From the IMG/VR virus record IMGVR_UViG_3300033407_000036, positions 1 to 44,507 of that record: a DNA stretch of 44,507 nt; one strand, 5' to 3'. The number at the start of each line of letters is the position of its first letter. Position 1 is the first letter of the stretch. The position numbers and the translations under genes are program-made. The stretch comes from a virus. Its lineage: Duplodnaviria > Caudoviricetes. The notes beneath the pieces are model-generated. The model did not search any database and was not told the DNA's origin. It was given only the letters and a program-made list of their open reading frames with translations. Below, piece after piece: positions 1-44,507 of this stretch.

Positions 1-195
1 TCTTCGAGGCGCGCAAAGCGGATATCGTCCTCGGCTGCGGTGCGGTTGTCTGACTCGTGGTCCTCTACAAGGGAGAACTCCTCCTTGGCGTCCTTGAGGA
101 TATCGTCAGAGGTCGCCATCACCACCGCTCAGCGTATACTTTGACGCCAGTGTGCGGGTCGTGGAAGACAAGCACCCGCTCGGCCTCGCTCGCAT
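1..195. repeat. Terminal direct repeat, left copy (circular overlap with 44313..44507)
   Basis: 1..195 is identical to 44313..44507 except C128 vs A44440. The portal gene start and the 119..355 gene continue across the junction. Confidence 0.97.
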
Positions 196-355
196 GCGTG
201 GGTATCAGCCAGTCAAGGAACGCACGGTAACCGTCGCTGAGGACGCGCTCGTCCGGCGTCAGCGCGTGCTGACACTCAGGGCAAGGCATGATGCCTCCCT
301 TCCCGTCCGGAACGTCAGTCGCTCCTGAACAGATCGGGCAGGCTTTGTCGGTCAA
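119..355 (-). CDS. Small hypothetical protein with two CxxC motifs, between terL and portal
   Basis: TTG start directly after the terL stop; CPIC...CPEC; its TGA overlaps the portal ATG. Confidence 0.65.
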   Translation of the reverse strand: MTDKACPICSGATDVPDGKGGIMPCPECQHALTPDERVLSDGYRAFLDWLIPTHASEAERVLVFHDPHTGVKVYAERW

Positions 356-1150
356 TTACGTCATCCAGCTCTGTGGCCCGGCGTAGGCATTGCCTACAGC
401 CCGAGGCTTCGGCTCTGTCTCGGCAAACCGCTTCATCATCAGCCCGTACCGTGAAGCCGAGAGCAGATCGTCCCGCTCCTTCACGATCCGGCCGTCTTTC
501 CGATGGTAAAGGCGGAATTCCTGGAGCCAGTCCATCAGGTGGCGGAACACCTTCCACCGGCCCGTCTGCATCCGGTCCAGCATGTCCGCAACGCCAGCCT
601 CGACGCCGAAGCCGCCATCGTCGAAGGTTGCCCTTTCCTGGAGCATATTCAGCCCCTGGGCGCGGTATTGGTCGGCCAAGGCTTCACCGCTGCCCTTGTC
701 GTGCTGCAGGCCGTCATGGGGCCATGCGCACGGTATCCAGCCGCCCCAGGGACGAATGGCAGCGGCATGGATGACGGGGGTCGCCTCCCGCTGCCGGTAG
801 GTCTTGGTGACGTAGACGATATCCGCGTCCCTATCCCATGCGAGGTGGGCAGCGGCGAAGGGGTGATCCCAGCCGAAGTCGGTGCCGATGATCTGAGCCC
901 AGTAGGACGGGATGGGGACGGGGTCGATGAGGATGGTTTCCTCGGTGATCGGGAATATCCGGCCCGAACCGAGGGATGGAATGCCCTTGAGGCGCGCTTC
1001 CCGCTCGTGAGCGGGGTAGCTGTCGATAAGCCTCTGCTTGTCGGCTGGTGAGAAGTGCGGGGCGTCGTCGATCGTCGCTTGAATGACGATGCGGTCTTTA
1101 TGCTGCGGCTGAAGCGTCGTCGGGTTCGAGGAATCGGTGAACGACATCAC
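356..1150 (-). CDS. terL: Terminase large subunit, C-terminal part (end of ATPase domain plus RNase H-like nuclease)
   Basis: SYPAHEREARLKGIPSLGSGRIF, GTDFGWDHPFAA, WPHDG and DDLLSASRY motifs are typical of P22 gp2-like TerL. Confidence 0.9.
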   Translation of the reverse strand: MMSFTDSSNPTTLQPQHKDRIVIQATIDDAPHFSPADKQRLIDSYPAHEREARLKGIPSLGSGRIFPITEETILIDPVPIPSYWAQIIGTDFGWDHPFAAAHLAWDRDADIVYVTKTYRQREATPVIHAAAIRPWGGWIPCAWPHDGLQHDKGSGEALADQYRAQGLNMLQERATFDDGGFGVEAGVADMLDRMQTGRWKVFRHLMDWLQEFRLYHRKDGRIVKERDDLLSASRYGLMMKRFAETEPKPRAVGNAYAGPQSWMT

Positions 1151-1823
1151 TCATCCCGAGTAGCGGGGTGAACGTCATGTAGACGATGCCGCCGGTTTCG
1201 TTGGTGCGGGTCAGGCCTTCGATGTAGATATCCATCGGCGGTTCTTCATCGAGCCACAGGACTTCCAGCCCCGCGCCCTGCCACTTCTCGCGGCCACGCT
1301 CGTAGGACTTGAACCCGAGGGTAGAGAAGCCGCCGGTCCGGTGCCTGATCGAAACGGTATCGCAAGCGTCAGCGACGCCCCTGGCTGTTGCTACGTCGCC
1401 AATCGTTGCGCCCGGGATGTAGCCAGTGCCCCACTCCTCCCGCCGTGATGGCGGCCCCAGGAGCTTCGCTTGAACCACGTCCCGGGTAGTGTCGTTGGTG
1501 ACGCCGGCGGCCCACGCCCGGACAGGAGCGCCGAAGCGCTTGCCCAGCCACCAGTCCGGGTACTGTCCGGTAAGATGGACCGCCATCTCCGCTGCGCCGC
1601 ACTCGGTCTTCCCGAAGCGGTTCGATGCCATGAGAAGCCGCTCTCGGTATTCAGCGCCGGCTGCGTGGAACTCTTCCTGCTTGGGATATGGTCGGTAGGC
1701 CTTGAGGCGGTTAGTGCGCCGTCTCTCCGTCAGGTCGGCCCGGATCATCGCCGCTGCCGCCGCTGCCTGCGATGGCTTCAAGGACTCCCAAGGCTGCCTC
1801 AAGCTGTTCGTCGTCGAAAGCAT
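1098..1823 (-). CDS. terL: Terminase large subunit, N-terminal ATPase part (frameshifted relative to the C-terminal part)
   Basis: PYPKQ Q-motif, Walker A (ASNRFGKT), Walker B (LWLDEE) and motif III (MTFTPLLG). Ends at TAA 1100-1098. Confidence 0.9.
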   Translation of the reverse strand: MLSTTNSLRQPWESLKPSQAAAAAAMIRADLTERRRTNRLKAYRPYPKQEEFHAAGAEYRERLLMASNRFGKTECGAAEMAVHLTGQYPDWWLGKRFGAPVRAWAAGVTNDTTRDVVQAKLLGPPSRREEWGTGYIPGATIGDVATARGVADACDTVSIRHRTGGFSTLGFKSYERGREKWQGAGLEVLWLDEEPPMDIYIEGLTRTNETGGIVYMTFTPLLGMSDVVHRFLEPDDASAAA

Positions 1824-2055
1824 CCAGTTGCTTCGTCACATTTGCCGAGAGAGCCACGGACTTGCCCCAACCGCGGTCCAGGATTTCCTTGGCGGCGGCG
1901 ATGGCGACCCGCATGTCATCGTCTTCGAGGCCCGCTGTGAGGATTTCAAGCGCGCGGTCAGTATGCTGGCGGGCCTTGGCTGCGATGCCCTTGGGCCTGC
2001 CGCCGGGGTTTCCAGACTGGCCCTTGACCCACGGGGTGAGGTCTTTGGCGCTCAA
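1711..2055 (-). CDS. terS: Terminase small subunit (DUF5681-like N-terminus)
   Basis: KGQSGNPGGRPKG and EILDRGWGK motifs; lies immediately upstream of and overlaps terL. Confidence 0.8.
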   Translation of the reverse strand: MSAKDLTPWVKGQSGNPGGRPKGIAAKARQHTDRALEILTAGLEDDDMRVAIAAAKEILDRGWGKSVALSANVTKQLDAFDDEQLEAALGVLEAIAGSGGSGDDPGRPDGETAH

Positions 2056-2078
2056 CTGCTCAGCCTACTGTTCTGAGT

Positions 2079-2095
2079 TGGTTGCGGGGGCCGGA
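2079..2095 (-). pseudogene. tRNA-fMet-like 3' end fragment (TCCGGCCCCCGCAACCA)
   Basis: Matches the recalled 3' end of bacterial initiator tRNA. No 5' half or TTC loop is present. Confidence 0.5.
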
Positions 2096-2099
2096 CTAA

Positions 2100-2177
2100 A
2101 TCAGAAGCGCCCAACCACCGGCCGGGCGCAAATCACCTACTGTGAGGATTTATCCGGTTTTCAGGACAGCATGTCAA
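2100..2177 (-). promoter_or_regulatory. Putative late promoter (pR'-like) with a downstream hairpin
   Basis: TTGACA at 2177-2172, GATAAAT at 2154-2148, then a GCGCCC...GGGCGC hairpin, upstream of terS and downstream of the Q-like gene. Confidence 0.5.
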
Positions 2178-2419
2178 GGGCGGTTTAGGTAGGCGTCCCG
2201 GGCAGCTTCGAACTGCTCCCCCACGTCCTGCGCCTCGTACATCGCCTGCCACATCCCGTCGTCTGCTGCCACCGGCGCAATCCAGTGGGTCGCAGGGGAA
2301 GAGAGGAGTTCGGGGAAGGCTACGGTCAGCACACGTTCGGCTTCCTCCTGACTGGCGCTGCCGAAGATCATGGCCATCTCACATGCTGCTTGGTCGATTC
2401 GTTGACTTCTGGTCATCAC
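2174..2419 (-). CDS. Hypothetical protein, 'FPEL-THW-ARDAYLNR' paralog 1
   Basis: Shares motifs with 2416..2676 and 3378..3677; coupled start/stop. Confidence 0.75.
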   Translation of the reverse strand: MMTRSQRIDQAACEMAMIFGSASQEEAERVLTVAFPELLSSPATHWIAPVAADDGMWQAMYEAQDVGEQFEAARDAYLNRP

Positions 2420-2676
2420 TTCTCCTCCCGGTTCAGGTAGGCGTCTCTGGCCTCACGCCACCCCACTGGCGACACTTCGGCCAACGTCTTCATCCGCTCC
2501 GTAGCCTCCACCGGCGCGAGCCAGTGGGTGGGAGGGTCGGTGAAGAGTTCGGGGAAGGCAGCGCGGAGCGCCATAAATGCCTTCGCTCGGTGCCCCTCCG
2601 GGACCGCCGGCCAATCGCGCCTGTCAAGCCCGCTGATCGCCCGCGCCGCCGCCTCTATGCGCTCTTCCAAGGTCAT
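2416..2676 (-). CDS. Hypothetical protein, 'FPEL-THW-ARDAYLNR' paralog 2
   Basis: MTLEERIEAAAR...FPELFTDPPTHWLAP...ARDAYLNREEK; GGAGG RBS upstream. Confidence 0.8.
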   Translation of the reverse strand: MTLEERIEAAARAISGLDRRDWPAVPEGHRAKAFMALRAAFPELFTDPPTHWLAPVEATERMKTLAEVSPVGWREARDAYLNREEK

Positions 2677-2687
2677 GCTTTCGCCTC

Positions 2688-3254
2688 CTACAGCCTGTAG
2701 TGATCCGCCAGCGTATCGAGCCCCAGCCGGAGCGCGGTGAGCGCCGCCGTCTCTGCCCGCCGGTCGTTGGTCGAATAGGCAAACAGCCTCGCCCCGATGC
2801 TCTGGAGCGTGTCCGTCCGATCGGCCGCCCAGCACACCTCGTCCACGATGGGATAGAGCTTGTCTAGGATAGCCTGAGCCTCTACCCAGCGGGCGTGAGC
2901 GTCGGCTCTGGAGGCGGCCATGAACTGGGGCGTCCGACTACCGAAGCGTCGGTCGCTGGGCTCGTAAACGAGCGCGCCGGATGGGATCATTCCCGCCTCG
3001 TAAGCGTCCTTTCTGAACTCGTCGCCAGCGTCGAACTGGCGTTCCGTGATGGAGCCCTTCGCCTTGAGGCGGTCGAGTGGTGCCTGCGTGACGCGCTGAC
3101 GGACGACCGTCGACAGCACACCGTCCCGCTTCTCCGTCTCGACGCGAATGTCCAGTTCGGTTTCCCCCGCCTGCCTGACGCGCTCGGCTGTGGAGACGCC
3201 TACGCCCCTCCGGAGGCGTTCTTCGATGGAGCGCTCCAGGGTTGATGTCTGCAT
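2688..3254 (-). CDS. Putative late-gene regulator (Q-analog, DUF6456-like)
   Basis: PLDRLKAKGSITERQFDAGDEFRKD and C-terminal LRLGLDTLADHY; sits between replication genes and the terminase. Confidence 0.7.
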   Translation of the reverse strand: MQTSTLERSIEERLRRGVGVSTAERVRQAGETELDIRVETEKRDGVLSTVVRQRVTQAPLDRLKAKGSITERQFDAGDEFRKDAYEAGMIPSGALVYEPSDRRFGSRTPQFMAASRADAHARWVEAQAILDKLYPIVDEVCWAADRTDTLQSIGARLFAYSTNDRRAETAALTALRLGLDTLADHYRL

Positions 3255-3285
3255 GTGTGGTCCCTTCTTTCGGGGCATTAAGGAC

Positions 3286-3378
3286 TCAGGAAAACAGCCA
3301 CATCAAAAGGGCGATGCCGGCGATGAGCATGAAGAACTCCGCCGCATCCCAAAACCCGTCAGACGGCCGCTCGCGCAT
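3286..3378 (-). CDS. Small membrane peptide (30 aa, MRERPSDGFWDAAEFFMLIAGIALLMWLFS)
   Basis: Translated by hand; start overlaps the upstream stop; one hydrophobic helix. Confidence 0.45.
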   Translation of the reverse strand: MRERPSDGFWDAAEFFMLIAGIALLMWLFS

Positions 3379-3677
3379 CACTTCCCCTCCCGGTTCAGGT
3401 AGGCGTCTCTCGCAGCCCGCCATTGCCGCGCCGGAACGCCGTAGACAGCGATGGCGTGCTGCATGGCCCCATCGGCATTCATCGGCGCTATCCAGTGGGT
3501 TGGAGGGCAGCCGAAGAGTTCGGGGAACAGCACCCGAGCGTGTTCGGTTACATGCTTGCGCCAGTAGTCTTGGTGCTGGGAAATCATGTGGTCCCAGTGC
3601 ACGCGCTGCTCGCCCTTGGGGTCATAGGCTCGCCGCGCCGCCGCCTCTATGCGCTCGTCAAGTTCCTCGGGTGTCAT
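3378..3677 (-). CDS. Hypothetical protein, 'FPEL-THW-ARDAYLNR' paralog 3
   Basis: MTPEELDERIEAAARR...FPELFGCPPTHWIAP...ARDAYLNREGK. Confidence 0.8.
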   Translation of the reverse strand: MTPEELDERIEAAARRAYDPKGEQRVHWDHMISQHQDYWRKHVTEHARVLFPELFGCPPTHWIAPMNADGAMQHAIAVYGVPARQWRAARDAYLNREGK

Positions 3678-3853
3678 CACGTCTCCTGCTCTGGAGGAAG
3701 GTGGTCGGTGCGGGCGGCGACTGCCGCGGCACGTTCGGCTCGGGACGGCGCCTCCTTCTTCGCCCCACTCCACTTTTCCTCGAAGGCCCCGATGATGCGG
3801 GTTCCGGACGGCACGTCGTCCCATTCGACCAGCCTGCGGCGCGTCGGCTCCAT
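3677..3853 (-). CDS. Hypothetical protein (58 aa, MEPTRRRLVEWDD...)
   Basis: Translated by hand; TGATG overlaps at both ends. Confidence 0.55.
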   Translation of the reverse strand: MEPTRRRLVEWDDVPSGTRIIGAFEEKWSGAKKEAPSRAERAAAVAARTDHLPPEQET

Positions 3854-4197
3854 CAGTATTCCGTCCCGCGGGTCATGATCCGCTCATGTCGCTCGCGGTC
3901 TCGCCGAAGGCGGTCGGCCTCAGCGTGCAACTCTGCAGCGGACGGTGGGAAGGCGTTGTTGCGGCCGGGGACCTGCCCCCTGGCAAACCTGTTGGCGACT
4001 TCCGCAATCTCCGACACTGCGAGGTCGCTCAACGCAGCAGCGTAGGCTTCCGCTACGTCTTTCGAAGCGTTTCCCTCCCGGAAGGACATCATCAACACCG
4101 CAATGATCTTCGTCGCTTCGACGCGGCGCTGTTCGGCCTCAAGCGTTACCTCGCGTGACGACTTCGGCTGTGAGGTCAAGGTCGTAACGTTGCTCAT
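3853..4197 (-). CDS. Putative replication partner / helicase loader-like protein
   Basis: Directly follows the initiator and has an FPPSAAEL motif typical of proteins in this position. Confidence 0.55.
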   Translation of the reverse strand: MSNVTTLTSQPKSSREVTLEAEQRRVEATKIIAVLMMSFREGNASKDVAEAYAAALSDLAVSEIAEVANRFARGQVPGRNNAFPPSAAELHAEADRLRRDRERHERIMTRGTEY

Positions 4198-4954
4198 TGG
4201 ATGTCTCTGCTTTCGGGTTGTCGGCGCCGTCGAAAATGTCTTTCCATGTCGGTTTGGATTGCTGCCCTCGCCGCGGCGGCCCCGTGCTGGACGGCTTGGC
4301 TGTGCGGCGAAGGAACCCCCGGAACGTCGCTCGCCAGTCGGCCTTGCGCTCGCCCTTGCTCCGAGCCCACAGCCGCATGTCCTCGGCACGGTCGGCGATC
4401 TGTCGGCGGGTCAGGCCGATGCCGGCGCCGTAGTCGAAATCAGCCTCGTCTGGCTGCCAGTCGTCAGGAAGCGAAGTCAGGTGCGTTTTTCGCGCCCGCT
4501 TTGAAGGGTGCGTAGCACCCTCTTTCTTCTTCTCTGGTTCTGGATTCTGGACGGGCGCGCGATGCTTAAGCCCGGCTTCGTCTAAGTTGTTGTTTTCGTT
4601 GCGCCCGGCTTGGTTTTCGGCTCTTTTATTTCCACCTTTCGCGCCGTTTTCAGCGAGTTTTCGCGCGGTTTTCGCGTCGGTTTCGAGCTCGAACTCGGCC
4701 CGAGAATTCGAAATGGTCCCCTCGCCGAGGACGATCTTGCCGGCATGAATCAGGGCTGTGCGGATGGTCGTCCACTTCCGCACCGAGCACCCGCAGACGC
4801 CGGCGATGTAGCGTGGGTCATCGGCTATCGGGCCGCCGTGGTCGTAGATCAGATCGAGGATAAGGCTGTAAGCGCCCTTCTCCTCCAGCGTCAGGCCGAG
4901 GGTTCCTGCGATGAAGTCGGAACCGAAGCGCCGATACCAAGGACGCGCGCTCAC
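4139..4954 (-). CDS. Replication initiator, DUF1376/YdaU family
   Basis: PWYRRFGSDFIAGTLGLTLEEKGAYSLILDLIY N-terminus, a low-complexity linker, and a C-terminal LPDDWQP...KADWRATFRGF domain. Confidence 0.8.
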   Translation of the reverse strand: MSARPWYRRFGSDFIAGTLGLTLEEKGAYSLILDLIYDHGGPIADDPRYIAGVCGCSVRKWTTIRTALIHAGKIVLGEGTISNSRAEFELETDAKTARKLAENGAKGGNKRAENQAGRNENNNLDEAGLKHRAPVQNPEPEKKKEGATHPSKRARKTHLTSLPDDWQPDEADFDYGAGIGLTRRQIADRAEDMRLWARSKGERKADWRATFRGFLRRTAKPSSTGPPRRGQQSKPTWKDIFDGADNPKAETSNEQRYDLDLTAEVVTRGNA

Positions 4955-5436
4955 TGCCGCCACTCCTCAACAGTCCTGTCCCGCTTGGACTGGTTGCAGG
5001 GCCGGCACGCGACCGTGAGATTTTCCAAATCGTCTCGGCCGCCGCGTGACCATGGGTGAACGTGATCCACCTCGAACGGCCCTTCTTGGCTGCCGCAGTA
5101 GGCGCAAACGAAGCCGTCGCGCTCGAATACCTCCTGCCGCAGAGACGGGGCGAGCGGCCTACGTCCCGACCACAATCGCCACCGCTCCAACGCGGGGCTG
5201 GCGATCACGCCATCCTGCTCGACGAAGAATGCCATTACCGCCGGGGCTATGCGTTTCCACTTTTGGGGCGACACGCCTGCAATCCGCGCCAGTCGCCTCG
5301 GGTTGTTCGTGAGGCTGCCGCCGCTGTGCCACATCACCAGGAGCAGGAGCAGGTACGCACCCTGTTCCTCGGTCGTCAGGTGCCCGGTGTCGGCGAGGTA
5401 GTCGGCGACGTAAAGCTGCATGAAGGGGGCGCTCAT
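4951..5436 (-). CDS. DUF1376 N-terminal domain fused to an HNH endonuclease
   Basis: PFMQLYVADYLADTGHLTTEEQGAY followed by VFERDGFVCAYCG...EVDHVHPWSRGG...NLTVACRPCNQSK. Confidence 0.85.
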   Translation of the reverse strand: MSAPFMQLYVADYLADTGHLTTEEQGAYLLLLLVMWHSGGSLTNNPRRLARIAGVSPQKWKRIAPAVMAFFVEQDGVIASPALERWRLWSGRRPLAPSLRQEVFERDGFVCAYCGSQEGPFEVDHVHPWSRGGRDDLENLTVACRPCNQSKRDRTVEEWRQ

Positions 5437-5789
5437 GCCCGCCTCCCCAGCGCCGACCTGGGCGGCAGCGGGTCGCCACAGATGCGGCCGGTAAGGCTGC
5501 GGGTGTCCTCAGGGATCAGCGCTAGCCGGGAAGCGATCTCGTCTGAGGTCAGCCGGGATGGCCCCTCGTCTATGTGCGGCAGGCCGTGGGGAAAATCGGC
5601 CTTGAAAGCAGCCCGCGCCCGCGCCTTTTTCTCACGATCATGTGCCAATCGCTTGGCGCGGTATTCCGTGTTGATGGCGCATTTGAGCGTAGTAATGTTG
5701 CAGCCGAATTGGGCGGCGACATCTTTCTGCTTCATGCCGTCCCGAAGCATCCGTTTTGCCTCTGCGATCTGAGCGTCTGTGAACGCCAT
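5433..5789 (-). CDS. HTH-containing hypothetical protein
   Basis: GMKQKDVAAQFGCNITTLK helix-turn-helix; C-terminal DTRSLTGRICGDPLPPRSAL. Confidence 0.7.
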   Translation of the reverse strand: MAFTDAQIAEAKRMLRDGMKQKDVAAQFGCNITTLKCAINTEYRAKRLAHDREKKARARAAFKADFPHGLPHIDEGPSRLTSDEIASRLALIPEDTRSLTGRICGDPLPPRSALGRRA

Positions 5790-6275
5790 TTAGGCAGCCC
5801 TCCTTGCCGGCGGGTAATACGCAAGCCGGTAATGGGCAGCGCAGTACGACTCGCCCTCCAGTGGCGCCCGGCCGCAGACGACAAGCTCGGCAATGTTCCC
5901 GGGCTTTCTGTCGTCAGGCCACATCGGGAAGGCGCAGACATGGGGCGTGCCGAATGGTGCCTGACCATTGGTCGGCAGGCCCATCTCGGCTACCATGCGG
6001 CGGCGCTGTTCTTTCGCCCGGGCAACGGCTTGCGCTTGGCTCTCCGTCTGCCGAGCGCGCTTGACGATGCTGTAGTTGTGGCCAGTGCCGGACCGCTTTG
6101 CCTTCCCTGCCGACGTCTGCGAGAGACACAGCGGGACCGGAACACCGAGGCGAATGAGCTTGCCGCTAACCGCATGTCGCGTGGTGCCAAGTTCGGACGC
6201 GATCTGCGAACAGGACCACCCCGCGCCCCGAAGCCGCTCCATTGTCGCGGTTACGTCGTCGGTCCAGAAACTCAT
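5790..6275 (-). CDS. gcrA: GcrA-family cell-cycle regulator
   Basis: WTDD...GWSCSQIASELGTTRHAVSGKLIRLG N-domain and a C-terminal C-x-FP...CG...SYCAAHYRLAY domain. Confidence 0.88.
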   Translation of the reverse strand: MSFWTDDVTATMERLRGAGWSCSQIASELGTTRHAVSGKLIRLGVPVPLCLSQTSAGKAKRSGTGHNYSIVKRARQTESQAQAVARAKEQRRRMVAEMGLPTNGQAPFGTPHVCAFPMWPDDRKPGNIAELVVCGRAPLEGESYCAAHYRLAYYPPARRAA

Positions 6276-6484
6276 GCCGCGACTCCCTGCACCTTGGAGC
6301 CAGCCGGAGGCAGCCCGTTGACGAGGTTGGAACGAACGCCACAGGCAGGCCCACGAAAGGCCCGGCTACCATCGGGACTGTCGGTCCAGACCTCGACCAG
6401 ATAGCCCCGCTTGAGCCAGTAGCGGCGGACGCGCTCGGCAAGCAGGGCGGCACCCTTCTCGGTGAAGTAGTCGATGTCGGCCAT
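6272..6484 (-). CDS. Conserved phage hypothetical protein
   Basis: GAALLAERVRRYW...VRSNLVNGLPP; coupled to both neighbours. Confidence 0.75.
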   Translation of the reverse strand: MADIDYFTEKGAALLAERVRRYWLKRGYLVEVWTDSPDGSRAFRGPACGVRSNLVNGLPPAGSKVQGVAA

Positions 6485-7182
6485 TATGCGGCTCCCTCGA
6501 ATATATCGGGCTGGTGAAGCTTGGGAGCGGGAGGCTCGATGAAGAGGTCTTGTTGGTGGGACGCCTCCTCGATTCTGCGCACCATTACGTCGAAGTACGC
6601 AGGCTCACGCTCTATCCCGATGAAGGCCTTGCCCAGTTGGACGGCAGCGACTCCGGTTGTCCCGCTGCCCGCGAATGGATCGAGGATGGTGCCGACCTCG
6701 GCGGGCAGGTGCTCGATGCACCAGCGCATGACGCCTAGCGGCTTCTGAGTGGGATGGTGGCGCTCTTCGTGGCCGCGCCGGATCATCCCGTTCCAACGCC
6801 AGTAGATGCGCCTGACAGCCTTGTTGAGGTTGGTCCATGCCAGTTCACAGTCGGCGAAGTCGCCGGTGTTCTGCTTGTCCCAGACCAGCCAGCACCCCGT
6901 CGGGGGGAGGTCGAAGTAGTTGCCGCCAAAGATGATCTGCCAGCGACTGCAGGCGCGGATCATGCTAATCTGTTCGTCTGACGCGGGCTTCTCGTCCCAG
7001 TCAAACTCACCGTAATCTCGCGGCTTGGCGAGATTGCCCCGGCTCAACGCCCTTTGGTTACTCTCGCCAAGCCCATAAGGCGGGTCCGTCACCACGGCAT
7101 CCACCTTCCCAAGCGAAGGCAAAATCTCCCTGCAGTCTCCCAACGCCAGTCGCGCGTTGCCGATGGTCACCCACTCAACCAC
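6484..7182 (-). CDS. DNA N6-adenine/N4-cytosine methyltransferase (beta class)
   Basis: VVTDPPYG (motif IV), HPTQKP and ILDPFAGSGTT (motif I). Confidence 0.93.
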   Translation of the reverse strand: MVEWVTIGNARLALGDCREILPSLGKVDAVVTDPPYGLGESNQRALSRGNLAKPRDYGEFDWDEKPASDEQISMIRACSRWQIIFGGNYFDLPPTGCWLVWDKQNTGDFADCELAWTNLNKAVRRIYWRWNGMIRRGHEERHHPTQKPLGVMRWCIEHLPAEVGTILDPFAGSGTTGVAAVQLGKAFIGIEREPAYFDVMVRRIEEASHQQDLFIEPPAPKLHQPDIFEGAA

Positions 7183-7387
7183 TGGGGCGCCCCCGATATT
7201 TGGCCTTATGGATGCGATCCCTTGCTGGCAGGCCTTTCAGAACTGTTTCCAGCTGGCCGGGAGGAACACTGCCATCCGCAAACCAGCGCCATTCGTCGAG
7301 AGTCAAAGGCGGCTCTCGACCGTCCCGGATTTTGATCTCTCGGAGGGCGGCGTGGCCGATGAGATACGAGGCGAGGCCGTCATCCAT
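7175..7387 (-). CDS. Hypothetical protein
   Basis: Overlapping start/stop with neighbours in the operon. Confidence 0.55.
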   Translation of the reverse strand: MDDGLASYLIGHAALREIKIRDGREPPLTLDEWRWFADGSVPPGQLETVLKGLPARDRIHKAKYRGRPSG

Positions 7388-7605
7388 CAGGCGGCTCCCT
7401 CGGACACGGATGCAGCATGGGCTCCACCGTCGCGAAAGCGTTCAGCCTTCGCGCGACAATTGGCGGCGTATGCTAGGAGGCTTTCGCGAGTGATCCCGCG
7501 GTCGGGGTAGAAAGGCCCATCCGCCGCTTGCGCCTCGGCCGACACGGCATCGGACAGGAGGTCTCGCAAGGCCGCGCTGTCGAGGACCGATCGTTCGGGT
7601 CTCAT
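7387..7605 (-). CDS. Hypothetical protein
   Basis: Coupled ORF ending EGAA, like its neighbours. Confidence 0.6.
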   Translation of the reverse strand: MRPERSVLDSAALRDLLSDAVSAEAQAADGPFYPDRGITRESLLAYAANCRAKAERFRDGGAHAASVSEGAA

Positions 7606-8051
7606 GCCGCCTCCGTCAGCCCGAGCGGCATCTGGAGACGGCGGGAGGGCACGTAGCCGTAGTCAGCCGGGAGCACTCCCCAGCCCCGGAGAATGTCGAG
7701 GCACTGATCGAGGCCCTTTCCGACCGCGTAGGTGCCCCCGCCAGTGGCGATCTCAGCCTCGGTGCGTATCTGCTCCTCAGACTGCGTCCCGCCCTTCACC
7801 TTGACTTCCAGGCCGTAGAAATGGCCTCCGAAGAGGAAGGCGAGATCTGGAGCACCGGGCCGAACGCCTGCGGCTTTCAGCTTGGCTGCCGTCCGCTTGG
7901 CCCTGAACTCACCGAAGGGGAGAGCCGACCACCACATGTCCCGGCGCCCGACCATGCGGATGTGGTCCGCGAGGGCGCATTGCAGCCGATGCTCCGGGTT
8001 GTCCCGGGGCTTTCTTCGTCCGCTGGGGATGCGGGGGCCGATGCGGAGCAT
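7602..8051 (-). CDS. VRR-NUC-like PD-(D/E)XK nuclease (putative resolvase)
   Basis: EHRLQ, GVRPGAPDL, GLEVK and QSEEQ motifs. Confidence 0.8.
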   Translation of the reverse strand: MLRIGPRIPSGRRKPRDNPEHRLQCALADHIRMVGRRDMWWSALPFGEFRAKRTAAKLKAAGVRPGAPDLAFLFGGHFYGLEVKVKGGTQSEEQIRTEAEIATGGGTYAVGKGLDQCLDILRGWGVLPADYGYVPSRRLQMPLGLTEAA

Positions 8052-8557
8052 CAGGCGGCCTCCTCGCACCGGCCGTAAACCCTGAAGGCGCTCCGAGGAA
8101 AGAACACCATCCCGGCCCAGCCCATCTTCGGGCCTTCGTAGAATCGAGCTCCTTTCGACAGCACGTCGAGCCGTTCGCAGAGAACCAGCCCGTCATCCTC
8201 CTCGACCACGAACAGCCACACCGGACATCCGCTGATCGCCTGCACCTGTTGATAGTGCTCGTAATGGCGTTTGCTGATGCCGTGCTCTAACCGGCCGGTT
8301 TTTCTGTGCAGTGTAGCGGCGCCTTTGGTCTTAACCTCCACCCAATAGCGCGAACCATTCTTGCTCACGTCCAAGTCTGGCAGCACGTAGGATACGCGCG
8401 CCCCCTCCATCTTCGGGGCCTTGTTGCCGTCCTCGCCGGCATAGTCGTAACTCGGCACCACGAAGCAGCCGCGCTCCTGAACCATCGTGGCAACGACCCG
8501 CTCCCCAGAGCGGCCGCGCAGAAAATTGTCACTCGCGCGGAAAGCGGCGTCAGACAT
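8051..8557 (-). CDS. PD-(D/E)XK nuclease-fold protein
   Basis: GRSGERVVA...LPDLDV...WVEVKTK pattern. Confidence 0.7.
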   Translation of the reverse strand: MSDAAFRASDNFLRGRSGERVVATMVQERGCFVVPSYDYAGEDGNKAPKMEGARVSYVLPDLDVSKNGSRYWVEVKTKGAATLHRKTGRLEHGISKRHYEHYQQVQAISGCPVWLFVVEEDDGLVLCERLDVLSKGARFYEGPKMGWAGMVFFPRSAFRVYGRCEEAA

Positions 8558-9460
8558 CTAAGCCTCGCCGCGCCACGGAAAGGCAACAAACCCGATCTTG
8601 CTGAACCGCTCCGCAAAGGCGGCAGCGTCGGTGCCGAAGTAGAAGAACGCCTGCCCCTGCGTCGGAGCGGCGACGGCCCCGCTATCATCATAGAACTTCA
8701 CCCTGCCCCTGGTGAAGCAGATGGCGTCAGCTACGGCCGCGGCGCCGTGAAACCATGACGTGTCGGTGTAGTTGTGGGTAAGCATGACGCCGGCAGAGAC
8801 GCGGCCAGACAGCCGCTCGTCCACCATCTTGTTGACGAACTCGGCTATGAGCGGCTGCGCATACGGAGGGTTGAGCCAAACACGACCGTTCCACTCCTGC
8901 CGAAGCCCGTCCGTGTCTTTGGTGAAGAAGGCACCGGCCTTAACTACGGCCTGCGCCGCCTCGCTGGAGGCGGGGTCCAAGTCGATGCCGCCCATCACCT
9001 CCCGGGCGGCTTCAACCAAGTTGCTGGGTGTGTACCACTCGTTTTCGCCGGTTCCGCTGGCGCCGCGGAGGTCCGTCTGGCCCTTTTCGGCCATGGCCTT
9101 TCGCCATGCGGCGCCGAACAGAACGGTCCGGTACTTCTCGCGGTCCTGTAGGCGCTTTCCCCATTTGGAGACCTGCTGATGAGTTATGCCGGTTGAGTTT
9201 TCGGCATCCTCCACGAAATAGCCACGACCTGCGCTATTTGCCCTTTCGCCCCTGCCGCGGACATTTTCCTTCCACCATCGGACGAACTCGGCCTGTTCCT
9301 CCATCTTGGCCTCAACTGCCTGTTCAAGCAGAGGCCAATCATGGATGCGCCTCGCAAAGTCGATGAGCGCATCGGCTTTCGCGTCGTTCTCTTTGACGAG
9401 CGACGGCTCAAAAGTAGAGACCGAACGCCCGGTTTGTGCTATTGAAACAGGCACATTCAC
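8558..9460 (-). CDS. Phage Dam-like DNA N6-adenine methyltransferase with an N-terminal extension
   Basis: NEWYTP, IDLDPAS, DGLRQEW and VWLNPPY motifs; about 135-aa helical/HTH-like N-terminus. Confidence 0.88.
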   Translation of the reverse strand: MNVPVSIAQTGRSVSTFEPSLVKENDAKADALIDFARRIHDWPLLEQAVEAKMEEQAEFVRWWKENVRGRGERANSAGRGYFVEDAENSTGITHQQVSKWGKRLQDREKYRTVLFGAAWRKAMAEKGQTDLRGASGTGENEWYTPSNLVEAAREVMGGIDLDPASSEAAQAVVKAGAFFTKDTDGLRQEWNGRVWLNPPYAQPLIAEFVNKMVDERLSGRVSAGVMLTHNYTDTSWFHGAAAVADAICFTRGRVKFYDDSGAVAAPTQGQAFFYFGTDAAAFAERFSKIGFVAFPWRGEA

Positions 9461-9831
9461 TTCAGCCGCGCCTTCCGAATCTTCGCAGCCAGAGCCGAAG
9501 CTTCAGCCGCCAAATCCTGAAAATCATCTGCGTCACCCTTGGCCGCCTCGACCGTGAGTTCGTGCTCCAGGTTCCGCAGTTCCCGCTCGCAAAAATGGAG
9601 GTAGGCGTTGCGGACTTGCTGGAAGACATGAACTGCGACGGTCTTGGGGCGACGATATCGAAAACCCCAAATTGTCCAGTAATTGATGCCCGTCTTGGCC
9701 TCCAGGCGGCGCATCGCATCTTCAACGTCGCCCGGCCCGGTAGCTTCACGCTTCACCATCCGGTCGCAGTATTCCGCAGCCAGATCGACGCTACTCATTT
9801 GCTCGAACTCCAAACGCGGCTTGAGCGACAT
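9457..9831 (-). CDS. CII-like DNA-binding regulator
   Basis: GPGDVEDAMRRLEAKTGINYWTIWGFRYRRPK HTH-like segment; position downstream of cro. Confidence 0.6.
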   Translation of the reverse strand: MSLKPRLEFEQMSSVDLAAEYCDRMVKREATGPGDVEDAMRRLEAKTGINYWTIWGFRYRRPKTVAVHVFQQVRNAYLHFCERELRNLEHELTVEAAKGDADDFQDLAAEASALAAKIRKARLK

Positions 9832-9849
9832 GCAACTTCTCCTCGTCCA

Positions 9850-10290
9850 TGTTCCGGGACGAAGAGAGCCCCTGACCCGGTGTGCTTGCCGGCTCGAACG
9901 GGTGGGGCGAGGCTTTGGAAACTGGTCGGGCAGCGAGACGACGCGCGCGCCTGGCTGGGTTTGGGACGGAGGACGGCAAAGCGCCCGCGGGAGGTCCGTT
10001 CCGCTGCCCGAGAGGTGGAGAATTCGATGGCTTCGCTTCCTTGACGGGTTCGATGACACGGCACCTGGCAGCGCCGCCGGCCGGACCCGCCTGACCGTTG
10101 GTGAGAACAGAGGAAGCGCGTGGTACCCGGCCCGCCATCCTGGGCCCCGGGGGAATTGTCCGGCCGTTGCGAATAGGTGACGGCGAGTGCCGGGTGAGGA
10201 ACAGCACTCGCCGTCTGACGCCACCAGAGCGATGGCGCCGGCCCGCCGCCGGGGGGTGAGGAGCGGCGAGAGAAATGGGGATGATGGATG
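9850..10290 (-). ncRNA. Putative structured leader or sRNA with anti-SD-like hairpin loops
   Basis: About 450 bp without a convincing ORF. Stems at 10179-90/10204-15 (12 bp), 10244-49/10263-68 and 9926-35/10002-11. The first two loops read UCCUCACCC on the minus strand. Confidence 0.45.
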
Positions 10291-10293
10291 AAG

Positions 10294-10935
10294 TCATGCG
10301 GCGGCCCGTACCCGGTCAGGCCGGTTCGCTTCGAAGACGGCGCGGGCGAAGCCGCGGGGCGTTTCAGCCCGGGTGTCCGCGCGATCGTCGGATGGGGTTG
10401 CCTTGTGGATGCGGTCGTCGGGCGGGTCCAGGTGGAGCGCAAGGCGCCGCGCCGGCATGACGAAGCCGTTGCCGGTCCACAGACAGGTCCGCTTGGTGTA
10501 GTTGTCGTCCGCGCACCAGCCGGCATACTCGAAGGGATGGAAGGTATGGTCGGCCTCGCCCATGTGCTTCGCGAGAGCGCCGACCGGGTTCTCGACCATG
10601 TACGGGGCGCCGGACCACGCCGCGGCCATCCGGCAGGCGGCGAAAAGCTCAAGGGCATCGGAGAGAAGGAAAAGGCCCTTCTTCTGCCAGTCCCGGGCGC
10701 CAGAACCCGCTACGTCGGTGCATGGCGGCTCTGCCGAGACGAAGGCGATATCGATGCCTTCCGGCGGGCACCAGGAGCGGGCGTCGCCCCAGACGAAATG
10801 AATGTTGCCCTCGACCCGGTCCTTCCGGATGGAGTGCTGCACGTCCACGCAGAAGCAGCGGTAGCCAGCTTCGGCCCAAGGCTCGGCCATCCGGCCGGAG
10901 CGGTGGCAAAGGAAGATGGCTGCTCCCCCGGACAT
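10294..10935 (-). CDS. Phage Dcm-like DNA cytosine methyltransferase
   Basis: PPCT catalytic motif, MVENPVG, and YTKRTCLW...RAETP motifs. Confidence 0.8.
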   Translation of the reverse strand: MSGGAAIFLCHRSGRMAEPWAEAGYRCFCVDVQHSIRKDRVEGNIHFVWGDARSWCPPEGIDIAFVSAEPPCTDVAGSGARDWQKKGLFLLSDALELFAACRMAAAWSGAPYMVENPVGALAKHMGEADHTFHPFEYAGWCADDNYTKRTCLWTGNGFVMPARRLALHLDPPDDRIHKATPSDDRADTRAETPRGFARAVFEANRPDRVRAAA

Positions 10936-11096
10936 GGCTAGGCTGCTGCCCCTTCTGCGGGCGCGCCTCGGTAACGGCTCACCTCCGGTTGCACCGAAAC
11001 GTGACCGTCAACTGTCCGAAAGCAGGGGTCTCTTTCAGCGCATCCCCGGTACGCTAGATGCAGAGGACATGGGGCGTGTCTTAGGGGACTTGACTT

Positions 11097-11366
11097 GTGG
11101 GCAGCGGCAAGAGGCCTGCCGCGCCGCCGATTGTGGAACCGATTGCGGTTGCGGATACCATCGCGAATGGCGTGAGCGTTTACGACGACGGACTGATTAC
11201 CTGGATGACCTTCTGGGCCGAGCGCGTGGCGGCGCTGGGAAGAGAGCCCGAGCGCGTCGTCACCTCGAAAGTCTGCGTGCCGAGCGCGCAGTACCCGAAG
11301 CTGTTGCGGATGCTGGGGGCGCTGCCCCCGGTCACCTACATCGGAGACGGTGGCGGGATGCAGTGA
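11097..11366 (+). CDS. Hypothetical protein, antisense to the early-right operon and converging on cro
   Basis: AGGGG RBS before GTG; globular-looking composition; stop 2 nt from the cro stop. Confidence 0.6.
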   Translation: MGSGKRPAAPPIVEPIAVADTIANGVSVYDDGLITWMTFWAERVAALGREPERVVTSKVCVPSAQYPKLLRMLGALPPVTYIGDGGGMQ

Positions 11367-11368
11367 GG

Positions 11369-11599
11369 TCATCCGGCCCGCGCCTCGACCAAGACGGCCC
11401 CGATGTCGCTCCTGCTCAGGAACTCCTCGACGGGAACCTGACCGCGGGTCAGCTTGCTCAGTGCAACTGCCGTAGCGAGGCTGGCGCGGCGCTTCCGGTT
11501 GCGGATGTGGGTGATGGTCGTGCGATCGAGCCCGACCTGAGCGGCGATCCACTCATCGGTGCGCGTCTTCGCTTTGTCGGCCCATTCGTTCAGCGTCAT
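11369..11599 (-). CDS. cro: Cro-like HTH repressor
   Basis: IAAQVGLDRTTITHIRNRKRRAS...GQVPVEEF; divergent from cI; appears leaderless. Confidence 0.85.
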   Translation of the reverse strand: MTLNEWADKAKTRTDEWIAAQVGLDRTTITHIRNRKRRASLATAVALSKLTRGQVPVEEFLSRSDIGAVLVEARAG

Positions 11600-11606
11600 G
11601 GCGGCT

Positions 11607-11658
11607 AATGTGGATTACATCCACTGTGGATGTCAAGCACGATGTGGATGCCACGCGC
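11607..11658. promoter_or_regulatory. OR/PR: operators GTGGAT-N3-ATCCAC and the cro promoter
   Basis: Perfect site at 11610-24 and degenerate sites at 11626-40 and 11644-58. Minus-strand TTGACA (11636-31)-N18-CACATT (11612-07). Confidence 0.85.
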
Positions 11659-11691
11659 TAGACTCCTGATCGGCGGTTCCGAGAATCCGCC

Positions 11692-12027
11692 ATGCCCGCA
11701 AAAGCCCACCAAAAGCGCGAATACCGCCGCCACTTCTTTCGCGAATGGCGCGAGTTCAGTGACCTTTCTCAGGAGCAGGCAGCCGAGCGGCTGGACTTAA
11801 GCCGGTCCCAGCTATCGAAGATCGAGAGTATGCAAAGCCCTTACAAACAGGGGCTTTTGGAAGCGGCAGCAGAGGTTTACGGCTGCGAGCCGTGGGACAT
11901 TCTGAACCGGAACCCGCTTCTGCCTGACGCGCCGCGGTCGATCCTGGATACGCTGGAACAGACCCCGCCTGACCAGCGCCAAGAGATCATCAACTACATA
12001 GAGTTCCTGCGGACTAAGGCCGGCTGA
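11692..12027 (+). CDS. cI: CI-like XRE repressor lacking an S24 peptidase domain
   Basis: FFREWREFSDLSQEQAAERLDLSRSQLSKIES HTH; 111 aa; flanked by operator clusters. Confidence 0.88.
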   Translation: MPAKAHQKREYRRHFFREWREFSDLSQEQAAERLDLSRSQLSKIESMQSPYKQGLLEAAAEVYGCEPWDILNRNPLLPDAPRSILDTLEQTPPDQRQEIINYIEFLRTKAG

Positions 12028-12038
12028 GCCGCTTTCGG

Positions 12039-12089
12039 GTGGATCACATCCACTTTGCTGTTGACACCGACGTGGATGTCATCCACATT
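12039..12089 (+). promoter_or_regulatory. OL/PL: two perfect operators and the early-left promoter
   Basis: GTGGATcacATCCAC at 12039-53 and GTGGATgtcATCCAC at 12072-86. TTGACA (12061-66)-N17-CACATT (12084-89). Confidence 0.88.
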
Positions 12090-12124
12090 GGGTCCATCGG
12101 AAACGCCGATGGAGGACAGCCCCG

Positions 12125-12364
12125 ATGCAGATCCGCCCCGCCTTTCAGCCGCCCGCAGGCGTAGCCGCCGACCTCGCCGCCCGCATGGCCGAGGCAGCCG
12201 CTCAGAAGTGGTGCTTTGTCACCGGAGACGGTCGGTCCTTCTTCGTCGATGAAGCTAGGGCCAGCCGCCTGCTCGACCGCGACCCGGACGGCACCGTGTT
12301 TCCGCCGAAGCCGACCGTCCGCTCGATGCTCTCCGCCTCCCTTCTCTTGAATGAGGAGGGGTGA
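12125..12364 (+). CDS. Hypothetical protein (first PL gene)
   Basis: GGAGG RBS; directly downstream of PL. Confidence 0.7.
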   Translation: MQIRPAFQPPAGVAADLAARMAEAAAQKWCFVTGDGRSFFVDEARASRLLDRDPDGTVFPPKPTVRSMLSASLLLNEEG

Positions 12365-12365
12365 G

Positions 12366-12566
12366 ATGGAGACCCCGAAGCTCAATCCTGACGCACTGCA
12401 AGACATCTACGAGGCGCTACGAGCGGCGGCGGTTACCTTCGCGGCCACGTTCGTCGACGCCGATGGCGATCCGGACAACGCTGCCAGTTGGGACAGTCCC
12501 GAATTCTTCGGTGCCTACACGCGGATGCGCCGCGCCCTCGCCAAAGCCCGCGGGGAGGCTTCCTGA
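12366..12566 (+). CDS. Hypothetical protein
   Basis: GAGGAGG RBS; C-terminal ALAKARGE motif common in phage proteins. Confidence 0.7.
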   Translation: METPKLNPDALQDIYEALRAAAVTFAATFVDADGDPDNAASWDSPEFFGAYTRMRRALAKARGEAS

Positions 12567-12889
12567 TGGACCGCCGCGCCTCCTACGCCGCTGCCGGTGC
12601 CGCGCTCGCCCGCGCCCTGTCCGCAGGGCCGCATTCCCTCGTCAGGAAGGCTCAGGAGCGCCATCCCTGCCGGGCCTGTCACGGAACCGGCAGTGTTCTT
12701 GAGTTCCCACACATTGACGCCAGCCCCATTCCGATCCGCTGCGCCGAGTGCAACGGCACCGGCGAGGCTGACGAAGACGACTTCGGCCCTCCGATCATCG
12801 AGGACGACCCTCCAGGCTGGGATGATCCGGACGTCAACCGCTACGGCGACGAGGAAAGCGTGGCTGACGGCTTTGAGGAGCAGTGGTGA
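12566..12889 (+). CDS. Hypothetical protein with DnaJ-type CxxCxGxG repeats
   Basis: CRACHGTG and CAECNGTG; acidic tail. Confidence 0.7.
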   Translation: MDRRASYAAAGAALARALSAGPHSLVRKAQERHPCRACHGTGSVLEFPHIDASPIPIRCAECNGTGEADEDDFGPPIIEDDPPGWDDPDVNRYGDEESVADGFEEQW

Positions 12890-13206
12890 TGCCGACCATC
12901 GAAGAACTCCGGCGCATAGCCGCTGAGGCCCGAGCCGCCGCGAACGCAGCCGAGAAGGCTCTCCAGGACGCGCTCAATGAAGCCGCACCTTTCCGTGTCG
13001 GGCAGATAGTGCGCTCAGGCTACGAGTACCAAACTAACGATGTCTTCCGCATCGACTGGCTGCGCGCATCGGGGAATTACATCGAAGTCCGCGGATGCAG
13101 GCTGCTGAAAGACGGCACCTTCGGGAAGCAGTCCCGGTACGTCTACAGCCCCATCGCCATCACCGACGAAGAGATCGCCGCCCTCAACATCAAAGGGGGC
13201 CTGTGA
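12889..13206 (+). CDS. Hypothetical protein
   Basis: Coupled ORF with RBS. Confidence 0.7.
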   Translation: MPTIEELRRIAAEARAAANAAEKALQDALNEAAPFRVGQIVRSGYEYQTNDVFRIDWLRASGNYIEVRGCRLLKDGTFGKQSRYVYSPIAITDEEIAALNIKGGL

Positions 13207-13316
13207 TGGAACGCCGCGTCTGGCAGGCCCGCTATGAGCGGTTCTTCGTCGCCTGGATCGTCCTCGCTGCCGTTGGTGTTGCTGCCATCGGCTACGCCGT
13301 CAGGAGTTTGCCATGA
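13206..13316 (+). CDS. Small membrane peptide
   Basis: MERRVWQARYERFFVAWIVLAAVGVAAIGYAVRSLP; coupled. Confidence 0.5.
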   Translation: MERRVWQARYERFFVAWIVLAAVGVAAIGYAVRSLP

Positions 13317-13486
13317 ACGAAGACAGGCTGGTGACCGTCTGCGACCGCTGCCTCCAAGCCTCGTGCTGGCAGGGCGAGTTCTACTGCGACGAGTACAAGA
13401 CCGCCGGCACCGTCGAGAAGCCGATTAGCGAGCTTCGCGCTCTTGCTCTGGAGCATCCGAGTTACTGGCAGGAGAAGGCGTCATGA
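13313..13486 (+). CDS. Cys-rich hypothetical protein (57 aa)
   Basis: Translated by hand: MNEDRLVTVCDRCLQASCWQGEFYCDEYK...EHPSYW; ATGA overlaps at both ends. Confidence 0.65.
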   Translation: MNEDRLVTVCDRCLQASCWQGEFYCDEYKTAGTVEKPISELRALALEHPSYWQEKAS

Positions 13487-13677
13487 CCGACGAGCGGAAC
13501 GACCCCACCGCCTCCACCATTCACGTCATCAACCGCGAGGCGCCCGAACTCAAGCGCCTCTGCCGGACACCGGCCGGGATGGCCACGGCAGCGGAAATGC
13601 AGATCGACATCATGGAGGCCTACCAGGCCCTCGGGGATGTCCTCTCCCTCATCGAAGCAGAAAGGGTGGCGGCGTGA
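13483..13677 (+). CDS. Hypothetical protein
   Basis: Coupled ORF. Confidence 0.65.
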   Translation: MTDERNDPTASTIHVINREAPELKRLCRTPAGMATAAEMQIDIMEAYQALGDVLSLIEAERVAA

Positions 13678-13922
13678 TGGACGACCAGCCCGAAGTCATT
13701 CGTTCATGCCCGGAGTGCCGGGGCGCGGCCTACTTCTACAAACACCACCCAGCAACGTGGGATGACCCCGGTTACGAAGAGTCATTCGCTTGCAACGAGT
13801 GCGGGGGCTTGGGTTACGAGTTCTCCGATGACTATGCCGCCGCCAGCCGAGACGCTGAAGAACGGCTAGACGACGAGGACTACGACAACGGCTATCTCGC
13901 GCCGCTTATGGTGGCGGCATGA
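13677..13922 (+). CDS. Hypothetical protein with CxxCxG motifs
   Basis: CPECRG and CNECGGLG. Confidence 0.65.
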   Translation: MDDQPEVIRSCPECRGAAYFYKHHPATWDDPGYEESFACNECGGLGYEFSDDYAAASRDAEERLDDEDYDNGYLAPLMVAA

Positions 13923-14140
13923 GCGAGACCCGCACTGCCATCGCTCAGGCGCAGGCCATTATCGATTCCTTGCTCCAATCAGCGGGCGACTTCGCCGGCC
14001 TGCCGGACAGTCACCTACTCGAATTGGTGTGGGCCGACGAGCCAACCTTCGACCCTGACGAGCCTACTCGATACATCACCCTCGGGGAGCTTCGCAGGGC
14101 GGCTGATGCTCTCGCCAAGGTCAGCGGAGACCAGCCATGA
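13919..14140 (+). CDS. Hypothetical protein
   Basis: Coupled ORF; ITLGELRRA motif. Confidence 0.65.
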   Translation: MSETRTAIAQAQAIIDSLLQSAGDFAGLPDSHLLELVWADEPTFDPDEPTRYITLGELRRAADALAKVSGDQP

Positions 14141-14646
14141 ACCTCCCCCTGCCGAGCACCCTCGCCGCCGACTGGCGCGCCACCATCAAGAGCCTCCGGG
14201 AGCAATTCCCTGATGCTGACGACCAGACATTGTTCGACACTTGCGACGGGCTGACCGACGCGGCCGATGCGGTCGCCGCCATGGTGCGGCAGGCTTTGGA
14301 ATTGGAAGCGATGGACGAAGCCAACCGGCAGCTTGCGGACATGTACTCGCGGCGCCGTCTTCTTCTGTCACTCCGAGCTCACGGCCTCCGCAATGCAGCC
14401 CTCCGTCTGCTGGAGGACATGGGCGAGAAGACCCTTCGCAGGCCCGAGTTCACGTTGAGCGTATCGCACCGGAAGGGCCGGGTCGAGGTCTATGACGAGG
14501 AGAGCCTGCCCGAGGAGTTCTTCGACTGCCGCACGGTTCGGAGCGTCAACCGGGAGAGGCTGACCGCCGCCGCCGAGCGCGGGGAGTTGCCCAGCGGGGT
14601 GCGACTTACCAACGGTAGCACATCCCTCACAGTCAGGAGCCGCTGA
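14137..14646 (+). CDS. Siphovirus Gp157-like protein
   Basis: DDQTLFDTCDG, a coiled coil, PEFTLSV, DEESLPEEF and GVRLTNG...LTVR; typical neighbour of recombinases. Confidence 0.8.
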   Translation: MNLPLPSTLAADWRATIKSLREQFPDADDQTLFDTCDGLTDAADAVAAMVRQALELEAMDEANRQLADMYSRRRLLLSLRAHGLRNAALRLLEDMGEKTLRRPEFTLSVSHRKGRVEVYDEESLPEEFFDCRTVRSVNRERLTAAAERGELPSGVRLTNGSTSLTVRSR

Positions 14647-14861
14647 TGCTCACGGGAGCGGTCATGGTCCACGAGATTTGGTCAGAACTTCCCGATACGG
14701 AGCTGGTCGCGGTCTGTCGCTACCTGTCCGATGCGGAAGCGTTGGTCGCAGTGAAACTCGACAGCGCCGGCTCTGGCTCGCTGCGGAGCTACGTCATTAC
14801 CGAAGCGAGCACCGGCAAGCAGTTCGTGCGCCGCCCAGGCCGCGTGGAGAAGGCAGCATGA
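14646..14861 (+). CDS. Hypothetical protein
   Basis: Coupled ORF. Confidence 0.6.
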   Translation: MLTGAVMVHEIWSELPDTELVAVCRYLSDAEALVAVKLDSAGSGSLRSYVITEASTGKQFVRRPGRVEKAA

Positions 14862-15145
14862 CCATCTCCCACTCAGACACCATCACCAAGATCATGGGCG
14901 ACGATGACGAAGACGGCCTTTCGTCTGAGGAGATCGAAGCCGGCTGGCGCGAACGCGGCTGGACGCAAATCCGCTGCGGTCACTGTGGCGGGCACGGTCT
15001 CCGGGCCGACTACGGCAACGGGGAGGACTTCTACGGCCCGAAGTCCTGCGACGAATGCAACGAGAGCGGCTTCCTCTGGAGGTCTGCGAAGGGCGTCCTC
15101 GCACTGTACCCCGGCGGCCCGTTCCGGGGAAGGGATACTGTCTGA
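14858..15145 (+). CDS. Hypothetical zinc-binding protein
   Basis: CGHCGGHG, CDECNESG and LALYPGGPFRG. Confidence 0.7.
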   Translation: MTISHSDTITKIMGDDDEDGLSSEEIEAGWRERGWTQIRCGHCGGHGLRADYGNGEDFYGPKSCDECNESGFLWRSAKGVLALYPGGPFRGRDTV

Positions 15146-15960
15146 TGGCATTCGCTCCCGAGCAAATCACCGAACTGGCCGCGCTTCTCAGCGCCGGGGC
15201 GGTCAAGCAGCGCAAGCAGGCGGGCCGCCAGCTATCCTACATCGAAGGCTGGCACGCCATCGCCGAGGCAAACCGCATCTTCGGCTTCGACGGCTGGACC
15301 CGCGAGACGGGCGAGTGCCGCATGGTGGCAGAGCGGCCGCGGAAGATCGGTGCCGAGCCGAACATCCGCGACGGCTGGTGCGTCTCCTACGTCGCCCGCG
15401 TCAAGGTCGTGGTCTTTGCCGGCGACAGCCTCGTCACCCGCGAGGGCATCGGCGCCGGGCACGGCATCGACGTTGACCTCGGCCTCGCCCACGAGAGCGC
15501 GGTGAAGGAAGCCGAAACGGACGCGATGAAGCGCGCCCTGATGACGTTCGGCAATCCCTTCGGGCTGGCGCTCTACGACAAGACGCAGGAAGGCGTCGAG
15601 GCGCAGCCCGGTCGGGCGGCTGGTGGCCATGCCCGCGCAGCCGCTCTTCCTCCAGAGCGCCGCGCCGAGATCGCCAGCAACGCCGCCAAGGCCCGCTGGG
15701 ACGGGCAGGAGCCCCGCCCCGCATCCTCACAGCCCCCGAGGCAGGAAGCCCGTCCTGAGAAGGATATGGCGTCCCCTGACGGCATCCGGGTGCGGATGCT
15801 CGCCGCTATCGGCAAATGCCAGTCTCACGAGGAAATGGAGACGCTGACGGAAGGCAGGGCGTGGAAGGAGGCATTCGAGCCGCTCCCCGAGCCTCACAAG
15901 GTTACCATCCGGGCTGCCATCACCAAGCGGTTCGACGACCTCACGAGGATGCCCGCCTGA
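15145..15960 (+). CDS. Rad52/Rad22-family (Sak-like) single-strand annealing protein
   Basis: LSYIEGWHAIAEANRIFGFDGW and HESAVKEAETDAMKRALMTFGNPFGLALYD. Confidence 0.92.
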   Translation: MAFAPEQITELAALLSAGAVKQRKQAGRQLSYIEGWHAIAEANRIFGFDGWTRETGECRMVAERPRKIGAEPNIRDGWCVSYVARVKVVVFAGDSLVTREGIGAGHGIDVDLGLAHESAVKEAETDAMKRALMTFGNPFGLALYDKTQEGVEAQPGRAAGGHARAAALPPERRAEIASNAAKARWDGQEPRPASSQPPRQEARPEKDMASPDGIRVRMLAAIGKCQSHEEMETLTEGRAWKEAFEPLPEPHKVTIRAAITKRFDDLTRMPA

Positions 15961-16403
15961 TGGTTTCCCGCATCATCCGCAATGACTCCGACCTGAGCCT
16001 CCTGGTCCGCTTCCTCAGGCTTCAGAAGCGCCCCTTCACCGTGGACATTACCAAGGGGAAGCACCGGACGGTAGAACAGAACCGCCTGCAGCGCCTCTGG
16101 CTCAACGAGATCGCCGAGCAGTTGGGCGACAACACCCCGGAGGAAGTCCGTGGCTACTGCAAGCTCACGATGGGCGTTCCGATCCTCCGGGCCGAGAGCG
16201 AGGCCTTCCGCGCCCGCTATGACGCCGTGGTGAAGCCCCTCGGCTATGAGCAAAAGCTGGCCCTGATGATGGAGCCGCTGGACCTGCCGGTTACCCGGCT
16301 CATGAGCACCGAGCAGAAAACCCGCTACCTCGACGCCATTGTCCGTCACTTCGGCGAGCAGGGCGTCCGCCTCACCCAGCCGCCGCACAGGTGGGCGGCA
16401 TGA
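15960..16403 (+). CDS. NinB/Orf-like recombination accessory protein
   Basis: RTVEQNRLQRLWLNEIAEQ and TRLMSTEQKTRYLDAI...GVRL. Confidence 0.75.
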   Translation: MVSRIIRNDSDLSLLVRFLRLQKRPFTVDITKGKHRTVEQNRLQRLWLNEIAEQLGDNTPEEVRGYCKLTMGVPILRAESEAFRARYDAVVKPLGYEQKLALMMEPLDLPVTRLMSTEQKTRYLDAIVRHFGEQGVRLTQPPHRWAA

Positions 16404-16747
16404 CCCGCAAGCGCCTCTCCACCCGCGACCGCGCCAAGCTGCTCGCCGCTGCGGAGGGCAAGTGCCACCTGTGCGGCATGAAGATCGAGGGCGGACAGGC
16501 TTGGGAGGTCAGCCACCCGATACCGCTGGCAGCCGGTGGCGATGACGAGCCGTCCAACCGCGCTCCCGCTCACAAGAAATGCCACGCGCGACAGACGGCA
16601 GAAATAGACGCCCCGCTCATCGCGAAGACGCGCCGGCAGCAGCAGAAGCACAACGGCTCATTCAGGAGCACGCGCCCGATGCCGGGAAGCAGGAGGTCAG
16701 CATGGAAGCAGAAGCTATCAGGCCAGTGGGAACGGAGAGCGAAATGA
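16400..16747 (+). CDS. HNH endonuclease-like protein
   Basis: CHLCG...WEVSHPIPLAAGGDD...NRAPAHKKCH. Confidence 0.85.
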   Translation: MTRKRLSTRDRAKLLAAAEGKCHLCGMKIEGGQAWEVSHPIPLAAGGDDEPSNRAPAHKKCHARQTAEIDAPLIAKTRRQQQKHNGSFRSTRPMPGSRRSAWKQKLSGQWERRAK

Positions 16748-17076
16748 CCGACGCCCAGGACCTGAATGAACTGAGGCTTCATTACGCGAAGTGGGCGGCC
16801 AGCGGCCGTCAACGCGGGTACTACACGCTCTCCGGCAAAGCGGTGGACGCGCTCCCCTACCTCCTCTCCATCGCCGACCGGGTGCAGGATCTGGAAGCCT
16901 CCCTCCGCGCCATCAGAGAGCCGACGCCGGAGATGGTGGAGGCTATGGTGTCTGACACGCCCAGCAACATATCCAAGGCCCTGATGCGTGGAACCATGAA
17001 GGCAGCGTTCATTAGGGCCATAGACGCCGCCCGCGCCCTATCCGCCACCGAAGGCAAGGAGTCCTCCAATGTCTGA
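16744..17076 (+). CDS. Hypothetical protein
   Basis: REPTPEMVEAM motif common in phage proteins. Confidence 0.7.
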   Translation: MTDAQDLNELRLHYAKWAASGRQRGYYTLSGKAVDALPYLLSIADRVQDLEASLRAIREPTPEMVEAMVSDTPSNISKALMRGTMKAAFIRAIDAARALSATEGKESSNV

Positions 17077-17656
17077 CTCTGACCGGGGCGGGGAGATCGC
17101 ACGGGAAACCAACGATCCCGATTGGAACAACCTTGAAGTCCTGATCGGCGGTCTCCGCGGCTGGGCTGGCGTGTCATCCGTCGCCGGCCTGCACGACATG
17201 CTCGCTGCCGCTGCCAGACAGATCGAAGCCCTCTTCCCACCAGCCCCCACCGACTGGCGCGACGAGGCGTTCCGGGCAGGCGCCGAGGCGGCTGCTAGGG
17301 TTGCCGACGCCTCCCGAGCGTCCGCAGACGCTATCTACGAACGCCTCAAAGATAGCGCGGATGCAGAGCAACTAGATCGCATCGCCGCTCGCAGCAGGGC
17401 GGCGACTGACATAGCAACGCAGATCCGCTCCCTGCCAACTCCGCCCTCGGTCTCTCCGTGGCGCGACATGAAGACGTCGCCGAGGGATGGGACGGCCGTG
17501 GCGCTCTGGGATGAGCGTGGATGGCCGGCGGCAGGACAGTGGTTCATGTACCCAGGGGCCACTGAACCATCGTGGCGGTCACATGACGGCGACCTGATTA
17601 TTCCTCGTTGTTGGATGCCCCTCCCGGTTCCACCACCGCCAGCGGGGGAGGGTTAG
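17069..17656 (+). CDS. Hypothetical protein with a C-terminal DUF551-like domain
   Basis: WRDMKTSPRDGT...CWMPLPVPP. Confidence 0.7.
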   Translation: MSDSDRGGEIARETNDPDWNNLEVLIGGLRGWAGVSSVAGLHDMLAAAARQIEALFPPAPTDWRDEAFRAGAEAAARVADASRASADAIYERLKDSADAEQLDRIAARSRAATDIATQIRSLPTPPSVSPWRDMKTSPRDGTAVALWDERGWPAAGQWFMYPGATEPSWRSHDGDLIIPRCWMPLPVPPPPAGEG

Positions 17657-17659
17657 GGG

Positions 17660-17929
17660 ATGAGTGTTTGCGGCTACTGCCTGGTCTATCGCTCGTATGA
17701 ATGGGGCGGCGAGTGCTTCGGCTGGGACCAGGCCGCCGGGTGCCTTCGCATTCCCGGCTACAGCGCCAACCACCCTGAATACAAGAAGGCAAAAGCAGAG
17801 TACGCCCGCAACCGGCTGCCGGCCAAGCGCAAAGAACTGGCGCGACTGACAGAACAGCACAACTACGAACGGCAGCGGGTAGAGCGGGAGATCGCCGACC
17901 TCGAAAAAGAGGCGACGGTACAGCCATGA
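17660..17929 (+). CDS. Hypothetical protein
   Basis: RBS; Cys-containing N-terminus and coiled-coil C-terminus. Confidence 0.65.
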   Translation: MSVCGYCLVYRSYEWGGECFGWDQAAGCLRIPGYSANHPEYKKAKAEYARNRLPAKRKELARLTEQHNYERQRVEREIADLEKEATVQP

Positions 17930-18026
17930 CCCCCGGCAGACGCATCCTTCGCTCTCTGCTCTTGGGCTTCCTCCGCCTTTGGCCTTCATGGAGGGCTTGG
18001 GAGCGGGAAGAGAAGAGGCAGGGAAG

Positions 18027-18209
18027 GTGAGCAGGCGTCCTGCCGCTGTCACTCAGGCCGAAGTCGAGCGCCTGTTGAAGGCTGCCAAGGCGGCGGGACT
18101 GACCGTGCACCGCATTGTAGCGAACCGGGACAGCGTGTCCATCGTCACCGCGCCGGAACTGGCCGCCGATCCCGAGCCAGTGGACGACGAAGAGGTCGTG
18201 GTGTTCTGA
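18027..18209 (+). CDS. Putative excisionase / recombination directionality factor
   Basis: SRRPAAVTQAEVERLLKAAKAAG; its TGA overlaps the integrase ATG. Confidence 0.6.
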   Translation: MSRRPAAVTQAEVERLLKAAKAAGLTVHRIVANRDSVSIVTAPELAADPEPVDDEEVVVF

Positions 18210-19312
18210 TGCTCGACATGCCCCGACCTCGCCCCCCGCATCTTCGCCACGAAGAAACCCGCCACGGGAACCTCGTCTGGTACGTCAGGAAGGGCGACGG
18301 CCCCCGGACGCGCCTCCGGGCCGACTACGGCTCCGACGCCTTCTGGGAGGAATACAGGGCCGCGCTGGCGGGCACGCCGTCAAAGCCGAAGGGCGACGGG
18401 GCGGGGACGTTCGCGTGGGCTCTGGCGCGCTACCGCGCCTCCCATGCCTGGCTGATCCTGAAACCCGCGACCAAGCGCCAGCGGGAGAACATCTTCCGCG
18501 CCATCCTGCCGACCATCGGCCCGCTGCCCCTGTCGAAGCTCAACACCCGGTCAGTCCGGCAGGCCCGCGACTGCCGGCAGGAGACGCCGCACTCGGCCAA
18601 CAATCTCGTCAAGGCCCTCCGTGGCTTCTTCCGCTGGGCAGTGAAGGCTGAACTCGTCAAGGCCGATCCGATGGGCGGCGTCGAGCTTCTGGCTGGGGCG
18701 AACGATGCCCACGGCTTCCATTCATGGTCCGAAGACGAGCTGGACCGCTACGAGGCTTTCTGGCCGCTGGGGACGCGCGAACGGCTTGCCTATGACCTCA
18801 CGCTCTACACCGGTCTTCGCCGGGGCGATGCGGTGAGGCTCGGCCGCCAGCACCTCCGGGACGGGGCCTTCACCATCCGGACGGAGAAAACAGGCGAGGA
18901 AGTCTACCCGCCACTCCTGCCGCCGCTGGCAGCATCGATCGCCGCCGCGAAGACCGGCGACCTGACCTATCTCGTCACCGAGCGGGGCAGGCCGTTCGTC
19001 AAAGAAGGGTTCGGCAACTGGTTCCGGGAGGCGTGCACCGCCGCGGGCTGTCCCGGTTCTCTGCATGGGCTACGGAAGTCCGGCGCCCGGCGCGCTGCGG
19101 AGAACGGCGCGAGCGACCGGCAACTGATGGCGATGTTTGGTTGGAAGACGCCGAAAATGGCTTCCGTCTACACCAAGGCGGCGGACAGAAAGCGGATGGC
19201 GCGGGAGGGCGGGCAACTGCTCATGAAGGGCCAGACTGAGAACGAAAGCCGCCGCACCCTATCGGCAGGTGCGGCGGGCGTCTCAGAAATGACAAACAAA
19301 TCAGACAGTTAG
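18209..19312 (+). CDS. int: Tyrosine integrase
   Basis: YTGLRRGD (R), K, HGLRK (HxxR), FGW and catalytic Y (SVYTK). Confidence 0.95.
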   Translation: MLDMPRPRPPHLRHEETRHGNLVWYVRKGDGPRTRLRADYGSDAFWEEYRAALAGTPSKPKGDGAGTFAWALARYRASHAWLILKPATKRQRENIFRAILPTIGPLPLSKLNTRSVRQARDCRQETPHSANNLVKALRGFFRWAVKAELVKADPMGGVELLAGANDAHGFHSWSEDELDRYEAFWPLGTRERLAYDLTLYTGLRRGDAVRLGRQHLRDGAFTIRTEKTGEEVYPPLLPPLAASIAAAKTGDLTYLVTERGRPFVKEGFGNWFREACTAAGCPGSLHGLRKSGARRAAENGASDRQLMAMFGWKTPKMASVYTKAADRKRMAREGGQLLMKGQTENESRRTLSAGAAGVSEMTNKSDS

Positions 19313-19435
19313 TTTGTGGGTGGTGCCCAGGAAAGGACGTGCACCAATGATACCGAACAATGACTTAGCGACAGGTGCGGCGGAATACGGGGCCGTTGAT
19401 GCGGTTGAGGAATCTTCGGAGCGCCGCCGCACCCT
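19248..19435. other. attP: core 19321-19338 resembling a tRNA-Leu 3' end, with arm-type and IHF-like sites
   Basis: Core reverse complement is GTCCTTTCCTGGGCACCA. CAGGTGCGGCGG at 19266 and 19372, GCCGCCGCACCCT at 19248 and 19423. AAATCAgacagTTA at 19298-311. Confidence 0.8.
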
Positions 19436-19844
19436 CCGTTCACTGCTGGAGCGGGTGAAGGGGCTCTCCGGGCCGGATCGTGATGTGGACCGCGCCGTTC
19501 TGGATGCCCTAGAAACACCCAACCTCGGCTGGGGCTCTATCTGGCCGGCGAGCGTGACATGGGACAGCACCGATGAAGGCAAGTGGGCAGCTCCGCTCTC
19601 CGCCTCCCTAGACGCCGTCGTGGCGCTCTGCGAGCGTTTAGTGCCGGACTACCGATGGCACCTTGCGAACCGGGACTACGTCGATGGCGTCTACCAAGGC
19701 GATGGCTTCGGGGCTTGGCTGGAGCACCCCGTCTCATCAGGCGGCGGCCCGGACTGGCACGCGCACGGTGCCACCCCCGCCCTGGCTCTCCTCGCAGCCC
19801 TTCTCTCGGCGCTGGTCGAGTCTCATTCGGAGGTGGCGCTATGA
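19347..19844 (+). CDS. Hypothetical protein downstream of attP
   Basis: GPDRDVDRAV...SASLDAVVALCERLVP...ATPALALLAALLSA pattern seen in alphaproteobacterial phages; start uncertain. Confidence 0.7.
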   Translation: MIPNNDLATGAAEYGAVDAVEESSERRRTLRSLLERVKGLSGPDRDVDRAVLDALETPNLGWGSIWPASVTWDSTDEGKWAAPLSASLDAVVALCERLVPDYRWHLANRDYVDGVYQGDGFGAWLEHPVSSGGGPDWHAHGATPALALLAALLSALVESHSEVAL

Positions 19845-20038
19845 GCGAATGGCAGCCTATCGAAACGGCTCCGAAGGACGGAGAGATTCTGTTGTCCGGT
19901 CAGTGGCTCTCTGGCACGTGGGAAGTGCGCATAGGCCGGTGGCTTGTTCACCGCTGGCCCTTCGTGGGTGAGGGGCAACCGACCTACTGGATGCCGCTTC
20001 CCGATCCTCCCCGCTCTCCCTCTCTGGCGGGAGGGTGA
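19841..20038 (+). CDS. DUF551-like protein
   Basis: MSEWQPIETAPKDG...PTYWMPLPDPP. Confidence 0.8.
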   Translation: MSEWQPIETAPKDGEILLSGQWLSGTWEVRIGRWLVHRWPFVGEGQPTYWMPLPDPPRSPSLAGG

Positions 20039-20039
20039 G

Positions 20040-20327
20040 ATGAGACAGCGCGAAGCGTTCGAGTTCTCGCTGTCTGTCGCGAGGACCCGCGGGTGGGGGC
20101 CGAACCGGGAAGACCCGCTGCTTGGCTCAGAGCACGCCGAGGACATGCTGCGGCGCTGGGACGACTCCTTCTCCGAAGCCAAGGCCGGGCGGTGGCTCGG
20201 GTGGCTTCAAGGCGTCCTGTGCGCTCAATACTGGTTGACGCTCGACGAGTGCAAAGAGATCAACCACAACCACTCAGACGACCCCGACCCCCTCTCCCAT
20301 GATCTGGGAAGTGCTCCGGGAGGATAG
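20040..20327 (+). CDS. Hypothetical protein
   Basis: SEAKAGRWLGWLQG motif; RBS. Confidence 0.75.
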   Translation: MRQREAFEFSLSVARTRGWGPNREDPLLGSEHAEDMLRRWDDSFSEAKAGRWLGWLQGVLCAQYWLTLDECKEINHNHSDDPDPLSHDLGSAPGG

Positions 20328-20330
20328 AAA

Positions 20331-20546
20331 ATGAAACTGTATATCTGGGACGACCCCTACGACGTGAAGTGGGGCTCTAGCCTGCTGGTCGCCGTCGCCG
20401 AGACCGTCGATGAAGCAAAGGCGATTGCTGCGCGCTCCGCAGGTGGCCGCTGGACGCACATGAAGGGGCCGTGGCCTGACCCCGGCGAACCGACGAGGGT
20501 CATCGAAGACTTCCCGTATGCTGAATGGCATGAGTGGTCCGAATGA
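20331..20546 (+). CDS. Hypothetical protein
   Basis: GGAGG RBS. Confidence 0.7.
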   Translation: MKLYIWDDPYDVKWGSSLLVAVAETVDEAKAIAARSAGGRWTHMKGPWPDPGEPTRVIEDFPYAEWHEWSE

Positions 20547-20640
20547 TACCTCGTCCGTTCGGCCGCTGGGGCGGTTATCTGATGATGGTGGCTGTGGCTG
20601 CTGCTGTCGGGGGAGTGCTCTGGATGATGGGAGTGATAGA

Positions 20641-20853
20641 ATGATGTTACTAGGCGCGGTTGAACTTGAAGCCATCCTCCGGGCGGAGGTTCAGGCGGCA
20701 GGGGGCGCGAAAAAATGGCTTAGGAAGAAGAAGGTCAAAGGGTTCGAGCACATCTTGCATATGGTCGCTGACGGCCGCGCTGCAACTTTGGACGACATGC
20801 TCACCGTCCTCGGCTATGAGCGCATCGTTGTCTACAAACCGCTCCGCTCCTAA
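20641..20853 (+). CDS. Hypothetical, possibly DNA-binding protein
   Basis: Basic HTH-like segment; last gene of the plus-strand arm. Confidence 0.6.
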   Translation: MMLLGAVELEAILRAEVQAAGGAKKWLRKKKVKGFEHILHMVADGRAATLDDMLTVLGYERIVVYKPLRS

Positions 20854-21221
20854 GCCCCCCGCCCCCATAGCCGCGCCACCACCAGACTCCATTCAGAAGC
20901 CGGGAACTTGAGCGGAGCACAGGCCATAACCCCGATCTTCAACGCCACGATCACTGAGCGATCGTCCTTGAGGATCAGGTACACAGTCCGCACCGGGCGG
21001 GACAGTTCGTATCGGACGGGGGCGTTGCGGCGGTGCTCGACGGCCAGGAGCCCCGCCAGCCCGCCAGTGACCGTTAGCGCCGGCTCGTGTTTCTGTTCGG
21101 CGGAGGCGAGGAATTCGACCGCAAGATGGCAGGGGAAGCGGTTGTCCTGAGCGAGTACGAAACTGGATAGAAACACTAACACACAGAGCGCAACGCCGCC
21201 ATAGATTATGAGACGAGACAC
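20850..21221 (-). CDS. Putative exported protein
   Basis: N-terminal signal peptide (…VLA-QD). Confidence 0.6.
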   Translation of the reverse strand: MSRLIIYGGVALCVLVFLSSFVLAQDNRFPCHLAVEFLASAEQKHEPALTVTGGLAGLLAVEHRRNAPVRYELSRPVRTVYLILKDDRSVIVALKIGVMACAPLKFPASEWSLVVARLWGRGA

Positions 21222-21256
21222 ATTGTTTTCTCCGGGCCATGGAGGTAGAAGAGGGA

Positions 21257-21460
21257 ATGAGCGGAAAGAAGATTCTTCGGGCGCTAGACGAGCTTGTGGC
21301 GTTCACGCGCGCGGGCTACGCGGGGCCGCCACTGGCAGTCTCCCTGCCACAGCCTGACGGCACCATGAAGCGCGCGATGGTGCGGACCATGGACGAACTG
21401 GCGGAACTTCACCGCGAGGCGATGCAACATAATCAGTTGCCAACTGACCCGGCCACCTAG
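21257..21460 (+). CDS. Hypothetical protein (antisense moron)
   Basis: GAGGG RBS; MSGKKILRALDELVAF. Confidence 0.6.
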   Translation: MSGKKILRALDELVAFTRAGYAGPPLAVSLPQPDGTMKRAMVRTMDELAELHREAMQHNQLPTDPAT

Positions 21461-21503
21461 CGCCCCCCCTATCGACCCGTACCGAACCAGCGGGCGCCCC
21501 GGG

Positions 21504-21770
21504 TCACGGCCTGCGATCGTCCAGCGCCTGCTGCGTGGTAGCGACCGTCACCGCATCCTTCTGCAGCGAGTTCACCGCCACCTGCAGCGCGGCGTTTTCC
21601 GCCCTCGCTGCCGCCAGTTCGATCCGCACCGCCGTCAGCCCGGAATTGGCAGCTTCGTGCGTGGCCACCGCGACTTTCTTGATCTCGGCCAGCTTGCCAC
21701 TGTTGAGCCATGCCGAGACGATCACCGCCAACGCGCCGATGGCAGCAACGGCAATGACGGTCCAGTCCAT
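21504..21770 (-). CDS. Membrane protein with coiled coil (lysis region)
   Basis: N-terminal TM helix followed by a coiled coil. Confidence 0.7.
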   Translation of the reverse strand: MDWTVIAVAAIGALAVIVSAWLNSGKLAEIKKVAVATHEAANSGLTAVRIELAAARAENAALQVAVNSLQKDAVTVATTQQALDDRRP

Positions 21771-21780
21771 TGAGGCTACC

Positions 21781-22065
21781 TCACTGAACGACGCTGGCTG
21801 GGTCTGAGTCGAAGGCGCTGCTGCTCCGCAGCCTGCGTTCCGCATCGACCAGTGTTTCAATTACCGTCAGCCTGCGGTCCACGGCTGCGATAGCGCGCGT
21901 GACCGACTGCATCGAATTGAGCCTCCGGGACATGGCGTCGATGCGCTCTCCCGTAATGCCGGCCCAGTAGATCAGCGCGCCGAGGTTGGCGAGTAGGGTG
22001 AGAATGAGCGGCGCCGCTAGGACGACAACCCAAACAGGCGTCTTGACGGCGGGGGCAGACGCCAT
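21781..22065 (-). CDS. Membrane protein with coiled coil (lysis region)
   Basis: TM segment VWVVVLAAPLILTLLANLGALIYW, then a coiled coil. Confidence 0.65.
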   Translation of the reverse strand: MASAPAVKTPVWVVVLAAPLILTLLANLGALIYWAGITGERIDAMSRRLNSMQSVTRAIAAVDRRLTVIETLVDAERRLRSSSAFDSDPASVVQ

Positions 22066-22271
22066 CACGCAAGGACAGGCATTGACGCCGCCCCTATCCG
22101 GAACGACGTCCCCGAGTAGCCCGTCAGCCAGGCCAGCAGGACGATCAGGAACACCACCAGGACGATGGCGACGTTCTTGAAAGGCTGCGGGAGCGGCAGC
22201 AGGGTGATGATCCAGTAGATCAGCCCCGCGACGAGGACGAAGATGAGGAGGTAGATGAGCAGGTCGATCAT
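22065..22271 (-). CDS. Small two-TM membrane protein
   Basis: MIDLLIYLLIFVLVAGLIYWIITLLPLPQPFK pattern. Confidence 0.75.
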   Translation of the reverse strand: MIDLLIYLLIFVLVAGLIYWIITLLPLPQPFKNVAIVLVVFLIVLLAWLTGYSGTSFRIGAASMPVLA

Positions 22272-22522
22272 GGCGTCGGTTCCTTGCAATAAGCGTCACG
22301 GGCGGCATTGTTGGCCCGCGCTTCAAGCCGGGTTTCGGGTGTGTCCCGGCTGCTATAGGTGACCGCCCCCCAGATCGAGCAAACCTGAATGGCAGTTGTC
22401 GTGTCCGCCCTAGTCGCGCCGGTACGGGTCGTCAGGAGATTCTGGCACCCGGCCACTGAGAACATCGTCACGAGCAGCAGCGGCCCGGTCCACACGAAGC
22501 CCCGTCGCAATTTGAAGCTCAT
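22268..22522 (-). CDS. Putative o-spanin lipoprotein
   Basis: Lipobox VAGC; overlaps the i-spanin-like ORF in another frame; start uncertain. Confidence 0.65.
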   Translation of the reverse strand: MSFKLRRGFVWTGPLLLVTMFSVAGCQNLLTTRTGATRADTTTAIQVCSIWGAVTYSSRDTPETRLEARANNAARDAYCKEPTP

Positions 22523-22616
22523 CTTCCCATGCCTTCTTTGCTTGGCGTTCGTCGACCTTCTTCGTCACCCATGAGGCGAGCCTGAGCAGCAGCAGAAGGA
22601 CGCTGATCCAACTCAC
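22410..22616 (-). CDS. Putative i-spanin
   Basis: N-terminal TM, helical body and C-terminal DDPYRRD. Confidence 0.6.
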   Translation of the reverse strand: MSWISVLLLLLRLASWVTKKVDERQAKKAWEDELQIATGLRVDRAAAARDDVLSGRVPESPDDPYRRD

Positions 22617-22888
22617 TTCTCAGGCACCGACGCTGTCGTTACCGACTTGGTGAAGAAGGTCCGGAAGACCATCGTGACAAGCTGGGTGATCGTGCCGATG
22701 GCGAGGATGACTTCGGTCAGCACTGCCTCGGGGATGTTCAGGCCGAAGTAGGCGAGCAGGCCAGCGATGATGCCTGTGAAGTTTGTCCAGTTGATCTTGG
22801 ACAGGAACGAGGACTTGACCGGCACCGCGACCTCTGTCGCCTCACCGCTCACGTTGGTCTTGGTTACACGGGCAGTTACTACAGCCAT
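22613..22888 (-). CDS. Putative holin
   Basis: KSSFLSKINWTN plus two TM helices; downstream of the endolysin. Confidence 0.6.
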   Translation of the reverse strand: MAVVTARVTKTNVSGEATEVAVPVKSSFLSKINWTNFTGIIAGLLAYFGLNIPEAVLTEVILAIGTITQLVTMVFRTFFTKSVTTASVPEK

Positions 22889-22937
22889 TGGAGTTCTCCT
22901 AGGAAAGTTGCGCGCCATACCCCCGGCGCGCTGGGGT

Positions 22938-23018
22938 TCAGAACAGCCACGCGCCAATGGCGCCGATGAGAATGATGCAGCCCACAATGATGGCGAGGGC
23001 TTTCCAGTCGACCATCAT
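22938..23018 (-). CDS. 26-aa membrane peptide
   Basis: MMVDWKALAIIVGCIILIGAIGAWLF; ATGA overlap with the endolysin stop. Confidence 0.45.
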   Translation of the reverse strand: MMVDWKALAIIVGCIILIGAIGAWLF

Positions 23019-23761
23019 GGCTGGAACCAGTTGATCGAGGGGATCAGGTCGAAGTAGACGGCAGCGCCGATAAGGGCGGCTGCAACGAGAAAGCCCCCCA
23101 CGAGCCACCAGACGCCCCGCCACGGCCTCGAAGGCGGTCCCGCTGTCTCAGACTCGGGCCACTGCTCGACCGGCTCACGGGGCACTCTGGGCAGTGCAAT
23201 GGGCTCCGGCGTCGGAGCAACCGGGCGCTTCCCTTCCATGAAGGCCTGGACGACGGAGCGGGTGTAGTCCCCGACTGCCTTCGCGCCCTTCTTCGAGCTA
23301 TCGAAGGCAAGCACCGTGGCGTCCCACTTTCCGGCCTGCGCGATGCCGAGCGTCCCCTGGACTTCCGCGTGCCAGAGCACCGTCTTCGGAGCGACCGGGA
23401 TGCCGTACCGCTTGCATATCTGCGCAGCGTCCCGGCACATCTCCTCGAACTGCGTCCGGGTCATCGGCCACTTGCCGGCGACGAAAGGCTTCTCACGGAC
23501 GTCCGGGCCGCCCATGCAGGCGACGGACAGGCCGATGGCATAGGAGTTGGCGCCCCGGGTATGAGCGGCGTAGGCTTTGAGCGGCGGCACGTTGTCGGCG
23601 ATGGAGCGGTTGCCGCGGACGCGCTTGCCATCGCCGGCGTAGATGAAATGATAGTGCTTCTTGTCAACGGCGTTCGGGGTGTGGGTGCCGGCTGTCCAGT
23701 GGAGGTGCACCCGGTCCATGCGGACGTCCGGAAGCCATGCAAGCGGGATTGGATCAGCCAT
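23015..23761 (-). CDS. Endolysin, N-acetylmuramoyl-L-alanine amidase (Amidase_2-like), with a C-terminal TM anchor
   Basis: VHLHWTAG, HYHF, AHTRGANSYAIG, WHAEV and KWD; Pro-rich linker; hydrophobic C-terminus. Confidence 0.85.
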   Translation of the reverse strand: MADPIPLAWLPDVRMDRVHLHWTAGTHTPNAVDKKHYHFIYAGDGKRVRGNRSIADNVPPLKAYAAHTRGANSYAIGLSVACMGGPDVREKPFVAGKWPMTRTQFEEMCRDAAQICKRYGIPVAPKTVLWHAEVQGTLGIAQAGKWDATVLAFDSSKKGAKAVGDYTRSVVQAFMEGKRPVAPTPEPIALPRVPREPVEQWPESETAGPPSRPWRGVWWLVGGFLVAAALIGAAVYFDLIPSINWFQP

Positions 23762-23783
23762 AGGGGCTCCAGAGAAAGGGGTG

Positions 23784-24149
23784 ATGAAGATGGATAATTG
23801 GCAGCCGATAGAGACCGCCCCGAAGGACGGAACCCGGCTTCTCGTCTGGAATCGGGAGCACAACGAGGCGACTGTCGCCCGTTGGGGCCAGCCCGAACCG
23901 TTCGTCCTATGGGGGGATATGCACTGTTGGACTACTGACCAAGAGTACGACTATTCCAGTGTCGTTGAAGCAACCCACTGGATGCTCCTGCCGGGCTCCC
24001 CGGACAGCGATGCGGCGTGGACTTCGTGGGACAGGCCGGACCTGCCGCTGAAGATCACCGACTATGACGAGCGGACTAAGCCTGAGCAGCCAGCACCGAA
24101 GCCACTGCCGAGGCCGCACCCGGTCTTCGGGTTTGACGAATGGGGCTAG
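23784..24149 (+). CDS. DUF551-like protein, inverted insertion
   Basis: WQPIETAPKDGT...ATHWMLLP; antisense between the endolysin and SGNH genes. Confidence 0.75.
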   Translation: MKMDNWQPIETAPKDGTRLLVWNREHNEATVARWGQPEPFVLWGDMHCWTTDQEYDYSSVVEATHWMLLPGSPDSDAAWTSWDRPDLPLKITDYDERTKPEQPAPKPLPRPHPVFGFDEWG

Positions 24150-24847
24150 GCTGCCCTGATCTGCGACTTCATGATCATATCGAATTCGTGCCCGTGGCCG
24201 ACCGGCCCGAGGTGGTATTTGTCGAGATCCGAAGGAATGAACCAGTCGTCGAAGGTGCTACCGCCAAGGGACTGGTGGTAGGCCATCAGGGCAGTCAGAT
24301 CGAGGAAGGCGACTGAGCGTTCGATGCAAAGCGTCCGCAGCGCCTCGCCCATCGCCATCAGATAGACGTTGGTCTCCGGGACCTGGCTCAGGTTCGGGGA
24401 CAGGACCAGCAGTTTGATACCCGCGCCACGAACCTGCGTGATGAAGGACCGCATGTTGCTGATGTAGGTGGCAACGACCTCTGAGACCGAAGGCGTTCCC
24501 CCTGCTTCTACCGCTTTGGCGGCATCGTTGGTGCCGATCAGCACGCAGACGGCGGCCGGGTTGTGGGCAAAGACCTGGCTCTGAATGTTCTCCAGCATCT
24601 TGGTTGAGGACTGCCCCGAGACCGCGCTGTTCTGACAGGTCAGCCCGAGGGCGGCAGAAACCCTGTGGGCGTAATTGACTGCCTGTGAGACGTAGTCGGT
24701 GGTGGTGTTGCTGGCGCCGACAAACACGAACGGCTTGGATGCGGCCTTGGCGCCGCCCCAGTGGACATTCAGGGCATCGGCCTCCTGCGAAGTCGCGTCC
24801 CGTACTTCAACCGCCCCGGTAGCCGCATTGTGATGCGCGATCTTCAT
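24146..24847 (-). CDS. SGNH/GDSL hydrolase-fold protein next to the tail fibre
   Basis: VFVGASNT (block I), AVSGQSS (II), IGTND (III) and DKYHLG (V). Confidence 0.85.
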   Translation of the reverse strand: MKIAHHNAATGAVEVRDATSQEADALNVHWGGAKAASKPFVFVGASNTTTDYVSQAVNYAHRVSAALGLTCQNSAVSGQSSTKMLENIQSQVFAHNPAAVCVLIGTNDAAKAVEAGGTPSVSEVVATYISNMRSFITQVRGAGIKLLVLSPNLSQVPETNVYLMAMGEALRTLCIERSVAFLDLTALMAYHQSLGGSTFDDWFIPSDLDKYHLGPVGHGHEFDMIMKSQIRAA

Positions 24848-24850
24848 GGC

Positions 24851-25801
24851 TTACCGGATACCATACAGGGCGTAAGTCCCGCCGTCGAAGTTGCCGGAGC
24901 CGTTCCAGAGAAAGCGGAGGGCGTTCACTGCATCGGTGCCTCCGACATACGATCCATTGCCCGCGAACCCCGCGCCGGCACTATTATTCCCGGCGTATGC
25001 AATAAAGGGGTACATGCCCCCTTGATAATTGGTAATACGACCCACGAAGTCGAGCGTAGCGGCTGCGGCTTGATTTCCGGGCTGGGTCGCAAAGATCGTT
25101 GCTGAACCTACGAAGTTGGTCCCATCATCCGCAAAGCCGACATAATTTGTCGCTATGAAGTTCGACCCGTTGTCGATGCTGATCTGGACTTGAATCTTCC
25201 GGGTGGCAGTGTTGCTCGACGCTGCCAGCGCAACAAGCATCAACTCCCGATAGGTCGCCGGGATGTCGGTGATGTCGAGCACCGCGGCGGCAGGGAACGA
25301 GCCCGAAGCGATGGTCGTGACGCGCGCAGCCAGCCCCATCGGGTTGAGCAGTATCCACGCCCCGCCTGCCGTATCGGCACTGGCGTCCCACTGGAGCAGG
25401 CAATGCTGGTCAATGACGATGTCGTTGGCGTCCAGAGCCACATCGTTCGGGGTGGTGCCGGTGAAGGCCACCTTTCGAATGGGCTCCGCCCCGATGCTAT
25501 CGACGTTGAGGGTGGATGCTCCGGTGTTGGCGTGGTTGGCCACGAAGCAGACAAAATTGCCGTCCGCATACGCCGTATCGAGGCCCTGGTTGGTCGTCAG
25601 GGTGTAGGCGCTGGATGAACCGCCAGAGGTAAGCTGCCCTCCCTGATCGTCTCGGAAGTTGGCGATCGCCGCCATCATGGAGCGGGCAGAGTTGTTCACC
25701 GAGCCCGGCGTCTGGCCTTCCGACCATCCAATTGCGGTGTCAGCATCGTTGTTGTCGGCGGCGGTTTTGCTCCAGCCGGCGACACTTTCAGAAACGGCCA
25801 T
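24851..25801 (-). CDS. Tail fibre / tailspike-like protein
   Basis: WSKTAADN...WSEGQTPGSVNNSARSMMAAIA N-terminus, ANTGASTLNV motif, beta-rich C-terminus ending ALYGIR. Confidence 0.8.
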   Translation of the reverse strand: MAVSESVAGWSKTAADNNDADTAIGWSEGQTPGSVNNSARSMMAAIANFRDDQGGQLTSGGSSSAYTLTTNQGLDTAYADGNFVCFVANHANTGASTLNVDSIGAEPIRKVAFTGTTPNDVALDANDIVIDQHCLLQWDASADTAGGAWILLNPMGLAARVTTIASGSFPAAAVLDITDIPATYRELMLVALAASSNTATRKIQVQISIDNGSNFIATNYVGFADDGTNFVGSATIFATQPGNQAAAATLDFVGRITNYQGGMYPFIAYAGNNSAGAGFAGNGSYVGGTDAVNALRFLWNGSGNFDGGTYALYGIR

Positions 25802-25803
25802 GG

Positions 25804-26013
25804 TTATTTCATCCTGAATGCGTCAGGGTCGATGACGACCAGAAACGCTGGGTCCGGCGGGCAGTGGACGCGCATCACGGACTGGAGGAAGACGGAGTCG
25901 TCAGCCTCGCTGGCCATGTAGCGGTCTTCTTCGTTGACGTACGGGAAGAGCTTCCGGGCGAGCCGGGCGGAACACCGAAGCTCGACCAGCGGTCCAGTTC
26001 TCTGCATGGTCAC
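25804..26013 (-). CDS. Hypothetical protein
   Basis: Fills the gap with a GTGA overlap. Confidence 0.5.
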   Translation of the reverse strand: MTMQRTGPLVELRCSARLARKLFPYVNEEDRYMASEADDSVFLQSVMRVHCPPDPAFLVVIDPDAFRMK

Positions 26014-27791
26014 CAGCCTCGGATGACGGGGAGGAAGGACGAAGCGAACTCGTTGTAGAGGCCCGCGCCGCCGGGAGGCCCGAGGGGCGTCTGCCAGCGC
26101 CGTCCCTGTGGGGTCTGCACCCGGAGCATGGTCGGCCCTCCCTGCTGTGGGATGTGCTGCCAGCGGTAGCCGAGGGGGTCGGTGCCTGACCGGCCCCGCA
26201 TCTGGGGAGGCATCGGGTTGGGACGGGGGAACGGAGACTGCCCCGAGGTCACGTCCACGACGGGCGGGCTCTCGACGGACGTCCGGGGCGCCATGACGGG
26301 AATGCCGCGCTCGCGGTCGGCCGCCATCTGCTGAGCCCGCTGCGCTTCCATGTAGTCCCGGAACGGGTCCGGCATGGTCTGACCGAGCATGATCTGGGCC
26401 AGCGGGTCTTGCTGGCCGGTGACAGTGTTCGGAAGCGGTGCAGTGGTCGGAGGCACACTCGGCACGGGGCCTGTCGGCATACCGAGCGCATTCATGGCGC
26501 CGGGACCTCCGAGATAGGCCGGAACGGTCCCCCGGTTGCGCTGTGTCCCTGCCTCTCGGTCACTGCGCGCCGCGGCCGACCCGTCGGGGGAGTCGCCTAC
26601 TACGTTTCGGTGGATAGTCGGAAGCCGCTGCCAGTTGTCGATCGGGCGCTCAGGGTCCGGGATGAACGCCTGCCGGAACCGCGCCGGGTCCACTGCCGGG
26701 GCTTGCTCCTGAGGCGCGAGGCTCGGGAGCATCGGAGGCTGATCCGGTGCCACCCGCATCTGGACAGGGGGACGCTGTTGGGCCTGCATTTGGGGCGGGG
26801 CGGCGGGGGAGCCATTCTCGGAGATAACCCCGCGCTTGATCAGCGCCTCGCGCACCGCGCCGTTCGCCCATTCCTCAGGCGGCACCCAGCGCTCTTCGAG
26901 CATGTTCCACATGTACCACTCAGCCGGCTTGGGCGGGCGGCCCTCTTCGTCGAGTGGTTCCGGGGCGGAGATCCCGCGGGTCCGGGACGGCGAGACCGGA
27001 CGGTCCTCAGCTAAGGCGTTCACTGCCCCCACTGCTGGGGCTTCGACTGCCCCCGGCGCAAAGGCCCTTTCCCGGGCCACAGGCTGCACAGGAAGGCCGT
27101 AGCGTTGAGCGAAGGCCATTCCACCCGGGGAGGCGCGGAACTCGCCCAGCGCCGATTTTGTGGCCTCGTCGAGCTGTCCCGAGGGGGTGACGTTGAAGCC
27201 TTGGTCCCGGAGGGCTTCCTGAGCGAGGCGGACGGTCTCTCGGTCGGGACCGGCGGGAGAAGCGGCAACGTCGAAGTCCTCGCGTCCCCACAGGTTGGCG
27301 TAGCGGGTCGTCGGCGCCCTATTGTTCTGCGTGTGGCTCTTGATAAAGCCCGCGCCCTGCCGAGCGTAGACCTGCTGGCCACGGCTGTTCAGGCCCGTTT
27401 CCCAGTTGCCCAACGCCGTGCCACCCGATCCAAAGTCGAAGTGCATGAGGTCGGGGCCGCCCTGGTCGAACCACCCGCCCCAGCGGAACTGGTTCGACAT
27501 TTCGGGGTAAAGCTGCTGTTGAGCCTGTCGGGCCTGCCGTGCGAACGCCTCATATTGCGGGTAGGTTGAGGCTGTCTTGTAGTTCGGAAGCTCTTGGCCC
27601 GTCCTCGGGTCCACAAGGACGATATCGACGGCGTTGTTGCCGTGGTGCTGGCTTCCGCGGCGACGACCGGGACGCGCGCCGGAAAAGATCACCACGTCAT
27701 ACGGAGACGCTGCGGCGGCCTGCTCGATAATTTTGACGAGGCGCGGGTTGGTTCCACGCGCGGCTCTGCCCCGAATGGCAAACTTGCCCAT
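26010..27791 (-). CDS. Virion/ejection protein with an M15-like peptidase domain and a PG-binding-like domain
   Basis: SQHHGNNAVD...RWGG...DLMHFD; VRLAQEALRDQGF...GQLDEATKSAL; Pro/Gln-rich remainder. Confidence 0.7.
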   Translation of the reverse strand: MGKFAIRGRAARGTNPRLVKIIEQAAAASPYDVVIFSGARPGRRRGSQHHGNNAVDIVLVDPRTGQELPNYKTASTYPQYEAFARQARQAQQQLYPEMSNQFRWGGWFDQGGPDLMHFDFGSGGTALGNWETGLNSRGQQVYARQGAGFIKSHTQNNRAPTTRYANLWGREDFDVAASPAGPDRETVRLAQEALRDQGFNVTPSGQLDEATKSALGEFRASPGGMAFAQRYGLPVQPVARERAFAPGAVEAPAVGAVNALAEDRPVSPSRTRGISAPEPLDEEGRPPKPAEWYMWNMLEERWVPPEEWANGAVREALIKRGVISENGSPAAPPQMQAQQRPPVQMRVAPDQPPMLPSLAPQEQAPAVDPARFRQAFIPDPERPIDNWQRLPTIHRNVVGDSPDGSAAARSDREAGTQRNRGTVPAYLGGPGAMNALGMPTGPVPSVPPTTAPLPNTVTGQQDPLAQIMLGQTMPDPFRDYMEAQRAQQMAADRERGIPVMAPRTSVESPPVVDVTSGQSPFPRPNPMPPQMRGRSGTDPLGYRWQHIPQQGGPTMLRVQTPQGRRWQTPLGPPGGAGLYNEFASSFLPVIRGW

Positions 27792-27803
27792 TCGCGTCTC
27801 CTG

Positions 27804-27832
27804 GTGACTTACCGGCGGGGAGTGATTATCTT
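27804..27832 (+). promoter_or_regulatory. Putative sigma70 moron promoter (leaderless transcript)
   Basis: GTGACT-N17-TATCTT, with the ATG 7 nt downstream. Confidence 0.45.
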
Positions 27833-27838
27833 GGAGCG

Positions 27839-28069
27839 ATGCCGTTTTCAGAATGGCCCGCTCACCTGAAGGCCGGCGCCATCGTCACGCTCACCGTGGC
27901 GGGGCTGGCGGTCTATTTCGCCGCTGACTGGTTCATGCACGCCCTGCCGACCGGCCTCGTCTGGCCGTTCGTTGGTGTGATGATGGCGTTCGCCCTAGCG
28001 TGCGGAATTGTTGGGTACGCCCCGGCGTACCGCGAGTGGCGGCAGCGTCGGAACCGTAATCGCCTGTAG
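27839..28069 (+). CDS. Two-TM membrane protein (antisense moron, possible superinfection exclusion)
   Basis: Two hydrophobic helices and a basic tail; antisense within the ejection genes. Confidence 0.65.
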   Translation: MPFSEWPAHLKAGAIVTLTVAGLAVYFAADWFMHALPTGLVWPFVGVMMAFALACGIVGYAPAYREWRQRRNRNRL

Positions 28070-29641
28070 GAAGCGGGTCGTCGCCTCATCAGCACCACGG
28101 ACGACGCCCGGTGGCGGAGGTGGCATTTGCCCGCCCGCCCGGATCATCCGGCTGACGTTCATCGCGGCACTCGTGGTCAGCCGGTTGCCTGCCGCGCGTC
28201 CTACCTCACCCAGAGCCGGGAGGGCAGCAAAGCCCACTGGACCGCCAACCGCGAACTGGCTGGCTGCTGGGCTCAGAAGCACACTGAGCCCGCCGCGCGG
28301 GGAGAGCTTGCCCATCCATCGCATCAGGTTGGCCATAGACCCGCCGCGAACCACTGCCCGGATGGAAGCGATCTCGGCCTTCGTGAAGAACCGCAGCGGT
28401 CCGGTGCGTGGATTGCTGCGGAGCAGGTTCCGGAACTCTTGGCGAAGCGCAGTGGACATCGAAGCGCTGGTAAAGACGCCCTTCGACGTGTCCCGCGCCC
28501 GCTCGAATATCTGTTCTATCAATTCGCCCTTGCGATAGCGCCCATTCATGTCGCGCGCCCGCCTGATAAGGTCAGCTGCACGGGCTGGGTCACCAGAGAT
28601 AACGTCACCCGGTCGCATGCCGAGCCCGTCGATATAGTCGTCGAGCTTCTCGATCAGTTGCCTGCCGATTTCGCGCTCTTCGGGCTTTGTCGCCCGCAGC
28701 ATCTGCCGCAACCGGTCCATGTTTTGAAGCGTCGGCGTGTTTGCGGCACCCATCATGTCGCCGGCTTCGTCCAGCGCGTTGGCAATCGTGCTGTGGCTGC
28801 GGGCACTGAACCCGAGCCGGTTCGCCTCGTCTGTCCAGTCCCAGACGAACCGCGACCAACTCGGCTGCGACACTCGAAGACCGACCGCCTCCGCCTCGCG
28901 ATACAGTTCGCCCTTCATGCCGCGGAGATCTTCAACCGAAGGGACAGCCCGACGTGAGGCGCGATTGCCGAACCATTGGCCAACCTTCTGCCCAATGGCA
29001 GGGATAGCACCGCCTGTCAGGCCGCCGATGCCGGCGCCGATGCCAACAGCCGTGGGGTCCCAATCGTTGCGAATGCCGGCATCGACCCCACCAACGGTGG
29101 CGCCCGTCGTGGTGCCTGCTAGGATGCGCGCCGGCAGGTTCGGCCCTGTGATGCCAAAGAGCGCCTTGCCGATGCCTGTCCCCGCCGCAAGGCCGGTCGA
29201 GGCAATGCCACCAACAAGCGGCAGGACGTTCGCGGCCAGCGGGTGGTTCTGAGCGAACCGGGCGTCCTGTTCTGGACGTGGATCGGCCTTGTCCGCGAGG
29301 GCTCCGAGGATGGGCACGCCTCGGGCCGTCGAACGCGCCATCGAGTCAAGGCTCTCCGACCCACGCGAGAAGGCACCCTCGATCCACGGAGCCGCACCGC
29401 CGGCATCGTCAACCTGCTGCCGCAACGCCTCCGCGACATTCCGGCGAGGCGGAGGCGGGGTGCCTCCTACAAGAGCGCCGAGCGCGCCGCCGGGGCCGTT
29501 CGGGTCGCCAGCTTGGGGAGCAGCGACCGGCTGTTCGCCCTGCCGCGTGCGGAGCATCTGGATAGCCTGCTGCGCCTGTGCGGCGTCAGGGGCCTCGATC
29601 TCGAAGCGCCGGCCGTCGATCTCGACTTCGTAGCGGGGCAT
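27995..29641 (-). CDS. DNA ejection/transfer protein
   Basis: MPRYEVEIDGRRFEIEAPD N-terminus; Gly/Ala-rich hydrophobic middle; synteny with P22-like ejection genes. Confidence 0.75.
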   Translation of the reverse strand: MPRYEVEIDGRRFEIEAPDAAQAQQAIQMLRTRQGEQPVAAPQAGDPNGPGGALGALVGGTPPPPRRNVAEALRQQVDDAGGAAPWIEGAFSRGSESLDSMARSTARGVPILGALADKADPRPEQDARFAQNHPLAANVLPLVGGIASTGLAAGTGIGKALFGITGPNLPARILAGTTTGATVGGVDAGIRNDWDPTAVGIGAGIGGLTGGAIPAIGQKVGQWFGNRASRRAVPSVEDLRGMKGELYREAEAVGLRVSQPSWSRFVWDWTDEANRLGFSARSHSTIANALDEAGDMMGAANTPTLQNMDRLRQMLRATKPEEREIGRQLIEKLDDYIDGLGMRPGDVISGDPARAADLIRRARDMNGRYRKGELIEQIFERARDTSKGVFTSASMSTALRQEFRNLLRSNPRTGPLRFFTKAEIASIRAVVRGGSMANLMRWMGKLSPRGGLSVLLSPAASQFAVGGPVGFAALPALGEVGRAAGNRLTTSAAMNVSRMIRAGGQMPPPPPGVVRGADEATTRFLQAITVPTLPPLAVRRGVPNNSAR

Positions 29642-30903
29642 TATGGAAGCTCCCGAAAGCGGACGCCCGGCGCGATCTCGACCCAGCCGTCCTCACCCTC
29701 GCGCGGTCCACCCAGACGGGCGCGGTTGCGGGCGATCTCCGCCTTGGTGTCCCGGATGACGCGGTCGAGCTTGGCCTTGAAGGTGATCGGGTCGTCGTCC
29801 TTGTTCGGCAGGGCCGCGATGAGCCGCACCGCTTCCTCCGGCGAGATGGCCGCGCCTGACATCTCATGCAGATATTCGTTCATGTTGGCCGCGGTCGTGG
29901 CCTGCCATGTCGCATAGTCTTCGAGTTTAGCCGCTTCCTCCGGCGGCAAAGACCCAGTGAGCCACGCGCGCCAACTGCGGATGGTGTTGCCGGCCTGCCC
30001 CCAGATCGTGGCATATTCCGGCTTGAAGGACCGCTCAATCTCAGTCAGCCCGGCGAGCGCATCCTCGGCACTGATGATAGCCTTCTGCACGCCGGTCGTG
30101 GTGGTTGGGGTAAGGTCAGCACCCGCTCCCTGCCGGAACTCGAACTGGCCGGTGTCCTGATTGAAGCTGATCGCCATGCCGCTGGGGGCCTTCGGGCCGC
30201 TGGCAGGGACAAAGCCCCGCTCGTCGGCGTCAGGGTCGTTCGGCATGTAGAGCGCCGGATACGGCATCCCCTTTTCGTCATTGAGGGTGTAGAGTTTCGG
30301 GCCGTCTGCGCTCGCCGTGGCTGGCACGCTGGCAATTGGAGCACCGCCTGGTCCGAACCGAGTTTGACCTGGGCTGAGCGTGTACCCGCTATCCTCTCCT
30401 CCGGGCACGCTGGCCAGCGGCCGACCGTCTGGGCCGAACCTGGTCTGGCCAGGGCCGAGGGTGAACGGGTCGGGCTGCTCCGCCGGCTTCATCGCCTCGA
30501 CGATGGCAGCCTGAGCCACTTCCGGGAGGGCAGACAGGCCGGTGTCCAGCCCGTAATTCTGGAGCACCGTGGCCAACGCCTGTTCCCGCTTCCGCCGCAG
30601 TTCCGCTTCGGTGCGCTCCTTGTTCCGATAGGCGTCGGTGGCCCTGCCTGAGGCCAAGCCTTGCATGGAGGCTTCGACAGCCTGCTTTCGGGTCTGGGCC
30701 AGGAGCAAGGGAAGGCCGAAGCCCATGAGGGCGGCGGAGCGGTCCCGGAGGAAGTTCTTTACCCTCGGCAGGCCCGGCTGGGGGCGGAGCGAGGCGAGGA
30801 TGCCGCCGGGCTGGCCGAAGGCTCCGAGAAGCCCCTGGCGCTCCTCCTCTCCGCGAGGGGCCAGCACTCCTGCGTATCCGGCGTCATTACCGTATCTGGG
30901 CAT
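29641..30903 (-). CDS. DNA ejection/transfer protein with a two-copy internal repeat
   Basis: FTLGPGQTRFGPDGRPLASVP / YTLSPGQTRFGPGGAPIASVP; C-terminal SGAAISPEE motif. Confidence 0.75.
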   Translation of the reverse strand: MPRYGNDAGYAGVLAPRGEEERQGLLGAFGQPGGILASLRPQPGLPRVKNFLRDRSAALMGFGLPLLLAQTRKQAVEASMQGLASGRATDAYRNKERTEAELRRKREQALATVLQNYGLDTGLSALPEVAQAAIVEAMKPAEQPDPFTLGPGQTRFGPDGRPLASVPGGEDSGYTLSPGQTRFGPGGAPIASVPATASADGPKLYTLNDEKGMPYPALYMPNDPDADERGFVPASGPKAPSGMAISFNQDTGQFEFRQGAGADLTPTTTTGVQKAIISAEDALAGLTEIERSFKPEYATIWGQAGNTIRSWRAWLTGSLPPEEAAKLEDYATWQATTAANMNEYLHEMSGAAISPEEAVRLIAALPNKDDDPITFKAKLDRVIRDTKAEIARNRARLGGPREGEDGWVEIAPGVRFRELP

Positions 30904-30911
30904 GGCTATCC

Positions 30912-30940
30912 TTGCACGGAGTCGGCAGAAATGCTAGGGT
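30912..30940 (+). promoter_or_regulatory. Putative sigma70 promoter of tRNA-like RNA copy A
   Basis: cTTGCAC-N17-TAGGGT with TG at the extended -10; predicted +1 near 30946. Confidence 0.6.
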
Positions 30941-30945
30941 TTTCG

Positions 30946-31124
30946 TTCTGGCGAGCGGCGTGGAAAGCAGACACGCTGCGGAGAGCGATCACCAAGGGCA
31001 GCCGCCGGTCCACCAAACTCGGCGCGAATGATCGGATAAGGCCGCGCAGCGGGATGGGGGTGGTACCCCGAACGTCGCGTGGAAACCGTCTGCCCAGCGG
31101 GAGTAGCGCCCCGCCTCGCCTGAC
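30946..31124 (+). ncRNA. tRNA-like structured RNA, copy A
   Basis: GGCGAG/CTCGCC closing stem, GCGTG-GAAAGCAGA-CACGC arm, GGGCAG/CTGCCC domain and GCGGG-AGTAGCGC-CCCGC arm. Ends are shared with copy B. Confidence 0.75.
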
Positions 31125-31987
31125 TACACATAGCCCCGCTGCGGCTGCCGGCTGGCAAGGATGCCCCCGGACGGCGTGTTCACCCCCTGCTGGTCGCCCA
31201 TGAAGCCGCCGAGCAATCCAGCAATGCCGGTCACGCCACCAAGAATCTGCTGCCACAGCGGCACCGGAGGCTCTTGCGTCTCTGTCGTTCCGTAGGGCGC
31301 TCCGGAGCCGAGGATGCCCGCATACTGGCGGTTAACATCGTCCCGCGGGTCCCATGTCCTCAACTGGTCGAGGATGGGCTGCAGGGCGATCTGGCGGGCC
31401 TGGGTATCGCCGTAGCTGTTGAGGACGCCCTGCCGCAGCCCGAGGGCGTTCTGATAGAGCCCCTGCCTGCCTTGCTGGGCTCCTTCGATGGAGTTCGCCG
31501 CACCGATCTGCCGGTCCCGCTCCGCCTGGTAGTTCTGGTTGAGGATGCCGCTCCGAATGCCGCCAACGGTGTTGACGAAGTCCTTATCCATCGCCCCCGA
31601 AAAGCCGCGCCCGGCAGCGGAATACATGCTCTTGAGGGAGTTGACGGCCGGGTCTACGGCGCTCTGAATGACGCCTTCGAGGTGCGGCGAGCCGTTGAGA
31701 TATTCGCCCTTTGCGGTACCGGTCAGGTAGTTCTCCGCCGCGCCGGACTGTAGGGCCTGACCGCCGGCTCTAGCGGTATCGGCGAGGAGCCCCTGGTAAT
31801 AGGGCGCGGTGGTAATGCCGAGGCCGGCTACGTTCCTTCCGGGAACCTGCCCACCGGGAAAGCGGGCCATGTTCTGGTTGTAGACGTTGCCGGCGCCGCC
31901 AAAGAGGTTCTGGAGCGGCTCCTGGATTGGCCCCCACGGCTCGGAGATCGTCTTGCCGGTGGTTTCGAGTTCGTTGTTGCCGGCCAT
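31124..31987 (-). CDS. DNA ejection protein (gp7-like position)
   Basis: EPWGPIQEPL, YLNGSPHL, AAGRGFSG and NYQAERDRQ; Gly-rich hydrophobic C-terminus. Confidence 0.75.
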   Translation of the reverse strand: MAGNNELETTGKTISEPWGPIQEPLQNLFGGAGNVYNQNMARFPGGQVPGRNVAGLGITTAPYYQGLLADTARAGGQALQSGAAENYLTGTAKGEYLNGSPHLEGVIQSAVDPAVNSLKSMYSAAGRGFSGAMDKDFVNTVGGIRSGILNQNYQAERDRQIGAANSIEGAQQGRQGLYQNALGLRQGVLNSYGDTQARQIALQPILDQLRTWDPRDDVNRQYAGILGSGAPYGTTETQEPPVPLWQQILGGVTGIAGLLGGFMGDQQGVNTPSGGILASRQPQRGYV

Positions 31988-31995
31988 GGTATTTC

Positions 31996-32024
31996 CTTGT
32001 CGGGAATCGGCTGGTTTGGTATGT
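31996..32024 (+). promoter_or_regulatory. Putative sigma70 moron promoter
   Basis: TTGTCG-N17-TATGTT, then GGAGG and ATG 32046. Confidence 0.55.
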
Positions 32025-32045
32025 TTGGCGTTCACGGAGGAAGCT

Positions 32046-32237
32046 ATGATCGCTCGCCGCTACACTGCCGATGAGGTCGATTCGATGCGGGTGGCGCTAC
32101 TCGTGAGCAGTCGGATATCGGACGCACAGGTGCTCGAAGAAACGCTCCGGACCTACATCATCGCCGGGGTCGATCCGGAGGAGTTGCTGGAACGCGCTCA
32201 TCAGCCGCCCGCAGCGGTCACGCTGGACGCTGCCTAA
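32046..32237 (+). CDS. Hypothetical protein (antisense moron)
   Basis: Own promoter and RBS; LEETLRTYIIAGVDPEEL. Confidence 0.7.
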   Translation: MIARRYTADEVDSMRVALLVSSRISDAQVLEETLRTYIIAGVDPEELLERAHQPPAAVTLDAA

Positions 32238-32653
32238 AGAGACTTTGTCAACTGGATGGTCGGCCGCTCCCGATAGCCCGGAAGCACCTTCTGCCACCCC
32301 GCCCGTGAGCCGGGCTCGATCAGGATTTCAGTGCAGCCGTTGAAGCGGCCGTAGTTCTCTAGCTCTTGAAGCAGATGAAGCCAGCGGTGACGCTGCTTCC
32401 CTGCCAGCCACCGGATGGCGAGCACCCTTTTGCCCGAGGCCTTGATTAGTATCTTGGTCCCTGCGGCCGCCCAGATGCGGCGAGTGTCCGGGTCCAAAGC
32501 TACCCAGATTTTGAGATAGTCGCCGCGGGCCTGCCGCAGGGTCTCGTTTACGGGCCAGTCATCCGGGAAGCGGGACGCCATCTGTTCGGCGAAGGGGAGG
32601 ATGATCGGCCACCACCGCTCCAGCGCTTCGAGCGGAACGGGATACAGGATCAC
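32234..32653 (-). CDS. Virion assembly protein (P22 gp14-like position, GNAT-like)
   Basis: LAIRWLAG...LENYGRFNGC...GSRAGWQKVL; GTGA overlap with the upstream gene. Confidence 0.7.
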   Translation of the reverse strand: MILYPVPLEALERWWPIILPFAEQMASRFPDDWPVNETLRQARGDYLKIWVALDPDTRRIWAAAGTKILIKASGKRVLAIRWLAGKQRHRWLHLLQELENYGRFNGCTEILIEPGSRAGWQKVLPGYRERPTIQLTKSL

Positions 32654-32886
32654 GCCGTCGCTGGTTCCCGCCATTTCAGGTGGTTGCGGGTATAAACGAC
32701 CCACAGGGCGAGGTTCATCGGCAGAAGGCCCCACGAAGCGGAGGCGATAATCCAGATGAGCCAGAGCAGTTGACTGAAGAGACCAACCGCCCAAGTGTGT
32801 TTCTTCTTGCTCCCGGCTAGAAACATCGTATAGATTGTTATAGCTGAAAGCAGCCACGGAAGATAGGCCGCGACGACATTCTGCAT
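32650..32886 (-). CDS. Three-TM membrane protein, PnuC-half/SemiSWEET-like
   Basis: Three hydrophobic helices; WAVGLFSQLLWLIW; C-terminal LKW. Confidence 0.65.
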   Translation of the reverse strand: MQNVVAAYLPWLLSAITIYTMFLAGSKKKHTWAVGLFSQLLWLIWIIASASWGLLPMNLALWVVYTRNHLKWREPATA

Positions 32887-32895
32887 GAATTCTCC

Positions 32896-33300
32896 TTACC
32901 CCGGCTTCATCACGTGCCAACCGAAAGTCTTGTCCGAGTTGGCGTCGTTGGCGTGGGTGATGACAAACTGGCCCTTGGTGGTGGTCGCGGTGTAGATCGA
33001 GCCAGCGCCGAACTCAGCCGCGGCATTGGCCGTCCGGGGGAACAGGAAGGCGTAGCCGTCAGCCGGGATTTCGTCCTTCGTGACAGTCGTGGATGCTGCA
33101 TTGGCCGTGAGCGTCACCGTCCCGGTGACGACGTTCTGACCCTCGGTAGACTGGCGTATGGTGCCGGCGTGTTCGGCCAGTCGCTTCGACAGTTCCTTGA
33201 GGGCGACCTGAGCCTGTGCAGCGAAAGAGATAAGGTCCGGGAGGGAACTACCGGGATGGCGCTGCGGGACGTTGACCGGGGAGAGCGGGGGGCGGTTCAT
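32896..33300 (-). CDS. Putative tail needle/structural protein
   Basis: Helical N-terminus plus TGTVTLTANAASTTV...FVITHAN; follows the gp10-like gene. Confidence 0.7.
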   Translation of the reverse strand: MNRPPLSPVNVPQRHPGSSLPDLISFAAQAQVALKELSKRLAEHAGTIRQSTEGQNVVTGTVTLTANAASTTVTKDEIPADGYAFLFPRTANAAAEFGAGSIYTATTTKGQFVITHANDANSDKTFGWHVMKPG

Positions 33301-33461
33301 TCGCTGTAATACCGCTCCGGATTGTCAACCTCGTAGTTGGACAGGACGCAGTGCTCATCCCGGGCGCGCATGAACGCCAGCGCCTTCTCCTCCGTCGAGA
33401 AAACGTGCGTATCGAACGAGGTCGCGCCTCGGAGCACCTGAACAATCCAGACGGTCATCAT
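33297..33461 (-). CDS. Hypothetical protein (54 aa)
   Basis: Translated by hand: MMTVWIVQVLRG...VFSTEEKALAF; ATGA overlaps at both ends. Confidence 0.6.
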   Translation of the reverse strand: MMTVWIVQVLRGATSFDTHVFSTEEKALAFMRARDEHCVLSNYEVDNPERYYSE

Positions 33462-34906
33462 CTCAGCCCCAGCGGTGCAACATCCATCGGCCCGAGTTCA
33501 ACGCCCCTTGCGTGGCTCCAGGATGCCCCGGCAGCGACCTTCACGCCCGCGCGGTGGTATCGCCCACCCTTCCTGAGCGGAACCCGTCCTGAGGCCTGTA
33601 GCGCGGCGTAGGAGCCATACGAGACAGACCCCGCCATCCGCTCCCGCGACCCCACCCTCGCCGTGGTCAGTGCCCCGGTATCCCCGTCGATCAGCGGGCG
33701 GCAGCCCATGACCATCGCCCTGCGTCCCTCGATCGGGTCTTTCTCGGTCGTCTCGAGAAGGGCCTCCATATTGGAGCCCTCGTAGAACGCCAGCTTGTGG
33801 TCGTCGCTGAACACCGAGAACACCTGGCGCCCGCCTTCCCAAACCCGGGAGTCCAGCGAGGGCGTCACGTCCTCAAGCGTGGCAAACAGGGCATCGAGAC
33901 CTTCCAGCGTAACGCCCGGCGTGGCGGCGTCTCCGATGAAGGTCACGTCATCGACTACCTGGCTCCACCGATCTGTGGAAGGGGAGTAGATCAGCTGCCA
34001 GTCGAAGGGCACGCCGTCGCCGGTATGGAAGGCCCAGCGGAACAGTCTCCGTTCAGGATCGAATCCACCCATTGTAGCGAAAACACGGTCGGTATTCACT
34101 AGATTGAGGAAGTAGTTATCGACCTTTTCCTTGCCGATAGGCTGGTCGTTGAAGTAGAAGCCGTCCTCAGCCAGATAGGCGATGCTGTCCCCTACCTGGA
34201 TAACCGAAGCGGGCGCGATGGTGCCTCTTGCATTGGCGATGTGCTCGAAGGCAAAGACGAGGCTCGATCCCGGCTGATGCGCCATGAAGCGGACGGCGTT
34301 CTGCTGGATGATGCGCTTTGCTGCGCCGCAGATCGCCATGACGGGGCCGCCGTCGGGGAAGGTCTGGGTATCCGAGTTCCCGGTGCTCCAGTTCGTCGGG
34401 TCGAGGGTGTCGCACCAGGTGATGGCGTTCTGATCGGAGGCAAGACAGCCAAGGACCAGATACCCCTCCACCACTCCGATATGCCGGGCCTGAGGAGGGG
34501 AGCCGGCGACGTTGGCGAACGCCGTCCCGGAGTCGATGTCGATCCTCTGGAGGGCGTCGTTCTCGTTGGTGGCGTAGAGGAACCCGTCGAAGGCCGCGAA
34601 GCCCCAGTTATGGTCCTCCGCGGGGCCGTTATAGGCGCCTGAGCCGAGGGACACATCGGCCCAGGTCAGGTCGGAGTCGAGGAGCCAGAGCTTGGTCTGG
34701 GTGGCGGCAAAGACGCGGGTGGCGCCGCTTGAGGTCTGGACAGAGACGAAGCCGCGGCAGGGGCCGGTGAGGGCAGCGGAATAGGCGGATTGGCTCTTGT
34801 GGGGAGCGTAGCCTACGGAGGTCGGATAGACGTTGCGGATGTTCTCGGAGTAGCCGGTTGCGAGTGTCGCGACATCGGGGCGGAACTCAGCGAAGGGGAG
34901 CTTCAT
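33458..34906 (-). CDS. Tail hub / DNA stabilization protein (P22 gp10-like)
   Basis: 482 aa, beta-propeller-like composition; synteny. Confidence 0.8.
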   Translation of the reverse strand: MKLPFAEFRPDVATLATGYSENIRNVYPTSVGYAPHKSQSAYSAALTGPCRGFVSVQTSSGATRVFAATQTKLWLLDSDLTWADVSLGSGAYNGPAEDHNWGFAAFDGFLYATNENDALQRIDIDSGTAFANVAGSPPQARHIGVVEGYLVLGCLASDQNAITWCDTLDPTNWSTGNSDTQTFPDGGPVMAICGAAKRIIQQNAVRFMAHQPGSSLVFAFEHIANARGTIAPASVIQVGDSIAYLAEDGFYFNDQPIGKEKVDNYFLNLVNTDRVFATMGGFDPERRLFRWAFHTGDGVPFDWQLIYSPSTDRWSQVVDDVTFIGDAATPGVTLEGLDALFATLEDVTPSLDSRVWEGGRQVFSVFSDDHKLAFYEGSNMEALLETTEKDPIEGRRAMVMGCRPLIDGDTGALTTARVGSRERMAGSVSYGSYAALQASGRVPLRKGGRYHRAGVKVAAGASWSHARGVELGPMDVAPLGLR

Positions 34907-35112
34907 GCGTCGAGCCTGTTCGAGAGGCGGACTGCACTAGCAACTGCCGTCATCTTCGGAAGCGTCTCCAGTGCCTCGGCAAGCGTGTTGAAGCGCATCC
35001 CGGTGAGGCATCCGTCATCGTTGTTGTCGAACGCCGCAACGACCCAGCCGCCGTTGCGGCTCTTGCGGATGTCGATGCGCTCGATGAGGCCGGGGGGCTT
35101 CGGGCGTTTCAT
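34903..35112 (-). CDS. Hypothetical protein
   Basis: Coupled; IDIRKSRNGGWVV. Confidence 0.6.
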   Translation of the reverse strand: MKRPKPPGLIERIDIRKSRNGGWVVAAFDNNDDGCLTGMRFNTLAEALETLPKMTAVASAVRLSNRLDA

Positions 35113-35777
35113 CAGTCCCCCGTCGTGTAGTTGAACGGCCACCGCCGCCCGAGAAGCGCAACATCCACCCGGAGCGGAGCGCGCACCGACTGACTCTCCA
35201 GCCAGACCACGTCATCCAGAGCCCGGTCGAAACGGGCCTGGTATTTGACCAGCGCGTTGTCATCCATCTCATAGTCGGCCGCCTCGACAAGGGAGCCGTA
35301 GAGGTAGACGTCCGGGTAATTCGTCAGGAGCCAGTTGGGGTCAGATGCGCCGCCGGCCGACAGGTCGAACAGCTTTTTCCGGTAGAAGAACCTGAACGTG
35401 TGAGCGCTGTCGGCAAGCTGGTCGAGTTCGATGTTCCCAGCGTTGATGGCCCACTGCCTCGGGGGGCCGGAGGTGGTGTGGAGTTCCATCACCCCAGGCT
35501 GGATGCGAGCTAGTTCGGTTTCGTCCCCGTCCGTTGTCAGGAACAGGGCGTAGGCTTCGAGGAAGTCGCTGGGGAGGGTGATGTTGCGGGAGGCCGGCGT
35601 GGCCGTCAGGGTAGCATCGTTGACGCGGGAGAGCCGCACCGGGGCGATGCGGTTGAGCTTGTTTTCAGCGATGCGGATGAAGTCAGGCGTCAATGCTTCG
35701 TAATCAGAAACTCCGACGCGCTCCCGGCGCTCTGCGATGGCGGTCTGCAAGGTCGCGTAGCTGGTCGGGTAAGTCAT
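35112..35777 (-). CDS. Head-tail adaptor protein
   Basis: SYATLQTAIA, PDFIRIAENKLNR, LPSDFLE and NWLLTNYPDVYLYGSL. Confidence 0.85.
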   Translation of the reverse strand: MTYPTSYATLQTAIAERRERVGVSDYEALTPDFIRIAENKLNRIAPVRLSRVNDATLTATPASRNITLPSDFLEAYALFLTTDGDETELARIQPGVMELHTTSGPPRQWAINAGNIELDQLADSAHTFRFFYRKKLFDLSAGGASDPNWLLTNYPDVYLYGSLVEAADYEMDDNALVKYQARFDRALDDVVWLESQSVRAPLRVDVALLGRRWPFNYTTGD

Positions 35778-37135
35778 GCCGCCACCTGTCGAATGAGGTC
35801 CACGATCCGCTCTGTTGCCTTGCCGTCCAGCTTGCCCCAGCGCTCCCCGTCGCTAGACGTCAGTCTCTTCGGAAGCCTCTGGAGCGCTCCAAGAAATCCC
35901 GCATGATCTGTAACAGTCTCGACAGAAGGGACATGTCTGAAATCCGAATAGCCGTAGCCGAACACGTCGTAATTAATCACCGGGACGCCGCAGGAGATCG
36001 CCCACCGGATGGTTGCCGAGGCAAACCCGACATAGGCATCGCACAGCGCCACCAGATACGAGGTCGGCAGCGTCGTGAACGGGATGCCTTCCAGCGCCAC
36101 GAGGTTGCCCAAGGGCAGGAAGTTCGGATGCGGGCGGAACACCACGTTGTATTGCTCTTGGAGCGGCCTCAGGGCCAATCCTAGCGCCTTGGCGAGGGCT
36201 TCCATCGAACGATAGACGAAGCGCGGGCAGATCCCGGACTGGTTCGGACAGCCGCCAACCACCAGAAGGGGCTTGGAAGAGTACAGCCCGAGTTGCTTGT
36301 CCAGCACCTTCCGGCGCTCTGCCTTGTCGCCCCTGAGTTCCGCCAGTTCGTCGTCATAGACCGCGCCGACTACCCTGAGCCTGGAAGAAGGCACTCCGGA
36401 CACCCGGTAGTAGTCCCGCATCGCCTCGCTCTCGACGGCGATGGCATCGGCCCAGCCCGAGCAGAACATCCACGGATCGGGCGGAAGGCATTTCGTCAGC
36501 CAGTGCCCGACGACATGGCCGGCAGGAAGCCTCATGATACGACGGCCGTCCTGTTCCATCACCCACTCGGGGAAGAACCAGGCGATGACGCGGTTGAGGC
36601 CCTTGACCTGCACCCATGGGAACATGACGAGGCTTCGGAATGCTTCCTGCTCGTTGCAGATGGTATAGGGCAGGACGATGCTGGGGACGCCTTCCAGATG
36701 CCCCGCCTTGATGAAGACCGGGGTGACCATCCCCGCCACGTCCTCGGGGAGAATGATGACATCGGGCTTCTGCGCCCGGATCACGTCCCGATAGGCTTTG
36801 AGCAGATCCCGGTAAGCCTTGGTGAGATTGAAGAGCGGCCTGACCTTGTGCCAGATCGCGGTGAGCCTGCCCTCGATGCTGCGGCGTGGGACCATCCGAG
36901 TCGGGGGAGCATCTGGATCGTCCGAGACTTCCCGGTTGAAGTAGATGGCCTTTTCGATGGTGCCGTTGGCTTCGAGGGTGTTGAGTTCCGCCTCCACCGC
37001 CTGATCCTCGGGCTTGGTGGAATTCATGAAGTTATAGACGATGGAGATGCGGAAGCCGCGGTTACGGAGCGCCAGTGCGGCCCTCATCATTTCCGTATAG
37101 TCAGAGGGTCGCTGCGCTACTACCAGCGCCTTCAT
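35774..37135 (-). CDS. GT-B glycosyltransferase, sialyl/Kdo-transferase or CDP-glycerol transferase-like
   Basis: KPDVIILPED, FRPHPN, and CDAYVGFASATIRWAISCGVPVINYD...DGKATERIVDLI. Confidence 0.75.
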   Translation of the reverse strand: MKALVVAQRPSDYTEMMRAALALRNRGFRISIVYNFMNSTKPEDQAVEAELNTLEANGTIEKAIYFNREVSDDPDAPPTRMVPRRSIEGRLTAIWHKVRPLFNLTKAYRDLLKAYRDVIRAQKPDVIILPEDVAGMVTPVFIKAGHLEGVPSIVLPYTICNEQEAFRSLVMFPWVQVKGLNRVIAWFFPEWVMEQDGRRIMRLPAGHVVGHWLTKCLPPDPWMFCSGWADAIAVESEAMRDYYRVSGVPSSRLRVVGAVYDDELAELRGDKAERRKVLDKQLGLYSSKPLLVVGGCPNQSGICPRFVYRSMEALAKALGLALRPLQEQYNVVFRPHPNFLPLGNLVALEGIPFTTLPTSYLVALCDAYVGFASATIRWAISCGVPVINYDVFGYGYSDFRHVPSVETVTDHAGFLGALQRLPKRLTSSDGERWGKLDGKATERIVDLIRQVAA

Positions 37136-37431
37136 GCAGTACCCACGAAGCGGCGAATGGACTCCTTCATCGCCTCGGCGCTGTTGTTGACGCTCTCGGG
37201 GCTCTGGCCTTCACCTAAGGCGTCAAGCTGCCCGGCGAGCATACGCAGCGATTCCGCGAGGTGCTTGGCGCGGTAGCCGTGGCCGCGGTCGTTGTACGGC
37301 TTGCTAGGGAATGACCCCTCGCGCGGCATCGAAACGACGGCGCAGACCCGCTTCCCGGCGGCCAGATCGACTACATCAAGACATTCGGCGTCGTGCGTGA
37401 TGTCGTACCAGTTCCGCAGCCAGACGATCAT
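37132..37431 (-). CDS. Hypothetical protein
   Basis: Coupled ORF. Confidence 0.6.
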   Translation of the reverse strand: MIVWLRNWYDITHDAECLDVVDLAAGKRVCAVVSMPREGSFPSKPYNDRGHGYRAKHLAESLRMLAGQLDALGEGQSPESVNNSAEAMKESIRRFVGTA

Positions 37432-37715
37432 GCGGCCCGCTCCATCTTCCGATAAACGCCCATGTCCTCGTCCACCGCTTCGAACTCATGTGCTATGGAA
37501 GCCTGAGCCGGAGGGGACGTGCCGAACTCCTCGTACAGAGCCCGCATTTCGGCCCTGTGGCGCTTGATGCGCCGGCCCTCACCAATGAACCGGAAAAACA
37601 GGAACGGCTGCTGCAGGGCAACCTTGGCCATTCCAGCCACATGCCCGAGGCCGACCATTGCCAGCCAGGCGAGGATGACGGTGTAGAACGGATGGGTGAG
37701 AGCGAAGTCTACCAT
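37428..37715 (-). CDS. Hypothetical membrane protein
   Basis: N-terminal TM; coupled. Confidence 0.55.
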   Translation of the reverse strand: MVDFALTHPFYTVILAWLAMVGLGHVAGMAKVALQQPFLFFRFIGEGRRIKRHRAEMRALYEEFGTSPPAQASIAHEFEAVDEDMGVYRKMERAA

Positions 37716-37969
37716 GTGACCTCGCTCGGTTCGTCGGATGCACGCGGCGGCTTAGGAAGCGGCATCCAGTGGGTCGGATCGCGCCAAGAAAACTCGCCGT
37801 CAGCATTAATACCGGTCTGTGCCCACACCCATCCGCGCTCGCGTCTGCCATGATAGCCCCAGTAGATCACCCTGATCTCGGCTGGCCAGATCTCCGCCGC
37901 TGGGAAGTAGCCGAGGATTTTAACTCGGTGATCGTGCGGAGCCGTCTCTATCGGCTGCCAGTCGCTCAT
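37709..37969 (-). CDS. DUF551-like protein
   Basis: MSDWQPIETAP...PTHWMPLPKPP. Confidence 0.8.
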   Translation of the reverse strand: MSDWQPIETAPHDHRVKILGYFPAAEIWPAEIRVIYWGYHGRRERGWVWAQTGINADGEFSWRDPTHWMPLPKPPRASDEPSEVTW

Positions 37970-38817
37970 GCGGCTTCCTCCTGCGGAGTAGCGGCGATGT
38001 TGTCCGCCACGGCCTGACTTACCCATTCCAGCTCGTAGTCGTGGCCGTACTCGATCATCTGCCGAAGCAGGCCGCCCGATAGTTCCGAAAACACCTTCGC
38101 CCCATGCCCGGGGTTGTGCTCCTGTTCCATGTGAAACAGGGTCGAAAGCTCCTCGGCCTGTTTCAAAAAGTCCGGCGCGGTCAGAAAACTCTCGCCTCCG
38201 AGCGAGACGACGATCTCCTCGGGTCGCGGCTCGTGGCGATAGGCGTGCGTCTCGCCCCGCGGATACGAACTCTCGCAGCCGTAGAACACCACCTGCTTGA
38301 AGCCCAGCGTAAACCCGGTCATCGGAGTGGCGGTGGCCGTTGTAGAACCAGCGCCGATGATCTTTCCATGGGCACAGTCGAAAGTGGTAATATCCGCCCC
38401 GCCTTCCAGCAGGGTATCGAACACCGCCGGGTCGCACTGGGAGGCAACCACCGCCCACCTTGCCCCCTTGGCGAACTCGGCAACTTCGGGGAGCGCATCG
38501 CAGGTGAAGAACACCGCTACGATGCCTTCCGAGCGAAGCCACGAACAGGTCCCGTTGATCGCCCACACATCGCCACGGACAGGCTGCATCGAGGCGTAGC
38601 GGGTTTTGTACGGCTCCCGGTAGTCGGTGATCCCACGATAATGGTCGGTATAGCGGCGAGCGGACGGGCCGCCCCCAACGATGTGAAGAATGCCCGACCG
38701 CGTGCCCGTCCGGTCCTGGACCGTGGGAAGGCCCAAGGACCGGCAATAGGCGATATTGGCGTCGAGACGATCGGCCGGGACGACCGGCCGACCGATGAGG
38801 TTCAGCTTCATCCTCAC
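37966..38817 (-). CDS. Maf/DUF115-like (CstII-type fold) glycosyltransferase-like protein
   Basis: LHIVGGGPS, VWAING, ASQCDP and GSTT...LGFKQVVFYGCESSY. Confidence 0.75.
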   Translation of the reverse strand: MRMKLNLIGRPVVPADRLDANIAYCRSLGLPTVQDRTGTRSGILHIVGGGPSARRYTDHYRGITDYREPYKTRYASMQPVRGDVWAINGTCSWLRSEGIVAVFFTCDALPEVAEFAKGARWAVVASQCDPAVFDTLLEGGADITTFDCAHGKIIGAGSTTATATPMTGFTLGFKQVVFYGCESSYPRGETHAYRHEPRPEEIVVSLGGESFLTAPDFLKQAEELSTLFHMEQEHNPGHGAKVFSELSGGLLRQMIEYGHDYELEWVSQAVADNIAATPQEEAA

Positions 38818-39092
38818 GCAGCGGCTTCAATGGACGGCGACGGCGGCTGTGCGTCACTCGCCGGGTTGCCGTCGGGGTCCAGTATCTCGGGATACCGGAT
38901 GCGCTCGTCGCCGGGCGGCCAGCCGAGGCGCTCGTGCTCCGACTTACAGAGCGCATAGGCCACCTCGTGAGCCACGGCGTGGTTGTCGAACACGCCGTGC
39001 GACTCTACGCCAGCGGCGCCGTCCGCCCTCTTGTAGAAGCGCGTAACAATGAACCGGGCCACCGGGCGCACCCGGTACTCGATCTTTTCCAT
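38814..39092 (-). CDS. Hypothetical protein
   Basis: GGAG RBS; IEYRVRPVARFIVTRF. Confidence 0.7.
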   Translation of the reverse strand: MEKIEYRVRPVARFIVTRFYKRADGAAGVESHGVFDNHAVAHEVAYALCKSEHERLGWPPGDERIRYPEILDPDGNPASDAQPPSPSIEAAA

Positions 39093-39143
39093 GTTAGTCT
39101 CCGTGAGGAAGATACCGGAGAGACCGCTCCGGCTCGGTTAGCT

Positions 39144-39416
39144 TCACGAAGTGGACGGCCAGATGCCCAGATTGACCAGGGTGTTCCTGACCGAGGTCAT
39201 GAACGCCGTGACATCCGCCACCTGGGCAGAGGACGAATAGCCGTAGTTGCTGCCGCCCGAGAGGGCGGTGAGCGCCGTGAGCTTCGCCCCGGAGATCGCA
39301 GCCGAGTAACTGAACTGCGCGACCGGGGTGCCGCCGTAGACGGCAAGGAGGTCGCTGGCGGACTGTCCCAGAAGGGTGCCGTCCGGGCCGCCATCGGAGA
39401 GTTGCTTGGTAGCCAT
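39144..39416 (-). CDS. Putative capsid decoration protein
   Basis: DGTLLGQSASDLLAVYGGTPV...NTLVNLG; directly after the coat gene. Confidence 0.65.
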   Translation of the reverse strand: MATKQLSDGGPDGTLLGQSASDLLAVYGGTPVAQFSYSAAISGAKLTALTALSGGSNYGYSSSAQVADVTAFMTSVRNTLVNLGIWPSTS

Positions 39417-39440
39417 TGTGGGTTCTCCTCAGATGGCGGG

Positions 39441-40697
39441 TTAGGACAGGTCGGCCGCAGTGGACGCGCGGACGGCCTGGCGGGGGTCGATGGTGTCCAC
39501 CCCGTACAGGACATCGAGGCGCCACGAGGACTCGTCGTTGGTGCCGTCGTAGTAGGGGATGACGCGGACGCTGTAGCCTTTGTAGCTACGCCGGCCGACG
39601 TCCACCGCGCCCGGCGGCTTCACCATCGGGACCATGGTCAGGGCGAAGGCATTCTTCCGGAAGTAAAGGCTCTCCCGGAAGGCAGTGCTTGCAGTCCCGC
39701 GCCAGGTCACCGTGTTGTCGTCAATGTCGGTGCCGGTGGAGAGACTGACGGTCTGGTGCGCCCCCGACATGATCAGCGGCGGCCAGATCGAGATGTCACC
39801 CTCGTTGCTCGCCATCGTGGCGTCGGCCATGACGGTGAACATCTTCAGGTGCGCAAGGGCCTCCTTGCTCACCGGGTCCACGTCGTAGACATCCGAGATC
39901 GTGAAGGTATCGCCCTTCTTGATCGTGGCCGTAGCCGGGTCGGTGCCGTCGATGTGGAGGGTGACCGAGGTCGAGTCCTTGTACAGCGCCCAGGTGTGGG
40001 TGCCATCGACGAGGGTCTGATCCACAAGGTCGGTCGCAAGGCGCGAGCCGTAGGTATGAACCGGAGTGTTCTGCGACATGTAGGTGTCGATGCCGGCGAC
40101 CATGCCGAGCTCACCCTGGCGGTATGCCTGGTTGGCAGGACCGTTGATGAACAGGCCGGTGGTCGATCCGACAAAGGCCCAGTAGTCGGCGGGGCTCAGC
40201 ACCGCCACCCGGTCATCCTGGGGGATGGCCATTACGTCCATCCGCTCCGGCGCCAGCGCGAAGTCGGCGAAGGAGTTGATGCCGCCTGACGGGATCGTGA
40301 CGTGGTTCGGAATCTTGTAGTATTCCGACATGATGTCCCGATCGATGTGGTTCACCAGTTGGATCATCGCCGGCTTCAGCACACGATCCGACAGATCCCC
40401 GATCTGGAGAGTGAGCTGCTCGGAAGTGAACTTGAAGTCGATGCCGCGCTGGAGATCGACGGTGACGGGAATCTTGCCTTCCACAACGTCCTGAATGGAC
40501 GCGGTAGCGCCCGTGCGGACGGTGAAGTCGGCAGGGCGGCGGATCGAGATCGTTTCGCCCTTCTTGTACCCGTTGATGTTGCCGTCGAACTCGGACTCGT
40601 AGCCGCGATAGACAAGTTTGCCCATCACGCAGTTGTTTTCGAGGATCTGCACCGCCTCCTTGGCGATGATATCCGCGGTAAGGGTAGTGTTGGCCAT
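39441..40697 (-). CDS. Major capsid protein, P22 coat (gp5) family
   Basis: MANTTLTADIIAKEA, KGETISIRRP, KGDTFTI and RLDVLYG. Confidence 0.92.
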   Translation of the reverse strand: MANTTLTADIIAKEAVQILENNCVMGKLVYRGYESEFDGNINGYKKGETISIRRPADFTVRTGATASIQDVVEGKIPVTVDLQRGIDFKFTSEQLTLQIGDLSDRVLKPAMIQLVNHIDRDIMSEYYKIPNHVTIPSGGINSFADFALAPERMDVMAIPQDDRVAVLSPADYWAFVGSTTGLFINGPANQAYRQGELGMVAGIDTYMSQNTPVHTYGSRLATDLVDQTLVDGTHTWALYKDSTSVTLHIDGTDPATATIKKGDTFTISDVYDVDPVSKEALAHLKMFTVMADATMASNEGDISIWPPLIMSGAHQTVSLSTGTDIDDNTVTWRGTASTAFRESLYFRKNAFALTMVPMVKPPGAVDVGRRSYKGYSVRVIPYYDGTNDESSWRLDVLYGVDTIDPRQAVRASTAADLS

Positions 40698-40710
40698 GAT
40701 GTCCTTCTGG

Positions 40711-40778
40711 CGGGCTCAGAAGCCCGCACTGGGATAGGCGGCGTCTCACGACGCGGCCGTTGACGGGATGCCTCCCGT
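40711..40778 (-). promoter_or_regulatory. Hairpin cluster in the coat gene leader, including GCGTC-GTGA-GACGC
   Basis: Three adjacent hairpins; the GNRA hairpin recurs as GCGTC-GAGA-GACGC at 41707-20 upstream of the scaffold gene. Confidence 0.5.
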
Positions 40779-41672
40779 TCAGCCCTTCTCCCCCGCCCTG
40801 CGACGGCGCACGTATTCGTCCATCGACAGGTTGGAGTCGGTGAGGGGGCGCTTGGCCCCGGGGCTGCTGCGCGTGGCCACTCGATCCATCGCCACGGGGG
40901 CGGGGACGGACGGCTTGGGCGCGTCGGTCGGCTGTGGCTTGGAGGATTTCGCTTCGAGCCAGTCTCGGTGAAGCAGCCGGTAGTTCTTCGGGCTAATCAG
41001 TTGGACAAGTTCGTCTCTGGTGTAGCCGAGGTCTTCTACGGCGTAGCGTTCGAGTTCCTGGTCAAGCTGGGGCGTCCAGCCCTTGATGTTCTGTTGTGCC
41101 CACTGAGCGGTTTCTGCGGCGCGCTTGGCAGTCTCCTGCTGCGCTGTCGCTGTCCGTTCCTGGGCCTTCGTCTCCAGCGTGGCCTCAAGATTGCTCTTGA
41201 AGTCCTTGAGCTGCTGGTAATGCCGCCAGCCGCGCTGAGCGGCGTTCGGGTCCTGCTGTTCCCAAGTGTCCCAGTCCGCCTGAGCGTACTGTTCCAACTG
41301 GGCCTCGGCCGCGGCGAGCTGGCCGAGTTCCTTGCGGTATTCCGTGTAGCCCTTGGCCTGCTGTTCGAGCGTCTGCTTTTCGCTCTCCAGTGCCTTGCGC
41401 TGCTCGGCTACCTCCTGGGTCTTGCGGGTATAGTCGGCCTGCCGAAGCCATCCCTCCCGCAACTTCTGGGCACCACTCTTGGGGGCAGTGAACTTGATCC
41501 CCTCGTGCTCTAGCTCGTCGTACTCTTCCTCGACCGCATCCTCCGTTTCGGCAGGCTGCGGTGCGTTGAGGTCGCGGGGCTCTTCGGGAGCGGGTGCCGG
41601 GGTGCCCTCCTCGGGCTTGGCCCGGGGATCGCTCTGGACAGCCGATTCCGTTCCCTCGTTTCCGATGGTCAA
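40779..41672 (-). CDS. Scaffolding protein
   Basis: Acidic N-terminus, LRQADYTRKTQEVA, coiled coil and C-terminal SMDEYVRRR; TTG start with strong RBS. Confidence 0.85.
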   Translation of the reverse strand: MTIGNEGTESAVQSDPRAKPEEGTPAPAPEEPRDLNAPQPAETEDAVEEEYDELEHEGIKFTAPKSGAQKLREGWLRQADYTRKTQEVAEQRKALESEKQTLEQQAKGYTEYRKELGQLAAAEAQLEQYAQADWDTWEQQDPNAAQRGWRHYQQLKDFKSNLEATLETKAQERTATAQQETAKRAAETAQWAQQNIKGWTPQLDQELERYAVEDLGYTRDELVQLISPKNYRLLHRDWLEAKSSKPQPTDAPKPSVPAPVAMDRVATRSSPGAKRPLTDSNLSMDEYVRRRRAGEKG

Positions 41673-41750
41673 ATTCTCACTCCTCAGGGGAGGCTGGTGA
41701 AGGTTGGCGTCTCTCGACGCTAATCAACGGTACTCGACGCTAATCGAGCG

Positions 41751-42137
41751 TCAGACGGCGGCGGCCTTGCGCCGATGACGCCATGCGTACACGCGGCATT
41801 TGTCGGAGCAGTAGAGGGCGTGCGAGCAGCGGCCAGTGCCCGTGCCTGTCAGAAAGGTCGTTCCGCAGTGCAAGCAGGCGTGCTGGCGGCGTCCTGTGCC
41901 CTTGACCTCGACCATCTCTCGGAGCGAGGCGACTTCCCCACGCAGTTCGCTGATAAGCTCCATCAGGCTTTGAATGGTGACCGGCCGGCACTGGTCTGCC
42001 AGTTCGTCCGGCGGGCGAAGAGAGAAGGCAGCAGCGCTTGCGGCGGCCGCCATTTCCCGCACCAAGTTGTTAATCCCACCGGGGACCGTGCTCGCGGACC
42101 AGTCGATCTCGGTCAAAGCTAGGCTCTCCACATTCAT
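41751..42137 (-). CDS. Zinc-finger protein (CGNR-like C-terminus) with a tail-fibre-like N-terminal motif
   Basis: CLHCG...YCSDKCRVYAWRHRR; central coiled coil. Confidence 0.65.
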   Translation of the reverse strand: MNVESLALTEIDWSASTVPGGINNLVREMAAAASAAAFSLRPPDELADQCRPVTIQSLMELISELRGEVASLREMVEVKGTGRRQHACLHCGTTFLTGTGTGRCSHALYCSDKCRVYAWRHRRKAAAV

Positions 42138-42155
42138 GCCGCCATGTTGGTGAAG

Positions 42156-42295
42156 TGGTATTCTGACGAGGCGGGACGCTACTCCCGCTTCCTGTCGTTA
42201 AGCGATGCGCTGCAATACGGACTCGGACGCCTTCGCCGACAGGGCACTGTGCTCCGGCCTGCCGCGTGTCTGCTTTCCACGCCGCTCATCAGAAT
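42156..42295 (-). ncRNA. tRNA-like structured RNA, copy B, ending in ACCA
   Basis: ATTCTGATGAG/CTCGTCAGAAT 11-bp stem plus ACCA; same arms as copy A; CCTGTCG/CGACAGG domain. Confidence 0.8.
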
Positions 42296-42298
42296 CGG

Positions 42299-44431
42299 TT
42301 AGGCTGCCTTGGGGGCGGGTCGTGGCTCAGGCTTCTCAGCCACCTTGCGGGCGGTCTCGGCCTCGAACCATGCAATGTCGAGCTTCTGCTGTTCGAGGCG
42401 CAGCTTCTCGGCCTCAAGCGCCATCTTCTCGGAGTTGGCCTGCGCTTCGGCCTCGGCCTTCATCCGCTCAAGGCTGATCTTCTGAGCATTGAGTTGGGCA
42501 TCGCTCTGGGCCTTGGACGCGCTGATAGCGGCGTCGGCCTGCTGCCGCTGCTGCTCGCCCTGCATCTTGGCGGCCTCAAGTGACTTGTCGGCCTTCAACT
42601 GTTCCAGTTCAGCCGTCTTGGCCTTGAGTTCTTCCATGCCCTTCTGGATGGCTTCCTGCACCTCAGGCGGAATGCCGCCACCAGGCTTCGGAGCCAGGGC
42701 TTCGAGGTCTTCGGCGATCTCGTCGGCGCCCGGCCAGTCGAGGTTCTTCGCCAGGTGCTTGCCGAGGACCGGAGCTGAGGCCGGAAGCGCCCGGATCATC
42801 TCCGTCATCTGGAAGGCGGCTTCCTCGCGCCTCGTGGTGAAGCTCGGCCCTGTGGTGACGGTCAGGTCGTATTTGCCGGCGGACAGGTCGTAGACCTTCG
42901 TCATCGGCTCCATCTGCCCCGTCTCCGGGTTCGGCTGCATCTGGGGCTGGCCCTTGTTGTCCTTGAGCGGGGTGGGCTTGCCGAGCGGGATGTTCTCCGC
43001 CTGCTGGTCCTCACCCAAAACCCGGATGATGCGGTCCTGGGTGTAAATCTTAGGGATGAGGTCGATGAGGATGCGCCCTGCGTGCCGGATGGCGCGGGCC
43101 ATGTTGTCGATGAAGTGGAAGGTCGAGACGTCGCCCTCCCGCTGCCTTGCCATGATGGCTCGGCCGGAGGTCTCGTTGCTGCGCGCCCCTAGAGACGCGT
43201 CATACAGGCCTATGACGGCCTTCATGTCGTCGGAGGCGTTGAGGGCTTCCTGGAGCGCGCCAGCCGCTGGGCCTACGTCCAGGGGCTGCCGTTGCGGCGC
43301 TACCTGTCCGTCGTATTCAAGGTGCGGGATGCTGGCACGATTGGCGTTCGCCCAGTTGGGGTCGGACTTGAACGCTCCCTTCGGGCCGATGAAGGGAACA
43401 CGGGGCGACAGTGCCGCCAGTTCCATCGAGGTCGAGCGCCAGACGTTGAACATCCGCTGCGCGTCGATCGCCGGATGGATCAAGCTGCGGAAGTAGCGCC
43501 GGCCCTTGAGGTTGATCTCCTCGCCGTAGACCGGGACGATGGGGATGAACTGGCCCGGCCATGGGTTTTCAGCAAGGACTTCCGCCCCGTTGAGGATGGT
43601 CTGCTTGACGCGCCAGCACTTGGCCTTGCGCTGCTGGACGATCTTGAGATAGCCCGCGCCGATCTTGAACCTGATTTCGGCCAGTTGCGGCGCCTTCTCC
43701 AAGTCTTCGACCGAGACGATCGTCCCATCCGCGAGCTTCAGGATTTCCTTTTCGTACTGCTCGCGGGTCCACCATTCCGCCACCATGACCTGCTCGTCTT
43801 CGAGCCAGGGGGCTTCCATGTCGGTCCAGTCGGCGCCGCCCCAGTTGACCTGCGTCGCGCCCGGATACTGGCGCTCGAAAGCAGCCTTGGACTGCATGTC
43901 CACGACGAAGGCCGAGTTCCAGTCGGATGAGTCAGCCGCGGTTGAATGCGGGTCGCCGTAGATCGAGAACGGGTTGCCGACGCGCTCGATCAGGATGTCG
44001 AGGTCGAAGGTATCCTCATAAGCGTGCTCGGTGATGATGCGGAAGTAGCCGAAGCCGCCCGATACAGCGCTCTCGGTGGCTGTGTCGTAGGCCACATCGG
44101 CGTTGGAAGCGTACTGGATGTTGCGGATCAGGCCGTCATAGACCTTGGCGGTTTCCTTGTCGGCGCCGCTGTCCTGAGGGTGGACCTTGATCTGCGGCTT
44201 GTTCTGCCGCGAGTCGTTGACAACCTGGCGGATGAAGGCCGGGAGCTTGTTGATGGTGAGGGTGGGGCGACCCTCTTTCTGCCGCTGCGTCTTGATGTCG
44301 GCCAGCCACTGCTCTTCGAGGCGCGCAAAGCGGATATCGTCCTCGGCTGCGGTGCGGTTGTCTGACTCGTGGTCCTCTACAAGGGAGAACTCCTCCTTGG
44401 CGTCCTTGAGGATATCGTCAGAGGTCGCCAT
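42299..44431 (-). CDS. Portal protein, P22-like
   Basis: GRPTLTINKL, FIPIVPVYG, SNETSGRAIMARQ, GKYDLTV, and a long C-terminal coiled-coil barrel. Confidence 0.93.
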   Translation of the reverse strand: MATSDDILKDAKEEFSLVEDHESDNRTAAEDDIRFARLEEQWLADIKTQRQKEGRPTLTINKLPAFIRQVVNDSRQNKPQIKVHPQDSGADKETAKVYDGLIRNIQYASNADVAYDTATESAVSGGFGYFRIITEHAYEDTFDLDILIERVGNPFSIYGDPHSTAADSSDWNSAFVVDMQSKAAFERQYPGATQVNWGGADWTDMEAPWLEDEQVMVAEWWTREQYEKEILKLADGTIVSVEDLEKAPQLAEIRFKIGAGYLKIVQQRKAKCWRVKQTILNGAEVLAENPWPGQFIPIVPVYGEEINLKGRRYFRSLIHPAIDAQRMFNVWRSTSMELAALSPRVPFIGPKGAFKSDPNWANANRASIPHLEYDGQVAPQRQPLDVGPAAGALQEALNASDDMKAVIGLYDASLGARSNETSGRAIMARQREGDVSTFHFIDNMARAIRHAGRILIDLIPKIYTQDRIIRVLGEDQQAENIPLGKPTPLKDNKGQPQMQPNPETGQMEPMTKVYDLSAGKYDLTVTTGPSFTTRREEAAFQMTEMIRALPASAPVLGKHLAKNLDWPGADEIAEDLEALAPKPGGGIPPEVQEAIQKGMEELKAKTAELEQLKADKSLEAAKMQGEQQRQQADAAISASKAQSDAQLNAQKISLERMKAEAEAQANSEKMALEAEKLRLEQQKLDIAWFEAETARKVAEKPEPRPAPKAA

Positions 44432-44507
44432 CACCACCGATCAGCGTATACTTTGACGCCAGTGTGCGGGTCGTGGAAGACAAGCACCCGCTCGGCCTCG
44501 CTCGCAT
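44313..44507. repeat. Terminal direct repeat, right copy
   Basis: Matches 1..195 with one mismatch. Confidence 0.97.

Follow-up and report, generated by a model that had tools for sequence, protein, structure and literature searches.

The window, by which we mean the whole stretch of 44,507 nt that was analysed, contains two copies (A and B) of an element whose RNA is predicted to be tRNA-shaped. Copy A is antisense to the late operon; a 420-aa gene flanks it on one side, and on the other is the stop codon of the gene for a DNA-ejection protein. Copy B is sense in the late operon: it is found 3 nt past the portal stop codon and directly ahead of an HNH-like gene. An earlier sequence-only reading had placed the two elements at these positions and on these strands, and both were found there. 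Their parts are as follows.

30912 to 30940, plus strand: promoter-like site of copy A (TTGCAC, 17 nt, TG-n-TAGGGT), read by eye; start predicted at about 30946 to 30949.
30946 to 31124, plus strand: copy A, whole element.
30949 to 30955, plus strand: 5′ strand of the acceptor-like stem, which pairs with 31115 to 31121 (6 bp and a U.U mismatch) and covaries in the family.
30956 to 30976, plus strand: CG linker and D-like arm of A (5 bp, loop GAAAGCAGA); loop positions 5 and 6 pair with the T loop.
30977 to 31096, plus strand: variable middle of A, 120 nt, with no relative among 295 other middles.
31097 to 31121, plus strand: T-like arm of A (5 bp, 8-nt loop AGUAGCGC) and 3′ strand of the closing stem.
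42156 to 42295, minus strand: copy B, whole element.
42264 to 42291, minus strand: 5′ strand of the closing stem (42291 to 42285), CG linker and D-like arm (42282 to 42264) of B.
42189 to 42263, minus strand: variable middle of B, 75 nt, with no relative among 295 other middles.
42164 to 42188, minus strand: T-like arm of B (loop AGUAGCGU) and 3′ strand of the closing stem.

The consensus promoter scanner made no call at the promoter-like site of copy A. Two shadow ORFs span copy A (30661 to 31203 on the plus strand and 30906 to 31256 on the minus strand), and neither has a PHROG match.

The two copies share their ends, as had been described: the 5′ block (34 nt) is 91% identical and the 3′ block (32 nt) is 88% identical, and in the window these blocks form the inverted repeats I2 and I5. 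A 15-nt core has exactly two exact matches in the window, as has the 18-nt T-arm motif, and a fuzzy scan of the window found no third copy. The closing stem changes between the copies in the way proposed (G-C to A-U and C-G to U.G). In copy A, this stem consists of 6 bp, a U.U mismatch and then 2 bp more, and no CCA is encoded after it; in copy B, it consists of 11 bp. The middles were said to be unrelated, and only one 10-nt gapped local match was found between them. Compared with shuffled sequences, folding of the whole elements is modest (z −1.15 for A and −2.89 for B), and when the middles are folded by themselves, they do not differ from shuffles (z 0.37 and 0.02). A 5-bp D-like arm had been drawn in both copies. 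Covariation in the family supports this arm, but the minimum free energy (MFE) fold of copy B does not contain it. Therefore, the D arm of copy B is assigned from the family and not from its own MFE fold. Similarly, the 19-20-nt linker and closed variable domain are present in A and B but are not a family trait: in 114 of 215 family middles, 0-2 unpaired nucleotides follow the D arm, and there are 1-6 top-level helices per middle.

Sequence comparison confirmed that both copies belong to a large phage and prophage family, which we estimate at about 390 viral stretches, about 1,100 metagenome stretches and 101 matches in bacterial genomes. The family is apparently widespread and undescribed, and its genes are predicted to make tRNA-shaped RNAs that are unable to read codons. 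That no named family could be recognised agrees with the Rfam search of the window (E-value mode), in which only a weak SorX match was obtained, elsewhere in the window. ARAGORN found neither a tRNA nor a tmRNA in the window, and there was no c4-type Rfam match in the window or in 20 homologous loci. The tRNA matches at homologous loci are neighbours or inserts within the middle. A tmRNA was considered and rejected: ARAGORN gave 0, G3.U70 is present in 1 of 215 elements, and a single sub-threshold tmRNA match occurs at one locus (L149) only. The elements are mostly solitary and occur in temperate phages, frequently close to the repressor and early genes. Cultured temperate phages with the element are Persinger, PotUPM1, Orimi01 and POI1126. 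The distribution is patchy, with many different genome positions. Gene callers place hypothetical proteins over the element. In one parse round, 26 exact D anchors were left unparsed (two CRISPR spacers; others truncated, degenerate or with odd loops), and this D-anchored parse holds at least two mis-parses (the second L288 row and the first L104 row). In a second set, 19 of 105 were unparsed, and two metagenome loci identical to the window in place and length were excluded. A further step of the analysis used 90 of 135 listed ORFs.

The conserved frame consists of a 7-9-bp acceptor-like stem, the CG linker, a 5-bp D-like arm, the middle, and a 5-bp T-like arm with an 8-nt non-canonical loop. 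Covariation was observed in all three frame stems (acceptor-like, D and T), and mutual information is highest for T-stem and D-stem pairs. Among 215 elements, the fraction in which closing-stem pair 7 can form is 0.90, against 0.42 when the partners are shuffled; for pairs 8 and 9 it is 0.75 and 0.62, and pairing is near background from pair 10. Furthermore, D-loop position 6 covaries with T-loop position 5: C-G was found in 184, U-A in 21, G-C in 1 and other combinations in 3 of 209 elements (parsed from 262 anchors, 53 being unparsed). The 21 U-A elements span 19 distinct closing stems, and the adjoining D/T loop pair switches from G-C to A-U in L505 and L513. This covarying pair indicates a tRNA-like elbow. 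By covariation, the predicted RNA has a 7-bp acceptor stem stacked on a 5-bp T stem together with tertiary pairing between the D and T loops. The claim that the elements form a modular RNA family built on a tRNA-mimic frame is upheld by the stem covariation and the loop-loop pair. No covariation was found between T-loop position 3 and D-loop position 7. Many matches of the D/T-covariation searches were chance palindromes without a D arm. A kissing complement of the T loop is present in 3 of 222 middles against 4.9 in shuffles, which is no enrichment. The arms are also conserved in sequence: an exact 19-nt D arm is found in 51 of the 82 T-anchored elements that have a strict D arm, D-loop G5 is invariant within a 9-nt GAAA context, and insertions are tolerated in the D loop. 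The 8-nt T loop is of the AGUAGCGH type, not the canonical 7-nt UUCRA.

These RNAs are not tRNAs, as the sequence-only reading held: there is no anticodon arm and no UUC T-loop, and neither ARAGORN nor Rfam RF00005 gave a match. A decoy for anticodon nucleases, which had been suggested, is not borne out as a general feature. When a 5-bp stem with a 7-nt YUNNNRN loop was allowed anywhere in the middle, anticodon-type hairpins were present in 23 of 180 middles compared with 16.6 in shuffles, and 6 of the 23 are T arms. CCA is encoded at 74-76 in 5 of 215 elements (3 of 86 in a second set), and each of 1:72, 2:71 and 3:70 shows every one of the four Watson-Crick pairs, so that no identity pair is conserved. 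In 6 of 7 tight arrays, CCA is encoded in the neighbouring tRNA but not in the element. Because encoded CCA and synthetase identity elements are lacking, the family RNA is likely uncharged.

In contrast to the ends, the middles of the family do not align. The shortest has 19 nt and the longest about 290 nt, clustering leaves 246 singletons among 260 clusters, and no single-stranded region is found at a fixed place. Their folding is only slightly better than that of shuffles: the median z is −0.47, and 13% of 215 middles lie below −2. The proposal that the middle is exchanged between fixed ends is well founded. In four pairs (L049/L063, L106/L226, L282/L309 and L014/L035), near-identical flanks and the stem are shared while the middles are unrelated. 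Conversely, one middle occurs in two frames: the middles of L063 and L278, whose frames differ, are 96.8% identical. In a Pseudomonas-type middle cluster, seven middle pairs show two-sided changes among eight sequences, and a loop motif, ACCUGA, is conserved among 14. In the multi-copy phages examined, the window included, each copy has a different middle. Canonical T arms are present in 12 of 180 middles and look like captured tRNA debris.

We tentatively propose, at a probability of roughly 45%, that the element encodes a carrier RNA that mimics tRNA, is likely processed by the tRNA enzymes of the host and bears a structured cargo that can be swapped. The RNA would be transcribed from its own promoter or by read-through, cut by RNase P at the 7+5-bp stack and then trimmed at the 3′ end. 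It would have tRNA-like stability, and the stable uncharged RNA would present the middle as a structured, protein-binding cargo. Middles may be exchanged by recombination across the conserved ends of 25-30 nt. The cargo would act by shape and not by long base pairing, with host proteins such as defence or RNA-metabolism factors as its targets. An extended form of this proposal, which we regard as doubtful, is that the family is a natural exchangeable library: hundreds of structured modules would be inserted, through recombination at the conserved ends, into a tRNA-shaped chassis with a re-wired elbow, and each would serve as an aptamer or decoy for some host protein, for instance a defence enzyme.

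The wide length range, the singletons and the tRNA debris fit a tolerated filler as well as a cargo. The frame itself might be active, as an uncharged tRNA-elbow decoy that occupies a host protein with affinity for tRNA, be it a toxin or defence enzyme that attacks tRNAs or a factor in processing or sensing. We consider this unlikely. In its favour, the D and T arms are kept in sequence, not in pairing alone, over phages of many phyla, the middles differ tenfold in length and include tRNA debris, and the D loop takes insertions as well. However, within clusters the middles are conserved and covary, they move as intact units, and two-copy phages retain different ones, all of which argue against this reading.

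Maturation by RNase P is plausible from the geometry and the tRNA-array context. RNase P uses a 12-bp ruler from the T loop to the 5′ end, as described in PMC11143913. Since the T loop of the family has 8 nt and is non-canonical, recognition by RNase P is an assumption, and an element whose promoter lies right at position 1 would have no need of this enzyme. At 16 loci, ARAGORN tRNAs are found no more than 300 nt away (17 of 213 parses, with one locus parsed twice); 14 flank the element on the same strand and 7 abut it at 1-8 nt. Such arrays, together with the place of copy B after the portal gene and a ribosome-binding-like site with a start codon that begins 10-39 nt downstream in 41 of 210 elements, would suit a tRNA-like punctuation mark, at which host tRNA nucleases cut polycistronic phage transcripts to split or stabilise them and the released RNA is idle. 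Nevertheless, we judge this quite improbable. The orientation relative to neighbouring ORFs is mixed (16/14/13/9 over four classes, n = 52, crude ORF calls), copy A is antisense to its operon with a promoter-like site of its own, and none of 75 portal relatives has an adjoining element. Moreover, a TA...T hexamer (−10 box) peaks at −12/−13 from position 1, directly ahead of it, in 25 of 209 elements. A mere punctuation mark also does not require a swapped middle. A search of sequencing runs with homologue L021 gave assembled contigs only. In two RNA-labelled runs, the upstream flank has a depth of 2.6-5.3 and coverage stops inside a variant element, which is no evidence for or against an RNA. 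In a further run (X1, probably DNA), the contigs of 192 and 218 nt begin at +1 and one of 107 nt at −1, and the 218-nt contig ends 11 nt past the T arm; three other runs gave no contig. We rejected these as ends of mature RNA, because the same breaks are expected from an assembly graph of 31-letter words when several middles share one frame.

The antisense guide that had been suggested found no counterpart in the phages' own genomes. None of 20 elements beat shuffles at p≤0.05 for the longest or two-block matches (median p 0.63 and 0.73, respectively), and 1 of 20 exceeded shuffles in the count of matches of at least 10 nt; elements were parsed in 17 of the 20 phage contigs plus the window, and 6-8-nt seeds and G.U pairing lie below the power of this test. 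For two middle clusters, no host match was common to several genomes; the lone 20/20 host match is to a GC-rich stretch in one genome, E. coli genomes gave no match, and among plasmids the only match was to one that is prophage-like. Thus, a C4/CI-type antisense RNA, in which the frame presents short single-stranded guides to phage or host mRNA, is very unlikely, even though the carriers are temperate and the elements often lie near repressor and early genes; the lack of a fixed single-stranded region and of an Rfam c4 match also speaks against it. The suggested antitoxin fared no better: no neighbouring protein family was common to more than 3 of 56 flanks, the only genome-wide partners in 18 genomes were generic HNH and tail clusters, and no reverse transcriptase or toxin gene was found beside the RNA among 82 window ORFs. 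On these sequence comparisons, the element is independent of neighbouring genes. Finally, a selfish or DNA-level cassette, with the conserved ends as recombination anchors and an incidental RNA fold, would account for the precise exchange, the patchy distribution and the many genome positions, but is highly improbable because two hairpin loops that lie far apart are joined by a covarying base pair, the elements are strand-oriented with promoters and tRNA arrays, and neighbours share no mobility gene.

The concept is not wholly new: RNA1 (30501-30644) and RNA2 (32959-33083) of phage T5 (AY543070.1) are annotated as "tRNA-like stable RNA with unknown functions" and have a similar layout. Both, like the family, have a closing stem, a 2-nt linker, a D-like arm, an expanded non-anticodon middle, a T arm on the 3′ strand and no encoded CCA directly after the stem, and both lie in a tRNA cluster. 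RNA2 additionally shares the CG linker, the 5-bp D stem and the A before the T arm. However, the T5 RNAs have a canonical 7-nt UUC-type T loop and other D loops, and no signature motif of the family was found in the 11-kb T5 region. In contrast, the T loop of the family has 8 nt and makes a D/T contact of its own with two Watson-Crick pairs, the middles are exchanged, and the elements are mostly solitary in temperate phages. T4 rnaC was rejected as a relative: it holds GAGUAGCGU twice, yet inside stems of its MFE fold. The P4 CI RNA and C4 are small structured RNAs of temperate phages that are matured by RNase P. mascRNA, mitochondrial t-elements and engineered tRNA-scaffold carriers, which are eukaryotic or synthetic, use the tRNA shape as a processing mark or stabilising frame; the present family differs in being a natural phage family with naturally swapped inserts. 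The C4 antisense RNA of P1/P7 is listed as Rfam RF01695 in PMC2864571; unlike C4 and CI, the family has no Rfam match, no target blocks in its own genomes and a far longer, exchangeable middle. Bacterial Y RNAs of the YrlA type, which occur in phages as well as bacteria, mimic the D arm, T arm and acceptor stem of tRNA. Ro60/Rsr binds them and is encoded close by, TruB and DusA modify them at canonical positions, and a YrlA-type RNA of M. smegmatis is cut by RNase P (PMC4201824). In comparison with YrlA, the family has no Rfam match, no common neighbour protein and no canonical T loop. Allo-tRNAs are irregular tRNA-shaped genes in mobile or phage contexts, with anticodon arms and 8/4 or 9/3 branches, and are charged (PMC5389517), whereas the family has a 7(-9)/5 branch, a T stem of 5 bp and no anticodon arm.

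The family thus provides hundreds of natural variants of the T5 design, whose stable RNAs stay annotated without known function, and it has a precise structural signature, namely a D/T elbow that is re-wired and contains a covarying pair. Because nature supplies swap pairs in which the middle is the sole difference, and because carriers are in culture, the question of frame or cargo is directly testable. Either way, an RNA family is missing from Rfam. If the cargo is active, the elements would be an unrecognised class of modular phage RNA effectors and a natural non-decoding scaffold for biotechnology. If the library reading is true, they would be the RNA counterpart of the variable anti-defence protein loci in phages.

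As the sequence-only reading had stated, copies A and B, the two tRNA-shaped elements of the window, share their end blocks, differ by paired changes in the closing stem and have unrelated middles. No Rfam family matched either copy, and ARAGORN found nothing at either. Their positions are as follows:

30912-30940, + strand: promoter-like site of copy A, seen by eye (the scanner made no call)
30946-31124, + strand: copy A, antisense to the late operon, behind the promoter-like site
42295-42156, - strand: copy B, in the same direction as the late operon that contains it, 3 nt past the portal stop codon

Whole-element folding gave z values of -1.15 (copy A) and -2.89 (copy B), and the middles alone gave 0.37 and 0.02. 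Folding energy by itself is weak evidence for the elements. The case for the RNA rests on comparison.

Parsing of homologous loci (L-numbers below) yielded 222 unique elements; 26 exact D anchors were unparsed and at least two elements were mis-parsed. The first five closing-stem pairs were a parser requirement. At positions 6, 7, 8 and 9, the paired fractions among 215 elements were 0.96, 0.90, 0.75 and 0.62, against about 0.4 with shuffled partners, and pairing was near background beyond position 9. Of the 222 elements, 212 have CG as the linker and 195 have A directly before the T arm. The highest mutual information was observed at T-stem pairs, and D-stem variants recovered from the T side were mostly compensatory. 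When the D side alone was fixed and C was forbidden at D-loop position 6, 32 loci were obtained: where this position is U, T-loop position 5 is A in place of G. In the 209 parsed out of 262 unique anchors, the combinations were C-G 184, U-A 21, G-C 1, U.G 1, C.A 1 and G.G 1 (Fisher p 1.6e-26, kinship ignored); the U-A combination occurs with 19 different closing stems in its 21 elements. A further 86 metagenome elements gave C-G 84, U-A 1 and C.A 1. L505 and L513 have A-U in place of G-C at the adjoining D/T pair. In tRNA, the G19-C56 pair has an established role; we infer that a D/T contact of two pairs would take this role in the element. The covarying loop-loop pair argues strongly that the element functions as a folded single strand. 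Thus, stem pairing and D/T loop covariation across homologues uphold the proposed modular RNA family with a tRNA-mimic frame. Insertions also occur at a second site, in the D loop past its first five or six bases (L149, L144, L176, L193, L196, L216, L163, L205); the L149 insert resembles a circularly permuted tRNA and has a weak tmRNA match.

The claim that the element is not a tRNA held: the anticodon arm is absent and the T loop departs from the canonical form. Positions 74-76 encode CCA in 5 of 215 elements, and every Watson-Crick type occurs in the first three acceptor pairs. On these four grounds, the sequences indicate that the element is not a decoding tRNA and probably not a charged one. 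A tRNA lies within 300 nt at 16 loci, 14 of them flanking on the same strand and seven abutting at 1-8 nt; in six of the seven abutting arrays, CCA is encoded by the neighbouring tRNA and is absent from the element. Elsewhere, a -10-like hexamer stands at -12/-13 from position 1 in 25 of 209 elements, most other offsets having 0-5. Therefore, the RNA probably arises by transcription from a promoter of its own or by excision from a longer transcript. RNase P uses a 12-bp ruler that runs from the T loop, and it binds the elbow by stacking (PMC11143913). This ruler fits the 7 + 5 stack of the element, and cleavage is predicted. Mature ends apparent in one sequencing run (X1, with contigs starting at about position 1) were rejected: assembly-graph branching accounts for them.

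The middle is 19-286 nt long (median about 96), and 295 middles fell into 260 clusters. L049 and L063 are 96% alike over 117 nt upstream and 100% over 36 nt downstream and have an identical stem, but their middles (157 and 63 nt) are unrelated. In L278, the middle of L063 reappears at 96.8% with a different stem and flanks, and the same swap pattern was seen in L106/L226, L282/L309 and L014/L035. Thus, the exchangeable middle between fixed ends was confirmed, and exchange would proceed by recombination at the conserved ends. In one wastewater run, five contigs connect the same two ends with differing letters between; these may be several middles in one frame in one sample. Two-sided changes occur at seven middle pairs among eight related, not independent, Pseudomonas-type sequences, and one loop motif is retained in 14 sequences; hence, by these sequence patterns, some middles are constrained. 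Other middles include pieces captured from tRNAs: a canonical T arm is present in 12 of 180 (0.4 in shuffles), and Rfam tRNA matches lie within the L225 and L109 middles. In L225, L109, L302 and L316, the frame encloses tRNA-like sequences that are complete or nearly so.

We tentatively propose, at a probability of about 0.45, that host tRNA enzymes would mature the element into a stable, uncharged tRNA-shaped carrier, and that its swappable structured cargo, the middle, would act on proteins. The main rival, in which the elbow alone is a decoy and the middle is filler, is a less probable but serious reading. Punctuation of transcripts is unlikely. Antisense action is more doubtful still: for the suggested antisense guide, 20 elements were compared with shuffled middles for matches to their own genome, and none did better by longest or two-block match and one did by the count of matches of at least 10 nt. 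Two middle clusters, each searched against five host genomes, had no match in common between genomes. A DNA-level cassette is highly improbable for an element with a covarying loop-loop pair. The other suggested payloads were not supported either: anticodon-type hairpins, expected of an anticodon-nuclease decoy, were not enriched in middles, and no protein family, as antitoxin or retron partner, was common to more than 3 of 56 flanks. Across 18 whole genomes, recurrence was limited to generic HNH and tail clusters.

The window has a 195-nt terminal repeat, so the contig looks circular. A PHROG (phage protein family) search of 82 hand-picked ORFs identified terminase, portal, scaffold, capsid, ejection-protein, integrase and repressor-like genes; judged by this content, it is most likely a temperate tailed phage. 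The terminase large subunit (356-1823, -) is two overlapping ORFs (356-1150 and 1098-1823) matching different parts of phrog_2, by a split gene, frameshift or assembly error. Three small paralogous ORFs (2174-3824, -) have a common C-terminal motif, FPEL...P.THW.AP...REARDAYLNR, which explains window repeats D2, D10 and D11. WQPIETAP opens three other ORFs (around 19840, 23790 and 37970), and one early region (6484-10935, -) clusters three DNA methyltransferase genes.

The exact 19-nt D arm occurs in at least 121 viral stretches among the matches listed (20 of 64 parts extrapolate to about 390) and in 101 stretches in a set of one genome per species (185,579 species). A 22-nt version occurs in at least 119 metagenome stretches among those listed (8 of 64 parts extrapolate to about 1,100), and the T arm alone has at least 122 listed matches (about 370 estimated). 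Genome records with the element come mostly from alpha-, beta- and gammaproteobacteria; Planctomycetes, Acidobacteria and others are also represented, and many of the records are MAG bins. When the two longest flanking ORFs at 45 genome loci were compared with PHROGs, one of them had a match at 1e-8 at 36 loci, and by our reading 23 loci contain a hallmark gene of phages or of integration; none was found at the Ramlibacter/Phenylobacterium cluster. These two genera have one middle type in common (L276, L295, L300, L304, L313, L328), whose four tested flanks have no hallmark phage gene; it is possibly a host-domesticated branch. Among phages with names, the element is carried by Pseudomonas phages Persinger, PotUPM1 and Orimi01/Orisa and by Ochrobactrum phage POI1126. 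A search of 5,426 E. coli genomes gave no match. The flanks fetched for 75 portal relatives contain no copy of the element, which is therefore accessory. Spacers in two CRISPR arrays on bacterial contigs match its conserved 5' block (L285, 3973-4002 region; L294, 3996-4030 region); a single spacer of this kind could act against many unrelated phages simultaneously.

T5 RNA1 and RNA2 are annotated as "tRNA-like stable RNA with unknown functions". RNA2 has the layout of the element, down to a CG linker and a 5-bp D stem. In contrast, both T5 RNAs have canonical T loops, and neither has a signature motif in common with the family. In the T4 region with rnaC and rnaD (L347:609-872), a hairpin loop of rnaD is complementary to a 6-8-nt motif found twice in rnaC, and the two RNAs might pair together. 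No description of the family was found in the literature, searched in full text by motif strings and by topic in listings and abstract starts. The motifs are absent from the six searched supplements of PMC10690425. One arm of the family may stand unnamed in supplementary file 2 of that paper, with its alignments of 8,495 candidate viral RNAs. Judged from its sequences, the RNA family is real and widespread, and it is apparently undescribed so far. It belongs with the phage tRNA-like RNAs of unknown function, and is set apart by its re-wired, covarying elbow and demonstrable core exchange.
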